From assembly GCA_965263205.1 (NCBI GenBank), contig CBDHHF010000016.1:1878-65877 (forward strand): a stretch of DNA of 64,000 bases, given 5' to 3'. The notes below the pieces were generated by a model. The model was not told the origin of the DNA. It saw nothing but the letters and a program-made list of their open reading frames with translations, and did no database searches. The DNA comes from Rhodothermales bacterium (GTDB lineage Bacteria; Bacteroidota; Rhodothermia; Rhodothermales; JAHQVL01). Made by a program: the position numbers and the translations under genes. Below, piece after piece: positions 1-64,000 of this stretch; position 1 is the stretch's first letter, and each line of letters starts with the position of its first letter.

Positions 1-1
1 G

Positions 2-493
2 CGTAGCCTCAAGCTGGGACTGATAAGTTTTCTTCCCAACTTGCTGCCAGCGGTTGTGGCATTTGGGGTCTGGGCATTGCTCGATGGCGTGGTAAACCTT
101 GGCCTCTCCGTGGTCGTCGGTATGACGATGGGGATTGTGGTAGACGACTCGATTCACTTCCTGAGCAAATACCGCCGTGCACGCCGCGAGAAAAATCTGT
201 CTGCTGAAGACGCCATTCGGTATGCGTTTTCGTCGGTAGGTCGTGCGCTTGTGATGACAACGGTGATTCTTGCCGCCGGCTTTATGGTGCTTTCTACCTC
301 TGCTTTTGGCATGAACGCAAGTATGGGATTGCTCACTGCAATCACCATCGTTTTAGCACTCATTATCGATTTCTTTACCCTGCCGCCGCTTCTTTTATGG
401 TTGGATGGCGACAAGAATGGCGCTGATGATGTCGGAGGAGATGGGATGCCCGCCGGTACGCCTCAGCCGATTAGCTCACCAGCCGGCCTCTAA
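2..493 (+). CDS. RND-superfamily MMPL-type exporter, C-terminal fragment (5' end outside window)
   Basis: The frame is open from the window edge (..LISFLPNLLPAVVAFGVW..). The last TM bundle carries GIVVDDSIHFLSKYRRARRE, typical of MMPL/HpnN-like RND permeases. Confidence 0.75.
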   Translation, partial: RSLKLGLISFLPNLLPAVVAFGVWALLDGVVNLGLSVVVGMTMGIVVDDSIHFLSKYRRARREKNLSAEDAIRYAFSSVGRALVMTTVILAAGFMVLSTSAFGMNASMGLLTAITIVLALIIDFFTLPPLLLWLDGDKNGADDVGGDGMPAGTPQPISSPAGL

Positions 494-540
494 AGAAGTA
501 CGTATATCCTCCCAAATACTTTTAATAAAAAAGCAAAACC

Positions 541-1329
541 ATGCTTAATTATAGATCACTTGTAATGGCCTTCCTGATGCTTTTTAGCGCAGGCGTGGCA
601 TTTGGACAAACCGCTGAAGAAAAAGGGTACAATATCGCGCTGGAAGCTGATGTGCGTGATACAGGGTTTGGCGACTCCACGTCAGATCTGAAAATGATTC
701 TTCGCAACCGCCACGGACAAGAAAGCAATCGCGAACTCCGTAACAAAACCCTCGAAGTGGATGGTGATGGTGATAAATCCCTGGTCATCTTTGACAAACC
801 GCGTGATGTACAGGGAACGGCTTTTTTGAACCACACACATAAATCTGGTCCCGATGACCAGTGGCTCTATTTGCCGGCGCTCAAGCGGGTAAAGCGCATT
901 GCGTCCAACAACAAGTCGGGTCCCTTTATGGGCAGCGAGTTTGCCTATGAAGATATCGCTTCGCAGGAGGTTGAAAAATATACCTATAAGTACATCACCG
1001 ATGAAGTCATTGATGGTGTTGATCATTTTGTGATTGAGCGCTACCCAACTGATAAAAAATCGGGCTACACGAAGCAAGTTGTCTGGTACGACAAAGCGGA
1101 GTATCGCTTGATGAAAATCGAATTCTACGACCGCAAGGCTAAACTCCTCAAAACGCTGACGTACGCAGACTATGCCCAGTACCTGGATAAATACTGGCGT
1201 GCCAGTACCATGGAAATGGAGAACCACCAGACGGGCAAGAGCACTACCCTGACCTGGGAAAACTTTGATTTCCAAACAGGACTTACGGACCGTGATTTTG
1301 ACAACAACAGCTTGCGCCGTGCGCGTTAA
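541..1329 (+). CDS. LolA-like outer-membrane lipoprotein-sorting family protein
   Basis: Signal peptide (LMLFSAGVAFGQ). The overall sequence resembles the LolA-like family that accompanies MMPL exporters. It starts 47 nt after the MMPL gene. Confidence 0.65.
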   Translation: MLNYRSLVMAFLMLFSAGVAFGQTAEEKGYNIALEADVRDTGFGDSTSDLKMILRNRHGQESNRELRNKTLEVDGDGDKSLVIFDKPRDVQGTAFLNHTHKSGPDDQWLYLPALKRVKRIASNNKSGPFMGSEFAYEDIASQEVEKYTYKYITDEVIDGVDHFVIERYPTDKKSGYTKQVVWYDKAEYRLMKIEFYDRKAKLLKTLTYADYAQYLDKYWRASTMEMENHQTGKSTTLTWENFDFQTGLTDRDFDNNSLRRAR

Positions 1330-1334
1330 TCAAG

Positions 1335-2607
1335 ATGTTAGATGCTAACGGTACATTACGCGCTACAATGATCGTATTTTTGCTAGGCCTGATGGCAGTT
1401 TTGTTGCCAAGAGGTGTGGCGCATGGACAGGAATTCAGTGGCGAAATTGGGGTTGAGCTCCGGGGATTTCCTCGGAGTCCCCTGTTGAATGGGCAACACG
1501 ATAGCAATTTTTCGGCGTATGCGATGCCCGAGTTTTACCTGGATTGGGATGACGGTTACCATAGCCTCACAATCACGCCCTTTGCTCGGTTCGATGCCGG
1601 CGATGCCGAACGTACCCACGTTGATCTGCGCGAGTTCTATTTTCTCAAGGCAGATCGAAACTGGGAAGTTCGTATTGGCCTCGTAAAGGTATTTTGGGGC
1701 GTAACGGAGTCGCAGCACCTGGTGGACGTGATTAACCAGACGGACCTCGTAGAAGGCCCCGATGGTGAGCAGAAACTTGGGCAACCGATGGTGCAATACA
1801 CCTGGATACCCCAGTGGGGGACCGTGGATGTTTTTCTGCTACCCTGGTTTCGTGAACGGACGTTTCCTGGCGAAGATGGCCGGCTTCGATTTCCTTTTCT
1901 CGTGGATGATGACGCTTCCCGGTTCAATCGCCGGCTCGATCTGGCTGTCCGCTGGTCGCATGCGATCAACGTGTTTGACATAGGCCTATCACACTTCTGG
2001 GGGACCAGCCGTGAACCCAGGTTTTCGATTGGCTTTCCGCCCAATGATGGCGCACCATTCCTGATTCCGAATTACGAGTCGATTCACCAGACCGGTCTGG
2101 ATTTACAAGCTACTGTAGGTGGCTGGCTCTGGAAAGCTGAAGCGATATCGCGTAGCGGTCAGGGAGATCGGTTCTACGCATTGACGGGTGGTTTTGAGTA
2201 TACGTTTGGCAATGTGCGAGATACGGGTATCGACATTGGCGTGTTGGCGGAATACCATTATGATAGCCGGGATGCTGTCGACTTTGCTGCGTTGCAGGCC
2301 CGTCTTTTTGACGGAGAAGAGACAATACGCAACGCCCGACTTGCAGTGTCCTTATTCGATAACGACACGTTTATTGGGACACGTTTGGCATTTAACGATG
2401 TGCAGAGTACAGCCATCCTGGCCGGCGCAGTGCTGGATAATAATACAGGGACAACGTCGCTCTTTCTGGAATCTAATCAGGCGTTTAGGTGACCGTTGGA
2501 CGCTGGATTTGGAAGCCAGGGGATTTGTCAACACAGATCCTGCAGATGCGCTGTACAGCTTCAGGCGAGACAGCTACGCACAGGTTCTCTTGAGTTACTA
2601 TTTCTAA
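1335..2607 (+). pseudogene. Outer-membrane beta-barrel protein with C-terminal +1 frameshift
   Basis: Frame 0 stops at 2492 (..LFLESNQAFR*). The +1 frame continues RLGDRWTLDLEARGFVNTDPADALYSFRRDSYAQVLLSYYF* to 2607, a canonical OMP beta-signal ending in Phe. The indel lies near 2478-2485. Confidence 0.6.
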
Positions 2608-2657
2608 TGGCAAACCAATCGGAGAGGATTGATGCGTTTGCTGTGTAAGGTTGCAAG

Positions 2658-2827
2658 TTAAGAGACTGTTGAGAAATTTCTTCACATCGCTGAGAAAGCG
2701 ATCTTTTGGTGCTTTTTTGCCCACTCTCCTCATACGTAGCTCGGCTATGCAATCGTCGAGATGTACCAAAAATCACTCAAAAGCTCATCTTCCTCAAAAC
2801 ATGAAGAAAAATCTCAACCGTCTCTAA
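2658..2827. mobile_element. MITE-like element, copy A (170 bp) with about 25-bp terminal inverted repeats
   Basis: The ends are TAAGAGACTGTTGAGAAATTTCTTCA ... TGAAGAAAAATCTCAACCGTCTCTAA. The reverse complement is near-identical to 37057-37260. It has no coding capacity. Confidence 0.8.
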
Positions 2828-2885
2828 AGGTTGAATGAATTTGACCTTTGCGATCGCAAAAAATGCAGCCGCAAAAATACAGCTG

Positions 2886-2923
2886 CAAAAATACAGCGGG
2901 GCCGGCGCATGTCCGGGCCCGCT
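2886..2923 (-). terminator. Rho-independent terminator of the T9SS cargo gene
   Basis: A GC-rich hairpin AGCGGGGCCGG-N7-CCGGGCCCGCT lies 5 nt after the stop codon. It is followed, in minus sense, by TGTATTTTTG. Confidence 0.6.
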
Positions 2924-2928
2924 ATTTT

Positions 2929-4785
2929 TTATCGGAGGAGGGTCATACTTCGGGTTTGGGTGGGCTGGTTTGTAACCTGCAGGCGATAGAAGTACATGCC
3001 GCTGGCCACGCCTTGTCCAGCCTGATCAGTTGCATCCCAGGATACGCTGTATGTACCGGGCGTATAGTGTCCGTGGAGCAGTTGCTTGATTTCCTGCCCC
3101 AGGACGTTGTACACCGTGAGTGTTACGGTACCCGGCGTATGTCCATTGATGGCAAAAGAGATGGTTGTTGTGGGATTGAACGGGTTTGGATAGTTGGGCA
3201 GAAGCTGCGTTGTCGTTGGCTGTTCGTCAGGTAATGTTGTACTTGTGATATAGGGATGATCGCTTTCAAAAAGGCGTATCTCGTCAACGGTTTGCACACC
3301 TCTAACCGTTTTAATACGCGCCCGTACATACTTGTTCACGAAGGGTATGATATCAAATGTTAATGTATTGGTGTTTGAGATAAGCATCCAGTCTGGTGCT
3401 AAATCAAAGGTTACATTTCCAATCTGTACACTACCGTTCGGCTCAAACAGGTTAAGGTGCCCCTCAATAGCTGCTACTGACATCCGTCCTACCTCCGTAA
3501 CCCTTGGCATGTCGTCACCTTCTTTGACAGCAAGCACAGTCACTAATTGTCCATGGGCAATGTTTTGGGATAAAATTGCGTTGTTATGTTCGTCTACGTA
3601 TTGCGTGGCGTCATCGAGTCTGAGGTACATGCCGTCAACTTGAAGTACATCGACGTTGATGGAATCCACGCGGCCTTCCACGTGCATTTGGTTATTTTCC
3701 AATCCTTCAATGCCAGAAATTGTCAACAACGTCCCGTCGGGTTGACGATCCGCCAAAATGTTGACTGGGAACTCGAGAGAGTCCTGGGGTGCTAGACCTG
3801 CGTTATTTTTGAGGAAAACGGCGAAAAATGTATTGGGTGTTACGACGAATGTCTGGCCGAGTATGGTTAAGGTGGGGCCTGTCAGCGCGGAGATGACACC
3901 GCGAACCTTTACCACGTCGTCGAAAAGCTCATCGCGCGCTATTTGTGTTGCAATTTGCTGGTCGTTCACCACGTCCGCTTGCACTTCAACGACCTGTCCA
4001 ATGATCAGCGAAGACAAAGGAATGGGCTGCCGTCCCCCTGTGTCGAGCACGGTTGTGTTCTTGTCGATGATGAATGTCTGGCCGGCAATGGTGAGTGTGT
4101 TATTCGAGTACGATTCGAGCGTACCCGTCATCTCGATTTTGTTAGCATAAAAGCTACGTTGCCTTATCCAGTCGGCGATAAAATTACCCGTCGCGTCGAT
4201 GGCTCCTCTGGCTGTGATAAACTGTAACACGGCCAGGTCTGCCGTGGCGATGGACTGGTTGTTTTCATCGCGTACCTGGAGTGCATCACCATAAAGAATG
4301 GGTTGCTTTTGGAGCACAAGCGCATCAGGTCCGGTCTGGTCGATGAAACCCGTCATTTCGAACAAATCGATGGTATTGGGCGCCGCGTCAGTGCCTACAG
4401 CTATGCCAACGCTTGCGCGGATTTCCCGATCATTTTCATCTTTTAATCTGAGCTTGAGTACCCAAGTTTGTTGTGATGGATTAAGCGAAGCTAACGCCAT
4501 AGCTTTTGTGTACGTGCCGTCCATGTTATTGACAAACGTTGTTTCAAGCGCATCAGGACCGAATTCGGATCGCAGCACGAGATCATTTTTATCGAGGTCG
4601 CCTGCAAAGAGATTGTCTGCGCGCACCATAATATGGAGCGTGTCAGTGGATTCAAACGCGCGATCTGAGGTGGAGAAATCTGCATTTTTTGAAATGTAAA
4701 TTTGCGCCTGTGCATTGATGACACCGGGCAGGAAGAGCAGTAGCGTTGCCAAAAAGGTCAGGTAGCGAGTCTTATCAAGGTTCAT
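2929..4785 (-). CDS. Secreted repeat protein (DUF5666-like beta modules) with T9SS C-terminal sorting domain
   Basis: Signal peptide. Internal repeats are of the type TLTIAGQTFIIDKNTTV / TLTILGQTFVVTPNTFF. The C-terminus YPNPFNPTTTISF...VYNVLGQEI...GMYFYRLQ...MTLLR is a Por_Secre_tail. Confidence 0.85.
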   Translation of the reverse strand: MNLDKTRYLTFLATLLLFLPGVINAQAQIYISKNADFSTSDRAFESTDTLHIMVRADNLFAGDLDKNDLVLRSEFGPDALETTFVNNMDGTYTKAMALASLNPSQQTWVLKLRLKDENDREIRASVGIAVGTDAAPNTIDLFEMTGFIDQTGPDALVLQKQPILYGDALQVRDENNQSIATADLAVLQFITARGAIDATGNFIADWIRQRSFYANKIEMTGTLESYSNNTLTIAGQTFIIDKNTTVLDTGGRQPIPLSSLIIGQVVEVQADVVNDQQIATQIARDELFDDVVKVRGVISALTGPTLTILGQTFVVTPNTFFAVFLKNNAGLAPQDSLEFPVNILADRQPDGTLLTISGIEGLENNQMHVEGRVDSINVDVLQVDGMYLRLDDATQYVDEHNNAILSQNIAHGQLVTVLAVKEGDDMPRVTEVGRMSVAAIEGHLNLFEPNGSVQIGNVTFDLAPDWMLISNTNTLTFDIIPFVNKYVRARIKTVRGVQTVDEIRLFESDHPYITSTTLPDEQPTTTQLLPNYPNPFNPTTTISFAINGHTPGTVTLTVYNVLGQEIKQLLHGHYTPGTYSVSWDATDQAGQGVASGMYFYRLQVTNQPTQTRSMTLLR

Positions 4786-4826
4786 TTTGTGATCAATTTC
4801 TTGTGTGGGTTTTGAAGCCTCACCAT

Positions 4827-4842
4827 TGCAGCGCTATTGCCA
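4827..4842 (-). promoter_or_regulatory. Candidate sigma54 -24/-12 promoter
   Basis: The minus strand reads TGGCAATAGCGCTGCA (GG-N10-GC, 14/16 to TGGCAC-N5-TTGCA). It ends 41 nt upstream of the ATG at 4785. Confidence 0.4.
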
Positions 4843-4957
4843 TGCGGACAACTGCTTGATGATGGTGTAAATAGGCTCGTTCGTTACCTGATAAGACGTC
4901 AGAATTGTATCCACCTGCTCATGAGCCAGGCAGGTATAGCGCGGTAGACTTGTAAAG

Positions 4958-4997
4958 CCGTTCAACCTTTAACAGCAAACAGGTCAATCCTCCAGGA
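4958..4997. repeat. Dispersed 39-40-bp intergenic repeat (inverted copy at 49773-49811)
   Basis: CCGTTCAACCTTTAACAGCAAACAGGTCAATCCTCCAGGA is the reverse complement of 49773-49811 with 3 mismatches. It contains the palindrome AATCCTCCAGGATT. Confidence 0.8.
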
Positions 4998-5012
4998 TTG
5001 AATGGTCTACAC

Positions 5013-7772
5013 TCAGTAATCGACTCTGAAGGAGAGGGTAAACTGCCGGCCGGGTAGGGCGCGTGGTGAGGTGAGTGCTGCTGGACTACCTGGTTCGAGC
5101 AGCTGATCAAATACATTCTCGCGGTCAAGAATATTGATCACAAAAAACTGGATAGAGGAGCGGACGGAGCTGGATGAGATTTGTAGTACGGTACCCAGAT
5201 CCAGGCGCTGATAACTTGGCGCTTTGTCGTTTAATGGGGAGTTCAGGTCAAATGGATTCAGTGAAACAGGTAACGGCCGGAATGCCAGGAAGTCATAATA
5301 CGCCCTGCGAAGCGCCCACTTCTTGCCCCACTGGCTGACCCAGTTGGCTTCTAACGAAAAGGACTCGCTCAAACGTGCTACTGCGTCGAGCCTGATCTGA
5401 TGTGGTGTATTCCAGGGGACTTCCACGCGTTGGCCGTCAAATCGATTTGGGAATTGCTGTTCTGAAAGGATGTAGTCGTATCCCGATTTGAGCGTTAGCC
5501 AGTTACCTGTTCGGGCCATGTGCAAGCTTGCGCCATATGATCTGCCATCTGCCCTGCTAATGAACTGGTCTTGTGGCATGGAGGCTTCAGATCCTTCGAG
5601 TTGCTGCAATACTGCATAGTCGATCGTTAACACTTCTTGCCACTTGATAAAGGACTCGGCAGCGATGGTCCAGTTTTCGCCTGGCGTAATTAACATTTCC
5701 AGCGCAAGGTGCGAGGCCATGGGAGGCGTTTGGGTTTCATCCAACGGGAGCCAGAACAAGATAGACGGCGCAGCTGATGTTGTCCCGAAGCTGGTAAGGT
5801 CGTACTGGTTGATGTATTGCCTGTACATACCACCGGCAAGCCGAATCGCATAATTCCCCAGGAGCCTGTTTACAGCGTCGAAACGGAGCGCCAGCCGAGG
5901 TTCAAGATAGGCCTTTTCGTGGATGGGTAGATAGGTTAACCTGAGGCCTGGCTCTACGGTAGCAAAGGCATTCAACGCAATCTGGTTATGGACAAAGCCG
6001 GCCAGGTTTGTGGTAGAAATGTTGTGCGTGAGCGGTGGGACAAAGGCATTGCGGAAATCGAATTCCGTTTCCACGTGCGTAAACTCGAGCCCAATGTCTG
6101 TATGATGAAATGGGGAAAAGCTGTGTGATAGCGTCGAGCTCAGTGTAATTTCACGAATGAAGTTTCGCTCGGCGGAGGAGAGCGCATCAGCAAGCGTACT
6201 TTTCAGATCGACAGCCTTGAGATCAACCACTTGCGTGCTTGGCTGGTCTTCGATAAAATCATTGGAAGCACGGTAGCTGTATTGGGAATTGTGCCAGCTG
6301 CCTTTCAATTGCGTAGATAGCGCTGATTGGTTGCCAAGCAGCCAGCTATGTTTGAGTTGGCCGGCCCAGTTTAACCAGCTATAGCGGTCAGAGGTGATTA
6401 CAAACAAATCATTCCCAACTTCCAGTAAATCGTTGGTTACAACGAGGTCAGAGGCGATGCGGTTGCTGGCGCGGTAGAGCGAACCGTGTACACTTTGGTA
6501 AGGGGACAGTTTAATGCGTGTCGCCACGTGCAGATCTGAAAACGCAATCAACGGCGTCTGCGTGTGGGTTGTGAGGGTAGTTGGGGCTACCGACTCACCC
6601 GTCCACAGACTTGTGAGGAATGGATCAATGCCACTCCAGTTTTCGAGCAAAGCCTGGATACCACGGTCCTGGTACAGATCCCAGTTGCTTGTTCTGCCTG
6701 CTACCATAAATAGACCTTCGCGCTCATCTCCCAGATCAAAACGGCCTTTCACCTGACCGTTTGCACTTACCGGGTCAATCATTAAGGTAGCGCCGTATCG
6801 GTCAGCGGGATGCAGGTCCTGATCAATGGAAATGAATCCTGTGAGGTGGCTGCCGTGTCGTGCGCCATAGCCGGCTTTGTGCACGGTCATGCGCTTAATG
6901 GCAAGCGGACTGAATGCACCCAGGTACCGCCCAAGTGCTACCGGATCGCGAACAGGGGCGCCATCAAGCAACGTCACATGTTCATTACTGATACCACCCT
7001 GGATTTGTACACCCGCGAGCGGTTGGAGAATCGAAACGCCGGCCAGTTTGCTTGCCCCTCGCATGACATCAGGCGTACCTAAAGCCGACATCCCAACCAT
7101 ATTGGCACCTTTCAGCGTAGGGTTGCCCAGATCCTGAGAGGGGATGCGTTGCTCCAGACCGTCGATAACAATAGGGCCAACAGATGTGGCACTGGATTGC
7201 AATTTAATGTTGATTCGGCTCCGCGCACCCGGTTCAACCCAGATGCTGTCCATCGTTGTTTCATAGCCCACGTACGTCACAACCACGCGTTGCAACCCGG
7301 AGATCAGCGATTTGAAGCTGAAAAATCCATCCTGGTTGGTTGTTGTGCCTGAACTGCCATCTGCCAGTAAAACGTTAGCGTAGGGGAGCGGCATGCCCGT
7401 TTCTACATCGGTAATGCTTCCGGCCAGATCGCCAAAGAGTGGAGCCTGTTGGATGGCTTCGATAAGGATATAAGTGCCGGCAGAGGACCGGATATAATCG
7501 AGACCAGAATCCTGCAGGATGCATTGGAGCAACGCTTCAGGGGTAGCATCTTTTTTTGAGCAAAAGACTTGTTTGTCTTTGATGAGGTCGCTCGATACAA
7601 CCAGATCGAGCTGTGTTTGCGCAACAAGCGTTTCGAGGGCTTCTTCCATTGAAACGCCCCGGAGCAAGAGACTATACGTATTGCCTGCTTGCGCAAAAAC
7701 CTGGATACTCGTCGAACCAGAGAGCACCAGGAGGAGCAATACTACGTAGATGTTGCGCAAAGCAGATTTCAT
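5013..7772 (-). CDS. TonB-dependent receptor with N-terminal STN signalling domain and CarboxypepD_reg domain (FecA-like transducer)
   Basis: Domain order: signal peptide, STN-like segment (LLLRGVSMEEALETLVAQTQLDLVV..), CarboxypepD_reg (GSITDVETGMPLPYANVLL..), plug, then a long beta-barrel ending ..LSFRVDY. Confidence 0.9.
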   Translation of the reverse strand: MKSALRNIYVVLLLLVLSGSTSIQVFAQAGNTYSLLLRGVSMEEALETLVAQTQLDLVVSSDLIKDKQVFCSKKDATPEALLQCILQDSGLDYIRSSAGTYILIEAIQQAPLFGDLAGSITDVETGMPLPYANVLLADGSSGTTTNQDGFFSFKSLISGLQRVVVTYVGYETTMDSIWVEPGARSRINIKLQSSATSVGPIVIDGLEQRIPSQDLGNPTLKGANMVGMSALGTPDVMRGASKLAGVSILQPLAGVQIQGGISNEHVTLLDGAPVRDPVALGRYLGAFSPLAIKRMTVHKAGYGARHGSHLTGFISIDQDLHPADRYGATLMIDPVSANGQVKGRFDLGDEREGLFMVAGRTSNWDLYQDRGIQALLENWSGIDPFLTSLWTGESVAPTTLTTHTQTPLIAFSDLHVATRIKLSPYQSVHGSLYRASNRIASDLVVTNDLLEVGNDLFVITSDRYSWLNWAGQLKHSWLLGNQSALSTQLKGSWHNSQYSYRASNDFIEDQPSTQVVDLKAVDLKSTLADALSSAERNFIREITLSSTLSHSFSPFHHTDIGLEFTHVETEFDFRNAFVPPLTHNISTTNLAGFVHNQIALNAFATVEPGLRLTYLPIHEKAYLEPRLALRFDAVNRLLGNYAIRLAGGMYRQYINQYDLTSFGTTSAAPSILFWLPLDETQTPPMASHLALEMLITPGENWTIAAESFIKWQEVLTIDYAVLQQLEGSEASMPQDQFISRADGRSYGASLHMARTGNWLTLKSGYDYILSEQQFPNRFDGQRVEVPWNTPHQIRLDAVARLSESFSLEANWVSQWGKKWALRRAYYDFLAFRPLPVSLNPFDLNSPLNDKAPSYQRLDLGTVLQISSSSVRSSIQFFVINILDRENVFDQLLEPGSPAALTSPRALPGRQFTLSFRVDY

Positions 7773-7875
7773 AGGTGGTAGCCGGAATAAATAAAAAGGA
7801 GGGGCCAGCGGATTATGGTCGCTGTGCCCGCACCTTGATAGTCATGTATCCCAAACTCGGGTTACAGTTTCCAGC

Positions 7876-8952
7876 TTATGGGGTAGGGTTATTGTTTTCG
7901 CCCGATCCACGGGAGAAAATGCTAAACCCATTACTTATTTCTCTGAACTGACACTGTACCGACAGGCAGATCGATTCGATGAGTTCTTCGGGGGTGGGAT
8001 TTCTAACAAACAACGTGAGTTTGTGGTTGGCATCAATCGCCTCGTCCAGTTCGATATCCATCACATACCTGCGCTCCATTTCTGCGACGATTGACGCAAT
8101 CGACAGGTCCTGAATGGCAAATCCGTTGGAGCGCCAGGCATCAGCTTGTTCTACCGGTACCTGGGAGGCCATGGTTTCGATTTGTCCGTTTGCACTGGTA
8201 ACAACGCGGGCCATATCGCCGGCTTCTCGAAGCGTGTGCTGTTGGGTTTCGTCGTCATGACTTGTTACGAGCACGGTACCCGTTTTAAGCGCTACGCGAG
8301 TTTCTGGCGCGACATCGTGTTCGCGCGCCCATACATTAAAGCTGGTACCCAGCACACGAACTTGCGCATTAAACGATTCAACAATAAACGGCCGATCCAT
8401 TTTTTCGACCTCAAAAAAGGCTTCACCCTGTAAGCTTACGCGCCGCTTGTTGGTTGCGATGAGGGGCCAGGATTCGAAACGACGGGCATACTCGAGCCGC
8501 GAGCCGCTATTCAAGGTTACGACGGATTGATCAGGGAGTACAGCGGTAACCTGTTCCCCTAGCGGAGCCTGTACAACGACTGGAAGTCGCCAGAACCAGA
8601 TCATGCCGGCAAAAAGCGCAAGTGCTACGGCCGCACTCATGGTGGTCCATTGCATGGCTCGTTCACGTGGATGCCGGGCGCCTGACAGCGATGGACGGTC
8701 AGGAGCACGGCGCGAACGTGGTTTCGACGCGTCTGGCTGTGGTACGTCGCCGGCAGCATCAAGGGAGCGCTCCAGTTCTTGCAGCGCTGCCTCGGTATCT
8801 GGAATCAATGCGGGTGATTCGGTAGTGCCATCTTCGTCCATATGCCCAAGCAATTGCCAAACGCGCAATACGCGCGCCTGCTCTTCAGGCGTCTTCTGCT
8901 GCAGTTCTTCCTGCAGTTCGGGAGGTAAAGATGAATGACGTGGCGAACTCAT
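7876..8952 (-). CDS. FecR-family anti-sigma factor
   Basis: One TM segment (AAVALALFAGMIWFW). FecR domain (VTLNSGSRLEY..LQGEAFFEV..FIVESFNAQVRVLGTSFNV). It overlaps the sigma gene by 4 nt. Confidence 0.9.
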   Translation of the reverse strand: MSSPRHSSLPPELQEELQQKTPEEQARVLRVWQLLGHMDEDGTTESPALIPDTEAALQELERSLDAAGDVPQPDASKPRSRRAPDRPSLSGARHPRERAMQWTTMSAAVALALFAGMIWFWRLPVVVQAPLGEQVTAVLPDQSVVTLNSGSRLEYARRFESWPLIATNKRRVSLQGEAFFEVEKMDRPFIVESFNAQVRVLGTSFNVWAREHDVAPETRVALKTGTVLVTSHDDETQQHTLREAGDMARVVTSANGQIETMASQVPVEQADAWRSNGFAIQDLSIASIVAEMERRYVMDIELDEAIDANHKLTLFVRNPTPEELIESICLSVQCQFREISNGFSIFSRGSGENNNPTP

Positions 8953-9524
8953 AACTCAAGTAATGAGGGTTCGAAAGCTTCAATACGATGTTGTAAATGG
9001 GTTAATGCGCGCATAATGTGGTTATTCACAGTTCGCGGTGAAATCGCCATAATATCGGCAATTTCACGGTGGCTCAACCCTTGAAAACGGCTAAGTAAAA
9101 TCGCCTCCCGCTGTCGATCAGGCAATTCCTCTATCCACACCTTTAAACGTGTCGAGAGGGTACTCACATCAACCATTGCATCCGGCTGCTCCCGTTTGGG
9201 GATTTTACCAGATGACTGCTGCTTGATGATTTTGTGCTTTTCGTCATGGATCCGCTCATCTCGCAGATGTCGTATGGCGCGATTCTTTGCCATCTGATAG
9301 ATATATGCTTTTAATGAGCGGGAAGGGTCCAGCGATGTCCGGAGCCCCCATAGCGAAATAAATACATCCTGAATCAAATCGTGTGCAAGCGCTTCGTCTT
9401 TGACAATGCGGTGCACATAGCGAATCAGCTCTTCACGAAGCAACCGAAACAGATCCCCAAAAGCACTCCTGTCGGAGGCATTCAGGCGCTTGCAGTACTC
9501 TTCAAAAGAAGGGCTTGTACTCAT
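8949..9524 (-). CDS. ECF RNA polymerase sigma-70 factor
   Basis: Region 2 (DLIQDVFISLW..YIYQMAKNRAIRHLR) and region 4 HTH (LSHREIADIMAISPRTVNNHIMRAL). Confidence 0.9.
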   Translation of the reverse strand: MSTSPSFEEYCKRLNASDRSAFGDLFRLLREELIRYVHRIVKDEALAHDLIQDVFISLWGLRTSLDPSRSLKAYIYQMAKNRAIRHLRDERIHDEKHKIIKQQSSGKIPKREQPDAMVDVSTLSTRLKVWIEELPDRQREAILLSRFQGLSHREIADIMAISPRTVNNHIMRALTHLQHRIEAFEPSLLEL

Positions 9525-9641
9525 TGGGATGGACTAATTCCTTAGCTATTTAGTTGAATAGTACACAAGATAGCCGGCATGACTACAAGCCGGCAAGATA
9601 GGTTGGTATTTAATTGTCGTTACGGACGAAGAAGGGTTGTT

Positions 9642-9805
9642 GATTGCGGATTGTTGAATGCGGATTGTTGAATGCGGATTGTGGATCTGCATTAGGCTCG
9701 GCATCCTGAGCCATGCGAAGGATCCCTTCGGGGCTTGCAGCCCCTCGAATAATGAATATCGAGCAAGGAACCCCGAATGTCGAAGGAAAATTCAATCACT
9801 CCTCA
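9642..9805 (+). repeat. REP-like intergenic element, copy 1 (family shared with 37825-37996)
   Basis: Shares GATTGC(G/A)GATTGTTGA..CTGCATTA..CATCCTGAG(C/T)CA(T/C)GCGAAGGATC(C/T)CTTCGGGGCTTG..CGAATA..GAATATCGA..CGAAGGAAAA..GATCACTCCTCA with copy 2. It also contains a 14-bp internal tandem (GATTGTTGAATGCG x2). Confidence 0.8.
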
Positions 9806-9886
9806 ACTCCTCACTCCTCACTCCTCACTCCTCACTCCTCACTCCTCACTCCTCACTCCTCACTCCTCACTCCTCACTCCTCACTC
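9798..9886. repeat. Heptanucleotide microsatellite (ACTCCTC)n, about 12 units
   Basis: There are 11 perfect tandem ACTCCTC units at 9806-9882, plus one degenerate unit and one partial unit. The array abuts the stop codon (9885-9887) of the DUF5683-like gene. Confidence 0.95.
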
Positions 9887-10679
9887 AAAACCTCACTGTC
9901 AGCCTAACATTGTGCTGATGAGGCGTCGGCACGTAGTTCAGTCTTACGGGGGCGTTACCTGGCGTCGGATTTCTCAACAGCGCGTCGACGTAGCTGAACA
10001 CCCATATGCCAGCAGCTGCTACCGCCAGATTGTTGCGGGCTTTGTGCCAGGTGTCAAACGTATCATACCGATTGGCGATATCAGCGGGTGTTGTTGCGGC
10101 AAGGTAGTCGTCTTCTGCTTGCTGTCGCTGAAGATGAGCAACAAGAGCCGATACTGACGTTGCACCCCAGGCAGACATCAATAAAATTCCTTTCTTTCGC
10201 TCATTTTTATATAGTTGCCCCCAGCCGGGAAGAATCATCGATCGCATGACCGCCGCTGGTCTTCGATCTTCAACAATCAAATACCTTAACTCAGTCTCTG
10301 TAACACTTGTCGTGCGTTGCAACGCCTGCAATTCTTCCATGAATTCCATCACTTGGGGCGGCGTATCGCGGGGTGAGAGTTGCAGGGCCGGGTTAACCTG
10401 TAAGGCCAGCGCGAGTTGTTTGCGTGTGCCGGCCTGGTCATTTCTGGCAAACAGAATGAGCGCATACACCGTATGGATTTCGCCCAGTTCATTCGGTGAG
10501 AACCGCTCAAAAGAGGCTAGCGCTTCCTGAATGCGGGCTTCTGCAACCGAGAAGTCCAAATTCTCATACGCTCCCTTGATATCGCTGACCACGGCTTCAT
10601 TAGACTGCTGGGCGAGGCAGTTTGTGCTTATCCCACAAAACACAAGAACCAGGGCGATATGTAGCGCGCGGCGGAGCAT
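9885..10679 (-). CDS. DUF5683-like membrane protein with TPR-like N-terminal part
   Basis: Signal peptide. The motif ILPGWGQLYKNERKKGILL, followed by hydrophobic segments, is typical of the Bacteroidota DUF5683 family. It starts 3 nt after the Kelch gene. Confidence 0.6.
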   Translation of the reverse strand: MLRRALHIALVLVFCGISTNCLAQQSNEAVVSDIKGAYENLDFSVAEARIQEALASFERFSPNELGEIHTVYALILFARNDQAGTRKQLALALQVNPALQLSPRDTPPQVMEFMEELQALQRTTSVTETELRYLIVEDRRPAAVMRSMILPGWGQLYKNERKKGILLMSAWGATSVSALVAHLQRQQAEDDYLAATTPADIANRYDTFDTWHKARNNLAVAAAGIWVFSYVDALLRNPTPGNAPVRLNYVPTPHQHNVRLTVRF

Positions 10680-10682
10680 GGG

Positions 10683-12782
10683 TCAGCGCACAAGGGTCAA
10701 TAACTGGGTTTGTAGCCGGTCGTCGACGCGCATGACAACAAGGTAGCGCCCACTTGCAACCAGACGCTGTTGATTATCGCGGCCATCCCATATCACTTCA
10801 TGCTGGCCGGCCGGTAAGGGATGCGCCAGTAACGTTTTTATTTCCTGGCCCGACAGGTTATATATCGCAATGGACACTGTTAACGCCGTCCGTTCGAGGA
10901 CAAACGGGATCCTGGTCTTGCTGACGAACGGATTCGGGAAAGCCGGCGCAAGGTTGAACGCGCGTAGGGGCACCTCGTCTTCATTGCTTACCGGGCTGAC
11001 GCCGCCAAATGAAAACGTTGTAGACCAATCACTGGTGCCTACGGCATTAAATGCGCGGACTCGCCAGAAAAATTGGCCGCTTCCTGGTGAATCCAAATCA
11101 ATACCAGGTGTGACAAGCGTGGAGTCTACCAGGATTTCGGAGAAGGTATCTGTTCTTGCTAGCTGGAATCGATAAGATGCTGTCGTATCCCCGATCCAGG
11201 TAAATGTGATGGCCGGTGTATCGACTTCGGCATTGTTGGTTGGTGTCGTTAAAATGGGGATGGCAGGCAGTGACGCTGCAACCAACAGGTCAAACATCTG
11301 CGTGCTGGTATCCTGCCCATCGAAGAAGGATAGCGTGACAGGAATGATACCCACGTCTGCGAGGGCTGGGGTACCTGTAAGGGCCGCAGAGCCATCGCCG
11401 CGGTCTTGCAGGGTTAACCACGCCGGCAAAGAAGCTGCACTGATGACAATCGCATCTCCCTCCGCATCTGTCGCCTCGATCTCATAAACGTATGCCGTTT
11501 CAGCAAGGACACCTTCCACAGGCAGGGTTTGTACTTGCGGCGGATCGTTGACAGGGGTAATGGTTAGTTGCACGGTTGCGAGCGCCGATGCGCCGGCAGC
11601 GTTCTGAACGGTATAGGAAAACAGGTCGAGTCCGTTGTAATCTGCTTGTGGTACATAGCGGAAAGTCCGCGCATCGATTTGGGTGACAACACCGTTTTGC
11701 GGTTGGCTGAAGCCGGCAATGGTAAGTGGGGTGCCGGAAGGATCGATGTCATTGCCCAACACATCAACTGTAACCGCTGTGTCTTCGGGTGTGGTCGCTT
11801 CATCATTGGTGGCTGTAGGTGCTGCAATCACATCGAACGCTTCTATGCTCGCCAGCACCTCGCCTGATGCATTTACACCACCAAACACAAACAGCTGATT
11901 ATCTGCAAATACTGCCGCTGCGTTTTCACGGGCTTCAATCAACGAAGCGGCAAGCTCCCATCTATTCTCTTCCGGAATATACCGGTTGACCGTAGCGACC
12001 ACCTCGTTATTACTCATGCGCCCACCGATGACGTATGCAGCGCCATCAAGCGCAGCCGCAGTCAATCCGCCGCGAGCAGGCGCGAACGCAGCGCGTTCCA
12101 TAACGCCGTCGGTTGTATTAAATCGCTGTACAAGATTCAGCGGGCCAAAAGGACTAAAACCGCCAAAGGTAAAGGCTGAATCTGCAAGGGGTAACGCCGC
12201 AAAGGAGGCGCGTGCTACGCCAAGATCCCATGCGGGGAAGGGTACCCATTGATCCGCAGCTTCGTCGTAATATTCTACAGTGTTCAGGAATTGCGCATTT
12301 TCATTGGAGCCGCCGGCGGCATAGAGCGTGTTTTCGAGTACCAGCGCAGACAAACCCGCCCGGTTTGCTTGCAGACTTCCAATGGTATCCCAACGCTGCA
12401 AAACAGGATCATAAACTTCCACCGATTGCAACACGCTACTGTTGTTGCCCTGGCCGCCCATTACATAAATCTTGTCATTTAGTACAGCTGCTGATGCATT
12501 GAATCGAGCAATATCCATAGACGGAAGCGTTGTCCATGTATCATTTTCTGCATCATAGCGCTCTACAGTAGTAAGGGCCTGTCCATTTGCGTTTTGGCCA
12601 CCCAGCACGTACACCTGGTTCTCCAGCGCCACTGCCGTCACGCCCGAACGCGCGGTTGGCATTGGCGTACGGGATTGCCAGCTACGTGGATCATCAGCAT
12701 GGGCCATGCCGACGAACAGACTCGCCAGTAACAGGCACAGGAAGACACGTATGCGGGATGTTATGTGTTGATTAACAATCAC
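10683..12782 (-). CDS. Kelch-repeat / cadherin-like / Ig-like surface protein with T9SS C-terminal sorting domain
   Basis: About six Kelch units (..VYVLGGQNANGQAL..VERYD..W..). Cadherin-like segment (TNDEATTPEDTAVTVDVLGNDIDP..VNDPP). He_PIG-like segment (ASLPAWLTL..LTGTP). CTD FPNPFVSKTRIPF..IYNLSGQEI..GRYLVVM..LTLVR. Confidence 0.85.
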   Translation of the reverse strand: MIVNQHITSRIRVFLCLLLASLFVGMAHADDPRSWQSRTPMPTARSGVTAVALENQVYVLGGQNANGQALTTVERYDAENDTWTTLPSMDIARFNASAAVLNDKIYVMGGQGNNSSVLQSVEVYDPVLQRWDTIGSLQANRAGLSALVLENTLYAAGGSNENAQFLNTVEYYDEAADQWVPFPAWDLGVARASFAALPLADSAFTFGGFSPFGPLNLVQRFNTTDGVMERAAFAPARGGLTAAALDGAAYVIGGRMSNNEVVATVNRYIPEENRWELAASLIEARENAAAVFADNQLFVFGGVNASGEVLASIEAFDVIAAPTATNDEATTPEDTAVTVDVLGNDIDPSGTPLTIAGFSQPQNGVVTQIDARTFRYVPQADYNGLDLFSYTVQNAAGASALATVQLTITPVNDPPQVQTLPVEGVLAETAYVYEIEATDAEGDAIVISAASLPAWLTLQDRGDGSAALTGTPALADVGIIPVTLSFFDGQDTSTQMFDLLVAASLPAIPILTTPTNNAEVDTPAITFTWIGDTTASYRFQLARTDTFSEILVDSTLVTPGIDLDSPGSGQFFWRVRAFNAVGTSDWSTTFSFGGVSPVSNEDEVPLRAFNLAPAFPNPFVSKTRIPFVLERTALTVSIAIYNLSGQEIKTLLAHPLPAGQHEVIWDGRDNQQRLVASGRYLVVMRVDDRLQTQLLTLVR

Positions 12783-12839
12783 GCCTGTACAGAATATGGT
12801 CGCTTTTTGAAGCTCATATGGTGGATAAAGCCCTTTTTT

Positions 12840-12855
12840 GCAATGAATGTACCAT
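12840..12855 (-). promoter_or_regulatory. Candidate sigma54 -24/-12 promoter for the Kelch/T9SS-DUF5683 operon
   Basis: The minus strand reads TGGTACATTCATTGCA (GG-N10-GC, 15/16 to TGGCAC-N5-TTGCA). It starts 2 nt after the kinase stop, ends 57 nt upstream of the ATG at 12782, and has a sigma54 activator encoded 2 kb upstream. Confidence 0.55.
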
Positions 12856-12857
12856 GT

Positions 12858-14711
12858 TTATTTGTCTAGCAGCTCATGGAGGTTATAGGGTTGCCGGCGT
12901 TTTTCACCCGCAGCGACAATTAACGTACCCTGCCACTCACCGAGTTCACTGTTTTTGAGGACAATTGTGTGTGCCCCGGGTGCCAATAAAATCGTTTTGT
13001 TTGGCGGCAAGGTGCCGTAGTTGACCGAGTCAATCGATACCTCGGCCCACGGTAAAATCTCAAGGTCTACAGACGCCACAAAATCATTAAACGAGAGTCG
13101 AACCGTGTCGTGCTTGCTTGGGGCGATGGTAATTTCTTGTGTGTAAGCCGGGTAATGTGGATTCGAAAGCTCGAGGGTGTAGATACCTGCCGGCGCAGTG
13201 TGACTAACCGCCGGCGGCGCAGCGCCAACACGTTGGCCATCCAGTGCTACGTTGCACCAGGGGGTACACAACACCGTGAGGTTTCCCGGTTGAACAGCTT
13301 GGGGTGTTGCAATGTAGGCCAGGCTGTCGGCCAAACTGTCTGCCTCACCCTGCGCTGCTGCTCGCAGCAAAGCCGTTGAAACTGTATCTGTTTTTGAAGC
13401 TTGTTGTTCGGGCTGCGTTGGTGGTAGCGTAATGTTGGCGGCGGACGTTGGTGCTTCCGCCTCCGTGGTTGGCGTTGAGCGCAACGCTAGATTTTCCTGA
13501 GGCGATGTTTCATCGGCAGCGGCATCATCCTGCGGTATCGTAGTATCCGCAGTGCTGGCCTGTTCTATTGCACGGAATGGTTCGGTTGCTGTTGAGTTGG
13601 AGGATGATTGCGCCGGCTCGCCAAAATTCTGCAGCGCAAGCATGATCAGCAAGATCAGGGTTACACCACCAGCGATGCCAGCCCAGCGCATACTGCGCCT
13701 TCGCGTTGGCTCGACGGATGCCCTGTCTGCCGGCTGCGCAGCGGTTACGCTGTCCATACTGGCGGTACTTTGGGCGGGTGTCTCAACTGCTGCAGGCTGC
13801 GCCTGGATCACTGGTGCTTCATACTGTGTCGGGGCTGCAAGAAAGCGCTGTACTTCTTCTGTGCCGCGGTGGCCGTCGTACAACGATGCAACATCATCTA
13901 GCGCGCTCACTACCACATTCGCAGTATCAGGACGGTTGTTTGGCTCTTTGTCGAGTAATTCGCTGCATAGTGCTACGAGGTTATCCGGTATAGCGGGATC
14001 GCCGGTCAGTTCGGGGACCGGATCATAGTTGAGCAGGCTGTCGAACAGGGCACGACTGTCCGTGCCTCTGAAAGCAACGGTGCCTGTAAGCATTTCGATC
14101 AGTGTTGCGCCGAGGGCAAACAAGTCGCTTTGTACGGAGCCGGCAGCTTCGGTAAGGCATTCGGGTGCCAGATAGGCCGGCGTACCTGTAACAGCCGGAT
14201 GGCCCGTTGCGGTAGTTTCTTCTGTTGTATCAGCCTGCTTAAGCGTAGCCAGCCCAAAATCGGTCAGTTTCACCTGCCCATCGTTCGCAATAAGAACATT
14301 GGCAGGTTTAAGATCTCTGTGTAAAATATGCTGATTGTGCGCAGCATGCAGGCCCCGTGCGATATCTTGCGCAATGTGGATTGCAATAGGGGCAGGTAAT
14401 TTTCCGTGCGAATCGATCAGGCTACGCAACGATTGTCCTTCGATAAACGCCGTTGTGAGGTACACCTGTTGCTGATCTTCTCCAAACGAAAGGATTTGCA
14501 CAACATTGGGATGTTGTACTTTGGCCATGAGCCGTGCCTCCTGGGCAAACTGTTCAGCCAGGTCGTTGTTGTATCGCAACCGGTCGTGCAAGACTTTCAG
14601 CAGGACATACCGCTCCAGCGACGCATCGTAAGCCTTGTATACGTCGGCCCAGGTGCCTTCCTGGATTTTGAGGAACGGTGTGACGCCACCTATTGGTTTG
14701 TGATGCCCCAT
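12858..14711 (-). CDS. Hanks-type Ser/Thr protein kinase with TM segment and two C-terminal PEGA-like domains
   Basis: Catalytic motifs HRDLKPANVLI, DFGLA, GTPAYLAPE and the VAIK-type Lys (VLLKVL). TM segment GIAGGVTLILLIMLAL. The C-terminal beta domains (LTVLCTPWCNVALDGQRVG.., LEILPWAEVSIDSVNYG..) resemble PEGA. Confidence 0.85.
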   Translation of the reverse strand: MGHHKPIGGVTPFLKIQEGTWADVYKAYDASLERYVLLKVLHDRLRYNNDLAEQFAQEARLMAKVQHPNVVQILSFGEDQQQVYLTTAFIEGQSLRSLIDSHGKLPAPIAIHIAQDIARGLHAAHNQHILHRDLKPANVLIANDGQVKLTDFGLATLKQADTTEETTATGHPAVTGTPAYLAPECLTEAAGSVQSDLFALGATLIEMLTGTVAFRGTDSRALFDSLLNYDPVPELTGDPAIPDNLVALCSELLDKEPNNRPDTANVVVSALDDVASLYDGHRGTEEVQRFLAAPTQYEAPVIQAQPAAVETPAQSTASMDSVTAAQPADRASVEPTRRRSMRWAGIAGGVTLILLIMLALQNFGEPAQSSSNSTATEPFRAIEQASTADTTIPQDDAAADETSPQENLALRSTPTTEAEAPTSAANITLPPTQPEQQASKTDTVSTALLRAAAQGEADSLADSLAYIATPQAVQPGNLTVLCTPWCNVALDGQRVGAAPPAVSHTAPAGIYTLELSNPHYPAYTQEITIAPSKHDTVRLSFNDFVASVDLEILPWAEVSIDSVNYGTLPPNKTILLAPGAHTIVLKNSELGEWQGTLIVAAGEKRRQPYNLHELLDK

Positions 14712-16201
14712 TCCTTCAACCTGTAGTGTAACCAGCTTCGAGATACATCGAGGGTACGGGCCGTTTTGGATACGTTGTGCTCGCAGTCTTCGAGTGTTTG
14801 CAACACAACTTCTTTTTCGATGGCTTTGAGCGTTTTGCCTGCGTGTGTGGCGCGCTGGTACTTTTTGTCCAACGGTCCATCAACCACGGGCAAGCTTAAG
14901 TCCTTTGTATTGATGAGTGCTCCTGTAGCAAGCACAACAGCGCGCTCTATGCTGTTTTGCAACTCGCGCACGTTACCGGGCCAGTGGTAGGCTTTCAGGG
15001 CATCAAGCGCGGCGGGTTCAAATCCTTTTACGTATTCGCGCCGGCCCACCGCGTACTTATCCAGGAAGTGATGGGCAAGCAGCACAATGTCATCGTTGCG
15101 CTCGCGCAGGGGCGGGGTGATGAGTGTAATCGTATTGAGCCGGTAGTAAAGATCTTCCCGAAAGACATTTTCGCCAACCAAATCTGGCAGCAACTTATTC
15201 GACGCAGAAATGACGCGCACATCCACGTGCCGTACATGATTTTCACCGATGCGTTTTACTTCGCCTTCTTGTAATACACGCAGCAGAGCTGTTTGAATGG
15301 ATGGGCTTAAATCTGCCACTTCATCCAAAAAGAGGGTGCCGCCGTCTGCAGCTTCAAACAAACCAGGCTTGTCCGCTGAAGCGCCTGTAAATGCGCCTTT
15401 TTTGTAGCCGAACAGTTCACTCTCTAACAGCGTGTCGGGCAGGGAGCCGCAGAAGAGGGCGAGGAATGGTTTGTCTTTGCGATGTCCGTTGTAATGGATG
15501 GCACGTGCGACAAGTTCTTTGCCTGTCCCGCTTTCGCCCTGAAGTAAGACGGTGACATCTGTATCGAGTACCCGTTGGACAACATCAAACATGTCGCGCA
15601 TGGGCCGGCTCTGTCCAATAATTTCTTTGAAGCCGTGGATATGCTGAATCTCTTGCCGCAGGTGCCGGTTCTCGTCGCGCAGCGTTTGATAGAGGCGCAC
15701 ATTTTCGATAGCAACAGCTGCCAGGTTAGCAAAGGCCTCGAGAAATGGCAGGTTGTCTTGCTTGAAGCGACTCCGATCGGAGAGGCAGTCCATGTAGATG
15801 GCGCCAACCTGTCGGTCTTTCATGCGCAACGGCACACACGCAATGGAGCGGATATTCTGCAAGATGATGCTTTCAGCACTCCCAAAATGATCGTCTTCCA
15901 GGGCTTCGTGTAAGAGTACCGGCTCGCCTTGCTTCAGCACACGGTGGACAACACTGGTTGAGATTTTGACGACATCACCCAGTTGTTCGCTCGAGAAATT
16001 ATGCGATGCGCGCACTTCAAACCCTTCCTGGGCAGTGGTACTTGTAAGCAGCACGAAGCCGCGGTCGGCTTGCAGGGTATCGGTTGCGGTTTTGAGCACG
16101 TGATCGAGGAGTGCTTTGGGCTCCTGGATCGAGTTCAGCGTAAGCGCGATCTCAAAGAGTGCGTCGAGCGAATGGGATGATATGGATGTTTGCTCAGGCA
16201 T
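14690..16201 (-). CDS. Sigma54-dependent transcriptional activator (bEBP) with N-terminal GAF domain
   Basis: Domain order: GAF-like N-terminus, AAA+ Walker A GESGTGKE, the diagnostic GAFTGA loop, Walker B LFLDEV, and a C-terminal Fis-type HTH (NVSKTARTLDVSRSWLHYRL). Confidence 0.92.
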   Translation of the reverse strand: MPEQTSISSHSLDALFEIALTLNSIQEPKALLDHVLKTATDTLQADRGFVLLTSTTAQEGFEVRASHNFSSEQLGDVVKISTSVVHRVLKQGEPVLLHEALEDDHFGSAESIILQNIRSIACVPLRMKDRQVGAIYMDCLSDRSRFKQDNLPFLEAFANLAAVAIENVRLYQTLRDENRHLRQEIQHIHGFKEIIGQSRPMRDMFDVVQRVLDTDVTVLLQGESGTGKELVARAIHYNGHRKDKPFLALFCGSLPDTLLESELFGYKKGAFTGASADKPGLFEAADGGTLFLDEVADLSPSIQTALLRVLQEGEVKRIGENHVRHVDVRVISASNKLLPDLVGENVFREDLYYRLNTITLITPPLRERNDDIVLLAHHFLDKYAVGRREYVKGFEPAALDALKAYHWPGNVRELQNSIERAVVLATGALINTKDLSLPVVDGPLDKKYQRATHAGKTLKAIEKEVVLQTLEDCEHNVSKTARTLDVSRSWLHYRLKEWGITNQ

Positions 16202-16204
16202 GAT

Positions 16205-17197
16205 TTATGGAATTCGAAAGCCGGCTTCGCGGGATCTGCTTGTGTTGCCAAATTCATCTACAATAGATACGGTCCAGAAGTACTCGCCGGCTGCGAGGGT
16301 ATTGAGTTGAAACGATGTGCTGTCCGACGGAATATTCGGTATTGACCGCACCACGTTCTGGATATTGTTGTCGACCCGCACAACATCGACCTTGTAGGTA
16401 AAGGGGAAGCTAATGGCAGCAGCTTCCCAGGAGAGCGCGGGTGCCGTGGTATCCAACAACGATAAATCACGTGGGGATACGGCGAGCGGCGACGTCTCAA
16501 TGACTCGGAAGAGGGCTTGTTTATCCGATTGATTGATGCTATTGGTGCGATCGCGTGCGTAGAGAAAGATGTCGCGCCCCAGCAGTGCCGGCAAGGTCGT
16601 TGGCAGGCTGTCTCCCTGGATAAGCCGGCCAAATCTACCGGGTGTTGTTTGGGTAGACAGATCCACGCGGAAATCAAACGCAGGAATCTCAAGCCACACC
16701 TCTTCGATATCAGCAAGTCCGTCGCTGTCTGTAAGGTCGGCTTGAATATCCAGTCTGAACAATTCTTGCGGCGGTGGCCACCATCGACTGATGTGGACTG
16801 TGTTTATATCAATGTTGCTGAATGTTGGCAGGCCGGGTAGGGAAATGGCGACGGTGGAAAACTCGCCGGCGGTTACGTCAACCCGGGTTGTTTGGGTTGC
16901 ATATCCGGGAAGCGAGGCCGTTAAAGTGTAGGTGCCAGAGGCGAGGTCAGGAATAAAAACGGAACCACTGGCATCGGTCGGACCAGCAAAATTGCCAGGG
17001 TCTGTCTGCACAGTGACGCCTTCCAGCCCTGCTTGTGGGGCATAGAATGTTGTGACCTGCACGGTAAGGCCGCCTTCATCTTGAAAGTTTTCACCGCGTG
17101 GATCCAGTGGATTGTTGCGCGGCGCACCTTCAAAACAGCCAGACAGCGTGAGCAGGGCAGTCACGAGAAAAAGGCTATAGAATTTTAGTGCAGACAA
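16205..17197 (-). CDS. Lipoprotein with CarboxypepD_reg-like and Fn3-like domains
   Basis: Lipobox LTLSGC. CarboxypepD_reg-like stretch (GVTVQTDP..DASGSVFIPDLASGTYTLTAS). C-terminal Fn3-like module ending EYFWTVSIVDEFGN. TTG start. It ends 3 nt before the bEBP gene. Confidence 0.65.
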   Translation of the reverse strand: MSALKFYSLFLVTALLTLSGCFEGAPRNNPLDPRGENFQDEGGLTVQVTTFYAPQAGLEGVTVQTDPGNFAGPTDASGSVFIPDLASGTYTLTASLPGYATQTTRVDVTAGEFSTVAISLPGLPTFSNIDINTVHISRWWPPPQELFRLDIQADLTDSDGLADIEEVWLEIPAFDFRVDLSTQTTPGRFGRLIQGDSLPTTLPALLGRDIFLYARDRTNSINQSDKQALFRVIETSPLAVSPRDLSLLDTTAPALSWEAAAISFPFTYKVDVVRVDNNIQNVVRSIPNIPSDSTSFQLNTLAAGEYFWTVSIVDEFGNTSRSREAGFRIP

Positions 17198-17479
17198 AGT
17201 TTGTATAACGGAAATGTCGATAATATTTCGTTGCAGTGCCGGCGGTTCACGTTAACATGGGCTTACTACCTGTAGGGCAGTGGGCTATTGGATTTGATAC
17301 GCCTAATTTGCAAAGAAATAGACCTGATGTAGTTTATGCGTTTTATATCACGTACCTACACAAATTCGGTTCTTTTACCAAATAGTTTTGTGAATAATTT
17401 TGAGGAAATCGGCCTTTTTGCATGCATTTGGGGATATTTGTAATATTGATCCCAAAATTATCTGAACCAGTTTTGCACT

Positions 17480-17603
17480 AACACGTAGTAACGGCATATC
17501 ACCTTTTTACAACTCACTGATTCACTTCAGATGCACCCCGTTGGCTCATTGAGATTCTTCAGGCTGTTTCCAAGGGTATTAGTGAAGAATTTCAAACAAT
17601 AAT
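17480..17603 (+). promoter_or_regulatory. Conserved csp 5' leader (copy 1)
   Basis: Blocks AACACGT.G, ATCACCTTTT, AACTCACTG and GTGAAGAATTTCA are shared in the same order with the leader of the second csp gene (18713-18842). Confidence 0.55.
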
Positions 17604-17813
17604 ATGGCACAAGGTAAAGTAAAATGGTTCAATGTTGAAAAAGGCTTCGGCTTTATTGAACCTAACGATGGTAGCAAAGACGTTTTTGTACATCGTAACA
17701 ACGTTGATGGACTTGGTTGGGATGATGGTCTTCGCGACGGTGAAGAAGTAGAATATGAAGTTGAGCGCACACCCAAAGGTTTGGCCGCAATGAACGTTCA
17801 GCGGATGAACTAA
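17604..17813 (+). CDS. cspA: CspA-family cold-shock protein
   Basis: 69 aa. RNP1 KGFGFI and RNP2 VFVH motifs in the context [20 protein letters not shown]. Confidence 0.95.
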   Translation: MAQGKVKWFNVEKGFGFIEPNDGSKDVFVHRNNVDGLGWDDGLRDGEEVEYEVERTPKGLAAMNVQRMN

Positions 17814-17840
17814 GAAGGATTGTACATACAAGTTTATTGC

Positions 17841-17877
17841 AAAAGCCTGGTCTTCGGATCAGGCTTTCTTTTTTTGT
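17841..17877 (+). terminator. Rho-independent terminator of csp copy 1
   Basis: Hairpin AGCCTGGTC-TTCG-GATCAGGCT followed by TTCTTTTTTT. Confidence 0.75.
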
Positions 17878-17898
17878 AGTCAGTTTTCAGTGAACGCT

Positions 17899-18546
17899 TT
17901 AGCGAAAGGTGCATTGTGCCCCTGCCGGCGGCTTAACGCCTACAACAACCTCCCCGCAATTTTCGTCGTATACCGAACAGTAACAAAACAAAAAGCTGTA
18001 GCGGTTGATCACTTCATCGCGTACGGTACCCGGGGGCCAACCTGGCAATGAATCGCCCTCGGGGACATAGAGCCTAAACAACACATGTATCGTATTGGTC
18101 GCGAGCAACTCGCCAGCACCCCGCGTATGTACAAAAGACCCTGTGGGGAATGGCAGTGCGTTGACCTCATCGAGAAAGCCGTTGAAACTGAATTGTCCTC
18201 CTTCAGCTAACGCATCGTATATCTGCTGCCCATCTCGAAAGACCGTTAAGTTTTTGATGACCGCCGGTCCAAGTCCCGTATTTTCGATGCCATACGTAAT
18301 AGCATAGCGACGTTGGCTGGCCTGTTGAATCATCTCTTCTGATGCTTCAAGATGGGGTAATACTGAAAGGCGGTTGTAGCGCCGGCTTTCCCTGCCTTCC
18401 CATATTGAAAGACCTATGGCAGCAAGTGCAACGATGATGGTAAGGATGTTGGCAAGTACCTGCAGCGTGGGGCCGGCGTTTTTTGGAGAGGGTGCCGGTT
18501 TTTGTGGAACAGGTTCGGGGGTATGGGATGGAGCAGGAGATTCCAT
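17899..18546 (-). CDS. Hypothetical membrane-anchored protein
   Basis: 215-aa ORF with one N-terminal TM (ILTIIVALAAIGLSIW) and a Cys-containing C-terminal domain. I recognise no family. Confidence 0.5.
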   Translation of the reverse strand: MESPAPSHTPEPVPQKPAPSPKNAGPTLQVLANILTIIVALAAIGLSIWEGRESRRYNRLSVLPHLEASEEMIQQASQRRYAITYGIENTGLGPAVIKNLTVFRDGQQIYDALAEGGQFSFNGFLDEVNALPFPTGSFVHTRGAGELLATNTIHVLFRLYVPEGDSLPGWPPGTVRDEVINRYSFLFCYCSVYDENCGEVVVGVKPPAGAQCTFR

Positions 18547-18633
18547 GGAAAGCGCCGGGCCGTGTAACTCAGAATCAAGAGAGAGCTAAGGTACTCTCGG
18601 CCACCAAATTACACAACGACTGGTGCCGATTAT

Positions 18634-18666
18634 AAAAAGTGCAACGAAGGTATTTGCACTTTTTTG
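18634..18666. other. Perfect 8-bp stem hairpin flanked by an A-run and a T-run (terminator-like) in a divergent promoter region
   Basis: AAAAAGTGCAA-CGAAGGTAT-TTGCACTTTTTT. No convergent gene ends here. Confidence 0.5.
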
Positions 18667-18712
18667 GAAAGTATTTTTAAGAACCTGCGTATTATCGCGA
18701 ACCACTTTGATC

Positions 18713-18842
18713 TTAACACGTTGTTCATAATTCATCACCTTTTATTAAACTCACTGTCGCGAAACTGTGCTGACCCGAGAGGCTGTGAGGTTCTTCCAAC
18801 TGTGGACCGTTTCACGTCGGTGAAGAATTTCAGCGTACTATT
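18713..18842 (+). promoter_or_regulatory. Conserved csp 5' leader (copy 2)
   Basis: Same ordered sequence blocks as 17480-17603. Confidence 0.55.
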
Positions 18843-19052
18843 ATGGCAAAGGGAAAAGTAAAGTGGTTTAACACTGAAAAAGGCTTCGGCTTCATTGAAC
18901 CTGATGAAGGCGGCAAAGATGTATTTGTACATCGCAACAACATTGACGGTCTCGAATGGAATGAAGGGCTCCGCGATGGGGAAGAAGTAGCGTACGAGGT
19001 AGAGCGGACCCCCAAAGGATTAGCTGCTATGAATGTGCAGCGTCTGGACTGA
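18843..19052 (+). CDS. cspA: CspA-family cold-shock protein (paralogue)
   Basis: 69 aa, [24 protein letters not shown]. Highly similar to the copy at 17604-17813. Confidence 0.95.
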
Positions 19053-19080
19053 TTCTCGTAAACATATTTTCCTCATCCCG

Positions 19081-19107
19081 GCCCGGTCAGTATGACGGGC
19101 TTTTTTT
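19081..19107 (+). terminator. Rho-independent terminator of csp copy 2
   Basis: GCCCGGTCA-GTA-TGACGGGC followed by TTTTTTT. Confidence 0.7.
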
Positions 19108-19201
19108 GTTGCCGTACTTTTTTATCGCCCTACTTTTTTGTGCTCCGGCTTTTCTGTTTATTGAGGCATCGACATTCCCCACACTTTATGTCCCGGCACT
19201 C

Positions 19202-19834
19202 ATGAAGCGAAAGCACCGTTTTCCTGCCAGTACGAGCGCTTTGCCGGCGTTACTTTTCCTCCTGATTGCTGCGTGCAATGCGCCGGCTGCTGCACCCCAA
19301 CAACAGACAGCCTCTGCCGAACAAGCTGCCAATCATCCTGCACAATTTGGTTTTGGGCGCGCGGCTACACCCGAAGAAATTGCTGCCTGGGATATTGATG
19401 TCATGCCTGATGGCACTGGATTACCTCCCGGCGAAGGTTCGGTAGGGGAAGGGGCCGAATTGTATCGACTGCAGTGCGCTGCCTGTCATGGCGCGACCGG
19501 CACGGAGGGGCCTAATGATCGGCTTGTTGGGCAATTACCTGATGACACCTTTACCATGCACGAGGATTTGTCTGCCCGCCGGCACAAAGCTGTAGGGAGC
19601 TACTGGCCGTACAGTACCACGCTGTTTGATTACATCCGGCGTGCGATGCCCCATCCAGCACCCGGTTCGTTGGAAGACGCCGAAGTGTATGCACTCACGG
19701 CATACATCCTCCACTTAAATGGGTTGGTAGATGCTGATGCAGTGATGGACGCATCGACGTTGCCGGCTGTCGAAATGCCGGCCCAGGCCCTCTTTATTCC
19801 GGATGACCGCCTCGACTACGATGCCGTTCACTGA
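19202..19834 (+). CDS. Mono-haem c-type cytochrome (SoxD/SorB-like partner of sulfite dehydrogenase)
   Basis: One CAACHG haem-binding motif. Signal peptide after MKRKHRF. I chose the start at 19202 because the longer ORF overlaps the csp terminator. Confidence 0.75.
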   Translation: MKRKHRFPASTSALPALLFLLIAACNAPAAAPQQQTASAEQAANHPAQFGFGRAATPEEIAAWDIDVMPDGTGLPPGEGSVGEGAELYRLQCAACHGATGTEGPNDRLVGQLPDDTFTMHEDLSARRHKAVGSYWPYSTTLFDYIRRAMPHPAPGSLEDAEVYALTAYILHLNGLVDADAVMDASTLPAVEMPAQALFIPDDRLDYDAVH

Positions 19835-19912
19835 GCATTATGTCCCTGCGCATTATCTCCCTGAACATTGCGAGCAACGCATAGATAACCTTCACCTGTA
19901 AACTCTGAACCG

Positions 19913-21184
19913 ATGCAGCCTAAGAAACCCGTTGGGCCACAGCCTCCACAGGAAAAGAAATTAACCCGCCGCGCATTGCTGGCCGGCCTGGCTGGCGGTT
20001 CAGGCGTTGTGCTTACGCAAACGGCAAGCGGACGCATGGTACAAACAGCGCCCCAGGCAAGGCCTGTAGCGCCCGAAGATCCCACAAAAGTGCAGGGGCC
20101 ATTACCCAGTGAACTTGGTACCCGGTCACCGTTTGAAACGCCACGGCGCTATCCATCGAGTACGTCGTCGAGAACCCCGCTCGGTTATCTACATGGCACC
20201 ATTACGCCATCCGATTTACACTACGAGCGACACCATGGCGGTGTACCTACCATTGATCCGGAGCGGTATGAACTCCTCATCCATGGCATGGTCGAGCGGC
20301 CAATGAAATTTACGCTGGCTGATCTGATGCGCTTCCCGGCCGTTTCGCGTATTTGTTTTCTGGAATGTTCGGGCAATTTGTGGAGCACAGCGCCTGAGCA
20401 AACGAGGCCGGGGCAGATATGTGGCTTGACGAGTCAGAGTGAATGGACAGGTGTTAAGCTCTCTACCCTGTTTCGTGAGGTGGGTGCCGATCCTGAAGCT
20501 ACCTGGTTTTTGGCGGAAGGCTCCGATGCTGCAGTCATGACACGCAGCGTACCCATGCACAAAGGATGGGAAGATGCAATTTTAGCGTATGCACAGAACG
20601 GCGAGCCGATTCGGCCGGCGCACGGCTATCCCGCACGACTCGTGCTGCCGGGTTGGGAAGGAAACGCCAACATCAAGTGGATTCGGCGCATAGAAATTGC
20701 CGATCGTCCGTTTATGACACGAGAAGAGACCTCCAAGTATAGCGAGCCGGTAAAAGGGGGCAAGATTCGTCAGTTCAGTTTCATTATGGACGCGCGATCG
20801 ATTATTACTTTCCCGGCTTATCCGGCAGTGATTGAACCAGGATGGGTAGAGATTCGTGGGATTGCCTGGAGTGGTCGCGGGCGGATTCGTCGGGTTGAAG
20901 TCAGCACAAACGGCGGCAACATGTGGCAGCCGGCTGAATTACAGGGGCCTGTACTAGACAAGGCGCATACCCGTTTTAGGCTGCTGTGGCATTGGGATGG
21001 GCAGGCAACCGAAATAATGAGCCGCGCCATCGACGAAACCGGGTATACCCAACCCACGCGTAAAGCGTTAATCGAAGCGCGGGGTGTGGGAGCTGTGCCT
21101 TATCACCTCAATCCTATAACCGCCTGGCAAATCAAAAAATCCGGCGATGTGCTATTCCGCGCCGAACCATGGGGCAAGGGGTAG
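19913..21184 (+). CDS. Molybdopterin sulfite dehydrogenase/oxidase-family catalytic subunit (SoxC/SorA-like)
   Basis: Tat signal (TRRALLAGLAGGSGV). Oxidoreductase Mo-binding region with the conserved Cys context (FLECSGN). C-terminal dimerisation-type domain. Confidence 0.85.
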   Translation: MQPKKPVGPQPPQEKKLTRRALLAGLAGGSGVVLTQTASGRMVQTAPQARPVAPEDPTKVQGPLPSELGTRSPFETPRRYPSSTSSRTPLGYLHGTITPSDLHYERHHGGVPTIDPERYELLIHGMVERPMKFTLADLMRFPAVSRICFLECSGNLWSTAPEQTRPGQICGLTSQSEWTGVKLSTLFREVGADPEATWFLAEGSDAAVMTRSVPMHKGWEDAILAYAQNGEPIRPAHGYPARLVLPGWEGNANIKWIRRIEIADRPFMTREETSKYSEPVKGGKIRQFSFIMDARSIITFPAYPAVIEPGWVEIRGIAWSGRGRIRRVEVSTNGGNMWQPAELQGPVLDKAHTRFRLLWHWDGQATEIMSRAIDETGYTQPTRKALIEARGVGAVPYHLNPITAWQIKKSGDVLFRAEPWGKG

Positions 21185-21235
21185 CTTAAGGTCCGCAAAC
21201 CCCTGTCGAATGCCTTAGTGACAAGAACCAGCCAG

Positions 21236-21871
21236 ATGGGGGGCGCAATGTTACATTCTCTTGCAAAACATATGCTGGAGCTACTGCTCGTAGCCGGCGT
21301 ACTGCACACAGCACCGGTTGCAGCACAAGACGCAAGCCCGCAAGCCAGCAATTTTTCACTACTGAGTGCAGCCGGCGAAGATGTGACGCTGGCCCAATAC
21401 CAGGGGAGCTACGTGGTGTTGGAATGGATGAACTTTAGATGCCGTACCGTTGATGCGCTGTACAAAGACCATACGCTTCCCGCAATGCAGGCAGATCTTA
21501 AAGAGCAGGACATTGTATGGCTATCCATTGTCTCAGAAGCGCAGGGTAAGCAGGGGCAAGTGGCAACGGATAAAATGCAACGGCAGATAGAAAAGCGAGG
21601 AGGACAACAGACTGCGGTGTTGCTGGACGTAACCGGTACAGTTGGGCAAGCTTATGGGGCCATGGTTTCACCCCATATGGTTGTGATCAACCCTGAAGGT
21701 GAAATCATCTACCAGGGAGCCTTTGACAATCAGCCGCCAGGAATAGAACCCGATCCAGATATGCCGGCAACCAACTATGTCCTGGATGCACTTACAGCAG
21801 CGCAAAACGGGGAGGAGGTGACGTATCCAATCACTGAAGCGTACGGGTGTCCGATTCGGTACGAACGGTAG
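21236..21871 (+). CDS. Redoxin/thioredoxin-fold protein with a single Cys at the CxxC position
   Basis: Signal peptide. AhpC/TSA-redoxin-like pattern FSLLSAAGEDVTLAQYQGSYVVLEWMNFRCRTV. The start could instead be the GTG at 21218. Confidence 0.65.
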   Translation: MGGAMLHSLAKHMLELLLVAGVLHTAPVAAQDASPQASNFSLLSAAGEDVTLAQYQGSYVVLEWMNFRCRTVDALYKDHTLPAMQADLKEQDIVWLSIVSEAQGKQGQVATDKMQRQIEKRGGQQTAVLLDVTGTVGQAYGAMVSPHMVVINPEGEIIYQGAFDNQPPGIEPDPDMPATNYVLDALTAAQNGEEVTYPITEAYGCPIRYER

Positions 21872-21880
21872 AAATTAGAA

Positions 21881-21912
21881 AACCCAGGCTGCTGGGGACA
21901 GGCCTGGGTTTC
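21881..21912 (+). terminator. Putative terminator
   Basis: AACCCAGGC-N12-GCCTGGGTT with a weak T tract. Confidence 0.45.
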
Positions 21913-22212
21913 CTTAGGTTCTTCGAACCCGCATAGCTTAAGACGTCAATAAAGTATGGTAAATTAGCCTTATCTGCAAGTTTGGCTTAATATTTTTTTG
22001 TTGTAAGCGCTTTTTCCTGTGTAATAAAGTAATATTTTCTGTATTGCGCAATAAAATAAAAGCGCTTCCAGAAAAATAACTGCCGTATTCTTGTAGCTTG
22101 GCATTGCTTTTGAAATAGTGGTTTTTGTCCTCCCGGCTCATCTCAAAAATAGATTCTGATTATTGCTTTGCTGGCAGGACGCTAAATCCCCATCCAATCA
22201 AAGCTACTTTTC

Positions 22213-22596
22213 ATGTCTTCATACCCGTCTCCCCGGCGGCAGCGCGACAAACTGATCGCAATGCGTGATGCTGCTGCAGGTGCTTTTGAAGCAGCAAGAC
22301 ATAAACATATCAGGTTGCTTGGCAAAGCAGAATCGATTTCACTCGACTATATCGCTGGCGTTGCGACGCGCGCGCAAGTACGCGTTGCCGTTTCGTCATT
22401 GTATGATATGCGCGTAAAGGTCCGCCAGGCGGCACATCGTGTGAGGTCGTACCAGGACATGCTGGATAAAATTGCAATCCGTGAGGCGCGAGAAATCAAG
22501 GCCCGCGCACTTCAAACTCAGATCGAAGCCGCTGCTACTCGCCCGTACATTTCCAGGCCCTACATGGAATTGCACACCGTGCCTCAGGGAGCTTAA
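22213..22596 (+). CDS. Hypothetical helical protein
   Basis: 127-aa ORF, Arg/Ala-rich and predicted helical. It follows an AT-rich region. I recognise no family. Confidence 0.4.
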   Translation: MSSYPSPRRQRDKLIAMRDAAAGAFEAARHKHIRLLGKAESISLDYIAGVATRAQVRVAVSSLYDMRVKVRQAAHRVRSYQDMLDKIAIREAREIKARALQTQIEAAATRPYISRPYMELHTVPQGA

Positions 22597-22834
22597 AGAG
22601 GAAGCATCGCATTTCTTTTGCATTATTCTGGAGTCTGTCTCATGCTTCAGGATCGTGCAATGCTTGAAGATGTTGCACTGAAAAATAGTGTGTTTACGCC
22701 ATGCGCGACGGGGCCTTCATGAGGTATCTTGTTGCACGACCCTTCTCGATGGTCACCGCGCTACAGGTATCTCATTGCAAGTATCTCTGTATCGCCGTGC
22801 CACTCATCTCTTTTCTGTCTTTGCTGTACGTCCC

Positions 22835-23482
22835 ATGTCTTACTCAGCAACAGTGGTGTGGCTTGTAGATGCGAATGAAACGCGCGCTCAGGAAATAAGC
22901 AGCCTTATTAATGAAACTGTCGACATTCGTTGTGCGCGGCAGTTCGATGAGCTCGCTGCGGTCCATGATTTTGTCACATCAGGTGATACCTGTCACTGGC
23001 CCGACGTGCTGCTAATTTTTGCACCGGCTAACGGCGATGAAACCGCGTATCTGGATCTCATGATTATCCTTAAACGGCTGAAACACCTGTGGCCACCCGT
23101 GTCGTGTGTGTTAGCTGATGGGTCTATGGACCGCCGGCTCATGGTTGAAGCCATCCATGCCGGCGCAAATGGCGTCATCGCAAGCTCGCATCCCTATGTA
23201 AAGTTTGTGCGTGTGATACGACAAGCAGCAGCTGGTGGCTTATGGATGGATCCCATGTTGGCCAGGTATACTTCGCATGTGCTCAACGATGCGGCGGACG
23301 AACAGGAGTCCGCCCAGCGTTTTTCTACAGAAACCGCGTTGTTGCTGGCTTTTATGGCAGATGGGGTCACGGAGCAAGAAACTGTTGATGTCCTGCAGCT
23401 TAGCCGGCGCAACATTCAGCATTCATTGGGACAAATCTATCGGGCACTGCATCGCGTAGCCGGATTTCATTTTGTCGCCTGA
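22835..23482 (+). CDS. LuxR/FixJ-type regulator with degenerate (pseudo-)receiver domain
   Basis: Receiver-like fold (VVWLVDANE..DVLLIFAP..) lacks the phospho-acceptor Asp and the conserved Lys. C-terminal LuxR HTH (..GVTEQETVDVLQLSRRNIQHSLGQIYRAL). Start trimmed to the ATG at 22835. Confidence 0.65.
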   Translation: MSYSATVVWLVDANETRAQEISSLINETVDIRCARQFDELAAVHDFVTSGDTCHWPDVLLIFAPANGDETAYLDLMIILKRLKHLWPPVSCVLADGSMDRRLMVEAIHAGANGVIASSHPYVKFVRVIRQAAAGGLWMDPMLARYTSHVLNDAADEQESAQRFSTETALLLAFMADGVTEQETVDVLQLSRRNIQHSLGQIYRALHRVAGFHFVA

Positions 23483-23577
23483 CTCCTTCAGGCTACTCGT
23501 TCCCCACTATTGGCACCCATTGCAGGATACGGTATATTTGACACCGCGTAGTGTTTAGCGCTATGTAACGTTATTGC

Positions 23578-24738
23578 GTGATTATTTGGCTTGCGTTGGG
23601 CAGTGCAATGGGTGGTTGGTTTCTTGTTTACCAGATTGTCTTGGGCATAGGCGCCGTGCAGGGGCTGGTGATGGGGGTATTGCTCTGGCAGCGATCGAGT
23701 CCGCGCTATTACGCCAATCGATTCCTGGCGGTGCTCCTTGGTTTTTTTGCTTATCGCCTGGTTGCTGAATTATTGCGTGGTGCAGGGTACGGCGGTCCCG
23801 ATCATTTGCTTTACCATTTTCTGCTCGAATTCAACTGGCTCTACGGCGGCCTGTTATTCTTCTACGTCGCCTGTTATCTCGATCCCAAACGGCGCTTGCA
23901 GCGTAGCGACTGGGTACACCTGGTGCCGCCGGCCATTGAGTTTGTGATTAGCAACTACGTGAAGACGCAGAACTTCTACTGGGATGGCACTCCTGAGAGT
24001 TTGAGTTGGCTTGGCCGGCAAGCCTACATGCTCTGGAATCACACGCCCATCCAGATTGTTGTGTTTTGCGGGCTGATTCTGGGCTATGGATGGTATGCAC
24101 TGCGGTTGTGGCGCGCTCATCAGGACACAGAGGACACCGGTGGAGCACTGCCGGCTCGTTGGTTGAACGGGTTCATCTTGATTTACCTCGGGTTTGCGGT
24201 CTCGATGATCACGTGCAGTTTTGTAGATTACCTGTTTTTTGACTTCGCTTTTCAGCCGTTTTATGTATATCCGCTTTATGTCGGCATTGCAGTGCTTACC
24301 TATGCATTTGGACTGGCTGGTTTTCTGCACCGCAACGCGCCCATCAAGCAGTCCCGACGCGTCGATATCGAGGGCTTAATCGATGTGGATGCAGCGCTGG
24401 AACGCCTGGAGCACGCGATGGAAAAAGAAAAGCTTTACTTACAAGCCGACCTGACCCTGCAATCACTTGCCACAGCGATTGATATTAAACCCTATGTGCT
24501 CACCCAACTCCTCAACACTACGGTCAACAAATCTTTTACTGAATATGTGAACGCGTATCGTGTAGCTGAGGTGGTTCGACTCTTCGGGAAGCCGGCGTAC
24601 GCAAATTATACCCTCACAGCCATTGCCTTTGAAGCCGGCTTCAACTCGAAAGCCACCTTTAATCGGATATTTAGAAAAGTAACCGGTAAAACGCCGGGGC
24701 AAGTAAGAGATGAACAGACGTCTCATCTTTCCAATTGA
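23578..24738 (+). CDS. Membrane-anchored AraC-family transcriptional regulator
   Basis: The N-terminal half has multiple TM helices. The C-terminal half has the AraC HTH pair (..FTEYVNAYRVAEV.. / ..AIAFEAGFNSKATFNRIFRKVTGKTPG). Confidence 0.8.
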   Translation: MIIWLALGSAMGGWFLVYQIVLGIGAVQGLVMGVLLWQRSSPRYYANRFLAVLLGFFAYRLVAELLRGAGYGGPDHLLYHFLLEFNWLYGGLLFFYVACYLDPKRRLQRSDWVHLVPPAIEFVISNYVKTQNFYWDGTPESLSWLGRQAYMLWNHTPIQIVVFCGLILGYGWYALRLWRAHQDTEDTGGALPARWLNGFILIYLGFAVSMITCSFVDYLFFDFAFQPFYVYPLYVGIAVLTYAFGLAGFLHRNAPIKQSRRVDIEGLIDVDAALERLEHAMEKEKLYLQADLTLQSLATAIDIKPYVLTQLLNTTVNKSFTEYVNAYRVAEVVRLFGKPAYANYTLTAIAFEAGFNSKATFNRIFRKVTGKTPGQVRDEQTSHLSN

Positions 24739-24852
24739 GACCACAAACGACGTCTCATCTTTTTAATTGTGGCGAAATGCCCTCGTATGGCATCGTACCC
24801 TACCAGCAGAAACTGTTAACCTTCATTTGTTAAACTTCAACTGGTAAACACG

Positions 24853-25251
24853 ATGCGTACTTCTTCTTTCTTTAACCGTATGCTTTCCATCGCTGCTTTT
24901 GTTAGCCTCTTTGTTTTGGGTACCGGGTTTTCCTCAAGCCCACAGGTTGCATCTGAGCTTGAAGGCACCTGGCTTATCGATTTACGGCCTGAACCCAATG
25001 CTGCCCCTTACATCCAGCGCATGGTAATCACCTCTACGAAGGGGAATAAACTCCAGGGTACGTTTTACGACAGCAAAATCATGAATGGCAAGATCAATAC
25101 CTCGTGGGGTAAAGTGGTTTTTGCGTTCACCACCAGAGACGGCAGCGGGGATTACCACACCGTTGGTACACTGGAAAATGGAAAGCTCACAGGCACAACC
25201 CATTCGATCGGTCGCGGCTTTGTCTCTCCATGGACTGGAGAGCGGAAGTGA
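24853..25251 (+). CDS. Hypothetical exported protein
   Basis: Signal peptide and a 132-aa beta-rich sequence. I recognise no family. Confidence 0.5.
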   Translation: MRTSSFFNRMLSIAAFVSLFVLGTGFSSSPQVASELEGTWLIDLRPEPNAAPYIQRMVITSTKGNKLQGTFYDSKIMNGKINTSWGKVVFAFTTRDGSGDYHTVGTLENGKLTGTTHSIGRGFVSPWTGERK

Positions 25252-25425
25252 GGATCCTACAGCCAACCAAACGCCGCGCCGTATCCTTTACTGCGCGGCG
25301 TTTGTCGTTTTTGTAACCCTTATGGCATTTGGGGCTTCAAAAAAAGCAGCATGATACATTGATTGTCGGCACGCTTGCAGTTAACATCTATAGACCACGC
25401 GCTACACGTTAACCTGTTTGATGCC

Positions 25426-26999
25426 ATGAGAATCCCCATTCCCCGGCCCTTGAGTATGCTCTTGCTAGCGGTCTTAAGTGTTTTGTGCGCTTGTACAGCA
25501 CATGAACGTGCGCAGCCGGCTCGCCCCAATATCCTTTTTGCTATTGCTGACGATGCTTCGTTTCCACACATGGGCGCGTATGGCACAGATTGGGTAGATA
25601 CGCCGGCGTTTGATCGCATTGCTGCAGAAGGGCTCCTGTTCATGCGCGCGTATACGCCAAACGCCAAGTGCGCGCCTTCACGTGCAGCTATCCTTACGGG
25701 CCGTAATTCCTGGCAGTTGGAAGAGGCGGCCAACCACTGGCCCTACTTTCCGGCAAAATTCAAGACGTATGCAGAGGCATTGACGGAGCAGGGGTATCAC
25801 GTGGGGTACACGGCCAAAGGATGGGCACCAGGGGTTGCGGAAGATGCTGACGGTAATCCACGGCAGCTTACGGGGCAACGTTACAGCGATGTGAAGCTTA
25901 CGCCGCCGGCTGATCATATTTCTGATGTCGATTATGCGGCAAACTTTGAAGCATTTCTTGACGATCATGAAGGCGATGCCCCTTTTGTCTTTTGGTACGG
26001 CTCCCTCGAGCCTCATCGCGCCTATGAATATGGCGTAGGCGCGCGTCTGGCTGATAAGGCGTTGGAAGAAGTAGACCACGTGCCGGCCTTCTGGCCTGAT
26101 ACCGACTCGGTGCGCACCGATATGTTAGATTACGCCTACGAAATTGAACACTTCGATCAGCACCTTGGTCGTATGTTGGCGCTTCTGGAAGCGCGGGGTG
26201 AACTTGACAACACACTGGTTGTGGTGACAGCTGACAACGGGATGCCTTTCCCGCGCGTAAAAGGACAGGCCTATGAACTGTCGAATCACCTCCCGCTTGC
26301 CATGATGTGGCCTGACGGCATTGCAAACGCGGGACGCACCATCGAAGAGTTTGTCAGCTTTATCGACTTTGCGCCTACGTTCCTTTCACTTGCCGGCCTC
26401 GATGCAGAAACCGTAGGCATGCAGCCCATCACCGGGCGTGATCTCATGCCAGTCTTTGCAAATACGCCGCATGATATGCGCGAGCACGTGTTGATTGGCA
26501 AAGAGCGGCACGACATCGGCCGGCCCAATGACGCCGGCTACCCGATGCGGGGTATTGTGTAAGGGCGATTTCCTTTACATCAAAAACTTCAAAACAGACC
26601 GATGGCCATCGGGCGATCCTGTAACCGGGTATCTGAATTGTGATGGGAGTCCCACCAAAACCGTCTGCCTCAACCGACGCAACACGGCAGCACATCAGTA
26701 TTGGGCGATGTCATTCGACAAGCGTCCGGCTGAAGAGCTCTACAACATCCGCGACAGACCCTGACTGCCTGAATAACCTGGCTACGGATCCGGCCTATGC
26801 CAATCAACTGGCTGAGCTGTCCCGGCAGATGACCGATGCACTCACAGCCGAAGCTGATCCCCGCATCCTGGGCAACGGCGATATTTTCGATGCCTACACG
26901 TATGCCGACAAAAAACACCAGGGATTCTACGAGCAGTATCAGGCCGGCACCGCGGGCAATACCGGCTGGGTCAATCCTTCAGATTATGATGATCGGTAG
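25426..26999 (+). pseudogene. Sulfatase (formylglycine-dependent) interrupted by two +1 frameshifts
   Basis: Lipoprotein-type signal (LSVLCAC) and the [12 protein letters not shown] FGly motif. The protein continues across three frames: ..YPMRGIV* | [27 protein letters not shown](R P*) | [20 protein letters not shown]. Confidence 0.8.
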
Positions 27000-27046
27000 C
27001 GCGCATGTGTGCTGGTTTCTATCCACCCATTATTTTCAATTAGGTT

Positions 27047-28525
27047 ATGCGAAATCTCAGCGTTTGCTTACTGGTGTTGCTTCTAGCCGGCTGGCAGTCT
27101 CATACAGAAGAAGGACCAGCGGCAACACAGCCAAACATCTTGTGGATCTTTGCAGAGGATATGGGGGTGGAGTTGAGTTTGCTGGGCACACCGGAAGTAC
27201 ACACCCCCAACATTGATGCGCTGGCCCAAAAAGGCATGTACTTCAAACAGGCTTTTACAACGGCTCCAGTGTGTTCGCCGGCGCGTTCAGCAATAAACAC
27301 CGGCATGTACCAGATGGCGATAGGTGCGCACAACCACCGGTCGCACCGGCCAGAGGATACCTCCGCGTACCCGTTTCCACTACCAAACGGCGTGCAGGTT
27401 ATTTCAGATCACATGCGGCATGCCGGTTATTTTACGGCCAATATTCGGCAGATGCCCGACGACGCGTGGTTCAGGGGTACGGGCAAAACCGACTGGAATT
27501 TCACCTATGCCGGCCAACCGTTTGATTCAGATGACTGGGCTGATTTGAAAGCCAATCAACCCTTTTACGCACAGGTCAACTTTCCCGAAACGCATCGTGG
27601 CAAAGATTGGAATGAGGCGCACCTGAATATCGAAAAAACTGCAGATCCGGCAAAAGTGGTACTGCCACCGTATTACCCGGATCATCCCGTGGTGCGCGAA
27701 GATTGGGCGCAGTACCTGAATGCCATCATGGCACTCGATCGTAAAGTGGGCGATGTGCTTAGCTTTCTTGAGCGCGATGGATTAGCGGACAATACAATCG
27801 TTGTTTTTATGGCGGATCACGGGCGCGCGATGGTGCGCGGTAAGCAATGGCCGTACGACAGTGGCCTGCATGTGCCGATGTTGATCTACATCCCGGATAC
27901 GTTGCCGGCACCTGCGGGCTATGCGCCGGGCACCATGAGTACGCAACTCATTCAATCCCTCGACATCACCGCAACCACGATTGCGTTAGCTGGCTTGCAG
28001 AAACCCGCTGGTATGCAGGGCCGCGTTTTGTTTGGCACCCAAATGGAGCCACCACGGACCTACGTGTTTGGTGGCCGGGATAGGGGAGATGAGACTGTAG
28101 ATCGTATTCGTACGGTGCGTAGCCGGCGCTACCGTTACATCCGCAACTACTACCCCGGCCGGCCTTTCCTGCAAATGAATGGCTACAAAGAGGCCAGTTA
28201 TCCAACGATCTGGGCGATGCGTAAATTGCATCAGGAAGGCAAGCTGACGCCGGCGCAGGCATATTTACTCGCGCCAACGCGCCCGATAGAGGAATTGTAC
28301 GATGTAATTGCCGACCCATACGAAGTGAACAACCTGGCGTCATCGGCTGATCACGAGGAAATCAAGCGGCAACTCAGCTTTGCCCTGGATGAATGGATCG
28401 CAGAAATTGACGACCAGGGGCGTTTCCCAGAGCCGGCATCAGTACAGGCTTATTACGAGGCACGCATGGTTCGCATTTACACCGAGCGCATCGAGGCCTT
28501 GCGTACGGAGTGGGGGATTGAGTAG
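27047..28525 (+). CDS. Sulfatase (arylsulfatase A family), intact
   Basis: Signal peptide. PNILWIFAEDMG, the CSPARSAINTGMY FGly motif, and the C-terminal ELYDVIADPYEVNNLA motif. Confidence 0.9.
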   Translation: MRNLSVCLLVLLLAGWQSHTEEGPAATQPNILWIFAEDMGVELSLLGTPEVHTPNIDALAQKGMYFKQAFTTAPVCSPARSAINTGMYQMAIGAHNHRSHRPEDTSAYPFPLPNGVQVISDHMRHAGYFTANIRQMPDDAWFRGTGKTDWNFTYAGQPFDSDDWADLKANQPFYAQVNFPETHRGKDWNEAHLNIEKTADPAKVVLPPYYPDHPVVREDWAQYLNAIMALDRKVGDVLSFLERDGLADNTIVVFMADHGRAMVRGKQWPYDSGLHVPMLIYIPDTLPAPAGYAPGTMSTQLIQSLDITATTIALAGLQKPAGMQGRVLFGTQMEPPRTYVFGGRDRGDETVDRIRTVRSRRYRYIRNYYPGRPFLQMNGYKEASYPTIWAMRKLHQEGKLTPAQAYLLAPTRPIEELYDVIADPYEVNNLASSADHEEIKRQLSFALDEWIAEIDDQGRFPEPASVQAYYEARMVRIYTERIEALRTEWGIE

Positions 28526-28528
28526 TCA

Positions 28529-28567
28529 CAACACAAAACGGGCGCTCCTGGCGCCCGTTTTGTGTTG
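28529..28567. terminator. Bidirectional terminator (17-bp perfect stem) between convergent genes
   Basis: CAACACAAAACGGGCGC-TCCTG-GCGCCCGTTTTGTGTTG. Confidence 0.8.
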
Positions 28568-28589
28568 CTGTAATATCTGTACTAAGGTG

Positions 28590-28976
28590 TTACGCCGGCT
28601 CCGAAGCCAACTGCTTTGTTGGAAAGAGCTGCTTGTCGTAGTAGTATGATACACCCAGCATCACCAGGGCTACGATGGCTCCCAGGTGCTCGCCGTCGCC
28701 AACCATGAGGTGGGCTGTTGCGGCAAGAATAAAATCAAAGCAGAGGCCGGCATAGGCCCATTCTTTCAGGACAGCCGATTTCTTGGTCAAGATTGCTACG
28801 ATAGCCAGAATTTTGGCGATGGCAAGCGGAATTACGATGTATTCCGGGTAGCCGAGGCCGTCAAATACCGACTGAACCTCCGCCGTGTTAAACAGGTACA
28901 TGCCGGCTGAGCCCAGCATCATCAGGCTCACGAGTCCAGTTGAAATCCAGTAGAGGATTTGGGGTAGCTTCTGCAT
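28590..28976 (-). CDS. DoxX-family membrane protein
   Basis: 128 aa with four hydrophobic helices and a DoxX-like pattern. Confidence 0.7.
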   Translation of the reverse strand: MQKLPQILYWISTGLVSLMMLGSAGMYLFNTAEVQSVFDGLGYPEYIVIPLAIAKILAIVAILTKKSAVLKEWAYAGLCFDFILAATAHLMVGDGEHLGAIVALVMLGVSYYYDKQLFPTKQLASEPA

Positions 28977-28998
28977 CGTCTCTAGTAATCAAAAGTGG

Positions 28999-29758
28999 TT
29001 AGTTTTGTGTTGGCGCAAGGCAATTCCCGTAGGTATCGCCGATGCGCGCCATGTCGGACTCGATCAGGGCTGCGCGGTCGCTCAAGTAAGCAGTTGGTGC
29101 ACTTGGGTTCGACCGGGTGGGGGTAGGCAGCGCTGCGGCAAGCAAGGCCGATTCCTGCATGGTAAGCTTTGATGCCGACTTTCCAAAATAATGATGCGCG
29201 GCCGCTTCTGCGCCATAAATCCCAAACCCCCATTCAGCAAGGTTTAGATACACTTCCAAAATGCGTTTTTTCGGCCAGAGTACTTCAATAAGTGCCGTGA
29301 AGTAGGCCTCAAAACCTTTCCGTATCCATGATCGCGTGGGCCAGAGAAAGGCATTCTTCGCGGTTTGCATGGAAATAGTCGATGCCCCGCGCTTGATTCT
29401 TGCGTCTTCGTTGTGTGCCTGTGCCTTGGCGATAGCTGTCCAATCGAATCCATTGTGGACGCAAAACTGCTGATCTTCAGCAGCAAGTACGGCGAGGGGG
29501 AGGTGATGGGTTTATTTGGTCGATTGCAACGGGCCGGCGATCGATATCCAATCCCTTTTGTTGATCGCGCCGCATGATAAAGCTTGACGGTGGATCCGTA
29601 AATCGGTACACCAACACCCAAAATACACTGAGCAGGAAAAAGAGAATCAACCCGATGGCAATCACGCGTACAGCTATCCGAAATATCGGGAATTTGGACG
29701 TACGCTTTGGCTCCTGGGCAGGGTAATCTACGTAGTGCGACGAGTAATCGGTCGACAT
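28999..29758 (-). pseudogene. mtgA: Monofunctional peptidoglycan glycosyltransferase with one frameshift
   Basis: The N-terminal TM plus ..VAIDQINP is in one frame. [57 protein letters not shown] (GT51 motifs) is in another. Both frames are open across 29477-29511. Confidence 0.85.
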
Positions 29759-29838
29759 GGGGGATACAGAAGGGATTGAGAGCGGGGAGTAGCGTCCTTA
29801 AGGTAGCAATTCCTTCATTGTTTCTCAACAACAATACA

Positions 29839-29972
29839 GCGAATGTCGGCGATTTAATGTGAGAATGCCGAATGTCGATTGCCGAATGTCGATTGCCGAA
29901 TGATGCGCATTAGGTTGTTGCCGCTCCTGAAAGAGCCGAATAACTTTCAACCTTTAACCTGCAACCTTTAAC
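29839..29972. repeat. Low-complexity intergenic repeat block (14-bp tandem TGCCGAATGTCGAT plus AACCTTTAAC-type motif)
   Basis: TGCCGAATGTCGAT occurs twice in tandem with partial copies. It is followed by AACTTTCAACCTTTAACCTGCAACCTTTAAC, which is related to 62114-62143. Confidence 0.8.
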
Positions 29973-29974
29973 GC

Positions 29975-32659
29975 TTAGAAGGTGAGCCGGTAGCCTAGCA
30001 TTGGCAGGATGCCCAACTGGGGAATCACATTGACCGATTGTTTTTTGATGTCGTATTCCAGGAAACCCTCGTTTTTACGGTGGATGACATTCTGAACATC
30101 GAGGTACACCTGGTGGGTTAAGAAGGGTTTGTTGATGGTATAATTGATGCCAAAATCTACCCGGAAATAGGGATCAAGCTGTTGTGAATAACGCTGTGCT
30201 GTATTCAGTCGAATGTTTATGCCGTTGTCCAACTGCGTGACTTCGAGCGGCGTATAGCGGTTACCGCCGCCAAACATAATTCTGGTGTTGATACCAAGAA
30301 CGTCTCGTTTTTGCGGGCCCATGTTGAGTTCGATGCCCGTTACCAAATTGGTCATAAACCGTGTGTTGTACCGGCTTGGGAAAACATGACCATCGATAGT
30401 AGAATACTTTGCATCGAAGAGCGAGCCGTTCAACATGAAATAGTAGCCGTTCGAGAAGAGCTTCTCCAACGACAAGTCAAGGCCGTAGTTGGTTGTGGTA
30501 CCCGCGTTGGATAAACCTATCGAAGAAGCATAAACATTGAACAGGAAGTAGGTGTTTACAGCAGAAAACGTACTGCCTGGCAAATCGGCTACGGGTATGT
30601 CGTATCCGTGATTGTAGTAGATTTCTGAACGGAAGCGGGTATTTCCGGCAAACAGTTTCTCAAAAGCCAGCACGTTGTGCCATGATTTAGAGAGTTGGAG
30701 ATCGCGGTTTGAGAAAGGGATGCTATCCTGCCGCGTATTTTCGAGAAGGTAGATGCCGAAGGGTTCAATCTGGCTGTGGATGCCGGTCCCGAAAGACAAT
30801 GTCTTATCCTGTGCAAGTTGCCATTTCACGCCCATGCGTGGTTCAAACGTTCTTTCTTTGTTGACGCTAAAATAGGTGCTGTGGACGCCGGCATTGAACG
30901 ACCAGCGCGTGTTTGGGCGATACGTCCACTGCAAAAAGCCGCGCCCCATGTTAACAGGCTCTTTTGCATAAATCTGATAATTCCAGGGTGCATAAGGGTC
31001 GAAGTCGCGCGTCCTGAATCGGTAGGTGAGCCACAGCAAACTACCCGTGACGCCGGCTTCCAGAAGGTGCCGCTCGTTGGGGCGATGCGCAAACTTAAGC
31101 TTGGCACGGATGCCTGACTCTTCCTCCAGCTCTTCGTCTGCGTAGATTTTTTCGTTATTGATCGGCTGCGAGCGTACGTATGTGCTTTCCAGTTCCGACT
31201 TGCCAAATGCGGCAACCGTGGTTTTCAAGAAGGTGGTAGAAGACAACGGTAAAAAATTGCTGATGCCTACAACGCCTTTCCTTTCATCTCCTTCGTCGGC
31301 TTCTTTTAGATCATTGTCAGAGAACGGGGGATTGACGCATTCGCAGCTCAGACTTTCCTCTTTGTCGTGAAAGTACGATGTGCCACCCAGGCCAAAAATA
31401 GTGAATACACCTAGTTTACGTGTTGGCAGATGAAATTTGAACGCCACGTCTTCATAGGCAATTTCATCGTTCGGGATGATTTTGAAATCAGCCATCAACC
31501 CTAGGGTTGAGTAGCGGTAATTCACCAAATAAGAGCCACCCTGTTCACCGATGGGGCCCTCCATGGTGCCTTCAAGTCCAAGCGATCCCACACCAATGGT
31601 GTATTCGCTTCGCTCAGAATTACCTTTGCGCATGTTGAGATCGAACACGCCGGCGAGTGCGTTGCCATACTCTGCCGGAAAGGCACCCGAAAGGAAATCA
31701 GAATACGTCAACACATTGGCGCTGAACATGCTGATGCCACCGCTACTGTGGCCGCCGTCACCAAAGTGATTCGGATTTGGAATCTCGATGCCTTCCAATT
31801 GCCATACCGTGTACTTGGGCGATTGCCCACGCACAATGACCTCGTTTAGCAGGTCATCTTCAGCCCGTGAGACACCAGAGAACGATTGCGCCATACGCGC
31901 CGGATCTGATAAACTGGCTGCGTAGCGTTGCGTTTGCTCAACAGAAAACGATCGCGCGCTTACGGTAGCCGCCTCGTTGAGCGGGATCATCAGGTCAGGT
32001 GCATCGGACACGAGGACCATTTCCATGTTAACGGGCGACGGGATCAACGCGATGTCCAGCACGAGTTCTTTGCCGGCGGTCAACAGTAATTGTGATACAT
32101 GCGCAGGATCGTAGCCAATGTATTGCACGATGATTGCGTGCCTGCCTAATGGTAAACCCGGAATCTCGAAATTACCGTTTTCGTCTGTACTTGCACCACG
32201 AAACGGATCAAGCGAAGCAACAACCACATTTGCACCGATGAGCGGGGTTTGGGTGTCGTGGTCGATGACGGTCCCGCGGATGGTTTGCGTATACGCTTTG
32301 CGCTGTGCAGGGGGAGCCCAGCGGAGGGCAATCTGCCGGCCAATGCGCTCATATTCGATATGTAGCGGCGCTAAAAGTTGGTCAAGGATAGCAGAAAGCG
32401 GTTCATCTTTCGCGCTGATTTCGACAAGTTGATCCGCCGGCAAACTCGACGGACTGTAGATGAACCGAACGCCGGTTTGTGCGCGCAACACCCCAAGCAC
32501 TTCCAACAACGAAGCCGGCGCTACCGATACCGTATGCCGCTGCATCAGCATCTGGTCAGCATCCTGGATGGCAGGTTGCTCTAGTTCTTGTGCTGCCGCA
32601 TAGAATGGGATCAGCAGGGCAAGTAGCAAGCTCGATATGATGCGTTTGTATATCGTCAC
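29975..32659 (-). CDS. TonB-dependent receptor with STN and CarboxypepD_reg domains
   Basis: STN-like N-terminus (..LLEVLGVLRAQTGVRFIYS..), IRGTVIDHDTQTPLIGANVVV, plug, and a barrel ending ..MLGYRLTF. Confidence 0.9.
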   Translation of the reverse strand: MTIYKRIISSLLLALLIPFYAAAQELEQPAIQDADQMLMQRHTVSVAPASLLEVLGVLRAQTGVRFIYSPSSLPADQLVEISAKDEPLSAILDQLLAPLHIEYERIGRQIALRWAPPAQRKAYTQTIRGTVIDHDTQTPLIGANVVVASLDPFRGASTDENGNFEIPGLPLGRHAIIVQYIGYDPAHVSQLLLTAGKELVLDIALIPSPVNMEMVLVSDAPDLMIPLNEAATVSARSFSVEQTQRYAASLSDPARMAQSFSGVSRAEDDLLNEVIVRGQSPKYTVWQLEGIEIPNPNHFGDGGHSSGGISMFSANVLTYSDFLSGAFPAEYGNALAGVFDLNMRKGNSERSEYTIGVGSLGLEGTMEGPIGEQGGSYLVNYRYSTLGLMADFKIIPNDEIAYEDVAFKFHLPTRKLGVFTIFGLGGTSYFHDKEESLSCECVNPPFSDNDLKEADEGDERKGVVGISNFLPLSSTTFLKTTVAAFGKSELESTYVRSQPINNEKIYADEELEEESGIRAKLKFAHRPNERHLLEAGVTGSLLWLTYRFRTRDFDPYAPWNYQIYAKEPVNMGRGFLQWTYRPNTRWSFNAGVHSTYFSVNKERTFEPRMGVKWQLAQDKTLSFGTGIHSQIEPFGIYLLENTRQDSIPFSNRDLQLSKSWHNVLAFEKLFAGNTRFRSEIYYNHGYDIPVADLPGSTFSAVNTYFLFNVYASSIGLSNAGTTTNYGLDLSLEKLFSNGYYFMLNGSLFDAKYSTIDGHVFPSRYNTRFMTNLVTGIELNMGPQKRDVLGINTRIMFGGGNRYTPLEVTQLDNGINIRLNTAQRYSQQLDPYFRVDFGINYTINKPFLTHQVYLDVQNVIHRKNEGFLEYDIKKQSVNVIPQLGILPMLGYRLTF

Positions 32660-32671
32660 GCTGAGAAGGTT

Positions 32672-32707
32672 GGCTTCCGGACACAGGGTAAGCTACATCC
32701 GGAAGCC
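32672..32707 (-). other. Intercistronic stem-loop between the two TBDR genes
   Basis: GGCTTCCGG-N18-CCGGAAGCC, a 9-bp perfect stem with no T tract. Confidence 0.5.
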
Positions 32708-32719
32708 TCGCAAGGCATC

Positions 32720-35112
32720 TTAGAAGGTTATTTTATAACTAAGGATCGGAAGCAAACCGCCATGGAAAAAGGCGACCTGTTCAAAATTTCTGTTGTAGTC
32801 AAAGCCCTGTACGTTCAGTCTGTCCGTGATGTTTTGTATGTCAAAACGGATGGCGTGGGTAAGGGCTGACTTGTTGACTGTATAGCTTAAGCCGACATCC
32901 AGGCGGTAGTACGCGTCTACCTGGTTCTCGTAGGTATTTGCTCCATCCAGCACCGGAAAACCGAGCTCACGTGAGCGGGCAATATCAAGCGGCGTGTACC
33001 GATTGCCGCCGGCGAGCAAGAAACGGACGTTCAGGCCAAACTGGTTTCTGTTTTTGAGCGAAAACTCTTTGCCGCCAACGAGATTCACCACGTAGTTGCC
33101 GGCATACCGCGTATTGTAGGTCTGCCCGTCGAGTGGGGTATAGCGCGATTCATAGAGTGAGCCTGTGAACAGGTAATAGTATCCTTTGCTGAGGAATTTC
33201 TCCAGCGTCAATTCTACACCGTAGTTCTCACCGGTACCTTCATTTACCAAAATATCGTCACCAAAAACTATGTCCCAGGCGTCTTCTGCATTAATGGACG
33301 AGAAGATTGGATTCTCCGGTGAGGATGAAACAGGAATGTCGTACAAGTCCTGGTAATACGCCTCGAAGCGTAGCCGAAGTTTGGGTGTGAAATAATGATC
33401 GTATCCAACCACGTAGTGCCAGGCTTTCATCAGATCAAGATCGCGATGCGGTTGGAAGCTTTGGCCGGCAGCGTTGGTACGTTCAGCAAGATAAAGCGCT
33501 GTCGACTCTGTGCGAGTGTGGAGCCCCACGCCAACCGATAGGGTTTGTTTATCCGATAATTTCCAGGCAGCGCCCACGCGCGGTTCAAGCGAATGGTTTT
33601 TGTTGAAGTCGAAGTATGTATAATGCACGCCTGGCGTGATGGTCAGCCGAGCCGTTGGTCTGAGTTTGAGCTGTACGTGGCTATTCAGCATGCTCGTCCC
33701 GCCTTTTTGGTCAAGAAACGTAAATAGCGGACCATTGATGCTATTTCTGAGGCGGTTCACGAGGTTGTAGTTTAGCCGGCTACCCACGATACCAACCTGA
33801 AGTGTCTGCCGTGCATTAAATTTGTGGTTCAACTGCAGCGATGCCCGGTACGCGGCATTGCGGGTATCTTGTTGTTCGAGAATCCGCCCGCGGTAGTCTT
33901 CGCTTGGAATCAGGATCAACTCGTCGTCTGTTCTGCGTTCACCCGAGATCATACCAATGGCCTTGACGTAGGTGTTCGGGCCCAGGAGGTGCAAGTAGGA
34001 AGCACCCAGAATGCCAACACGCGGTGCATATTTTCCATTGATGGCGTCGTCAATCGGATCCGCCCATTGTGTTGAATCTGCAACAGCAGTACCATATACG
34101 TCCGATGCATCACCGCCCAGGCCGAACAGTGTGAAGCTGTTACCCTTCTGCGTGGGAAAATTGAATTTGAACGACAAATCCTGGTACTGAATAGATTCTT
34201 CAGGCAACACGCCAAAGTTGTTCAAGACACCTAGCGTGGAGTAGCGGTAGTTAATCAGATAGGAGCCGTTGTAGCCGGCGCTGAAGGGGCCTTCGATGGC
34301 CGCATCAATCCCCAATACACCGATCTGAAAGGCATATTCACGGTTAACAGCATTCCCGTTCCGAAGTGACAGGTCGAACACGCCGGAGGCTGCGTTGCCG
34401 TATTCTGCAGGGAACGCGCCGGTGAAAAAGTCAGATCGGCTGAGGGTACTCGAACTCAACATGCTCACACCACCGCCGGAGGCCCCTTCACCACCAAAGT
34501 GGTTTGGATTAGGCACTTCAATGCCTTCGAGTCGCCAGAGCAGGCCTTTGGGGGCGTTGCCGCGGACGACGATGTCATTGAGCAGGTCGTCACCGCCGCC
34601 GGTTACGCCGGCAAAAGTCTGTGCCATTCGCGCCGGATCTGAGATACTTGCCGCATAGCGCTGTGTTTGCTCTACCGAAAAAGAACGCGCACTACCGTTG
34701 CCATTTCATTCACGGCCAGGCCTTCAAACTCGTCTGCCACAACAACAACCCCTTCTGTTTCAATAACCGATTCTTCCAATTCGAGCGAAAGGACCAGCTC
34801 TTTACCCGTTGTAATCAATACATCAGACAAAACGAGGGGCTCATAGCCAATGTAGGTGACCTGTAATGTGGCGCGGCCTACAGGTACATTGGGGATTTCA
34901 AAACGGCCGTTTACATCGCTACTGGCGCCTTTAAGCGGATTTGTATCCAGTACAATAACGTTGACCCCTATCAGCGGAGCCTGCGTATCGAGGTCGACGA
35001 CGGTGCCGCGAATGGACTGTGTGAACGTGGCAGCGTCCTGCGCTGTTGCTGACTGCACGGCGGGTGCGGCCGCGGTGATAAAGAGTGCAAATAGCAGATA
35101 TATGTATTTCAT
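32720..35112 (-). pseudogene. TonB-dependent receptor (CarboxypepD_reg, no STN) with one frameshift; paralogue of 29975-32659
   Basis: The N-terminal 146 aa end ..NEMATVVRVLFR*. The -1-nt frame reads ..ATVSARSFSVEQTQRYAASISDPARMAQTFAGV.., which aligns with the neighbouring paralogue. The barrel ends ..ILSYKITF. Confidence 0.85.
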
Positions 35113-35161
35113 GGTTTACTTCGTTCGGATGAGATTCCCCCTGCAAAGCACAGGGCCGAAA

Positions 35162-36169
35162 TCATTGAGAGCATCCGGTACCCGTAAACGCGTATACACC
35201 TTGATTTACAGAAGCGTCGACGTTGAGACTGAACGTTAAAGCTGCCAGCACTTCGCCAAGCGCCGGCGCATCAAATTCACCCGTGAAGGTGCATGAAGCC
35301 AGGGCGTCGGAAGGGGGCTCAATCACGATGGCAAAATGGGTTTGCAGCATCGTGACAACCTCGCCGAACGTGGTGCCGTCAAAAGCCAGGGGCTGCGGGC
35401 GCCAGGCGAGCACATTAGGATTGTTGTTGGGCTGCTTGCGAACCGTGCCGCTTGCAACGTTCAACGTTCCCTGATAGCCAGCTTCCAAAATGGTCTGTAC
35501 TGTTGAATCGACATGACTGAGAGCTACCCGTCCTGTAGCAACCGTAACCACAAGTAGATCTTCGGAGACCCGGTTGTTTACGTTGAAGGAGGTCCCGAGT
35601 ACCTGAACCCGGCCGGCACCACTTTCAATGGAAAACGGACGGTCAGGGTTGTGTGTTACATCAAAAAACGCCTCCCCCGAAAGGGTCACCTGGCGGTCCT
35701 TAAAAGCAGCTGCGTAAGTCAATGTGCTGTTTTCGTTAAGCCAGGCCGTACTCTGATCGGGCAACACAACCTGCCGCGTTTCATTTGCTGCGGTTTTGAT
35801 CACCTGCACATTACCTGCATTCAGTTGCAGGAGCAAGATGATCCCTCCAATCAGTACCGTGGCAGCGGCCGCTATCCTGAATACGGTACGCGAATAGAAG
35901 GGGAGTATCCGTGCAGTTTGTTGAGATGGGATGCCCGGCTGGATCTGTGGTTGAATCCGTTCTTTGAACCGGGCGATCTCATGATCAAGGTTGATGTCCA
36001 GTGTCGATTCAACAGGTGCAGTCAACGTCCAGATACGCTCCGCTTCCTCGAAGCGCGTGCGGTTTTCCGCTGCGCCATCGAGCCACGTATCGAGGGCTGC
36101 CTGCTCTTCAGCAGTCAACTCACCCGAAAGGTGTTTGTGTATTAGCGTTTCGTAGTATTCGGAATGCAT
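35162..36169 (-). CDS. FecR-family anti-sigma factor
   Basis: TM segment (AAATVLIGGIILLL). FecR domain (..LSGEAFFDV..FSIESGAGRVQVLGTSFNV). Confidence 0.9.
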   Translation of the reverse strand: MHSEYYETLIHKHLSGELTAEEQAALDTWLDGAAENRTRFEEAERIWTLTAPVESTLDINLDHEIARFKERIQPQIQPGIPSQQTARILPFYSRTVFRIAAAATVLIGGIILLLQLNAGNVQVIKTAANETRQVVLPDQSTAWLNENSTLTYAAAFKDRQVTLSGEAFFDVTHNPDRPFSIESGAGRVQVLGTSFNVNNRVSEDLLVVTVATGRVALSHVDSTVQTILEAGYQGTLNVASGTVRKQPNNNPNVLAWRPQPLAFDGTTFGEVVTMLQTHFAIVIEPPSDALASCTFTGEFDAPALGEVLAALTFSLNVDASVNQGVYAFTGTGCSQ

Positions 36170-36216
36170 AAACCTGTTGGTTTTGACTACAGGACGGATT
36201 CAAACAGCCTGTACCC

Positions 36217-36825
36217 CTACGGTGCATTGAAAAAAAATAAATAATAGTGCAGCAGAAGGCCAATCGAGAGCACAGTTGACAGGGTCTGGCGCAAGGTTTT
36301 AAGTGCTTTCGACATCTGGTTTTCTACCGTTTTGGGTGAAATTTCCAGCTTTTCAGCAATTTGTTTGTACGAGAGACCTTGTTGCCGGCTCAAGATAAAA
36401 ATAAGCCGGCAGCGCTCGGGTAATTGTGCGATGGCCCGCTCGACAAGCGCTTGTGTTTCTTTTGCCTCTACGTCGTGTTCAACGTGGGTTGTGGCCGTTT
36501 GTACAGTAGCCTCCTCTAGTCTGCTGGATGAATCCCACCGTACTTTTCTCGTTTCGTAAGCCCGCCGCTGGTTGTCGATGCTCGCGTTCATGACGCTTTG
36601 CTTGAGATAACCAAGTACCGAGGTTTGGATGTTTATTTTTTCCCGGTTGGTCCACAATCTGACAAATACATCTTGTACGACGTCTTTGGCTGCTTGCTGG
36701 TTATGGACTATGCGGAAGGCTACCTGGCAGAGAGGGGTGAAATAGGTATGGAAAAGCATGTTGATGCCCTGCTCGTCGCCAGCACGCAGTAACGCCAATA
36801 TTTCTTGTCCTTTATGATCCTCCAC
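36217..36825 (-). CDS. ECF RNA polymerase sigma-70 factor
   Basis: Region 2 (DVVQDVFVRLW) and region 4 (LSYKQIAEKLEISPKTVENQMSKAL). GTG start. Confidence 0.88.
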   Translation of the reverse strand: MEDHKGQEILALLRAGDEQGINMLFHTYFTPLCQVAFRIVHNQQAAKDVVQDVFVRLWTNREKINIQTSVLGYLKQSVMNASIDNQRRAYETRKVRWDSSSRLEEATVQTATTHVEHDVEAKETQALVERAIAQLPERCRLIFILSRQQGLSYKQIAEKLEISPKTVENQMSKALKTLRQTLSTVLSIGLLLHYYLFFFNAP

Positions 36826-36879
36826 TGCCCTGATCTATATTCGATTCTGTGTACAAAATGACGTTACAACCTCAACTTC

Positions 36880-36895
36880 TGCAATACCGGGGCCA
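36880..36895 (-). promoter_or_regulatory. Candidate sigma54 -24/-12 promoter upstream of the ECF sigma operon
   Basis: The minus strand reads TGGCCCCGGTATTGCA (GG-N10-GC, 15/16 to consensus). It ends 54 nt upstream of the start at 36825. Confidence 0.45.
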
Positions 36896-37056
36896 GATGC
36901 CATGTTGACTGGTCTGGTGGAATAAGCGTACCTTTTCGATCAATTGTTACATCTCACCGTAATTACAGCATCCTGGCATGCAAGTCAAGCACACCTTCCG
37001 TTTTGGTGTAGTCTTTATCTATACCGAATAACCTGAATGGAGCGAGTATGTTTGCC

Positions 37057-37260
37057 TAAGAGACTGTTGAGATTTTTCTTCATGTTTTGAGGAAGATGAC
37101 ACGACCACGATTTATCGTGGGACTGACGTCAGTAAATTTTGAGTGATTTTTGGCATATCTCGACGATTGCATAGCCGAGCTACGCATGAGGAGAGTAGGC
37201 AAAAAAGCACCAAAAGATCGCTTTCTCAGAATGTGAAGAAATTTCTCAACAGTCTCTTAA
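37057..37260. mobile_element. MITE-like element, copy B (204 bp, inverted relative to copy A)
   Basis: TAAGAGACTGTTGAGATTTTTCTTCA ... TGAAGAAATTTCTCAACAGTCTCTTA. It is near-identical to the reverse complement of 2658-2827, apart from an extra internal segment of about 35 bp. It is flanked by TA on both sides. Confidence 0.85.
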
Positions 37261-37282
37261 CCAATTAATCTAACAGCAACCT

Positions 37283-37822
37283 GTGTTTCCCCGTATTCTT
37301 AATACGCGCGACAATCAACACCTGATTATTCGGCATGCTGAATCCAGCGATGCTGCGCTATTGCTGGATTATATCGAGCAGGTGAGTGGGGAGACCAATT
37401 TTCTGTCGTTTGGTCCCGGCGAGTTTGAGATGAATGTAGAAGATGAAGCGACGTACCTCGATTCATGTAAAACCGCCAATAATTGCATCTATCTCCTCGC
37501 CTTTGTTGACCAGACGCTCGCCGGCACCCTCAACTGCTCCTCTCGCAACAGAAAGCGACTAATCCATGTCGCCCAATTCGGCATCACCGTGCGCAAGGCT
37601 TTCTGGGGACAGGGGATTGGCAATGCCCTGATGGATAGCCTCCTTGATTGGGCTGATGCAACCGGTGTCATAAAGAAAATCAACCTGAAAGTCCGTACCG
37701 ACAACGAGCCGGCGATCAAGCTTTACAAGAAAAAAGGCTTTGAAATCGAAGGTGTACTGAAAAAAGAGAATTTCATCGACGGCGTCTACTACGACATCCT
37801 GCACATGGGCAAAACGATTTGA
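37283..37822 (+). CDS. GNAT-family N-acetyltransferase
   Basis: Acetyl-CoA binding motif (FWGQGIGNALMD) and ..AIKLYKKKGFEIEG. GTG start. Confidence 0.85.
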   Translation: MFPRILNTRDNQHLIIRHAESSDAALLLDYIEQVSGETNFLSFGPGEFEMNVEDEATYLDSCKTANNCIYLLAFVDQTLAGTLNCSSRNRKRLIHVAQFGITVRKAFWGQGIGNALMDSLLDWADATGVIKKINLKVRTDNEPAIKLYKKKGFEIEGVLKKENFIDGVYYDILHMGKTI

Positions 37823-37824
37823 GC

Positions 37825-37996
37825 GATTGCAGATTGTTGATCTGCATTATCTCTGTCATCCTGAGTCACGCGAAGGATCTCTTCGGGGCTTGTAGCGCCT
37901 TGAATAACGAATATCGAACAGGAAACGAACCCCGGCTTGCCAAGGAGACTAACGAAGTAAACTCCGAATATCGAAGGAAAACTCGATCACTCCTCA
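37825..37996 (+). repeat. REP-like intergenic element, copy 2
   Basis: Collinear with 9642-9805 and includes the GTCATCCTGAGTCACGCGAAGGATCTCTTCGGGGCTTG core. It fills the whole convergent intergenic gap. Confidence 0.8.
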
Positions 37997-38006
37997 CAGA
38001 TCAGGC

Positions 38007-38681
38007 TTACCCAGCCAACTGAGGCGCTTTAACCGATGCCGGCAGGTAGCACGAAAGCTCCGTTGTGCCTTTGTCTGTTTTAAGCGGTGTCGTGATGTAA
38101 TTTGCGGATTGCTGGATATAATTCAGGAACGGTTTGGCGCTTGCAAAAGATGCGTTGTCAGTCAGGATGCTCGCGCCGTAGCTCAGGCGTGGTTCGAGCA
38201 TGTTCAGCAAGGGGAGGTACAGGTCGTTCCAACCGTCAAGAAACAGGTGATCAATGCCATCTTCGACGTCCTGGAGGGTTTCCATTGCATCGCCTTCGAG
38301 TAAGGTAATAACGTCTGAAAGTCCTGCCGCTTCGATGTTATCTCTGGCTATTTTGCATTTGGATGGTTCAATTTCCGTCGTGTACACATGCCCGCCATTG
38401 TCACGCGCAGCAGCGCCCAGGTACAGCGTCGAAATTCCAAAAGAAGCCCCGAACTCTACGATGTGTCTCGCCTGCGTCATGCGAAGCAGATTGTAGAGTA
38501 GCATACCTTGCTCACGCGTGATGGCAATGTAGGCGTCTACCATGTCATGGGGTTGTAAAGATCTACCGAAGCTCTTTGCAAATCCCTTGATAATCCGAGG
38601 CATATCTTTGCCGGCGGCATTGTGCAGCCGTGTCAACGTTTGACTGACGCGCGGATCGTACAGCGTATTTTTCATGCCCAA
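38007..38681 (-). CDS. Class I SAM-dependent O-methyltransferase
   Basis: SAM-binding motif (IVEFGASFGISTLYL) and the ..LFLDGW.. acidic loop. The pattern resembles O-methyltransferase family 3. Confidence 0.75.
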   Translation of the reverse strand: MGMKNTLYDPRVSQTLTRLHNAAGKDMPRIIKGFAKSFGRSLQPHDMVDAYIAITREQGMLLYNLLRMTQARHIVEFGASFGISTLYLGAAARDNGGHVYTTEIEPSKCKIARDNIEAAGLSDVITLLEGDAMETLQDVEDGIDHLFLDGWNDLYLPLLNMLEPRLSYGASILTDNASFASAKPFLNYIQQSANYITTPLKTDKGTTELSCYLPASVKAPQLAG

Positions 38682-38780
38682 GCTCTATTTGCTGATGTAA
38701 TTGTGGATTTAAAGTGCTGTATGTAGTATGTTGGGGATGTGTAGTCATGTTTCAAGACCCTAGTCATTTTTTGTGGACCA

Positions 38781-39125
38781 ATGAGTAAAAGCACACCAGG
38801 AGTTGATCGGAAGGTCTCGATTCCTTCCTGTCCGGTGACCTATACGCTGCAGATGATCGGCGGTAAGTGGAAACCCATCATCCTCTACTTGCTAAGTAAT
38901 GGGGTTGATCGGTTTGGTGTAATGCGCCGTGCAATTGAAGGGATCAGCAAGCAAATGTTGACAAAGCAGTTGCGTGAATTGGAGGCTGACGGAATTATAA
39001 GTCGAACTGTGTTTGCCGAAGTACCGCCGCGCGTGGAGTATGCGTTAACAGAAAAAGGGGAGAGTTTGCTGCCGGTCATCACAGCGATGAAGAACTGGGG
39101 TGCGCCCTTTGTAACTGCGCAATAG
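38781..39125 (+). CDS. HxlR-family transcriptional regulator
   Basis: CPVTYTLQMIGGKWKPIILYLL..MLTKQLRELEADGIISR..PPRVEYALTEKG. Confidence 0.88.
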   Translation: MSKSTPGVDRKVSIPSCPVTYTLQMIGGKWKPIILYLLSNGVDRFGVMRRAIEGISKQMLTKQLRELEADGIISRTVFAEVPPRVEYALTEKGESLLPVITAMKNWGAPFVTAQ

Positions 39126-39194
39126 CAGCAAGCTGGTCTGCTCCCCGTATTCTGTATTGTATTTGTTCGGAAAGCAATTCACGTCTGACGTAAT

Positions 39195-40172
39195 ATGAAA
39201 GCGATTGTTGTTACAGTGCCTGGTGGCCCCGAAGTGCTCGAATTACAAGAAGTACCCATGCCGGTGGTCAAGCCAGGATGGGCGCTGGTACGTATTAAAG
39301 CGTTTGGTCTTAACAGGTCTGAAATGTACACGAGACAGGGCCATTCGGGCGAGTTAGCGCCGTTTCCTCGCATCCTGGGCATCGAATGCGTTGGTGAGAT
39401 AGTTGATGCGTCGGATACGGGTTTGGATGTCGGGCAAACGGTAGCGGCGATGATGGGCAACATGGGGCGCTCTTACGATGGTGGTTATGCACAATATGCC
39501 TTACTCCCTGCATCGCAACTGATTCCGTTGACCACAACCCTGCCGTGGGAGCATCTTGCAGCTATCCCTGAGACGTTCATCACTGCATACGGGTCGCTCC
39601 AGACGCTGGATCTGGTGTCAGGTCAGACCTTACTCATTCGAGGTGGGACGTCGGCTGCCGGCATGGCGGCGGCAACGATAGCTGTCGATATGGGCGTAAC
39701 CGTTTTGGCTACCACGCGCAACCCTGCAAAGCAGGCAGCTCTCACGGCTAACGGAGTCCATGGTGTCTATATCGACAATGGTAAAATTGCAACTGACGTG
39801 CGACGCGATTATCCAGAAGGCGTAGACGCGGTGCTTGAACTTGTGGGGCAACCGACGCTCGAAGATTCAATTGCGTGCTTGACGGACCACGGGATTATCT
39901 GCCAGACGGGGCTATTAGGCGATAAATGGGATTACTGGGTGACGGGATTGGAGGGCGTGCCCGAGACGATTCGTACCACAACGTACAATAGCGAAAAGGT
40001 GACGGCAGCCAACAGCGCAGCGGTTATGCAAACCATTGTAGATCGGGTTGAAGCCGGCCGTTACCGCCTCAACATAGATCGGGTCTTCGACATGGAAGAA
40101 ATTGTAGAAGCCCACACCATCATGGAAGAAAGCCGTGCCAAAGGGAAACTGGTGGTAAGAACGGGCGTCTAG
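39195..40172 (+). CDS. MDR-superfamily NAD(P)H quinone oxidoreductase / zinc-type alcohol dehydrogenase-like protein
   Basis: GroES-like N-terminus (MKAIVVTVPGGPEVLEL..). Rossmann motif (LLIRGGTSAAGMAA). Confidence 0.8.
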   Translation: MKAIVVTVPGGPEVLELQEVPMPVVKPGWALVRIKAFGLNRSEMYTRQGHSGELAPFPRILGIECVGEIVDASDTGLDVGQTVAAMMGNMGRSYDGGYAQYALLPASQLIPLTTTLPWEHLAAIPETFITAYGSLQTLDLVSGQTLLIRGGTSAAGMAAATIAVDMGVTVLATTRNPAKQAALTANGVHGVYIDNGKIATDVRRDYPEGVDAVLELVGQPTLEDSIACLTDHGIICQTGLLGDKWDYWVTGLEGVPETIRTTTYNSEKVTAANSAAVMQTIVDRVEAGRYRLNIDRVFDMEEIVEAHTIMEESRAKGKLVVRTGV

Positions 40173-40230
40173 CGCGATACAAAAAACCTTAAACCAGCAA
40201 CGTTCAACCAAAAAACTACATGTAGTTTTT

Positions 40231-41583
40231 TTAATCCATGGCCTCAATCCAGCCGGTGCGACCGTTAGGGGAGGTCACGCCGACGAATCCGCCAAATTCC
40301 CCAAAGACAGGCAATTCACTATTGGCTCCGATGCTATCAATAGCCACGGCTGAAATGCTTGGGCTATGATGAATGGAGCGCCCAGAAGCCAACTGCATGT
40401 TCCGAATGGGATCATCCGCATCTTCTGTGAGCGATGACAAGATGAAGCCAGATTCTCCGTTTGGTAATTCAACCGAATACCAGTTCTCGGTGCCACCCAG
40501 GACGCGTAAAGCCGTATGGCGTGGTAATTTGTCGACCATCTCTGTTTTGCGTGATGGTCCTTTGCGGAGTCGCGCAGAGTTAGACGTGATTCTCACCCAT
40601 TCACCGAGCCGGCTCATGTCGGCTGCCACGGGCGGCATATGGTCTGTCAGGTCTTTGATAAACGGCAACGGATCGACGGCAGATCGCGCGACGTAAATAC
40701 CAAAATGAAGGTGCGGCGGTGTATTGTAGGCATTGCCGGTACGACCGACGGTACCCAGGGTATCGCCTTTCTGGACCCGCGAAAATTCCTCAATCAGGAA
40801 TTCATCGAGATGCGCGTAGTAATAGGCCTGATTTCGTGAGTTATCGCGGACCCATACCACTTTACCACCAATGGCTGTTTCGTCGATACGGGCTACATAG
40901 CCGTCCGCAATAGCGACAACAGGCGTCCCCGTGAGCGCAAACACGTCGACGCCTTTGTGCAGGCGCCGGCCGCCATCGCGAGGGGCGCCCCAAAAGCTGT
41001 GGATGTGCATGCTGCTGTGGCCGGCCACAGGAAACCCGAGGGAGGCATCAACTTTTACGTCGAATGTGTACCGCCCGCCACGCAATAGCTCCGGTTGCAA
41101 GCGGATGAGGTAGGTGAGGTTGCGTTTGGGCTCTACCTGGATTTTATACAGGCTATCGGCTGTAGCAACGTGGCGTGGTGCCTCTGTTGGATCTTCTGGC
41201 AATTCAAAAAGATCGATAAACAGGTGCATCGAGTCTTCTGACTGCACTGAGACTTCAATTTCGAGCAGTTGCCCCTGCAGTACATTGATGTGGTAACTGC
41301 GTGCAGCGACTTCTTTAGGGTCAAGGTAGCCAACTTCCCGGTAGGGAGAGGTCACTTCTACAGATTGACTGATAGCGATCTGGCTAGCATCAAGCCAGGC
41401 CTGGCCCAGGGCAGTTTCCTGCAGGCCGGCTTCTCTAAGCGATACCGAATAAGCCTGGTGCGGCGTTAGGTGTTGCGAGCTTTTCCTCCCCTCAATTATA
41501 GCTTCATCCGCACAACCCGATAGCAACAACCATCCGCTGCATACAAGCGAAATAAATAAAAATCTGGACGGGGTCTCAGGCAT
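40231..41583 (-). CDS. M23-family metallopeptidase lipoprotein with C-terminal SH3-like domains
   Basis: Lipobox LLLSGC. M23 motifs HKGVDVFA..GTPVVAIADG..YYAHLDEF..GNAYNTPPHLHFGIY. Confidence 0.85.
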   Translation of the reverse strand: MPETPSRFLFISLVCSGWLLLSGCADEAIIEGRKSSQHLTPHQAYSVSLREAGLQETALGQAWLDASQIAISQSVEVTSPYREVGYLDPKEVAARSYHINVLQGQLLEIEVSVQSEDSMHLFIDLFELPEDPTEAPRHVATADSLYKIQVEPKRNLTYLIRLQPELLRGGRYTFDVKVDASLGFPVAGHSSMHIHSFWGAPRDGGRRLHKGVDVFALTGTPVVAIADGYVARIDETAIGGKVVWVRDNSRNQAYYYAHLDEFLIEEFSRVQKGDTLGTVGRTGNAYNTPPHLHFGIYVARSAVDPLPFIKDLTDHMPPVAADMSRLGEWVRITSNSARLRKGPSRKTEMVDKLPRHTALRVLGGTENWYSVELPNGESGFILSSLTEDADDPIRNMQLASGRSIHHSPSISAVAIDSIGANSELPVFGEFGGFVGVTSPNGRTGWIEAMD

Positions 41584-42372
41584 ACTACGTTCCTGGCGTA
41601 TAGGTTAGAAGCAGGATCATGGTTAGCCATGAGGGGCGCGTAACTTGCAAGGGGCGTTCAAGTGCTAATTTTTCCCGACACGTAGCCGAGGTGTGGTTGA
41701 CATCGAACGACCGGCCCTCCTTATAGGCGTAACAATACAATTATTCTAGCAATCGGCAATTATTTGATGCAGTCAAGCACACAAAGGAAAAATTAACCGC
41801 AAATAGAAAGCCAACTTGATTTATTCAATACGTTTTAGACGTGCGTTGTTGGAATTGCATACCACTCATCTCCCCCCAAATTCCGACCCTCGGAGGCTAC
41901 GACAGTTCTTTTTCTAAGTTTCCCCATTCTTGGAAAAGACTCGTAACTGCCAATTGGATGCTCCGTTTTTTCTTTTTCGCTTCACGAAGCAAGGCATATC
42001 ACGGGTAAAAATTTTCTGGATAGTGGGCTGAACAAAAATACAGCCGTTTAGGGCGGATTTTTGGGTATTCTGGATTGGATTCATCCAAAACACCATGGTA
42101 TCGCGCAAATATGTATCCACTTCGATACGGATTTTTATATCAATTTGGAGACGATGTCTATGCGGTTTTTGACGTACAAAGGAGGAGCGTAGGGGTCAAT
42201 TCTCTATTCATGTGTAAACCAAATGCACAAATAATTGACACAAAAAAAATTATTCCTGTGACAGACAGGTGATTTCTACATCACTTATGCAAGGTATAAT
42301 TGGAGCAGTTGATGTCGTACCCCCGCGCCTTAGCGACATCTCCTCCCGAAAACAACATACGAGGTGATCGTT

Positions 42373-42501
42373 ATGCCCTTCTCATCACTAGTCCATGAAA
42401 TCAGTCATGTAGATCTGCAGTTTGTATATGCAACCATCGTTTGGGCAGCTGCAGTATGTATCGCGGGCTTCGCTTTTCGCAAATGTTTGTATGAAGCTTA
42501 A
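42373..42501 (+). CDS. Possible 42-aa small hydrophobic protein
   Basis: ATG preceded by GAGGTGATCGTT (SD-like). MPFSSLVHEISHVDLQFVYATIVWAAAVCIAGFAFRKCLYEA has one TM-like helix. It sits in an otherwise gene-free 1.7-kb region. Confidence 0.2.
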   Translation: MPFSSLVHEISHVDLQFVYATIVWAAAVCIAGFAFRKCLYEA

Positions 42502-42657
42502 GCACGCCTGACGCACTTCTAACACCAATCCCGATACGCCTCTGATACATTGCTAGAAGCTGATAAAACATTCTGAAATTAGCACCCACTGAAGTTTCCA
42601 GTAGGAAAGTAAGTGCTATTGAAGTTCACCTGGCATCAGGCCCGTAAGCCTGACCGG

Positions 42658-43210
42658 GTGAACTTTTTTTGTTTATAGATGGATTTTCGTGCCTGCGAGA
42701 TTTTGTGTTGGGGGGGAGTGGTTGTCGGAGATCCTTTACAGGGTTCAGGATGAAGTGGGAGGAGCGGGGTGCCATTCTTCCACGTCATGCCGGACTTGAT
42801 CCGGTATCCAGGAGGCGTTGGCCATGTGCGGGGATAAGGCAAAGCGTAGTGCTCGCCCAGATCCTTCGCATGGCTCAGGATGACGTGGTTGGAGCAGCTC
42901 AACAATCCGCAATCCCAATGCCGCATTCCACCGTGTGAACTTTTTTGTTTATAGATGGATTTTGGTGCCTGCGGGTTTTCGTGTTTTCGTGTTCGGGGGA
43001 GTGGTTGTCGGAGATCCTTTACAGGGTTCAGGATGAAGTGGGAGGAGCGGGGTGCCATTCTTCCACGTCATGCCGGACTTGATCCGGTATCCAGGAGGCG
43101 TTGGCCATGTGCGGGGATAAGGCAAAGCGTAGTGCTCGCCCAGATCCTTCGCATGGCTCAGGATGACGTGGTTGGAGCAGCTCAACAATCCGTAATCCAC
43201 ATTCCACCGC
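42658..43210. repeat. Tandem duplication of a ~277-bp composite repeat unit (2 copies)
   Basis: Unit 1 is 42658-42934 and unit 2 is 42935-~43210, near-identical apart from a divergent ~40-bp stretch near the 5' end. Each unit carries three short hairpin modules, including GATCCTTCGCATGGCTCAGGATGAC, the reverse complement of the REP core at 9700. Confidence 0.9.
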
Positions 43211-43334
43211 CCCCCTAATACACTCGACATTCGGCATTCGAAAATCGACAATAAAAAATCCCTGGTCTTGTAAACCCATCTAGCCTATCCTGTGTCCATA
43301 GGGGCAGAACACAAACAGGTGGACAGTAAGCGCG

Positions 43335-43898
43335 GTGACAGACGCAACCCAACAACAGATACATCAGACGTTTCGCGATGTGGTGCATACGCACCAGCGG
43401 GACCTGTATCTGTGGGCCTTCCGGCTGACGGGCAACCACCACGACGCGGAAGATTTATCGCAAGAGGTGTTCATCAAGGTACACGCTGCACTGGACACGT
43501 TCAGGGGCGAAGCCGGCATGAAAACCTGGATCTACCGCATTGCTGTCAATACCTACCTCAACAAACGACGCAAGAAAGCAGTCACGTTTATGAAGCTGCA
43601 AGATGACATCGAACAAACCATGCAAGCCCAGGCCGGCGGGTATGGGGCAGAAAATGTATTTCGCGATACCGATGCTGCCGTTGAGTCGAATGCCATCAAA
43701 GCTTTTGTAGACAAAGCGCTCCAACATCTTTCACGCAAAGAACACATGGCGTTTGTATTACGCCACTACAACGATTTGTCGGTGAAAGAAGTAGCGGAAG
43801 CCATGCAGGTGGCCGAAGGCACCGTTAAAAGTCTGCTTTTTCGCGCCGTCCAGAAATTGCGCAAACAACTGGCCTTTATCGGAAGCCCCGGACATTAA
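43335..43898 (+). CDS. ECF RNA polymerase sigma-70 factor
   Basis: Region 2 (AEDLSQEVFIKVH..WIYRIAVNTYLNKRR) and region 4 (LSVKEVAEAMQVAEGTVKSLLFRAVQKLR). GTG start. Confidence 0.88.
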   Translation: MTDATQQQIHQTFRDVVHTHQRDLYLWAFRLTGNHHDAEDLSQEVFIKVHAALDTFRGEAGMKTWIYRIAVNTYLNKRRKKAVTFMKLQDDIEQTMQAQAGGYGAENVFRDTDAAVESNAIKAFVDKALQHLSRKEHMAFVLRHYNDLSVKEVAEAMQVAEGTVKSLLFRAVQKLRKQLAFIGSPGH

Positions 43899-43936
43899 TC
43901 GGGCTACTTCAGGCCTGCGTAAAGCTCAAACGAATT

Positions 43937-44797
43937 ATGTCAGATCAAGCGTGTACTTCCAGAGAACATCAAATTGTAGATGCCCTTTTCGGGGATCTTG
44001 ATGCTGCCGGCTGGGCCGACCTGCAACAGCACCTTGATAGCTGCAGTGCATGTGCTGCCGAGTTTCAGGAAATGCAACAAACACTCGCCGTGACTGCACA
44101 GGTACCGGAGCCTGAGTTGCCGGCGTCTTACTGGTCTGAATACAACGAGCGGTTGGCGGCGCGGATCGAGGCGGCGCGTCCATTTGGTCATCTTACCCGG
44201 CTGCGTGACGAGATTCGCAACCGCCTGGCACCCCTCTTTATGCCGCGGCCCTCCGTCATTCAGTGGGGTGGAGCGCTGGCGCTTGTCTTACTGGGGGTAT
44301 TCATTGGCCGGCAATGGCAGAACGAACCGGCCGTGATACCGGCACAGCCGACACCGGGGCAGGTAGACGCTGCATTACAAACCGTCCAACTCACCGAAAA
44401 GACGCGGGAGTACCTCGATCGCTCAAAAATTTTACTGCTCGGCCTTGTCAACTTTGATATCGAGGAAGATGACCCTTCCTTTTTTAACCTGCCGCAGCAG
44501 CAGGCGCTGGCCAGTGAGCTGGTACAAGAAGCAGCGCTACTCAAAACCGAATTGAACGAAAGCAGGGAGCAACAGCTGTCTGCCCTCATCGAAGACCTGG
44601 AGTTGATCCTCTTACAAATTGCCAACCTGGAGATGCAGCAAGATGTGCCCTCTATTGAGTTGATCCAGCGTGGTGTGGATCGGGGGGCATTGTTGCTGAA
44701 GATCAATCTGGAAAAAATGAAACTTTCCGAACGCGAAGCGCCGGCGCCGGCCAAAACCGCGGACGAAGAACAGGCGGCTGGACTGCTCATGTTGTAG
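43937..44797 (+). CDS. Anti-sigma factor (zf-HC2) with one TM and a coiled-coil periplasmic domain
   Basis: The H-x3-C-x2-C motif (HLDSCSAC) lies near the N-terminus. TM segment GGALALVLLGVFIG. It lies directly downstream of the ECF sigma gene. Confidence 0.75.
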   Translation: MSDQACTSREHQIVDALFGDLDAAGWADLQQHLDSCSACAAEFQEMQQTLAVTAQVPEPELPASYWSEYNERLAARIEAARPFGHLTRLRDEIRNRLAPLFMPRPSVIQWGGALALVLLGVFIGRQWQNEPAVIPAQPTPGQVDAALQTVQLTEKTREYLDRSKILLLGLVNFDIEEDDPSFFNLPQQQALASELVQEAALLKTELNESREQQLSALIEDLELILLQIANLEMQQDVPSIELIQRGVDRGALLLKINLEKMKLSEREAPAPAKTADEEQAAGLLML

Positions 44798-44844
44798 CTC
44801 CGCACCGCTGTACTCAACCTGAATATCATTGAACGAGAAAAACC

Positions 44845-46401
44845 ATGCGTAATAGACAATTAATGGTGATGATAGCCGGCCTGGCTTGCCTGCTGATTGC
44901 AACGCCTGCCACGCCCGCCACGGCCCAAACAGACGCAGCTGAGGCGTACAGCAGAGCGTATGAATTGCTGATTGGCTCTGAGTATCGAGCCTCTAATGAA
45001 GCATTTTCCCGGTTTATGGAGGCGTATCCCGACAGTAAATGGTCAGATGATGCGACGTACTGGAGCTGCCATTTGATGGAGAAAATGGAGGAAGAGGCAG
45101 AGGAGACATTCAGTTGCTACAGCATGTTTGTAGAAGCTCATAAACGTAGCAAGTGGGTAGATGACGCGAAGGCGAACATGATTCGTATTGGCCGCAAGCT
45201 CGCTTTGCAAGGAAATCCGCAGTATGAAGCCAAGATCGAGTCACTGCAAGAAAGTGACGACGAAGAAGTTGCGCTGGCTGCTTTGTATGCGCTCCAGAAT
45301 ATCGGAGATGAAGACGCATATGAAACGATTATCGAACTCTATGAGCGCTCAAATAGTGCCGACTTCAGGGGGCGTATCGTGTATATCCTCGGGAATTTTG
45401 ACAGCGACGACGTTGTCGAGCAACTGACGGTGATCGCAACAGACGATGCTTCTGAGTCTGTACGCAAAAACGCAGTGTACGCGCTTGGCAACAGGGGCGG
45501 GCGTGCTGCTTCCGATGCATTGATTGATGTTGTCGAAAATGGTGACGACGAAGAAGTGCAAAAAGCTGCGCTTTACGCACTGGGGAATGCTGACGAGGCG
45601 GGTGTATCTGCTTATTTGATGGGGATTGCTCGCGAAACCCGAAATGTAGAACTGGGACGCGCAGCTACCTATGCATTAAGCAACACAGGCAGTTCTGGAG
45701 CTACCGATGCCTTGATAGCATTGATGAAGACCGAGTCTGCGCTGGTGGAAGTACGGAAAGCAGCGCTTTATGCGCTTGGTAACCAGGGTAGTGAAGCTTC
45801 GCTTGTGGCCCTGCGTGATGTCGCAATCGATGGAGATGAAGCATCGCTTCGTAAAGCGGCCGTACATGCCATGGGGAACCATGACCGTGCAGGTACCATG
45901 CTGCGGGATGTATACGAGCGTGTATCTGATACAAAGATCAAAGAAACTGCACTGTATGCAATTGGCAATTCAGATGACAATGGTGCAGCCGGCTTCCTGA
46001 AAAACGTTGCACTTTCAGAAGCAAACGAAGACCTGGCACGCGTGGCTATGTACGCCCTCGCCAACAACACGGATGATGAAGAAAGCGATCTGATGGAGAT
46101 CTATGAAAAGTCGCGGCATGCTTCTGTGAAAAAAGCTACGCTCCATCGTCTGGCTGATTCGCCCAATGCGCTGATGAAAATCCTGGAGTCAAGCGATGAC
46201 CCCGATATCCGGCAAACAGCCGTCTATGCACTTGGCAATGCCGGCGATGATGACGTTGTCCCAACGTTGATGAAAATTGCGAAGGAAGATGCTGATGTAT
46301 CGGTGCGCAAAGCTGCTGTTAACGCGTTGGGTAATATTGGGTCGGATGCCGCGCAAGAGGCCATTCTTCAGATTCTCAAAGAAGGCATAGGTCAAGATTA
46401 A
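44845..46401 (+). CDS. Exported HEAT-repeat protein with YbgF/BamD-like TPR N-terminus
   Basis: Signal peptide (..TPATPATAQ). At least 9 repeats of the type (V/I)RK.A(V/L)YALGN. Confidence 0.8.
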   Translation: MRNRQLMVMIAGLACLLIATPATPATAQTDAAEAYSRAYELLIGSEYRASNEAFSRFMEAYPDSKWSDDATYWSCHLMEKMEEEAEETFSCYSMFVEAHKRSKWVDDAKANMIRIGRKLALQGNPQYEAKIESLQESDDEEVALAALYALQNIGDEDAYETIIELYERSNSADFRGRIVYILGNFDSDDVVEQLTVIATDDASESVRKNAVYALGNRGGRAASDALIDVVENGDDEEVQKAALYALGNADEAGVSAYLMGIARETRNVELGRAATYALSNTGSSGATDALIALMKTESALVEVRKAALYALGNQGSEASLVALRDVAIDGDEASLRKAAVHAMGNHDRAGTMLRDVYERVSDTKIKETALYAIGNSDDNGAAGFLKNVALSEANEDLARVAMYALANNTDDEESDLMEIYEKSRHASVKKATLHRLADSPNALMKILESSDDPDIRQTAVYALGNAGDDDVVPTLMKIAKEDADVSVRKAAVNALGNIGSDAAQEAILQILKEGIGQD

Positions 46402-46417
46402 AACTTGGTGCAAGCAA

Positions 46418-47032
46418 ATGAAATACAATTACTTAGGTACTGTGCTGGTTGCCTGTTTTATTGGATCGATGCTCGTTGTGGGAGGGGCACAGGCTTGTAA
46501 ACATTATCCTTTCCTGAGCAAGTGGATGGGTGGCAATTGTTGGCTAAATGATGTGGAAGGCTTGGCGTTTACAAAAGCCGAGACGCAGCCACTAGATATA
46601 CAGCTCTTAAGCGTCTCAAGCGCTAAGAGTAAAGACGTCACAAAAGATGCCATCTATGCGCTGGCGCGTACGGAGTCTGAAGATGCAGTTGTTGTGCTGC
46701 GTGCATTGGCGCTCACGCATGAATCCCTCGAAATACGGAAGGCCGCGCTGTATGCGCTGGCGCAATGCATGGACGACGAGACCCTTTATCAGACGTATAG
46801 CGATATCGCGCTTTATGGCGATGAATTGGACATACGTGTTGCTGCAGTGTATCAACTCGGCCAGCTAAGTCGTGCAGAGGCGGTCCCGTTTCTCACAGAT
46901 CTTGCCCTTGCGCCGTATCCGCTGTCCCTTCGAAAAGCCGCAGTGCATGCACTGGAGTCGAACGACTCTGAAGCTGCGCGACAGGCGCTCCGGACCATTC
47001 TGGCCAAAACTTCAGCATCGCTGGCAGGATAA
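46418..47032 (+). CDS. Exported HEAT-repeat protein
   Basis: Signal or lipoprotein-like N-terminus (..VVGGAQAC). Repeats IRKAALYALAQ, IRVAAVYQLGQ and LRKAAVHALES. Confidence 0.75.
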   Translation: MKYNYLGTVLVACFIGSMLVVGGAQACKHYPFLSKWMGGNCWLNDVEGLAFTKAETQPLDIQLLSVSSAKSKDVTKDAIYALARTESEDAVVVLRALALTHESLEIRKAALYALAQCMDDETLYQTYSDIALYGDELDIRVAAVYQLGQLSRAEAVPFLTDLALAPYPLSLRKAAVHALESNDSEAARQALRTILAKTSASLAG

Positions 47033-47064
47033 CCTGTCTGAATAGCATATTTCAGGAGAACGTT

Positions 47065-48207
47065 ATGCACGCATTCAACTATCAAAACACAATAACACTC
47101 TTTTTGCTGCTCGTCTTTGTGTTGCCATGGACTGCAACCGCGCAGGAGGTGACGGTTCATCCGAATCCAGAACAGCCACTCGAAAAGCGGATGGATTGGG
47201 CCAAACAAGAAGCCGGCAATACCTCTGGGTACTGGGTAGGGTATCAAATCACAAAATACATGCGGCCGAACGTATGGATGGGGAGCATAGGTGGCAAAAA
47301 TTGGCAGCAGCGTACATCGATGTATGCCATGCTGGGGCAGGCAGATCGTGAACAAGAATTGCCGCCTGAGTTGCAAAAAGAGCTGGGTTTCTCCATGCGG
47401 GGAACGATGCATTTTGGCAAAAACAAACAAAAAGATGACGTGCGTGTACAGCGCGAGGTAGCCGTGCTGATGTACATGAAGGGACGTAGAAAAGCGCCGA
47501 CGGATATCCTTGTGACCAATATGTCGCTTGGTGTCGACCTGGAAGGTGCACCGTTGTTTTGGCTCGGCGCTGCTGACGACGAGCAGAGCGTGGCGGTATT
47601 GCAAGACGTTTTTTATAACATGCGTAGCAACGATCTGAAGTCGGATGTATTGGGGGCAATCAGTGTGCACGAAAACAAAGAAGGACATTTGCCATTTCTC
47701 GCAAGCGTGCTCGAAGATGATCCTAGTGATGAGGTGCGTGAAGATGCTGCATTCTGGATCGGACAGTTAGATATTCCCCAGAGTCTGCCGCTACTGCAAC
47801 AAGCAATTGCCAACGACCCATCGATGGACGTACGTGAAAATGCCGTTTTTGCGTTGTCAGAAATGTCCTCTTCAGAGGCACTTGACGTCTTGATCGACCT
47901 GGCGCAGCGGGGCCGGCCCGAGGCGATTCGCAAAAAAGCGATCTTCTGGTTGAGTCAGCATGCATCAAAAAATGCACTACACGTCATCGAGGACATTGTA
48001 ATGGCTGAAGAAGATATTGAAATACAGGAGCAAGCTGTGTTTGCGCTGTCCCAATTTCCTGCCGATGAAAGTGTGCCGCGCCTGATCGAGATTGCCGAAA
48101 ATCATCACAACCTCGAAGTGCGCAAGAAAGCCATCTTCTGGCTCGGTGATTCAGGCGATCCGCGTGCTGTTGATGCGTTGGTTTCGTTGGCGCGGAAGAA
48201 GAATTAG
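47065..48207 (+). CDS. Exported HEAT-repeat protein
   Basis: Signal peptide (..LPWTATAQE). The C-terminal half has repeats VRENAVFALSE, IRKKAIFWLSQ, IQEQAVFALSQ and VRKKAIFWLGD. Confidence 0.78.
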   Translation: MHAFNYQNTITLFLLLVFVLPWTATAQEVTVHPNPEQPLEKRMDWAKQEAGNTSGYWVGYQITKYMRPNVWMGSIGGKNWQQRTSMYAMLGQADREQELPPELQKELGFSMRGTMHFGKNKQKDDVRVQREVAVLMYMKGRRKAPTDILVTNMSLGVDLEGAPLFWLGAADDEQSVAVLQDVFYNMRSNDLKSDVLGAISVHENKEGHLPFLASVLEDDPSDEVREDAAFWIGQLDIPQSLPLLQQAIANDPSMDVRENAVFALSEMSSSEALDVLIDLAQRGRPEAIRKKAIFWLSQHASKNALHVIEDIVMAEEDIEIQEQAVFALSQFPADESVPRLIEIAENHHNLEVRKKAIFWLGDSGDPRAVDALVSLARKKN

Positions 48208-48273
48208 CTACGCTGGAAAAGCATATACCCGCAAATTGGAAGTGCGGCAAAAGATTGGTTAGGGATTGGTTGG

Positions 48274-48310
48274 GACAAACGCCGGCGCATACGTGTGCCG
48301 GGCGTTTGTC
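48274..48310. terminator. Putative bidirectional terminator hairpin
   Basis: GACAAACGCC-N17-GGCGTTTGTC between convergent genes, with a weak T tract. Confidence 0.45.
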
Positions 48311-48348
48311 ATGTTTGCCTCTGCACCATACAGTACTGCCATACAGCA

Positions 48349-48798
48349 CTATGCGTTGTGCGCGGTTATATGCCGGCGAATATTGGCAAATGTATCGGTC
48401 CAGCCTTTCTGACATGCGTTGAAGTAGGCATCGCCATCTGGACTGTCCGGGAAGCCGGCCTGTGTCACCGACAGCACGGTTCCGTCCGGGTGTGGTGAAA
48501 GCCTGAAATCAACCGAAAAGTCAGCTTCAAAAGGCATGTCGCCTTCTTTGGCGTAATAGCTGTACGAACCCAGGCGCAGGCGTACTTCAGGTTCAAAAGT
48601 TTCGATCGTAGCTGCAGAGATGTAATCCGGATTGTCTTCGTCGGCGCCCCATGCCGCACACCAGGTGCCGCCGCGTTCCGGATTAACGATGACATTGGTG
48701 GCGCCCCACCAGTCGCGGATGGCGCTGGGGGTATGCAGCAAGCGGAATACATCTGCGGGTGGGGCCGGCAGAATTTCTTCGTGTCTATGTGAACGCAT
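48349..48798 (-). CDS. SRPBCC / AHSA1 (Aha1-like) domain protein
   Basis: ..PAPPADVFRLLHTPSAIRDWWG.. is typical of the AHSA1/START-like fold. Start trimmed to the ATG at 48798. Confidence 0.7.
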   Translation of the reverse strand: MRSHRHEEILPAPPADVFRLLHTPSAIRDWWGATNVIVNPERGGTWCAAWGADEDNPDYISAATIETFEPEVRLRLGSYSYYAKEGDMPFEADFSVDFRLSPHPDGTVLSVTQAGFPDSPDGDAYFNACQKGWTDTFANIRRHITAHNA

Positions 48799-48928
48799 TA
48801 AGCTATGTAGAAAGTTGGTGGAAAAACTGAAAATAGGGTGTTTTACCCATATTTGCAGTACTCCTGGCGGACAGGTTTTACGGACCATCACGTCAGCCTG
48901 TGCCGCTGCGTATCCATCCAATCATGTG

Positions 48929-49763
48929 TTAATATCGGTCGGGTGCAAATCGATGGGCCAGGTAGCCTGAGGCCGCTTCAAGGTCGATTGCGTGTACCAG
49001 CACACCTTCTTCGCCATAAGGCAGATGTGCGATGCATGAGCCAGCCGGCGTGATGAGGCTGGTAGCTGATTCCTGAAAGGGCAGCGCATAATTCACGCTT
49101 GCAAAGTAGATCGTATTTTCGATGCTCCGCATAAGCATGGCTTTCTCATAATATGGTGCATCTGTGGCCCCCCATGAGGTGAGTTCGATACCGTTTTTTG
49201 TTGCCCCTGTGTGCTGGGGATGGAAAAACAATGTGGGCGCCTTTGCGTGCGGCCCAACGTACCGTTTCAGGGTACCGCCATCCTTCGTGACAGATGGCAA
49301 TGCCGAATCGAAGCCCATCTGCCTCAAAAATGTGGCGTTCGTGCCCATGGATATAGTTTGTTTCCTCTGAGGGGTCCAGTTGGTTTTTAGTTTGATACCC
49401 GAGTGCGTTACCCGCAGCATCAAATACATATGCAACGATTTGCCGGCCCTCAGGGGTAATGCGCTCCATACCCATGATTGTGGCGATACCCAAATCGCTT
49501 GCCCAGGCCTGTACCTGGGTGTAAACAAGATCATGGGCTTCTTGATCAAAAGCCGGTATATCAAAATCCAACCCGCGAAGTCCAGGGAGGTAGGCTTCCG
49601 GGAAACATACGATGGTTGCACCTTGTGCAGCTGCTTCAGCCATCAAGCGCTTTGCGCGGGCTAAACCATCGGGAATGGACTTTGGGCTACAGCTGGTGAA
49701 GCAAGCGCGATTTTCATGTGGGTTTTGAGGTGAAAACGTGATGTGTGGATGCCCTAAGTGCAA
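48929..49763 (-). pseudogene. Carbon-nitrogen hydrolase (nitrilase superfamily) with one frameshift
   Basis: The N-terminal part has FPEAYLPG (Glu) and ..FGIAICHEGWRYPE (Cys). The frame breaks at ..AHIVF|HPQHTGATKNG... The C-terminal part, ..YYEKAMLMRSIENTIYFASVN.., is in the other frame. Confidence 0.8.
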
Positions 49764-49772
49764 ACAAATACA

Positions 49773-49811
49773 TCCTGAAGGATTGATCTGTTTGCTGTTA
49801 AAGGTTGAACG
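49773..49811. repeat. Dispersed 39-bp repeat (inverted copy of 4958-4997)
   Basis: TCCTGAAGGATTGATCTGTTTGCTGTTAAAGGTTGAACG. Confidence 0.8.
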
Positions 49812-50029
49812 TTACAGGTAGAAGGTTTTGGCTTTTATCGTTCTGTTGTACAGCACAAGATTTATGTCCCCCTCAATATTTATTTGCTTGTCTTAGTTTG
49901 TTAAACATACGTGATGGCTACCAGAAAACAGCAGCGCGCTTTTCTTGTGACGAAAGCCTCCAAATCATGGTGTTATGGGCCGCTATTATCAAAGCGGTTG
50001 GTTAAATAATCAGTTTTTAGGCCGATATC

Positions 50030-51607
50030 ATGCGCGTGTATTGTACAGGTTGTTCAAATGTTAGTACGATGATTCGTCCGTTTTTTTTCTATGCCATGTT
50101 GTTGCTTGTATGGGGAGGTACTACTGCGATTGCCCAGCCGGCGCCAGGTGGGGTAACACGCGGTCTGGAGCTCTGGTTGCGGGGACAAGACTATGAAGCG
50201 CAGGGGCAACAGGTTAGCTGGCCGCCTTACGCAGGGATGCTAAGCGGGCCAACACAAACGACCGATTCCTGGTTTCCTGTTCGTACGCAAGGTTCGAGGC
50301 AAACGAACGGCGAAACGGTAGTGACATTTGACGGTGTGGATGATCATTTATTGTTTAAGGTAAACGCCTTCGATGGATTGGTTGGCAAAATGGAGGCGTA
50401 CGTTGTGTACCAGGCATCTGCACAAGGGGCTATTCTTGGCACAGTCGGAGGGATAAACGAGCAATTCTCTTTACAATCTGATGGGCAGATCATCACGGGG
50501 GGTGACACGCTTGACCTAATGGGGGCCGCAGCATTTCCTGTGTTGCTGCAGATGCGGCATGTTGAACGCTATTTGGCGGCGCGCATGAATGGTGCTGCAT
50601 GGGATAGCGTAGGTTCGACATCCTGGTCGGGCATTGCCGATCCGGTTGCTTTAGGGCAACAAGGGCTAACGGGTATGCTGCCGTTTGCTGGATGGATAGG
50701 CGAAGTTATTGTGTATAACCGCCGGCTCGATGCGTTCGAGTCAGATCAAGTGCAGACGTATCTCGCGTTGAAATACGGTTTAACCACGCCTCAGAGTTTC
50801 TATGCGTCAGATAGTGCTCAGGTGTGGAGCCAGTTCGGGCATCCTGAAAACGCATTCAACGTGGCTGGCATAGGTCGCGATGATGCGGCTGGCCTTTCGC
50901 AGACGACATCGCGTTCGGTGTTACCTGAAGCCGTCGTGCGTATGGCAGCAATGAATGCATTGCCTGACCTTGCGTACCTGATATGGGGGAGTTCAGATAG
51001 TACGCTAACAGAAAAGCCGTCCTCGATAAACAGCAACCAGGTCAACGTACTCCGCCGGTTCTGGCACATCCACAAACGAAAAGAACCAGGCCCGATACGC
51101 GTAAGTTTTGACTTGTCTGATGCTACTGTTACAGGCAATGCTCCTGCTGATTACTGGCTCATTCTTGATCGTGATGAAGATCCCACCAATGGTATCCGTA
51201 GCGCATACCCTGCTGCTGAAGTATTCGCAGACAGTGTTGCGTTTGAAGGGGTGAGGTTTTTAGACGATGATTTCATGTCGTTGGTGACGCACAATCCTTC
51301 GAGTAGCATCATTAACGTAGGGATTGATGAGCAACCAGCGCATTTGTCGTTGACACTCGATGCCGCGTATCCTAATCCGTTCGCGTTGCGGACCTCCTTG
51401 CGCTATACCGTTCCTGTCGGCGGTGTAGTTGAAATCGTTGTGTTTGATGTGCTCGGAAGAGAAATCATGCAACGCCACAACGCCTGGAAGCCGGCGGGGG
51501 AATATCAGGTCGACCTCGATGCAAATCAACTGGTCCCAGGCATCTACTACGTCCAACTCCGCGCAGCAGGGATGCAACGTACCCGTTCCATCACCCTGAT
51601 CCGCTAA
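50030..51607 (+). CDS. LamG/concanavalin-like domain protein with T9SS C-terminal sorting domain
   Basis: LamG-type pattern (TFDGVDDHLLF.. / ..GWIGEVIVYNRRLDAFESDQVQTYLALKYGL). CTD AYPNPFALRTSLRY..VFDVLGREI..GIYYVQL..ITLIR. The start may instead be the ATG at 50069. Confidence 0.82.
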   Translation: MRVYCTGCSNVSTMIRPFFFYAMLLLVWGGTTAIAQPAPGGVTRGLELWLRGQDYEAQGQQVSWPPYAGMLSGPTQTTDSWFPVRTQGSRQTNGETVVTFDGVDDHLLFKVNAFDGLVGKMEAYVVYQASAQGAILGTVGGINEQFSLQSDGQIITGGDTLDLMGAAAFPVLLQMRHVERYLAARMNGAAWDSVGSTSWSGIADPVALGQQGLTGMLPFAGWIGEVIVYNRRLDAFESDQVQTYLALKYGLTTPQSFYASDSAQVWSQFGHPENAFNVAGIGRDDAAGLSQTTSRSVLPEAVVRMAAMNALPDLAYLIWGSSDSTLTEKPSSINSNQVNVLRRFWHIHKRKEPGPIRVSFDLSDATVTGNAPADYWLILDRDEDPTNGIRSAYPAAEVFADSVAFEGVRFLDDDFMSLVTHNPSSSIINVGIDEQPAHLSLTLDAAYPNPFALRTSLRYTVPVGGVVEIVVFDVLGREIMQRHNAWKPAGEYQVDLDANQLVPGIYYVQLRAAGMQRTRSITLIR

Positions 51608-51831
51608 GCCTGCCAATCTGCTAAGCTTACCGATCTATCAGGACGTGAACTGCAATTTCTTGTATAGATGTCGTTGGATTGATAAAAACTGCGTTATTCC
51701 TGGTAGGAGATACCAGTGGGTCCGGTCGTTATTACGCTGTGTCAGGTCGTTGCTGTGAGCATGCTGCGGATAGACGGACAATAGCTGACCCGATCCGTAT
51801 TACGTAGACGCTTCATTCTCGAAATAAAAAG

Positions 51832-51932
51832 GCCCCAGAAGCGAAGAAGCGACGAGATTTTTTAGGTTAACGGCGGTATACAGTACCTGTACTGCTGGAG
51901 TGCATCTCGATTCGTTTCTTCGCTTCTGGGGC
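51832..51932. other. Long (~100 nt) imperfect hairpin between convergent genes
   Basis: Arms GCCCCAGAAGCGAAGAAGCGACGAGAT / ATCTCGATTCGTTTCTTCGCTTCTGGGGC. The loop contains the palindrome CAGTACCTGTACTG. There is an A-run before and a T-rich stretch after. Confidence 0.6.
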
Positions 51933-51956
51933 TTTGCTGTATGCCGTTGGCCGTTT

Positions 51957-53054
51957 TTACTTAAGGCCTAATCCCAGTACTTCTTTGCTAAACCGAACAC
52001 TGCGTTCTAGTTCCGCCAATTGGAAGGCCTGGGTTGCGCTTTGGCGGTCCTCATCTTCAGTTGGCGAGAAGGGGGGAACGCGATAGCCACGTGCTGCCAT
52101 ATCGAGCCAGCGACTGTATTCTACGGCGCGAATGTCGCGATAGGCCGGCCAAAACGCGTCGTCATCCACATTGAACGAGCGCGCAAATCCAGAAATAATT
52201 TCTAACTGCACCGGTGCATCCGGACAATGAGTAGCAAACGCATCCATGTACGCGTGCCAGTCGGTCAGGCCTTCACCCATTGCCATCCACTGGACAGCAA
52301 CGCCGGCATCTGTTTTCCAAAGCATGGAATCACGTATGCCCGTACAGACGGCGTACGGCGCCAGGATTTCGAGGTTGGTTTGCGGATCTTCGAGGGTCCA
52401 GGTGGCATTGCCTGAGTCGAGCGTAGCGCCTACAAAGTCGGGGCCTGCGCGTTCGATGAGTTCTGCGAGCATCCATGCCTGCATATCGCCGGCGTGGTTT
52501 TCTACTGCGATTTTAAGGCCGGCGTCCAGCGCAAGTCCACGTACTGCCTGTAGCGTAGCCACCGTGTCATCAATACGTGCGGGTAAGCCACCCGGCGTCG
52601 TTCTATCCTCCATGCGGCCCTGGTAACAACGAACGACATCGGACCCTACCGCCTGGGCCACCTTGATCGCGAGCTTTAAGTGCGTTTCTGCATCGCCGTA
52701 CTTGTCATTGAACGCTGTTGACGAACCACAAATACCACCTGTGCCGGCCTGAATTTCCAGGCCAAGGTCGGCCGCTTGTTGCCGGATGTCGTTCAGGTAT
52801 GCGGTGTCGTGGCTTTCATACACATCAAGGTCTGAAAACAACACGGTATCGACATCAAGCGAGTGCGCATATTCCAACAGACGCGGAGCTTTCCAGCCCA
52901 TGGCTCGGATCGAGAAGTTGTCGAACCCGAGTTTCAGGTTGCGCTTTTGGGCAGCTGTAGCTGTGGGGGACAGCAGCTGGCCAGGCGTTGAAACAAGCGA
53001 CAAGCCGGCGCTTGCGGTCAGGGACGTTTTGATAAAATCTCGGCGGGAATGCAT
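51957..53054 (-). CDS. Tat-exported xylose-isomerase-like TIM-barrel (sugar phosphate isomerase/epimerase family) protein
   Basis: Twin-arginine signal ([18 protein letters not shown]). TIM-barrel AP-endonuclease-2-like pattern (..IAVENHAGD..). Start trimmed to 53054. Confidence 0.75.
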
Positions 53055-53112
53055 AACGCGTTGTGCTACAATGACATCAGTGGGGTAATAGGAACAGACG
53101 AATTTCTGTGTT

Positions 53113-53128
53113 TGCAAGCTAATAACCA
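53113..53128 (-). promoter_or_regulatory. Weak sigma54-like -24/-12 element
   Basis: The minus strand reads TGGTTATTAGCTTGCA (GG-N10-GC with a good -12 and a poor -24). It ends 58 nt upstream of the ATG at 53054. Confidence 0.25.
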
Positions 53129-53404
53129 GAAATTAGAAAATACAACAACGTTTACTAAAGGTAGCTTTACATCCTTTACAAACGTTTTTCATGATCTTAA
53201 CCACGTTGAGTGAAGATTTCTCCACCTTATTATGATTTTTTGCGTGCTTGGCGAGCGGGTTGGCCAGTGCGACAGCGCAATTGGCTGATTCAAAACTTGA
53301 CCCGCGTAATTTAATGACACCGTATTGCGTTACTGTAGAAGCTAAACGTTGTAATGCAGCACCGTAATGCAGCGCCGTGTCAACCGCCATCAATAATACT
53401 CCCT

Positions 53405-54937
53405 ATGATGTATACCCCTACGATCCCCCAAACCGGACGCCTTATGGCTGTGCTCGCGCTGGCGTTCGTGTTTCTGATTCCACCAACTGTCGTTGATGTG
53501 CAGGCGCAAAGCGGTACGTTCTTTAACCAGCGAGACGATACGTATCCTCTGTTAGGTTTGCGCCGTGCAAAAGAAGCTTTTGATACCCAGAAAGTGGAAT
53601 ATGAACGTCAGAAAGAGCTGTATGATAAGAAGCTGATTGCGGAAGCTGATCTGGAGCGTGCCTTTCGGAATTACTCTGAAGCGGAAGTAAACTTTCAGCA
53701 GTCGTTGCTCGCAGTCATTTTTGAGCAGCAGTACATTGTGGTGTCACGCGCTGTTAAATATCAGAAAGACAATCGCAAAAAAGGGGTACGGCTTACCCTT
53801 GAAAATGCATCGAAGGGCAGTGGCGAATATGAGAAACTGATTGGTATTGATGATTCCCTGTTTACGCTTCTGAAGCCGGATATCGTAAACAACATTTACA
53901 TCTCGCTGCTCAATGATGAAAATGCCATCATAAGCCAGCCCTACGAGCGTAAAATTGATCAGCTTGTGTTCGGAAAGCCCAAAACAGTCAATTTTGAGCT
54001 TTTGCAGGAGCTGGATGCTGTGACCGTAAGCTTGATTTATGGCAATGGTTCGCAGCAAAGCCGGAAGATCTACCTGCAAAAAGACGACTCTGAAAACATT
54101 GCTTCGATCAAGCCTGAACAGTTTTCGCAAGAGGTAGAGTTGAGCGGGAATACTGACTACCGGATGTCGCTGGAGTTGTTCAGTAGCGATGCAAATACCT
54201 TCAAGCTGGAGGCCGTTAACTTACCGTCCGAAATCAACCGTTACTTTGTTGATCCGGCGACGGATAACAGGTTGAGTCAGTTTCAGTTTACCGAAGGGGT
54301 AAACACCCGGGAAGCTGCGCTGCGCATTTTCTTGCCAGAACGTCCAACCGACAACGTTAAAATTGACGAAGGTCTGACATTCTTCGCCATCTCGATTCCC
54401 CGGGAGCGGATCGAAGAAATTGGTGATGTGAGCCGGCGACAGATGACGGAAGAAGAGATTCAGGCGCTCAACGTTGGGTACGCCAAACTTGAGCTGGTAC
54501 CACGCGGGATTGGTGAGATCCTGGTACGTGCTCCACTGCTTTCCTTTACCATCAAGCCCGACGAGGAAGTGGTGGTAAACCTGGAAGTTGTGAATGAAGG
54601 GACACGTAGCCTGAATAACGTACGGGTCGAAGCTGATCCGCCATTAAACTGGACGGATACTATTTCCCCCGATGTAATTCAAACGCTCGACATTAACGAA
54701 GAACAGCAAGTGCAATTGCGCTTCAAGCCGGCACCAAATGTGGCGCCCGGGCGGTATGAAGTGCGCGTTCAGACAACCTCACTGTCTGATGATTTGCCGA
54801 TCCGTGGAGAGGATAAAACCATCTCGATTCAAATTGAGGCGGAAGCCAACGTGTTTGGCACCCTCATCGTGGTGGTGCTGATTATCGGCCTTGTGTTGGC
54901 CATCATCATCTTTGGCATCAGACTCTCCCGCAGGTAA
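53405..54937 (+). CDS. Membrane-anchored protein with adaptor-like coiled coil and NEW3/CARDB-like beta-sandwich
   Basis: N-terminal hydrophobic segment. Coiled coil (RRAKEAFDTQKVEYERQKELYDKKLIAEADLERA..). Late domain (..VVNLEVVNEGTRSLNNVRVEADPPLNW..PGRYEVRVQTTS). C-terminal TM (LIVVVLIIGLVLAIIIFGI). Confidence 0.65.
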   Translation: MMYTPTIPQTGRLMAVLALAFVFLIPPTVVDVQAQSGTFFNQRDDTYPLLGLRRAKEAFDTQKVEYERQKELYDKKLIAEADLERAFRNYSEAEVNFQQSLLAVIFEQQYIVVSRAVKYQKDNRKKGVRLTLENASKGSGEYEKLIGIDDSLFTLLKPDIVNNIYISLLNDENAIISQPYERKIDQLVFGKPKTVNFELLQELDAVTVSLIYGNGSQQSRKIYLQKDDSENIASIKPEQFSQEVELSGNTDYRMSLELFSSDANTFKLEAVNLPSEINRYFVDPATDNRLSQFQFTEGVNTREAALRIFLPERPTDNVKIDEGLTFFAISIPRERIEEIGDVSRRQMTEEEIQALNVGYAKLELVPRGIGEILVRAPLLSFTIKPDEEVVVNLEVVNEGTRSLNNVRVEADPPLNWTDTISPDVIQTLDINEEQQVQLRFKPAPNVAPGRYEVRVQTTSLSDDLPIRGEDKTISIQIEAEANVFGTLIVVVLIIGLVLAIIIFGIRLSRR

Positions 54938-54965
54938 CAACGAACGTAGAACATAGAGATAGATC

Positions 54966-55724
54966 ATGGAAACGACCAGCCCATCTAACGGCCACGCCAT
55001 GTTGGAAGCCGACCAGCTATCCAAGCGGTATGAAGATGGCCATCTAGCCCTGGATACCCTCAATCTGACCGTAAACACGGGACAGGTATACGCCATGCTC
55101 GGCGGTAACGGGGCCGGCAAAACGACAGCCATTAACCTCTTCCTCAACTTCATTGAGCCGACGTCGGGCGAAGCGCGCGTTGATGGCATCGTAACGCACA
55201 AAGAGCCTCTTCTGGCAAAGCAGAAAATTGCCTACGTTTCTGAAAACGTCATGCTGTACCCGAACTTTACAGCATTGCAGAACCTGGACTTCTTTGTAAA
55301 GCTGGGCGGCAAGTCGAATTACACAAAAGATGACTACCGCCGCGTTCTCTTGCGCGTTGGGCTTCAGGAAGAGGCACACAACAAACGGCTTAAAGGATTT
55401 TCAAAAGGGATGCGGCAGAAATGCGGAATCGCGATTGCAATTTTAAAAGATGCCAACGCCATTTTACTGGATGAGCCTACCAGTGGACTGGACCCCAAAG
55501 CTGCATTTGAGTTCACCAAGCTCATTTTGTCCTTGCGGGAAGAAGGCAAAGCCATTCTGATGTCTACACACGATATCTTCCGCGCGAAGGACATTGCAGA
55601 CATTGTGGGCATTATGAACCTTGGTAAGCTGGTTATGCAGCGGACCAAGGACGAAATCGCCGGCGAAGATCTCGAAAAACTTTACGTCGAGTACATGGCC
55701 GGCTACATGGACCAGGCCGCTTAA
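54966..55724 (+). CDS. ABC transporter ATP-binding protein
   Basis: Walker A GGNGAGKTT, signature-like FSKGMRQK, Walker B ILLDEPTSGLD, and the H-loop STHD. Confidence 0.92.
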   Translation: METTSPSNGHAMLEADQLSKRYEDGHLALDTLNLTVNTGQVYAMLGGNGAGKTTAINLFLNFIEPTSGEARVDGIVTHKEPLLAKQKIAYVSENVMLYPNFTALQNLDFFVKLGGKSNYTKDDYRRVLLRVGLQEEAHNKRLKGFSKGMRQKCGIAIAILKDANAILLDEPTSGLDPKAAFEFTKLILSLREEGKAILMSTHDIFRAKDIADIVGIMNLGKLVMQRTKDEIAGEDLEKLYVEYMAGYMDQAA

Positions 55725-55769
55725 CGGTTTGTCCTGACTTAAAACGTATAAACGCAGCACACAAACATC

Positions 55770-57182
55770 ATGTTAAAACTTCTGGTCGAAAAAGAACTGC
55801 GCGACATTGTCAGTTCGACGAAGTTCACGATTACCTTCGCGGTATGCGCCGTGCTTATTCTGCTTGCATTCTATGTCGGCGCGCGCAATTACCAGGTGAG
55901 CATGAATGAATACGAGGCAGCTCAGGCTGAAAACCTCAAGCAGATGGAAGAGCTTACCAGCTGGAACGATATCGAACACCGGATTTTCCTTAAACCGCAA
56001 CCGCTTGCGGCTCTGGTTTCTGGTGTTTCTAATGATATCGGACGTAACCTGGAAGTTGAAACCCGCGGCGAACTCATGACTGAAAACAGCCGGTTCAGCG
56101 AAGATCCGTTGTTTGCCGTGTTCAGGTTTCTAGATCTGGAGTTTATTTTTACCGTGGTGCTTTCGCTTTTTGCCATTTTGTTTGGTTACGATGCGGTAAA
56201 CGGCGAAAAAGAACGAGGTACGCTGCGGCTTTCGTTCTCCAACTCCGTGCCGCGCGATAAATACATATTGGGCAAAATCATCGGTTCATTCCTGGCGCTG
56301 GTTGTGCCGCTACTGGTGGCAATCTTGCTCGGGTTTTTGCTGTTACCATTGTTTGGCGTCCCCATGACGGGTGAACTGTGGATGCGGCTTGGTTTGATTG
56401 TATTGTCGGGGCTGCTGTATTTCAGCGTTTTTCTCACGTTGTCGGTGTTTATTTCAGCAATGACAGAGCATTCTTCGAGCTCGTTCCTGATGCTGTTGGT
56501 TGCCTGGATTTTTGCTGTGTTGATTATCCCCAGAACTGCGGTGCTACTCTCCGGTCGTGCAGTGGATGTCCCCACAATGGACCAGATCAACTTCGAGAAA
56601 TCGGCTTTTGAAGATCAGCTGTGGCAGGAAGATCGGAAAAAAATGGATGAGTTTTGGCGCTCAAATCCGTCGAACCCCAACGAGTCGCGCGAACAACGGA
56701 TGATGCAATTTCGCACCTTCATGAGTGAGCTTGCTGATGCACGTGACGAACAAGAGCGGACCTTTGCAGAGCAGTTGAACGAAGACCGCCGCAACCGGGA
56801 AAATGTACAGCAACGCGTGGCACTTAACATTGCGCGTATCTCGCCGGCAGCATCGTTCTCGCTGGCTTCTGCCGATCTGGCCGGGACATCGCTTGAACTG
56901 AAGCGCCGTTTCCAGGAAACGGCAGACGCTTACCAGGTCAACTACGCAGAGTTTATCAATGAGAAAACAGGCGGCATGGGTGGTGGTTGGTGGTCACGGG
57001 GGGGATCAGAAACCCAGAGTGATCCCATTGATCCGTACGAACTGCCCAAGTATACATTCGAAGAGCCGCCAACCTCAGAGCTTATATCCGGTGCGTTACC
57101 GGACATTGGTCTGTTGATCATGTTTAACCTGCTCTTTTTTGTGGGCGCTTTTGTTGCCTTCCTCAAATACGACGTACGATAG
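55770..57182 (+). CDS. Large ABC-2-type permease with ~150-aa charged insertion (DUF3526-like)
   Basis: Multiple TM helices. The charged segment is EDRKKMDEFWRS..RDEQERTFAEQLNEDRRNRE. It ends ..AFLKYDVR. Confidence 0.75.
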   Translation: MLKLLVEKELRDIVSSTKFTITFAVCAVLILLAFYVGARNYQVSMNEYEAAQAENLKQMEELTSWNDIEHRIFLKPQPLAALVSGVSNDIGRNLEVETRGELMTENSRFSEDPLFAVFRFLDLEFIFTVVLSLFAILFGYDAVNGEKERGTLRLSFSNSVPRDKYILGKIIGSFLALVVPLLVAILLGFLLLPLFGVPMTGELWMRLGLIVLSGLLYFSVFLTLSVFISAMTEHSSSSFLMLLVAWIFAVLIIPRTAVLLSGRAVDVPTMDQINFEKSAFEDQLWQEDRKKMDEFWRSNPSNPNESREQRMMQFRTFMSELADARDEQERTFAEQLNEDRRNRENVQQRVALNIARISPAASFSLASADLAGTSLELKRRFQETADAYQVNYAEFINEKTGGMGGGWWSRGGSETQSDPIDPYELPKYTFEEPPTSELISGALPDIGLLIMFNLLFFVGAFVAFLKYDVR

Positions 57183-57237
57183 CGGCGTGCCGATTCACCC
57201 AGGTAGCTGCCGGCTACATACATAAAGTATCGAGACC

Positions 57238-58686
57238 ATGTTTAGCATCTTATTCGAAAAAGAACTTAAGTCGATTTTTCTGAGCCCGAAGTTTTTTGCA
57301 ACCTTTGGGGTCTGCTCGCTGCTCATTCTGCTTAGCGTGTTTGTTGGTATTCAGGAGTACAACAACGAACAGGAGCAATATGAAACTGCTTTGCGCCTGG
57401 CTGAGCAGCAGATAATGCAGGAAGATTCCTGGTGGGGTATCGACAATGTCGTTTTTCGGCAGCCCCAGCCAATGCAGATTTTTGTTTCTGGTGTAAACAA
57501 CGACATTGGCAGGAGTGCAGAAATTAGTACGTGGTATGAGCCAAAACTGGAGCGAAGCAATTATGCGGACGACACGTTATTTGCCGTATTTCGCTTTATC
57601 GACCTCACATTCATCGTGCAGGTAGTTCTTTCGCTGTTTGCCATTTTATTCACGTACAATAGCATCAACGGGGAGCGCGAATCGGGTACACTCAAGCTTG
57701 CGTTGTCCAATGCTGTGCCACGCGCGCAATATGTGCTCGCCAAGTTTGCCGGCTCCTGGATCGGCCTCACCATACCACTCATGATTCCAATACTCCTTGG
57801 CGTATTGCTCGTCATGGTGCTGGGTATTCCTATGGACGGTGGCGATTGGGCACGATTGGGTACGCTGGTAGGATCTTCCATTCTCTATTTTACCTTCTTC
57901 ATTGCCTTTGGTCTGTTTGTCTCGTCGATTACCAAGCGATCTTCGGTATCCTTCCTGATCTTGCTGGTTGCCTGGGTTGCATTGGTACTGATTGTGCCCC
58001 GCGCGGCGACGATGGCGGCAGGTCAGTTGGTACCTGTAACCAGTGTGGCTGAAGTAGAAAGCCAGAAAGATCGTTTTCGGACTGACCGCTGGAATACGTA
58101 CCGGACCATTCGCAGGGAGATGCGGGAGGATCGCGAAGCTTCCATGTCTGGTATGACGCGTGAAGAACGCCAGCAGTATCAGCAGGCGAATCAAGCGACA
58201 TGGCAAACGCAGGAGCGGGATGCACGGGATGCTCTCGAAGAAGAAATTAACGAGTTTTCGCGCAAAGTAGACGAAGAACTGCGTAACCAGAAAGTTGCAC
58301 AGGAACGCATGGCCTTTACGTTGTCGCGGTTCTCGCCGGCCTCTGCCTATAAATTGACAGCGATGCAGATGGCGAATACGGGCACAGAGCTGAAAAGTGA
58401 GTACGAAGATGCCATGAAAGCCTACCGTACAAGCTTTACCCAGTTTGTGGAAGCTAAACGCGAAGAAGAACGCGCCAGAAACGCCGGCCGTGGTGGATTT
58501 GGACGCAATAGAAATCAGGAACAGGAACCCCTCGATCTTTCCGAGTTGCCGCGCTTTGAAGCACCGCAACAGGAGTATAAAGAAGCTGTTGAACCAAGCA
58601 TCATCGATTTTGGATTGTTGAGCCTGTTTTCGATTGCAGCGTTTGCCGGTGCGTTCCTTTCTTTCATCCGGTACGACGTGCGATAG
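57238..58686 (+). CDS. Large ABC-2-type permease, paralogue of the preceding gene
   Basis: Same architecture and shared blocks (LFAVFRF(L/I)DL.FI..VVLSLFAILF.Y..(V/I)NGE(K/R)E.GTL+L..SN.VPR). It ends ..SFIRYDVR. Confidence 0.75.
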   Translation: MFSILFEKELKSIFLSPKFFATFGVCSLLILLSVFVGIQEYNNEQEQYETALRLAEQQIMQEDSWWGIDNVVFRQPQPMQIFVSGVNNDIGRSAEISTWYEPKLERSNYADDTLFAVFRFIDLTFIVQVVLSLFAILFTYNSINGERESGTLKLALSNAVPRAQYVLAKFAGSWIGLTIPLMIPILLGVLLVMVLGIPMDGGDWARLGTLVGSSILYFTFFIAFGLFVSSITKRSSVSFLILLVAWVALVLIVPRAATMAAGQLVPVTSVAEVESQKDRFRTDRWNTYRTIRREMREDREASMSGMTREERQQYQQANQATWQTQERDARDALEEEINEFSRKVDEELRNQKVAQERMAFTLSRFSPASAYKLTAMQMANTGTELKSEYEDAMKAYRTSFTQFVEAKREEERARNAGRGGFGRNRNQEQEPLDLSELPRFEAPQQEYKEAVEPSIIDFGLLSLFSIAAFAGAFLSFIRYDVR

Positions 58687-58881
58687 CACGCCACCCCTTT
58701 GACCACCAAATATGTGAACAGCACCCCGGTTCAGGCGGTATTGATGGAACGTTTCATTCATCAGTGCCGCCTATTTGTACAGGCGGATGACATTGGCGTA
58801 ATTCCGATGGTATTATCGTCTACTATTACCGCAGATGCGGTAGATTTTGGATCGTGGTGTGATCTGTAGCAAGGAGACTCA

Positions 58882-61128
58882 ATGATTAAATTTCGCTACG
58901 CTTGCGTGTTGTGTTTGTTGTGTGTTGTCAGCATCATCCCGCAGGCATTTGGGCAATCCGCCTCTGTACGTGGTATTGTCACAGCCGCTTCGGATGGGCT
59001 GCCCCTTCAAGGCGTCAACGTGGTGCTGCGACATGACAACGGTGCCTTCTTTGGCGGTGTAACAGATGGAGATGGTGTGTACGCTATTTCGCGGATTACG
59101 CCCGGTGTATACAACATGCAAGTCTCCTTTATCGGTTTTCAAACGATAACCGAAGAAGTGCTCTTAGCAGCTGAGGATACGCAGATCATCAACTATGAAC
59201 TGGTGGAAGGCGCTGCGGAGCTTGATGAGGTGCTAGTCGAGACTGAGCGAAGCACGGGTGCAACGCGGCTCACGGCCGGCCTGCAGTCCGTCAAGGCTGA
59301 AGACCTTGCGCTGGTGCCAGCCCCGGATATCACGGCTGACCTCGCAAACTACCTCTCAACGTTGCCTGGTGTAATTTCTACGGGTGACCGTGGTGGACAG
59401 TTTTTTATCCGTGGGGGCGAGCCGGCGCATAACGTAGCCCTGCTCGACGGCATGTACGTGTATCAACCCTTCCACATTCTTGGGTTCTATTCCGCATTTT
59501 CAGCTGATGTCCTCAGTCAGGCAGATATTCATGCCGGCGGTTACGGTGCTGACTACTCCGGGCGTGTATCTGCCATCATGGATGTTCGCACACGGAACGG
59601 TAACAAAAAAGATTACGAACGTTCTTTTTCCATTGCCCCGTTTGTGAATGCGGTGCGTCTGGAAGGGCCGCTCATCAAAAATCGTATTTCGTTCCTGGGC
59701 TCCTTGCGCCAGTCGGTGATCGACAAAATTGCTTCGCAGTACGTAGGGCAGGATTTGCCGTACAAGTTTGGTGATTTCTTTGGCAAGTTGCACATCGACA
59801 TCAACGCCAATAACCAGTTTTCCTTTACCGCACTCCGTACCTATGATCGCGGTGCCCTGGAAAACCAGGAGCAGGTATCTCGCGACGAAGTGCGCTGGAA
59901 TAATACAGTGATGGGGGGGCGGTACCTGGTGCTTCCGAAGAATTCACCGGTGCGTGCTGAAATCCTGTTTTCCGTTTCCAGACTTGATACGGAGCTCGGC
60001 CCACGTAGTGTACCTTCGCGTGTGTCGAAAATCGATAATTTTAACGCGGCGATTAACATCACCAACTACGCCGGCCTTTCCGAATTCAAATATGGCGGCT
60101 ACCTTCGAACCGCCGAGGTATCGTCACAGTTGGGTGGTTTGTATCAGAACTTTAGTCAGGCTGAAGACCGATTGCCCAAAGTTGGTTTGTATTTCGAGCC
60201 CGATATTTACATGGGCAAAGGGCTTCGGATTCGTCCCGGTTTGACGTACATGTTTTTCGATTCATTCAACATCCTTGAGCCCCGCTTCCGCTTTATTCTG
60301 GATATGGGCAAAGGGCAGTTGAGTGGTGCCACCGGGCTGTATCACCAGGAAGTTGTGGGCCTGAATGATCGGCGGGATGCAACCAACGTATTTACAGCCT
60401 GGGTTGGACCGCCCCTCGATGATCTGACCAAAGCCGAGCACTACATTTTGGGCTATCAGTATACAGTCAATGAAGGCCTGGAATTTTCGGTAGAAGGGTA
60501 CTATAAAAACCTGCGCAACCTGTACATCTCTGAATGGACGGCCTTCCCGCGACTTACAACGAACCTGCAACGAGCCTCGGGGAATGTAAAAGGGGTCGAT
60601 TTTCGTGCAGAGTTCAGACGCCCCAATTTCTATTCGTACGTCACATATGGCATTTCGTCGGTTGAATACAAGGCGAGCCAGGAAACGCTGGAATTGTGGT
60701 TTGGTAGTCCAGAAATCACGTTTCGCCCTCCCCATGATCGCCGGCATCAGGTAAACGCAGTGATGAATTGGAAGGTGAGTAATTTCAACCTCAATATGCG
60801 TTGGAATTTCGGATCAGGCTTGCCTTACAACCAGGTACGTGGGTTTGATCAGTTTTTGCTGCTTGATGGCAATGTTGATGTGAGCGAAGAGCCGGGAGAT
60901 ATTCGGGTTATTTACGATCGACCCTACGGCGGCGTATTGCCCACCTACCATCGCCTGGATATTTCTGTAGATCGGCAGTTTCCCTTTGAAGGTGGATTCT
61001 TTGCCATTCAGGCCGGCGTTGTCAACGTATACGACCGCGCCAATATCTTCTCGCTGGACCTGTTTACGCTTGAGCGTACCAACCAGCTGCCACTTATTCC
61101 CACCCTTGGTTTGAAGATAGAATTTTAG
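58882..61128 (+). CDS. TonB-dependent receptor (CarboxypepD_reg + plug + barrel, no STN)
   Basis: Signal peptide. VRGIVTAASDGLPLQGVNVVL. Plug (..FFIRGGEPAHNVALLDGM..). The barrel ends ..LGLKIEF. Confidence 0.88.
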   Translation: MIKFRYACVLCLLCVVSIIPQAFGQSASVRGIVTAASDGLPLQGVNVVLRHDNGAFFGGVTDGDGVYAISRITPGVYNMQVSFIGFQTITEEVLLAAEDTQIINYELVEGAAELDEVLVETERSTGATRLTAGLQSVKAEDLALVPAPDITADLANYLSTLPGVISTGDRGGQFFIRGGEPAHNVALLDGMYVYQPFHILGFYSAFSADVLSQADIHAGGYGADYSGRVSAIMDVRTRNGNKKDYERSFSIAPFVNAVRLEGPLIKNRISFLGSLRQSVIDKIASQYVGQDLPYKFGDFFGKLHIDINANNQFSFTALRTYDRGALENQEQVSRDEVRWNNTVMGGRYLVLPKNSPVRAEILFSVSRLDTELGPRSVPSRVSKIDNFNAAINITNYAGLSEFKYGGYLRTAEVSSQLGGLYQNFSQAEDRLPKVGLYFEPDIYMGKGLRIRPGLTYMFFDSFNILEPRFRFILDMGKGQLSGATGLYHQEVVGLNDRRDATNVFTAWVGPPLDDLTKAEHYILGYQYTVNEGLEFSVEGYYKNLRNLYISEWTAFPRLTTNLQRASGNVKGVDFRAEFRRPNFYSYVTYGISSVEYKASQETLELWFGSPEITFRPPHDRRHQVNAVMNWKVSNFNLNMRWNFGSGLPYNQVRGFDQFLLLDGNVDVSEEPGDIRVIYDRPYGGVLPTYHRLDISVDRQFPFEGGFFAIQAGVVNVYDRANIFSLDLFTLERTNQLPLIPTLGLKIEF

Positions 61129-61132
61129 CGAT

Positions 61133-62110
61133 ATGCAGCGTTACACAGAACATAGCATGGCTCGATATCTCATCGTATTGTCGCTGTTTGCAATTGTACT
61201 TGCAGGATGCGAAGAAGACCCGAATCCATTCCTGGGAGAAGATCAGCCTTTTACCGTGTATGGGTTCTTTAATCCAAAATCTCAACGGCAAATTGTGCGG
61301 GTCATTCCCGTTGCTAACGTTATCGATGAAGTAGGAATCGGTGCAGATCAGGCGACGGTACGGTCGGTTCACGTGGGATCGGGCGAAGTCCGCGTCTGGC
61401 GTGACTCGCTCGTCACGTTTTCTGATGAAAGCGAAGGCATTGTGTTCTTTTCCGACTTCACACCTGAGCATGAAGAGACCTATCGCCTTGAAGTGATCCG
61501 CACGGATGGTGCGATGTCCAGCGTTGAGGTAAAGGTGCCGCGCGACATTACGATCCGCCGGCTCATGGGGACGAACCCGCTCGTTCCCGAATTCCTGCTC
61601 GAAGGTGAGTTGCCTAATTTTGTACAGGTAGCAGTGAAATACCGGACTTCAGCGCTGCAACCGCAGAAGCCTGTTGTGCTTGAACCTGTGCAGTTTCCTG
61701 TGGATATCTCGTACAAAGGGCTCGAAGAGCGCGAAGGAGAGGGATGGAAGTACAGAATCGATTACCGGGAAGATCTATCGCAAATCAGGGATGCTTTTAA
61801 TGCTGCGTGCCTGACGACCGAATTCATCGCCGTTCGGTCTATTCAGTTGGAGTTTTTTGTGGGTGATAATGCCTGGGTGCCACCCGGCGGTGAGTTTGAG
61901 CCGGAATTACTCGTTCAGCCGCAGCTTTTCTCGAATGTCGAGAATGGGTTTGGCTATTTTGGGGCCGGCTACGTTGTGGATTTCAACGTGCTGCCCACCA
62001 CCCCAATCTTGCAGCAGGTAGGCTTTATCTTCGATCCCCCTTGTACAGACATGACGCCCCTGACAGATCCCTCGTGTCAGTTGTTTGAAGGATGTTTCGA
62101 TATGCAGTAA
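61133..62110 (+). CDS. DUF4249-like lipoprotein
   Basis: Lipobox (VLAGCEED). Its size and its position 4 nt after the TBDR gene match the DUF4249/TBDR pairing common in Bacteroidota. Confidence 0.6.
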   Translation: MQRYTEHSMARYLIVLSLFAIVLAGCEEDPNPFLGEDQPFTVYGFFNPKSQRQIVRVIPVANVIDEVGIGADQATVRSVHVGSGEVRVWRDSLVTFSDESEGIVFFSDFTPEHEETYRLEVIRTDGAMSSVEVKVPRDITIRRLMGTNPLVPEFLLEGELPNFVQVAVKYRTSALQPQKPVVLEPVQFPVDISYKGLEEREGEGWKYRIDYREDLSQIRDAFNAACLTTEFIAVRSIQLEFFVGDNAWVPPGGEFEPELLVQPQLFSNVENGFGYFGAGYVVDFNVLPTTPILQQVGFIFDPPCTDMTPLTDPSCQLFEGCFDMQ

Positions 62111-62113
62111 TGA

Positions 62114-62143
62114 GGTTTGGTTGCAGGTTACAGGTTGAAAGTT
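62114..62143. repeat. Short intergenic repeat GGTTTGGTTGCAGGTTACAGGTTGAAAGTT (related to 29942-29972)
   Basis: Its reverse complement matches AACTTTCAACCT(T/G)TAACCTGCAACC at 29942-29966. A second inverted partial copy (CCTTCAACCTGTAAGC) lies at about 62249-62266. Confidence 0.7.
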
Positions 62144-62288
62144 GTTTGGCCTTATGCGATTAAGTTTTCCTTCAGGTGGCTTGTAAACAAAGCATCAAAA
62201 CTTCTGTGATTGATACTTGGCGTCCTGGTATCATTTAAATGCAAAAGATCCTTCAACCTGTAAGCACAAAAAATATTTGTTTGTGCCC

Positions 62289-62852
62289 CTACCCTTCTTC
62301 CGACGTATTGCCCTGAATGGCGCGGTAAAGAAACGCCTTGGCTTTGAACCAGTCGCGGTCGATGGTGCGCTTGGTTACGCGTAATACACGCGCTGTCTCT
62401 TCTATCGAAAGGCCTGAGAAAAACCGTAATTCTACTACTTTGCCCAGGCGTTCATTGAGGGCTGAAAGTTGGGTGAGTGCCTTGTCGAGGTCGAGAATCT
62501 CTACAATTTCTGTATCGACCATGATGGTGGCGCGCTCGGCCTGGCTGAGAGAAGTTGGCTTTGAATGTCCACCGCGCCGCTCAGCATATTGCCGGCGTGC
62601 GTAGTCTACTAAAATTTGCCGCATGGCGCGTGCCGCCGTAGCAAAAAAGTGGGTGTCGTCGTTCCAGCGGTCGGGATCGTGTTTGTTGAGTTTGATATAG
62701 GCTTCGTGAACAAGTGCAACGGTATCGATCGTTTGCCCCGTACGGTACCGGCGTAGCTGTTTCTGCGCGATGACAACCAGTTCATCGTATACAATGTGAA
62801 ACGGCCGGTCTGACGGCGTGATTCTGTCCCGATTTGACTCTTCACTTTCCAT
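62289..62852 (-). CDS. ECF-type sigma factor (Sigma70_ECF / TIGR02999-like family)
   Basis: ..TVALVHEAYIKL..HFFATAARAMRQILVDYAR..LSIEETARVLRVTKRTIDRDWFKAKAFL.. is characteristic of this ECF subfamily. Confidence 0.8.
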   Translation of the reverse strand: MESEESNRDRITPSDRPFHIVYDELVVIAQKQLRRYRTGQTIDTVALVHEAYIKLNKHDPDRWNDDTHFFATAARAMRQILVDYARRQYAERRGGHSKPTSLSQAERATIMVDTEIVEILDLDKALTQLSALNERLGKVVELRFFSGLSIEETARVLRVTKRTIDRDWFKAKAFLYRAIQGNTSEEG

Positions 62853-63113
62853 GTTCTGCGGATCGTGTCAGTTCATTTGCGCCGGCGAAGCGAGGAAATA
62901 AAGATAGGCTTAAATACGAAGGAAGCAATACCTTTTTTCCCGAAAGAGCCGGTAATTTATGGATACAGATCTTTTTGATGTCGCGTACTACTGAAAGCTT
63001 GCGTTCTAGTAGGTGAGTTGCACAAACCCACTTCAGGCGACCCGAGTAGGCATAGCAGGCGTTGCGAAGGTTGTCCAACTCTTCCGTGTCCGTTTCATAC
63101 AATAAGAACGGTT

Positions 63114-63560
63114 ATGAGTCTGGATTATTCTGGTCTGTTTCAGCGCATAAACAGAAGCGAGGCAGCAATCAACAAAACTATAGCAACCTATAAGACGACT
63201 ATTCCCACTGCAAAATCCGAATGGCCCTTTCTGGTAGCTCAGGTTTGGAATCATATTCGATTACACTTTGATGAGGCCAACACCAATGTATCGCAGGTGC
63301 TTGATAAGCATAATATCCACACGAATACATTCCAGGGTGTGTTCAGGAGCTATACCGGTTGGACGGTGAAGGGCATTATTGTGTATCACCGGATAGAAGT
63401 GGCCAAACGATTGCTTGAAAGTGGCGAACTGATGGTTAACGAAATTGCGCGAGGCGTTGGATATGCCGGCACGGTATCGTTCAACCGGATGTTTAAAAAA
63501 GTAGTAGGGGAGACGCCAACGGGATACAAAAAGCTCAAGCAGGATATCTGGTTAAACTAG
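63114..63560 (+). CDS. AraC-family HTH protein
   Basis: C-terminal AraC HTH (..VNEIARGVGYAGTVSFNRMFKKVVGETPTGYKK). Start trimmed to the ATG at 63114. Confidence 0.7.
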   Translation: MSLDYSGLFQRINRSEAAINKTIATYKTTIPTAKSEWPFLVAQVWNHIRLHFDEANTNVSQVLDKHNIHTNTFQGVFRSYTGWTVKGIIVYHRIEVAKRLLESGELMVNEIARGVGYAGTVSFNRMFKKVVGETPTGYKKLKQDIWLN

Positions 63561-63654
63561 TACTCGGATTCATCAAAAAAATCAACCGAGTTAAATCCGT
63601 ATCCTGGATACCTGCGAAGGATATCCCGTGCAAACCCTTCTGGTATCGCTAAAT

Positions 63655-64000
63655 TTATCCTACAAACTTATAGCCCAACCCATGGACGGTCAGGATGAAC
63701 TGTGGCCGGCGTGCGTTGGGCTCAAGTTTTTGGCGGAGCCATGCAACGTGGACATCGATGGTACGGGTGGAAGGGAGTGCGTCGTAGCCCCAAACTTCAT
63801 TGAGGAGTTCATCGCGAGAAAGGGTCGCGCCCTTGTGCTCGGCAAAATAACGCAAGAGTTGAAATTCTTTTGCCGATAAATCAATCATGGTGCCGTCGCG
63901 CTTGACTTCGGCTTTTCGAAAGTCAATGCTGATGTCCCCGAAGCTGTACGTATCTATTTGACCTTGTTGCGGCGCTTGTTTCTGCGTTCTGCGGAGCAGC
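63655..64000 (-). CDS. OmpR/PhoB-type response regulator, C-terminal winged-helix part (5' end outside window)
   Basis: The frame is open to the window edge. ..FGDISIDFRKAEVKRDGTMIDLSAKEFQLLRYFAEHKGATLSRDELLNEVWGYD..RTIDVHVAWLRQKLE..ILTVHGLGYKF. Confidence 0.88.
   Translation of the reverse strand, partial: LLRRTQKQAPQQGQIDTYSFGDISIDFRKAEVKRDGTMIDLSAKEFQLLRYFAEHKGATLSRDELLNEVWGYDALPSTRTIDVHVAWLRQKLEPNARRPQFILTVHGLGYKFVG

Follow-up and report, generated by a model that had tools for sequence, protein, structure and literature searches.

A conserved lipoprotein, sigma-54 activator and PEGA kinase cluster beside genes for putative exported proteins in Rhodothermales and related bacteria

Gene content of the cluster

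The window, by which we mean the whole 64,000-nucleotide stretch of Rhodothermales DNA analysed here, contains a cluster of five minus-strand open reading frames which specify, in order, a lipoprotein, a sigma-54 activator (bEBP), a membrane Ser/Thr kinase, a secreted Kelch protein and a small membrane protein (Table 1). The junctions between them measure 3, -22 (an overlap), 75 and 3 nt. The open reading frame coordinates bear out the arrangement given in a preliminary description of this DNA, which proves accurate in almost all its details, its domain calls for the five genes agreeing with Pfam and NCBIfam profile matches and with motifs read in the sequence. The 400-nt gap upstream of the lipoprotein gene is common to a divergent csp gene.

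Table 1. Features of the cluster and of the second cargo region (positions in the window)
Feature	Position	Strand	Details
DUF5666-repeat protein with T9SS-type C-terminal domain	2929..4785	-	618 aa; tblastn, Pfam
Weaker candidate -24/-12 element TGGCAATAGCGCTGCA	4827..4842	-	9/11 consensus positions; CTGC for TTGC
DUF5683-like membrane protein	9885..10679	-	264 aa; 3 nt past Kelch stop
Kelch protein	10683..12782	-	699 aa; six-blade Kelch + Big_9/cadherin-like + He_PIG + FlgD_ig / T9SS-CTD-like
Conserved block in predicted 5' UTR, AAGCGACCAT-N4-TGTACA	12786..12805	-	~+24..+43 from predicted start; alignments
Sigma-54-type -24/-12 element TGGTACATTCATTGCA	12839..12854	-	GG 12853-12852, GC 12841-12840; predicted start near 12828
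Membrane Hanks-type Ser/Thr kinase	12858..14711	-	617 aa; ORF, Pfam, AlphaFold
GAF - AAA+ (GAFTGA) - HTH_8 bEBP	14690..16201	-	503 aa, NifA-like architecture; Pfam + NCBIfam
Lipoprotein	16205..17197	-	330 aa; ORF + Pfam; lipobox LSGC

The lipobox of the lipoprotein is read directly from the sequence, and its cysteine is conserved in at least 90% of 50 homologues. The protein matches CarboxypepD_reg at 40.6 bits (cut-off 32.3) and fn3_3 at 30.5 bits (Pfam), and comprises three tandem beta-sandwiches, CarboxypepD_reg-like (42-120), middle (124-223) and Fn3/Ig-like (239-329); its AlphaFold model has a pLDDT of 93.4, and Foldseek returned generic Ig/Fn3 tandems only.

The activator scores 60 bits for GAF, 224.8 bits for Sigma54_activat and 42.3 bits for HTH_8 at residues 458-498 (Pfam), and it is devoid of a receiver domain. 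It displays both features of the bEBP family, namely a Sigma54_activat AAA+ domain with its motifs and a C-terminal Fis-type HTH. GAFTGA, Walker A (GESGTGKE) and Walker B (LFLDE) were read directly; these motifs are invariant across 64 orthologues, as are S81, S111 and S119, so that the GAFTGA-type activator first described holds in 64/64. Identity to five Rhodothermales orthologues is 61-80%. The best solved relative is NifA (9qq6_C), over residues 11-497 with an E value of 8e-86. Assignment to NifA itself (the TIGR01817 equivalog) was rejected, the score being 398.4 bits against a cut-off of 528.85, with no nif genes nearby. Because its GAFTGA and Walker motifs are invariant and its architecture is NifA-like, the protein is likely to be a competent activator.

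The kinase consists of a kinase domain (1-300; Pkinase, 169.7 bits, Pfam), a transmembrane helix (339-362), a disordered linker (366-468) and two PEGA-like beta-sandwiches (475-610). The first PEGA scores 27.8 bits, above the gathering cut-off of 20.8 (PF08308), and the second 16.6 bits, under it; the AlphaFold model contains two confident and similar 7-strand beta-sandwiches, at 475-540 and 546-610, with a pLDDT of ~88-97. The fold, for which the top Foldseek match is PknB of M. tuberculosis (TM 0.90), and the catalytic Lys, HRD..N, DFG and APE are those of a Hanks-type Ser/Thr kinase: K39, E58, H131/D133/K135/N138, DFG 151-153 and P183-E184 show no variation among 47 homologues. The window's protein has a degenerate Gly-rich loop. 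We may take the enzyme as competent, because its catalytic residues are invariant and its fold is PknB-like. Identification as a PknB/Stk1 PASTA kinase (NF033483) was rejected, at 248.7 bits against 450, the ectodomain being PEGA and not PASTA. In the window the kinase start overlaps the bEBP stop; such overlap occurs in 32/56 loci, with the same length of 22 nt in 14, and an overlap or a gap of at most 30 nt is found in 49/56. Since their genes overlap, bEBP and kinase are probably made together through translational coupling.

The Kelch protein begins with a signal peptide, MIVNQHITSRIRVFLCLLLASLFVGMAHA/DD, read by eye from the sequence. Kelch_1 is matched at 189.9 bits in 5 stretches (Pfam), six GG-containing blades being visible by eye, and is accompanied by Big_9 (72.5 bits), Cadherin_5 (64 bits) and He_PIG (28.5 bits). 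The C-terminal domain had been described as a T9SS-CTD; it matches FlgD_ig (42.8-45.2 bits, above 27) and has visible PNPF and G-Y motifs, but the curated T9SS cut-offs are not reached (Por_Secre_tail 18.2 vs 27, TIGR04183 17.5 vs 23). They are reached by CarboxypepD_reg-repeat + CTD proteins of two related module loci (L046 and L056), which are not Kelch homologues. Downstream, the small membrane protein matches DUF5683 (PF18935) at a borderline 26.3 bits against a gathering cut-off of 26.7, its orthologues being weak matches as well; it has a signal peptide, a helical N-terminal part, a PGWGQ motif and hydrophobic segments.

Conservation of the gene order and of the promoter element

Synteny was checked from two anchors, in kinase-anchored and in lipoprotein-anchored loci. 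The order lipoprotein, GAF-bEBP, Hanks kinase, on whose persistence in relatives the preliminary description had staked its reading, is kept in all of the ~70 loci that extend far enough, and the lipoprotein gene opens the module in 63 loci. These loci span Rhodothermales, Ignavibacteriota, Calditrichota, KSB1 and Bacteroidota MAGs, the Rhodothermales including Rhodothermus marinus and Roseithermus sacchariphilus (P0163; L017). Flanking genes vary, the recurrent neighbours being the five genes and a DUF5666-CTD gene only. The five-gene unit as first drawn is supported as a conserved one, except that the Kelch gene is not universal and is missing in 12 loci. In 39 loci the gene after the kinase is a Kelch orthologue, 24 of these being of a 410-440 aa Kelch + CTD form: the Kelch + cadherin architecture is present in the window, whereas most homologues are short and lack the cadherin/Ig part. 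The DUF5683-like gene, found in 41 loci, stands directly after the kinase gene where Kelch is missing and belongs to the conserved core with or without it; where both are present, the gap between them is at most 5 nt in 22/28 loci. Near the module loci we found no conserved FHA domain, phosphatase or other phospho-reader. We found no rpoN in the 64-kb window, no RpoN box there or in any related locus examined, and no T9SS core genes in the window. The sequencing runs that contain the window's DNA are low-depth metagenome DNA only, with no RNA run among them.

The gap between kinase and Kelch genes (12783-12857) reads ...TAA ACA TGGTACATTCATTGCA..., so that the GG-N10-GC element noticed at the outset is indeed found at 12854..12839. 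It has 10/11 consensus positions of TGGCAC-N5-TTGCW, with GG and GC exactly 10 nt apart, and lies on the right strand in non-coding DNA, its GC 57 nt before the Kelch GTG. With one mismatch allowed, this consensus has 4 matches in the 64-kb window against 3.57 expected; taken by itself the motif is thus no commoner than chance, and it is where it lies, together with its conservation in orthologous loci, that lends it significance. In 36 loci the sequence YGG(C/T)A(C/T)-N5-TTG(C/T) is present at 0-60 nt from the kinase stop, in rare cases at up to 300 nt. The first scan for promoters required neither A(-22) nor TTG, yet A is found in 35/36 and TTG in 36/36, and these positions, with GG and the exact spacing, are kept though the surrounding non-coding DNA varies. 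Rhodothermus and the Ignavibacteria-type loci have TTGT or TTGA, not TTGC, as their -12 box.

The element is also linked to the gene that follows it. It is present after the kinase stop in 35/39 Kelch-bearing loci against 1/12 Kelch-less ones (Fisher p = 3e-7); with a background of ~0.04 per 70 nt, the binomial P for 35/39 is ~1e-44. In four Kelch-bearing loci no recognisable -24/-12 element was found. Regions upstream of the lipoprotein gene, used as an internal control, contain even a weak match in only 5/67 cases. In the Kelch-less loci a strong -24/-12 element occurs after the DUF5683 gene, ahead of a CTD protein. Conservation and co-occurrence together support the earlier suggestion that GG-N10-GC is a -24/-12 promoter, one that goes with the Kelch gene.

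A second promoter of this kind, with a DUF5666-CTD cargo family, appears from such comparisons to belong to the module in many loci; in at least 8, a homologue of this family comes after the DUF5683 gene and is preceded by a -24/-12 element. The window's own DUF5666-repeat protein (DUF5666 93 bits, FlgD_ig 36.8, CHU_C 26.4; Pfam) is a probable second cargo of the system, and promoter and cargo probably belong to the module there too. The candidate element TGGCAATAGCGCTGCA lies 41 nt upstream of the ATG at 4785, and what speaks for it in the window is its sequence match.

The conserved block in the predicted 5' UTR takes the position held in other clades by a 17-bp dyad, TGYGCA-N5-TGCRCA. This dyad, found in those clades only and not at the window's promoter, is enriched at both promoter classes in related loci (P ~1e-19 and 3e-23) and is confined to loci whose bEBP has one particular variant of the recognition helix, which makes it a candidate operator; there it lies downstream of the Kelch promoter, unlike the classical position of an enhancer. 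No upstream enhancer was found for the window's promoter, and the kinase 3' end contains no shared dyad.

A proposed circuit and its alternatives

We favour, with moderate confidence, the view that a sigma-54 circuit devoted to exported surface proteins is encoded here, going from kinase to bEBP to T9SS-type cargo, and that on comparative grounds it would be shared by Rhodothermota, Ignavibacteriota, Calditrichota, KSB1 and Bacteroidota. The kinase would sit in the inner membrane with its PknB-like catalytic domain in the cytoplasm and its two PEGA beta-sandwiches in the periplasm, an arrangement with which the AlphaFold models agree. The lipoprotein, on its lipid anchor, would be the kinase's partner in the periplasm or at the outer membrane, either delivering the signal or modulating it. 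The kinase would then act on the bEBP, most likely by Ser/Thr phosphorylation of the GAF domain or of the GAF-AAA+ linker, and this would relieve GAF repression of the AAA+ ring. The activated bEBP would in turn stimulate sigma-54 RNA polymerase at TGGTAC-N5-TTGCA just past the kinase stop, driving the Kelch-CTD gene together with the DUF5683-like gene that is tightly coupled to it; a second promoter before the DUF5666-CTD gene would be driven as well in many genomes, possibly at 4842-4827 in the window. Because they have signal peptides and T9SS-type C-terminal domains, the cargo products are presumably exported and attached to the surface, where the Kelch protein may act as the adhesin first suggested. 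T9SS CTD cargo has been documented in Roseithermus sacchariphilus RA, a species in which the module is present, and is reported for Rhodothermus too (PMC6539836). For the regulatory operon (lipoprotein, bEBP, kinase) we propose a promoter of its own, not of the sigma-54 type, in the 400-nt gap. The stretch from the kinase gene to the Kelch gene has no predicted terminator, and read-through may therefore contribute to expression.

Kinase and bEBP might instead work in parallel, a GAF ligand alone controlling the bEBP while the kinase, together with the lipoprotein, has other substrates, for instance the cargo, secretion components or the DUF5683-like protein. The linkage of the genes would then reflect only their service to one surface process. 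GAF domains of NifA and FhlA are ligand sensors. The same is true of that of NorR (PMC2941729), and the DUF5683-like gene is, as we have seen, a constant member of the cluster. We nevertheless regard this as unlikely, for the adjacency of bEBP and kinase genes is absolute, and mostly an overlap, over phylum-level distances, and the neighbourhood offers no other conserved cytoplasmic partner. It is also rather improbable that, with promoter and regulon unchanged, the kinase works on the bEBP as NifL does on NifA, forming a stoichiometric complex with it, whether as anti-activator or as co-activator, without phosphorylating it, its catalysis serving autophosphorylation or other targets. The NifA-like character of the bEBP across residues 11-497, the presumed co-transcription of the partner genes, as for nifL-nifA, and their frequent overlap, which fits 1:1 production, would suit such a complex; the invariance of all catalytic residues of the kinase points to phosphotransfer, and a membrane anchor would restrict a stoichiometric complex with a DNA-bound hexamer. 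That GG-N10-GC is no promoter, Kelch and DUF5683 genes being the distal end of a five-gene operon transcribed from upstream of the lipoprotein gene, is very improbable: the chance-level frequency of the motif in the window and the missing terminator would allow it, but the element is kept in 36 loci amid unconserved DNA, co-occurs with the Kelch gene and recurs ahead of a second cargo gene.

Relation to known systems

The circuit that we favour recalls several established ones. NifA has a dedicated sensor protein of kinase-type fold, NifL, which controls it and whose gene is transcribed along with its own. In Azotobacter and Klebsiella NifA is, as here, a receiver-less GAF-AAA+-HTH sigma-54 activator, with which the window's bEBP aligns near full length; the module differs in that its partner is a membrane Hanks-type kinase with periplasmic PEGA domains, whereas NifL is a cytoplasmic PAS/GHKL protein, in that the activator gene precedes that of the partner, and in that the targets are secreted surface proteins. 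In NtrB-NtrC, ZraS-ZraR and AtoS-AtoC, too, a membrane or sensor kinase gene adjoins that of a bEBP activating a nearby -24/-12 promoter, but the module has neither histidine kinase nor receiver, a GAF domain standing in the receiver's place, and its kinase is of the eukaryotic-like family. Jelsbak, Givskov and Kaiser are reported to have linked, in 2005, FHA-domain bEBPs of Myxococcus xanthus to Ser/Thr kinases. Ser/Thr-kinase input to sigma-54 activators is proposed in both cases; those bEBPs carry an FHA phospho-threonine reader, whereas that of the module has no FHA, its kinase gene is always adjacent and usually overlapping, and the lipoprotein is a constant third member.

Regulation tied to type IX secretion has a precedent in the same superphylum with PorX-PorY-SigP of Porphyromonas gingivalis, where a two-component system and an ECF sigma factor control T9SS machinery genes; the module would be sigma-54-based and lies beside cargo genes. 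RcsF and NlpE, outer-membrane lipoprotein sentinels that feed inner-membrane kinases, likewise pair a lipoprotein with an inner-membrane kinase for envelope or surface reporting, as the module may do if its two proteins are in contact; they have no sequence or fold kinship with its lipoprotein, a three-domain Ig/Fn3-like rod.

No description of such a kinase-activator-cargo module was found in the literature searched. As it recurs in ~70 related genomes, the module has the look of a surface-sensing switch for exported proteins that has not been described before.

Composition and conservation of the module

The preliminary description had placed five consecutive genes on the minus strand, joined by junctions of 3 nt, a 22-nt overlap, 75 nt and 3 nt, and both the reading frames (see the table) and the junctions are as it had said. 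Its domain assignments were upheld by profile searches, the match to DUF5683 being borderline (26.3 bits for a cut-off of 26.7) and two others, the second PEGA copy of the kinase and the T9SS-type C-terminal domain (CTD) of the Kelch protein, falling below cut-off. The lipoprotein combines CarboxypepD_reg and fn3_3 domains behind a LSGC lipobox; of 50 homologues, 90% or more retain its cysteine. The bacterial enhancer-binding protein (bEBP), an activator of sigma-54 RNA polymerase, is made of GAF, Sigma54_activat and HTH_8 domains and carries the motifs GESGTGKE, LFLDE and GAFTGA, the last being invariant among the orthologues compared, as are the serines S81, S111 and S119 of its GAF domain. 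In the kinase, Pkinase is accompanied by PEGA copies scoring 27.8 bits, above the Pfam cut-off, and 16.6 bits, below it. The Kelch protein matches Kelch_1 in five stretches (six blades can be discerned by eye), together with Big_9/Cadherin_5 and He_PIG. That it ends with a T9SS CTD is borne out by a FlgD_ig match and by visible PNPF and G-Y motifs, but the curated T9SS cut-offs were missed (Por_Secre_tail, 18.2 for 27; TIGR04183, 17.5 for 23). In the public annotation, the lipoprotein (P0121, 319 aa) begins 11 codons downstream of the TTG start used here, so that the signal peptide would be truncated. An exact-sequence look-up of the bEBP frame returned no gene on record; given this empty result, its public gene call may have a different start too.

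Structure models are in line with these assignments. The AlphaFold model of the kinase (47 sequences in the alignment, mean pLDDT 80) superposes over residues 1-300 on PknB of M. tuberculosis with a TM score of 0.90, and continues with a transmembrane helix (339-362), a disordered linker (366-468) and two confident seven-strand beta-sandwiches (475-540 and 546-610), which supports the earlier proposal of two PEGA-like domains. All 47 homologues keep the catalytic Lys, HRD..N, DFG and PE unchanged. The lipoprotein (50 sequences, pLDDT 93.4) is modelled as a rod of three beta-sandwich domains, for which Foldseek found generic Ig/Fn3 tandems only (TM 0.2-0.3), with no hint of function. Among solved structures, NifA comes closest to the bEBP, with an alignment over residues 11-497; the bEBP scores under the NifA equivalog cut-off.

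The gene order is conserved. Full-length kinase homologues come from Rhodothermales, and seven of seven neighbourhood look-ups, six of them anchored on kinase homologues (37-56% identity, including Rhodothermus marinus) and one on a lipoprotein homologue 76% identical to that of the window, displayed the five genes in identical order amid unrelated flanks. A scan with the lipoprotein alignment, retaining one genome per species, yielded 66 loci, from Rhodothermales, Rubricoccaceae, Ignavibacteriota, Calditrichota, KSB1 and Bacteroidota metagenome-assembled genomes, with isolates that include Roseithermus sacchariphilus and two Rubrivirga strains. When these loci were compared with the five window proteins by tblastn, the order lipoprotein, bEBP, kinase on one strand was found in every locus long enough, followed nearly always by the DUF5683-like gene; 39 loci have the Kelch gene and 12 lack it. 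Among 56 loci, the bEBP gene overlaps the kinase gene in 32, the overlap being 22 nt long in 14 of them, and the two lie at most 30 nt apart in 49; the Kelch-DUF5683 spacing is 5 nt or less in 22/28. All-against-all clustering of the neighbourhoods disclosed a DUF5666-repeat protein as the sole other recurrent neighbour, and no conserved phosphatase or FHA protein; the lipoprotein family forms 74 protein clusters, all unnamed. Local departures were also seen: about 2.4 kb inserted between the bEBP and kinase genes of Rubrivirga sp. IMCC45206 (L026, 12553-14990) and, in locus L048 (14150-15256), an additional ORF that parts the Kelch gene from the sigma-54 promoter. A cold-shock gene lies upstream of the module in the related locus L001 too.

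Coordinates of the module genes and of neighbouring features in the window
Feature	Position	Strand	Remark
DUF5666 gene with CTD	2929-4785	-	
Weaker candidate -24/-12 element, TGGCAATAGCGCTGCA	4842-4827		41 nt ahead of the ATG of the DUF5666 gene
CarboxypepD_reg outer-membrane protein, first cassette	5013-7772		~900 aa
FecR-type anti-sigma factor, first cassette	7876-8952		
ECF sigma factor, first cassette	8949-9524		
14-nt repeat	9637-9682		3.3 copies
Tandem repeat TCACTCC	9796-9886		7 nt, 12.9 copies; begins at the stop codon of the DUF5683-like gene
DUF5683-like gene	9885-10679	-	
Kelch-CTD gene	10683-12782	-	
Conserved block AAGCGACCAT-N4-TGTACA	12805-12786		
GG and GC of the Kelch promoter	12853-12852; 12841-12840		
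PEGA kinase gene	12858-14711	-	
GAF-bEBP gene	14690-16201	-	
Lipoprotein gene	16205-17197	-	
CspA-like cold-shock gene	17604-17813	+	69 aa; divergent from the lipoprotein gene
Strong bidirectional hairpin terminator	17842-17867		11-bp stem; between the cold-shock gene and ORF 17899-18546
AraC-type regulator adjoining two sulfatase genes	23578-28525		sulfatases 25363-26562, 27047-28525
CarboxypepD_reg outer-membrane protein, second cassette	29975-32659		~900 aa; STN domain
ORF of second cassette	32720-34627		635 aa; no Pfam match
FecR-type anti-sigma factor, second cassette	35162-36169		
ECF sigma factor, second cassette	36217-36825		
Protein with sub-threshold Por_Secre_tail C-terminus	50030-51607		24.4 bits for a cut-off of 27

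The promoters and their cargo

The 75-nt gap between the kinase and Kelch genes reads TAA-ACA-TGGTACATTCATTGCA-..., which is one mismatch away from TGGCAC-N5-TTGCW. Four such matches were observed in the window for 3.57 expected, so that the motif is, by itself, unremarkable; the other strict match (34079-34094, minus strand), inside the ORF 32720-34627, was dismissed as chance. It is comparison that singles out the GG-N10-GC element noticed in the preliminary description: a -24/-12 element recurs 3' of the kinase stop in 36 loci, usually within 60 nt of it, for a background rate of about 0.04 per 70 nt. Scanning demanded GG and G(C/T) only, and an A is found two bases past GG in 35 of these 36 loci, with TT ahead of the -12 G in all of them. 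The -12 box varies by clade, as TTGC in most Rhodothermales, TTGT in Rhodothermus, and TTGT or TTGA in Ignavibacteria-type loci. The promoter goes with its cargo: in counts curated by hand, it follows the kinase in 35 of 39 Kelch-bearing loci, as against 1 of 12 that lack Kelch (Fisher p = 3e-7).

As an internal control, the 400 nt upstream of the lipoprotein gene were scanned in the same way, giving only 5 weak matches in 67 loci and none in the window. Auto-regulation by sigma-54 was rejected on this ground, the regulatory operon itself not being sigma-54-dependent; in the window, it must start in the approximately 400 nt that separate position 17198 from the cold-shock gene. No intrinsic terminator was predicted between the kinase and Kelch genes. 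As for an enhancer, a search of the final 250 nt of the kinase gene yielded no shared palindrome, and the k-mers enriched at its 3' end (CCCTGGGC) just code for Pro-Trp-Ala of the PEGA domain. In the related locus L002 (11687-11980), the promoter lies some 300 nt away from the kinase stop, and the interval is filled with GGGAGTCCGGA-like tandem units and then their reverse complement, forming a long imperfect inverted repeat. A search for the RpoN box found no rpoN gene within the 64-kb window or in any locus. The invariant GAFTGA and the conservation of the promoter lend indirect support to sigma-54 dependence, and an exported output would fit the general control of the bacterial exterior by sigma-54 for which Francke et al. 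(PMC3162934) argue.

A second promoter widens the picture. Loci without Kelch have a strong -24/-12 element 100-315 nt past the DUF5683 gene, followed by an ORF of 860-960 aa, made of DUF5666 or CarboxypepD_reg repeats with a T9SS-type CTD at its end; the same arrangement after the DUF5683 gene is found in the Kelch-bearing loci L012, L014, L017, L036 and L052. Since this promoter precedes CTD genes of those families, the system appears to deliver a small and variable group of surface proteins with a CTD, beyond the Kelch protein alone. T9SS core genes are missing from the 64-kb window; T9SS CTD cargo has been documented in Roseithermus sacchariphilus RA and Rhodothermus marinus (PMC6539836).

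In the window, the DUF5666 gene is parted from the module by an ECF sigma / FecR / STN-CarboxypepD_reg outer-membrane trio (5013-9524), which is missing at this place in all related loci. This trio is one of two paralogous surface-signalling cassettes, the other lying at 29975-36825. Two repeats border the module on that side, a heptamer array and, near it, a 14-nt repeat. In a search for transcripts, the only sequencing runs found to contain the window sequence were two of low-depth metagenome DNA, none being of RNA; there, word depth over 9781-10061 reaches 275-560x, against about 3-5x elsewhere, with many differing loose ends, which indicates that the heptamer array is dispersed in many copies or many genomes.

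Candidate operators

In related loci, a 17-bp dyad, TGYGCA-N5-TGCRCA, counted here with at most one mismatch, is common to the non-coding DNA that precedes the second promoter. In 14 of 43 loci, the first 130 nt past the DUF5683 stop contain it, at 120-165 nt ahead of the second promoter (17 matches for 0.35 expected, P ~3e-23). In 12/37, it follows the TGG of the Kelch promoter at a distance of 51-72 nt, eight of them at exactly 51-52 nt (12 matches for 0.14 expected, P ~1e-19); it is nearly missing from the 270 nt upstream of the Kelch promoter. Examples are at 14398 and 16591 in L017, 14478 and 16592 in L012, and 14305 in L040. The dyad occurs only with the bEBP recognition helix VSRRW(L/I)(H/Q)Y, never with the VSRSW helix of the window's clade, nor with VSVRW or VSLRW, an association that could reflect specificity covariation or merely shared ancestry. 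We may take it as a candidate bEBP operator of these loci, absent from the window, where matches to it and to TGTCGA-N5-TCGACA are at or below chance, with none near the module.

At the dyad's place, the window's clade keeps another block (12805-12786 in the window), a 10-mer of which the window shares unaltered with L073 and L001. Elements at this position, downstream of the Kelch promoter, might act as a roadblock to read-through or, possibly, as an RNA hairpin in the 5' UTR. The DUF5666 genes of two relatives from this clade (L003, ~2870-2890; L009, ~6020-6040) have in common a perfect palindrome of 19 bp, CTGTCGA-AATTA-TCGACAG, which precedes a TGGCAT-N5-T(A/G)G(A/T) element by about 100 nt; it may be this clade's version of the operator, and was not found in the window. 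In Rhodothermus (L005, 13945-14010; L022; L072, ~11950-12290), a dyad and a -24/-12-like element (CGGCACGTTCTTTGTT) after the DUF5683 gene face a convergent rtcB gene, which contains an intein in R. marinus. This element could be a remnant, or the promoter of an unannotated small gene or RNA.

A putative sigma-54 circuit and its meaning

The module is well supported by comparative genomics, which shows how it is built, that it is conserved and that promoter and cargo go together. Its best-supported reading is the dedicated sigma-54 circuit anticipated in the preliminary description. A sensor operon, comprising the lipoprotein, the GAF-bEBP and the PEGA kinase, would be constitutively transcribed, a bEBP-dependent promoter would lie immediately behind it, and exported CTD proteins would be its output. 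The kinase probably signals to the bEBP. Phosphorylation is the favoured route, because the catalytic residues of the kinase are invariant; its main rival is that the kinase acts by binding the bEBP, in the manner of NifL. Along with signalling from the kinase to the bEBP, we infer that the lipoprotein would be a periplasmic partner of the kinase, that the GAF domain would supply a second input, and that the cargo would be attached to the cell surface; its role as an adhesin is a guess. A more ambitious version, which we advance tentatively as possible rather than probable, is that the Hanks-type Ser/Thr kinase, assisted by its lipoprotein co-sensor, directly phosphorylates the GAF domain of the bEBP, replacing the histidine kinase-receiver link. 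On this view, a set of T9SS surface proteins (Kelch-CTD, DUF5666-CTD) would be switched throughout the superphylum by a three-protein device of ancestral origin, and the operator would perhaps also keep transcription from running on out of the regulatory operon as long as no signal has come.

Such a circuit would work like two-component sigma-54 systems, yet the module has neither a histidine kinase nor a receiver domain. It would also work like NifL-NifA, but with a bEBP below the NifA cut-off and a partner of a different kind. Unlike what has been envisaged for FHA-bEBPs in Myxococcus, there is no FHA domain, the kinase gene is fixed beside the bEBP gene, and the lipoprotein is a constant third member. 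The literature searched offered no description of the module or its uncharacterised families; DUF5683 was not covered, nor was DUF5666 in such a setting, and no pairing of sigma-54 with a PEGA kinase, or of a GAF-bEBP with a Ser/Thr kinase, came to light.

The usual switches of sigma-54 activators are histidine kinases, small ligands and anti-activators. If the present reading is true, a new input route would be provided by the conserved, genetically fixed pairing of such an activator with a lipoprotein and a eukaryotic-like Ser/Thr kinase. To our knowledge, almost nothing is known of the regulation of T9SS cargo beyond Porphyromonas and Flavobacterium. Rhodothermus marinus (L072) and Roseithermus sacchariphilus (L017), thermophiles that can be cultured and have been studied genetically, both carry the module, so that each step of the model is directly testable. 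It would provide a first functional context for four families to which no function has been assigned, the lipoprotein, the DUF5683-like protein, the DUF5666 repeat and the bacterial Kelch protein with its CTD.

Follow-up and report, generated by a model that had tools for sequence, protein, structure and literature searches.

The gene cluster at positions 43335-48207 of the window (the whole 64,000-nucleotide stretch of Rhodothermales DNA that was analyzed) is a genuine self-contained envelope-signaling operon composed of an ECF sigma factor, a membrane anti-sigma factor, and helical-repeat proteins that are predicted to be exported. Our comparisons favor the view that these HEAT-repeat proteins most likely act in the periplasm, as sensors or as co-regulators of the anti-sigma factor, and are not passive cargo. 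What we say about export and topology, and about promoter activity and contacts between proteins, is inferred from sequence and comparison. Bacteria transduce many signals through pairs of an ECF sigma and an anti-sigma factor, one of their major routes, yet in most groups neither the signal nor the components that sense it are known. The five plus-strand open reading frames are as tightly spaced as a preliminary description had stated, the intergenic gaps of 38, 47, 16, and 32 nt agreeing exactly with the coordinates read from the window sequence. The conserved core consists of four genes, which encode the sigma factor, the anti-sigma factor, and two HEAT-repeat proteins (P3 and P5); a small HEAT-repeat protein (P4) is encoded between the latter two. 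The features are as follows:

43268-43300, plus strand: predicted ECF-type promoter, TTGTAAACC-N-GTGTCCATA, a conserved motif upstream of the sigma gene
43269-43276, plus strand: -35 element of this promoter, TGTAAACC
43293-43299, plus strand: -10 element of this promoter, TGTCCAT
43335-43898, plus strand: ECF sigma factor, 187 aa, GTG start (Sigma70_r2, Sigma70_r4_2, TIGR02937)
43937-44797, plus strand: anti-sigma factor, 286 aa, starting 38 nt after the sigma gene
43937-44311, plus strand: anti-sigma cytoplasmic part and membrane helix, residues 1-125 (HLDSCSAC, hydrophobic window)
44030-44053, plus strand: ZAS motif H32-x3-C36-x2-C39, read from the sequence as HLDSCSAC
44249-44311, plus strand: anti-sigma transmembrane segment, about residues 105-125 (single hydrophobic window)
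44312-44797, plus strand: anti-sigma C-terminal domain, residues 126-286, predicted extracytoplasmic
44845-46401, plus strand: P3, TPR and HEAT protein, 518 aa, predicted exported (HEAT_2 2e-49; head by profile)
P3 residues 1-27, plus strand: predicted signal peptide (hydrophobic core, ATA|Q site)
44926-45219, plus strand: P3 CpoB/BamD-like TPR head, residues 28-125 (profile match)
46418-47032, plus strand: P4, small HEAT protein, 204 aa, predicted exported (HEAT_2 1.9e-14)
47065-48207, plus strand: P5, 380 aa, predicted exported (HEAT_2 1.4e-29)
P5 residues 1-26, plus strand: predicted signal peptide (hydrophobic core, ATA|Q site)
47143-47580, plus strand: P5 alpha/beta N-domain of 145 residues, residues 27-172
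48277-48307, no strand assigned: GC-rich imperfect hairpin between the P5 stop codon and the convergent downstream gene, seen by eye (weak evidence)

The first gene had been taken for an ECF sigma factor, and domain searches bear this out: its product matches Sigma70_r2 (1.4e-17, 63.6 bits), Sigma70_r4_2 (9e-16, 57.7 bits), and the sigma70-ECF model TIGR02937 (109.3 bits, cutoff 42.9), and the same searches found no region 3, which identifies it as an ECF (group 4) sigma-70 factor. Our phylogenetic tree groups it with the sigma factors of the same module from other phyla, 54 of the 56 module sigmas forming a single clade (support 92/99). Of 58 distinct related regions upstream of sigma genes, 44 contain the motif TGTAAACCnTT-N13-CGTCTnA, and its strongly conserved form, TGTAAACC-N17-GTCTAA, is found across phyla; in the window, 34 nt separate the end of the motif from the start codon of the sigma gene, and we predict that the motif acts as a promoter. 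When the entire 6.5-Mb genome is scanned with a position-weight matrix, the operon's own site scores best and is the sole intergenic high scorer, all other sites of at least 14 bits falling within long ORFs. Given this single convincing copy, the sigma factor probably drives only its own operon in this genome, an estimate that comes from one stringent matrix and one genome and would overlook target promoters that are weaker or divergent. No other flanking gene is common to more than 8 of 55 loci, which, together with the lack of a second convincing promoter copy in the genome, upholds the earlier view of the HEAT-repeat proteins as the sole cargo of the operon. The hairpin downstream of P5, which a consensus terminator scan did not report, is the likely, if tentative, end of the operon.

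The second gene encodes the single-pass anti-sigma factor with an HLDSCSAC sequence that had been described: the protein has one hydrophobic segment, and its family profile matches the RsiW anti-sigma domain (1.1e-9). With an N-terminal HxxxCxxC domain and a gene directly after the sigma gene, it is a class I (ZAS) anti-sigma factor. Among 46 anti-sigma homologs, H32, C36, and C39 show no or almost no variation; the Pfam zf-HC2 model matches many homologs and gave no match for the window anti-sigma factor itself. We predict that the zinc-finger domain holds the cognate sigma factor on the cytoplasmic side of the membrane. Given a cytoplasmic anti-sigma domain and a single membrane helix, the C-terminal domain would lie in the periplasm; it is helical and acidic (pI 4.3), contains the motifs YLDRSKILLLGLVNFD, LIEDLELILLQIANLE, and LLLKINLE, and has no match in Pfam or the PDB. 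Among the 46 homologs this domain is the best-conserved part of the protein, as expected for a specific partner interface, and its conservation supports a sensor role of the HEAT-repeat proteins. Among solved structures, the anti-sigma domain is closest to that of RsiW (1e-9) from the Bacillus subtilis SigW-RsiW pair, a membrane ZAS anti-sigma factor that is inactivated by site-1 and site-2 proteolysis; unlike the window protein, RsiW has no HEAT partners, and the extracytoplasmic parts of the two proteins are unrelated. We did not identify a site-1 protease, a PDZ protein, or another proteolysis component among the genes flanking the module in 55 loci.

The three downstream proteins are built of tandem helix-hairpin repeats of the HEAT_2/PBS-lyase type (PF13646 and PF03130), with HEAT_2 bit scores of 166, 54, and 103 for P3, P4, and P5, respectively (cutoff 27.7). 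The preliminary count of more than 15 units agrees with the 16 found by a strict regular expression at a spacing of ~32 residues, and further degenerate units can be recognized by eye. About 12 units with the signature (V/I)RKxAxYALGN make up the P3 solenoid, and P5 has eight to nine HEAT helix pairs in which FWLGQ and FALSQ signatures alternate. In the structure model the helix pairs are stacked and match alphaRep and CpcE/F structures (Foldseek 1e-7 to 1e-4). CpcE/F, NblB, and designed alphaRep proteins share this repeat type by Pfam and by fold but are cytoplasmic, whereas P3, P4, and P5 have predicted signal peptides. We rejected identity with a phycobiliprotein lyase or NblB, as the scores fall far below the cutoffs (NblB 63.9 versus 300 bits, CpcE 30.6 versus 330, CpcF 22.1 versus 220), the host is not a cyanobacterium, and signal peptides are predicted.

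The core proteins are not members of a trio of paralogs, as had been supposed, given that P3 and P5 belong to two different families, each conserved separately. Full-length homologs of P3 with 33-50% identity occupy the same operon position in other phyla. The YbgF/BamD-like TPR head noted earlier at the start of P3 is recovered in profile-level matches to CpoB (2e-10), BamD (7e-9), and YbgF (5e-6), and the comparison of residues 28-125 with the TPR regions of CpoB (YbgF) and BamD, likewise periplasm-facing envelope proteins, gave values of 2e-10 to 1e-7. P3 differs from these proteins in having neither the coiled coil of CpoB nor the lipobox of BamD and in the HEAT solenoid that follows the head. 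We did not classify P3 as CpoB/YbgF or BamD: the full models score below their cutoffs (tol_pal_ybgF 35.4 versus 90.1 bits, BamD 23.7 versus 81.4, CpoB 20.9 versus 383), and the TPR head alone is related. For the N-domain of P5 we found no relative by sequence or by fold, and it matches no solved fold; domains of this type are present in more than 500 protein clusters.

At the N-terminus, P3, P4, and P5 each have a hydrophobic core and a putative cleavage site of the AxA type, which reads ATA|Q in P3 and P5 and AQA|C in P4. The hydrophobic core recurs in 53 of 59 P3 homologs and 66 of 68 P5 homologs, and signal-peptide-like N-termini are present in all 50 aligned P5 relatives. These export signals were called heuristically, from a hydrophobic region with an AxA site and from conservation in homologs. 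We conclude that the three proteins are probably exported, a localization that fits both the conserved N-terminal signals and the TPR head, which is of a periplasmic type. The signal peptides of the preliminary description are thereby supported for all three proteins.

The module extends well beyond this strain. Across at least seven phyla, 54 of 67 informative loci preserve the gene order sigma, anti-sigma, P3, and P5, and carriers include Rhodothermota, Bacteroidota, Ignavibacteriota, Calditrichota, Acidobacteriota/Aminicenantes, Gemmatimonadota, and others; all loci (the best 80) come from metagenome-assembled genomes, in which bin labels and contiguity can be wrong. The module is widespread in lineages (the FCB group, Acidobacteriota, and Gemmatimonadota) of which few members are cultured or genetically tractable.

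Operons of this type are listed in the sigma-factor catalogue ECF classification 2.0, in the portion of it covered here, and we found no experimental work on such an ECF/ZAS/HEAT operon in the literature. In that portion, the supplement of Casas-Pastor et al. (2021; bioRxiv 10.1101/2019.12.11.873521) places HEAT-repeat proteins of ECF277 at position +2, or at +2 and +3 (subgroups s3 and s5), after a one-helix ZAS anti-sigma factor at +1; it also records ECF277 in Ignavibacteriae, describes HEAT repeats fused to the periplasmic end of ZAS anti-sigma factors in ECF277s1 and ECF231, and already proposes a sensing role for the HEAT parts. The module can thus still be called uncharacterized in that we found no characterized function for it, but the association of an ECF sigma factor, a ZAS protein, and extracytoplasmic HEAT repeats had been catalogued, in the entries covered, as ECF277 and ECF231. 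The window has the gene order given there for ECF277, with a one-helix ZAS anti-sigma factor at +1 and HEAT-repeat proteins at +2 and +3. Its sigma factor is 25% identical to the only ECF277 reference compared (s4, Myxococcus; long branch, position in the tree not settled), and one ECF277 anti-sigma factor aligns with that of the window over the zinc domain and membrane helix only. The anti-sigma motifs of the module are absent among the catalogue table entries listed. The same source describes ECF277 mainly from Acidobacteria, Prevotella, and Proteobacteria, with promoters that are "not conserved" and a PDZ protein nearby, whereas the module of the window has a strongly conserved promoter and no linked PDZ gene. 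We therefore regard the module as no more than a candidate for membership in ECF277. ECF231, as catalogued there, is centered on Bacteroidetes and also found in Balneolaeota and Aminicenantes, has a ZAS anti-sigma factor with periplasmic HEAT repeats, and uses a -35 element, TGTAACCTT, similar to the TGTAAACCTT found here. Only the -35 motif is alike, the ECF231 -10 element being GTTCCAC versus CGTCTAA here; in the same entries the HEAT repeats of ECF231 are fused to the anti-sigma factor, and the context consists of adhesins and MacB/FtsX permeases. In one pairwise comparison the window sigma factor is 27% identical to an ECF231 reference. Membership in ECF231 was rejected on the grounds that the anti-sigma C-terminal domain gave no HEAT match and that two ECF231 reference sigmas pair (100/99) outside the module clade.

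The architecture resembles that of the Escherichia coli sigma-E operon rpoE-rseA-rseB-rseC and of algU-mucA-mucB, in which an autoregulated ECF sigma factor is encoded with a single-pass anti-sigma factor and a co-transcribed periplasmic protein. Periplasmic proteins of the RseB/MucB type bind the periplasmic domain of the anti-sigma factor and gate its proteolysis. RseB has a LolA-like lipid-binding fold, in contrast to the HEAT solenoids of P3 and P5; RseA is not a ZAS protein, and the sigma-E regulon is large, versus the self-regulation predicted here. Assignment to the RseB/MucB type was rejected in that no LolA-like beta fold was found, the P5 N-domain matching no solved fold. The explanation that we consider reasonably probable as a whole takes the operon to be a positively autoregulated ECF sigma/anti-sigma cassette with accessory proteins that would work outside the cytoplasmic membrane, P3 and P5 forming its sensing or co-regulatory part, probably by binding to the periplasmic domain of the anti-sigma factor. 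A ligand or state derived from the envelope would alter the complex of P3, P5, and the anti-sigma factor; the latter would then be inactivated, most likely by regulated proteolysis as in RsiW or RseA, and the released sigma factor would transcribe the operon from the TGTAAACC-N17-GTC promoter. The CpoB/BamD-like head of P3 hints at outer-membrane or Tol-Pal-related cues as the signal. Given that the operon is apparently the only target of the sigma factor, the HEAT-repeat proteins would serve as sensor and output at once, with a titration-type feedback like that of RseB or CpxP, and genomics cannot separate a sensor from an effector role.

Support for sensing also comes from loci in which the sigma/anti-sigma pair is replaced. 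At six loci, P5 homologs without a sigma pair instead follow genes for BlaI and a Peptidase_M56 (BlaR1) protein, and this M56 protein carries HEAT_2 repeats after its fourth membrane helix, which is the sensor position; in one metagenomic protein an in-frame fusion places the P5 N-domain and HEAT repeats behind the M56 domain and its membrane helix, with a BlaI gene adjacent. These six loci and the fusion resemble BlaR1/BlaI (MecR1/MecI) with HEAT repeats or the P5 module in place of the extracellular sensor domain of BlaR1, and the sensor is not a penicillin-binding domain; the module of the window differs in using a sigma/anti-sigma pair and not an M56 protease and repressor. The genome of the window itself encodes a pair of BlaI and an M56-HEAT protein on contig C9. 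The position of the HEAT repeats, and once of the entire P5 module, in BlaR1-type receptors favors a sensor or co-regulator over passive cargo. It thereby counts against the reading, which we regard as unlikely, that the anti-sigma factor senses alone, through its periplasmic domain or unlinked proteases, and that P3, P4, and P5 are stress products such as a periplasmic chaperone or a scaffold stabilizing envelope assemblies. Such an output role would fit three proteins that are the sole genes behind the sole convincing sigma-dependent promoter, the scaffolding typical of HEAT solenoids, the CpoB/BamD-like head of P3 as part of a structural envelope protein, and the cargo position of P5, after repressor and receptor, at the BlaI/BlaR1-HEAT loci. 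It accords less well with the catalogued HEAT repeats at the periplasmic end of ECF277s1 and ECF231 anti-sigma factors, in the entries covered, or with the strict co-inheritance of the anti-sigma C-terminal domain with P3 and P5 across phyla, which suggests a direct partnership. Of the envelope scaffold or ligand-binding or stress module proposed in the preliminary description, the extracytoplasmic setting is retained and the scaffold is disfavored, as HEAT repeats at the BlaR1 sensor position point to a sensor or co-regulator.

Returning to P3 and P5 as sensors or co-regulators, we speculate, rather tentatively, that they form a portable extracytoplasmic receptor module for two unrelated kinds of transmembrane signaling device, ECF anti-sigma factors and BlaR1-type proteases. 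This would be a new class of periplasmic sensor, made of a HEAT solenoid and an alpha/beta domain without a known fold relative. With a cassette that induces only itself, the module may be detector and countermeasure in one: it would bind and sequester either a protein or peptide that acts on the envelope or a component of the outer membrane that is mis-assembled, and would in this way tune its own synthesis. Another reading, in which P5, together with P3, captures an incoming protein or peptide that attacks the envelope (for example a lytic enzyme, a bacteriocin, or a contact-delivered toxin), triggers the sigma factor, and sequesters the attacker, seems improbable to us. BlaR1/BlaI is a classic device that detects an attacker and induces a defense, and the wiring of the same proteins to BlaR1/BlaI would suit such a neutralizer, as would a self-contained cassette whose sole output is binding-type proteins, the ability of HEAT solenoids to bind proteins and peptides, and the acidity of the mature HEAT proteins (pI 4.5-5.0); the logic is similar to RsiV/lysozyme and BlaR1/beta-lactamase, but the resistance factor here would be a binding protein. 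Yet toxin/immunity loci are not linked to the module among its flanking genes, and a housekeeping surveillance of the envelope would account no less well for the single-copy, core-like conservation across phyla. Similarly improbable is a cytoplasmic redox switch, in which the HxxxCxxC zinc site would sense thiol or oxidative stress as in RsrA, with the membrane and periplasmic parts accessory and the HEAT-repeat proteins as outputs: the ZAS motif is invariant and there are weak RsrA matches (model 2.4e-4, PDB E=0.28), but most ZAS proteins are not known to sense redox state, the membrane-bound, redox-insensitive, proteolysis-controlled RsiW is the best match among solved structures, the periplasmic domain is better conserved than the zinc domain, and the exported cargo and BlaR1-type alternatives indicate an extracytoplasmic signal.

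If the HEAT-repeat proteins are sensors, HEAT solenoids would be established as a type of periplasmic receptor, the P5-type domain with its many clusters and no known relative would gain a function, and ECF and BlaR1 signaling would be joined through a common, exchangeable sensor; if they are cargo only, this is an ordinary uncharacterized envelope-stress operon. The module is self-contained and has a sharply defined promoter, and it can therefore be put to a direct test and could serve as an orthogonal switch.

P4 is, judging from its sequence distribution, a lineage-specific accessory of Rhodothermales, as its orthologs were found only in close Rhodothermales relatives (L005 and L002). Cys27 of P4, directly after the hydrophobic region, is invariant in its three orthologs, and P4 may therefore be a lipoprotein.

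The operon is real, conserved and uncharacterized, and its prior record consists of computational cataloguing only; we found no experimental paper on the module in the literature. Its five plus-strand open reading frames, separated in order by 38, 47, 16 and 32 nt, match the preliminary description exactly, and the operon and its flanks are composed as follows.

40231-41583, divergent from the operon: M23 peptidase, flanking the module
43268-43300, plus strand: predicted ECF promoter (conserved motif), 34 nt ahead of the sigma start codon
43335-43898, plus strand: gene 1, ECF sigma factor (open reading frame, Pfam, TIGR02937)
43937-44797, plus strand: gene 2, anti-sigma factor (open reading frame, HLDSCSAC, one hydrophobic segment)
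44845-46401, plus strand: gene 3, P3 (open reading frame, HEAT_2, TPR head)
46418-47032, plus strand: gene 4, P4 (open reading frame, HEAT_2)
47065-48207, plus strand: gene 5, P5 (open reading frame, HEAT_2)
50030-51607: 525-aa protein with a C-terminal sorting tail of the T9SS type
51957-53117: AP_endonuc_2 gene, flanking the module

The identity of gene 1 as an ECF sigma factor is supported by Pfam matches to Sigma70_r2 and r4_2 and by a TIGR02937 score of 109 bits (cutoff 43). Gene 2, described as a single-pass anti-sigma factor, contains the HLDSCSAC motif and a single hydrophobic segment (about residues 105–125), and a family profile derived from 46 homologues has a 1e-9 match to the RsiW anti-sigma domain. 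Genes 3 to 5 all match HEAT_2 (P3, 2e-49; P4, 1.9e-14; P5, 1.4e-29) and, by a strict pattern, together contain 16 units spaced 32 residues apart, in agreement with the initial count of more than 15. The TPR head ascribed to P3 has matches to CpoB, BamD and YbgF at the profile level (2e-10 to 5e-6), and P3 lies far under the curated cut-offs of these families.

P5 has thousands of relatives. We compared the top 80 homologous loci from species-representative genomes, all metagenome bins, labeled as Rhodothermales, Bacteroidota, Ignavibacteria, Chlorobi-type, Calditrichia, KSB1, Aminicenantes/Acidobacteriota, Gemmatimonadota, Zhuqueibacterota and others, using the window proteins and their sub-domains as tblastn queries. 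Sigma factor, anti-sigma factor, P3 and P5 recur in this order on one strand in 54 of the 67 loci having sufficient upstream DNA, the anti-sigma factor keeping its C-terminal domain and P3 its TPR head; the synteny extends over many phylum labels. Full-length alignments of P3 homologues show 33–50% identity, and the anti-sigma homologue alignment, at 34% identity, includes the C-terminal domain. Because this order recurs, P4 orthologues are confined to the two closest Rhodothermales loci, and no further flanking gene is common to more than 8 of 55 loci, we define the core as four genes. The proposed trio of paralogues is therefore three HEAT proteins that represent two distinct families and a local extra, P4. 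Our maximum-likelihood tree places 54 of 56 module sigma factors in a single clade (support 92/99), separate from the 14 other ECF sigma factors of the window's 6.5-Mb genome, where the module is single-copy. In 8 of the 55 loci (L001:7192-8043 and seven others) an extra HEAT_2 protein of ~283 aa is encoded downstream of P5; it has a lipoprotein-like N-terminus (LSSC), differs from P4 of the window and represents another type of lineage-specific HEAT accessory. An Ignavibacteriales bin (L015) has a rearranged order, with the P5 homologue followed by the sigma factor, anti-sigma factor and P3 on the same strand.

A motif of fixed spacing, TGTAAACCnTT-N13-CGTCTnA (in short form TGTAAACC-N17-GTC), lies 5' of the sigma gene in 44 of 58 distinct upstream regions. 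The retention across phyla of this ECF-like combination of a -35 AAC and a -10 CGTC indicates that the sigma operon is probably autoregulated. In a genome-wide scan with a position-weight matrix derived from these sites, the operon's own site ranks first (21.4 bits) and every other site of at least 14 bits lies inside a long open reading frame. Regular-expression and matrix scans of the window's genome did not find a second convincing promoter site; candidates from the first scan, on contigs C3, C30 and C34, were discarded as being within open reading frames or without a properly positioned downstream gene. Within the limits of this method, its own operon is the sigma factor's sole predicted target, and with no further conserved neighbor the HEAT proteins stand as the only predicted cargo, as first proposed. 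A GC-rich hairpin is present 3' of P5, and a terminator scan revealed no internal terminator of note within the operon.

Signal-peptide-like N-termini had been reported for all three HEAT proteins, and in each of P3, P4 and P5 the N-terminal hydrophobic core leads into an AxA-type site. In the alignment of 50 P5 relatives, every protein starts with a hydrophobic segment that ends in A-Q or a similar pair, and 66 of 68 P5 and 53 of 59 P3 homologues have a hydrophobic core (10 residues with a mean Kyte-Doolittle value of at least 2.0) ahead of the mature part. In P4 orthologues an invariant cysteine immediately follows the hydrophobic region, which is compatible with a lipoprotein. We infer, with good support from these N-termini, that the HEAT proteins are exported. 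An AlphaFold2 model of P5 (50-sequence alignment; pLDDT 92, pTM 0.85) contains an α/β N-terminal domain (about residues 28–170) and, after it, eight to nine HEAT helix pairs; a Foldseek search matched the HEAT part alone, to alphaRep designs and CpcE/F. The N-terminal domain, also modeled in isolation (pLDDT 86), has no Pfam or PDB sequence match, and its best Foldseek E-value is 1.6. Its profile retrieves 1076 clusters at E≤1e-3 and 550 at E≤1e-10 from 1.84 billion representatives, nearly always at the N-terminus of proteins of 360–450 residues. The best-conserved region of the anti-sigma factor among the 46 homologues is its predicted extracytoplasmic C-terminal domain, which carries the motifs YLDRSKVLLLGLVNFD, LIEDLExILLQIANLE and LLLKINLE and has no relatives in Pfam or PDB.

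The nearest description of such a system is ECF277 of the ECF catalogue, ECF classification 2.0; the gene context of this group matches that of the module. The catalogue entries describe ZAS anti-sigma factors with HEAT repeats fused to their periplasmic end in ECF277s1 and ECF231 and HEAT proteins at positions +2/+3 in ECF277s3 and s5, and its authors propose that the HEAT parts belong to the sensing mechanism (bioRxiv 10.1101/2019.12.11.873521). According to the same entries, ECF277 promoters are not conserved, in contrast to the module's, and the module's anti-sigma motifs were not found among the entries listed in the catalogue tables. The one ECF277 anti-sigma factor compared, from Terriglobus, was aligned with the module's by hhalign over just the zinc domain and the membrane helix. 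The sigma factor is 25–27% identical to single ECF231 and ECF277 references, a pairwise level that is uninformative; the one ECF277 reference compared (25%) has an ambiguous placement in the tree. ECF231 has a similar -35 motif in its catalogue entry; however, its two reference sigma factors fall outside the module sigma clade and its anti-sigma architecture differs, and we reject membership of this group. A literature search on ECF277, ECF231, BlaR1-HEAT proteins and periplasmic HEAT partners of anti-sigma factors yielded no paper beyond the catalogue. At another locus (L039:3174-12830) a 494-aa P5-like protein, with no sigma factor gene within 6 kb, is flanked by four MacB_PCD/FtsX permease genes (~810 aa each), a neighborhood resembling the MacB/FtsX context listed for ECF231s1.

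In six loci, P5 homologues lack the sigma pair and instead lie behind genes for a BlaI-type repressor and for a BlaR1-type Peptidase_M56 protein that has HEAT repeats after its fourth membrane helix. This is where the extracellular sensor of BlaR1 is located. One metagenomic protein combines in a single frame an M56 domain (HELAH zinc motif), a membrane helix, the P5 N-terminal domain and HEAT repeats, and its gene adjoins a BlaI gene. In the window's genome, contig C9 (about 103548-106095, minus strand) likewise has a gene for a BlaI-type repressor and, after it, one for a BlaR1-like Peptidase_M56 protein that carries HEAT repeats at its C-terminus, without a P5-type partner. Based on these loci, the fusion and the catalogued anti-sigma factors, HEAT or P5 modules occur at or beside the outward end of two unrelated membrane signaling devices, which makes a role as sensor or co-regulator more likely than one as passive cargo. 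The earlier suggestion of an envelope scaffold or a ligand-binding or stress module is supported as regards putatively exported partners, with the scaffold giving way to a probable sensor or co-regulator.

Sequence and comparison show an ECF/ZAS pair that is probably autoregulated and has putatively exported HEAT partners, and we consider it reasonably probable that P3 and P5 are periplasmic sensors or co-regulators of the anti-sigma factor. P3 and P5 would bind its periplasmic domain, an envelope cue would alter this complex, the anti-sigma factor would be removed, probably through the kind of regulated proteolysis that acts on RsiW or RseA, and the sigma factor would then raise operon expression. 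Given that nothing else seems to be controlled by the sigma factor, the HEAT proteins may be both sensor and output in a titration loop like that of RseB or CpxP. The functional logic may resemble that of rpoE-rseA-rseB, although the periplasmic proteins are unrelated, and the CpoB/BamD-like head of P3 hints at a cue linked to outer-membrane assembly or Tol-Pal. That the HEAT proteins are effectors only, the output of the system, is rather unlikely given their position at or beside the outward end of BlaR1-type proteins and anti-sigma factors. We regard an inducible neutralizer of an incoming envelope-acting protein as improbable, and a cytoplasmic redox switch acting through the ZAS site as the least probable reading.

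Around the module, the M23 peptidase, T9SS-tail and AP_endonuc_2 genes have the same flanking order in a close relative (L002), where the counterpart of the 525-aa protein carries the annotation DUF8202 plus Por_Secre_tail; this synteny is local and confined to the family, and the peptidase and T9SS-tail protein, shared only with that relative, were rejected as module members. Upstream, a 1.75-kb gene-free stretch contains 1.9 copies of a 283-bp unit (42653-43198, 94% identity). Pieces of 30–170 bp of this unit give 162 blastn matches genome-wide, including tandem arrays on contig C35, and we therefore assign it to a dispersed REP/MITE-like repeat family rather than to the operon. Two overlapping minus-strand open reading frames of 230 and 205 aa (48929-49763) resemble a single gene for a nitrilase-superfamily hydrolase that a frameshift has interrupted.
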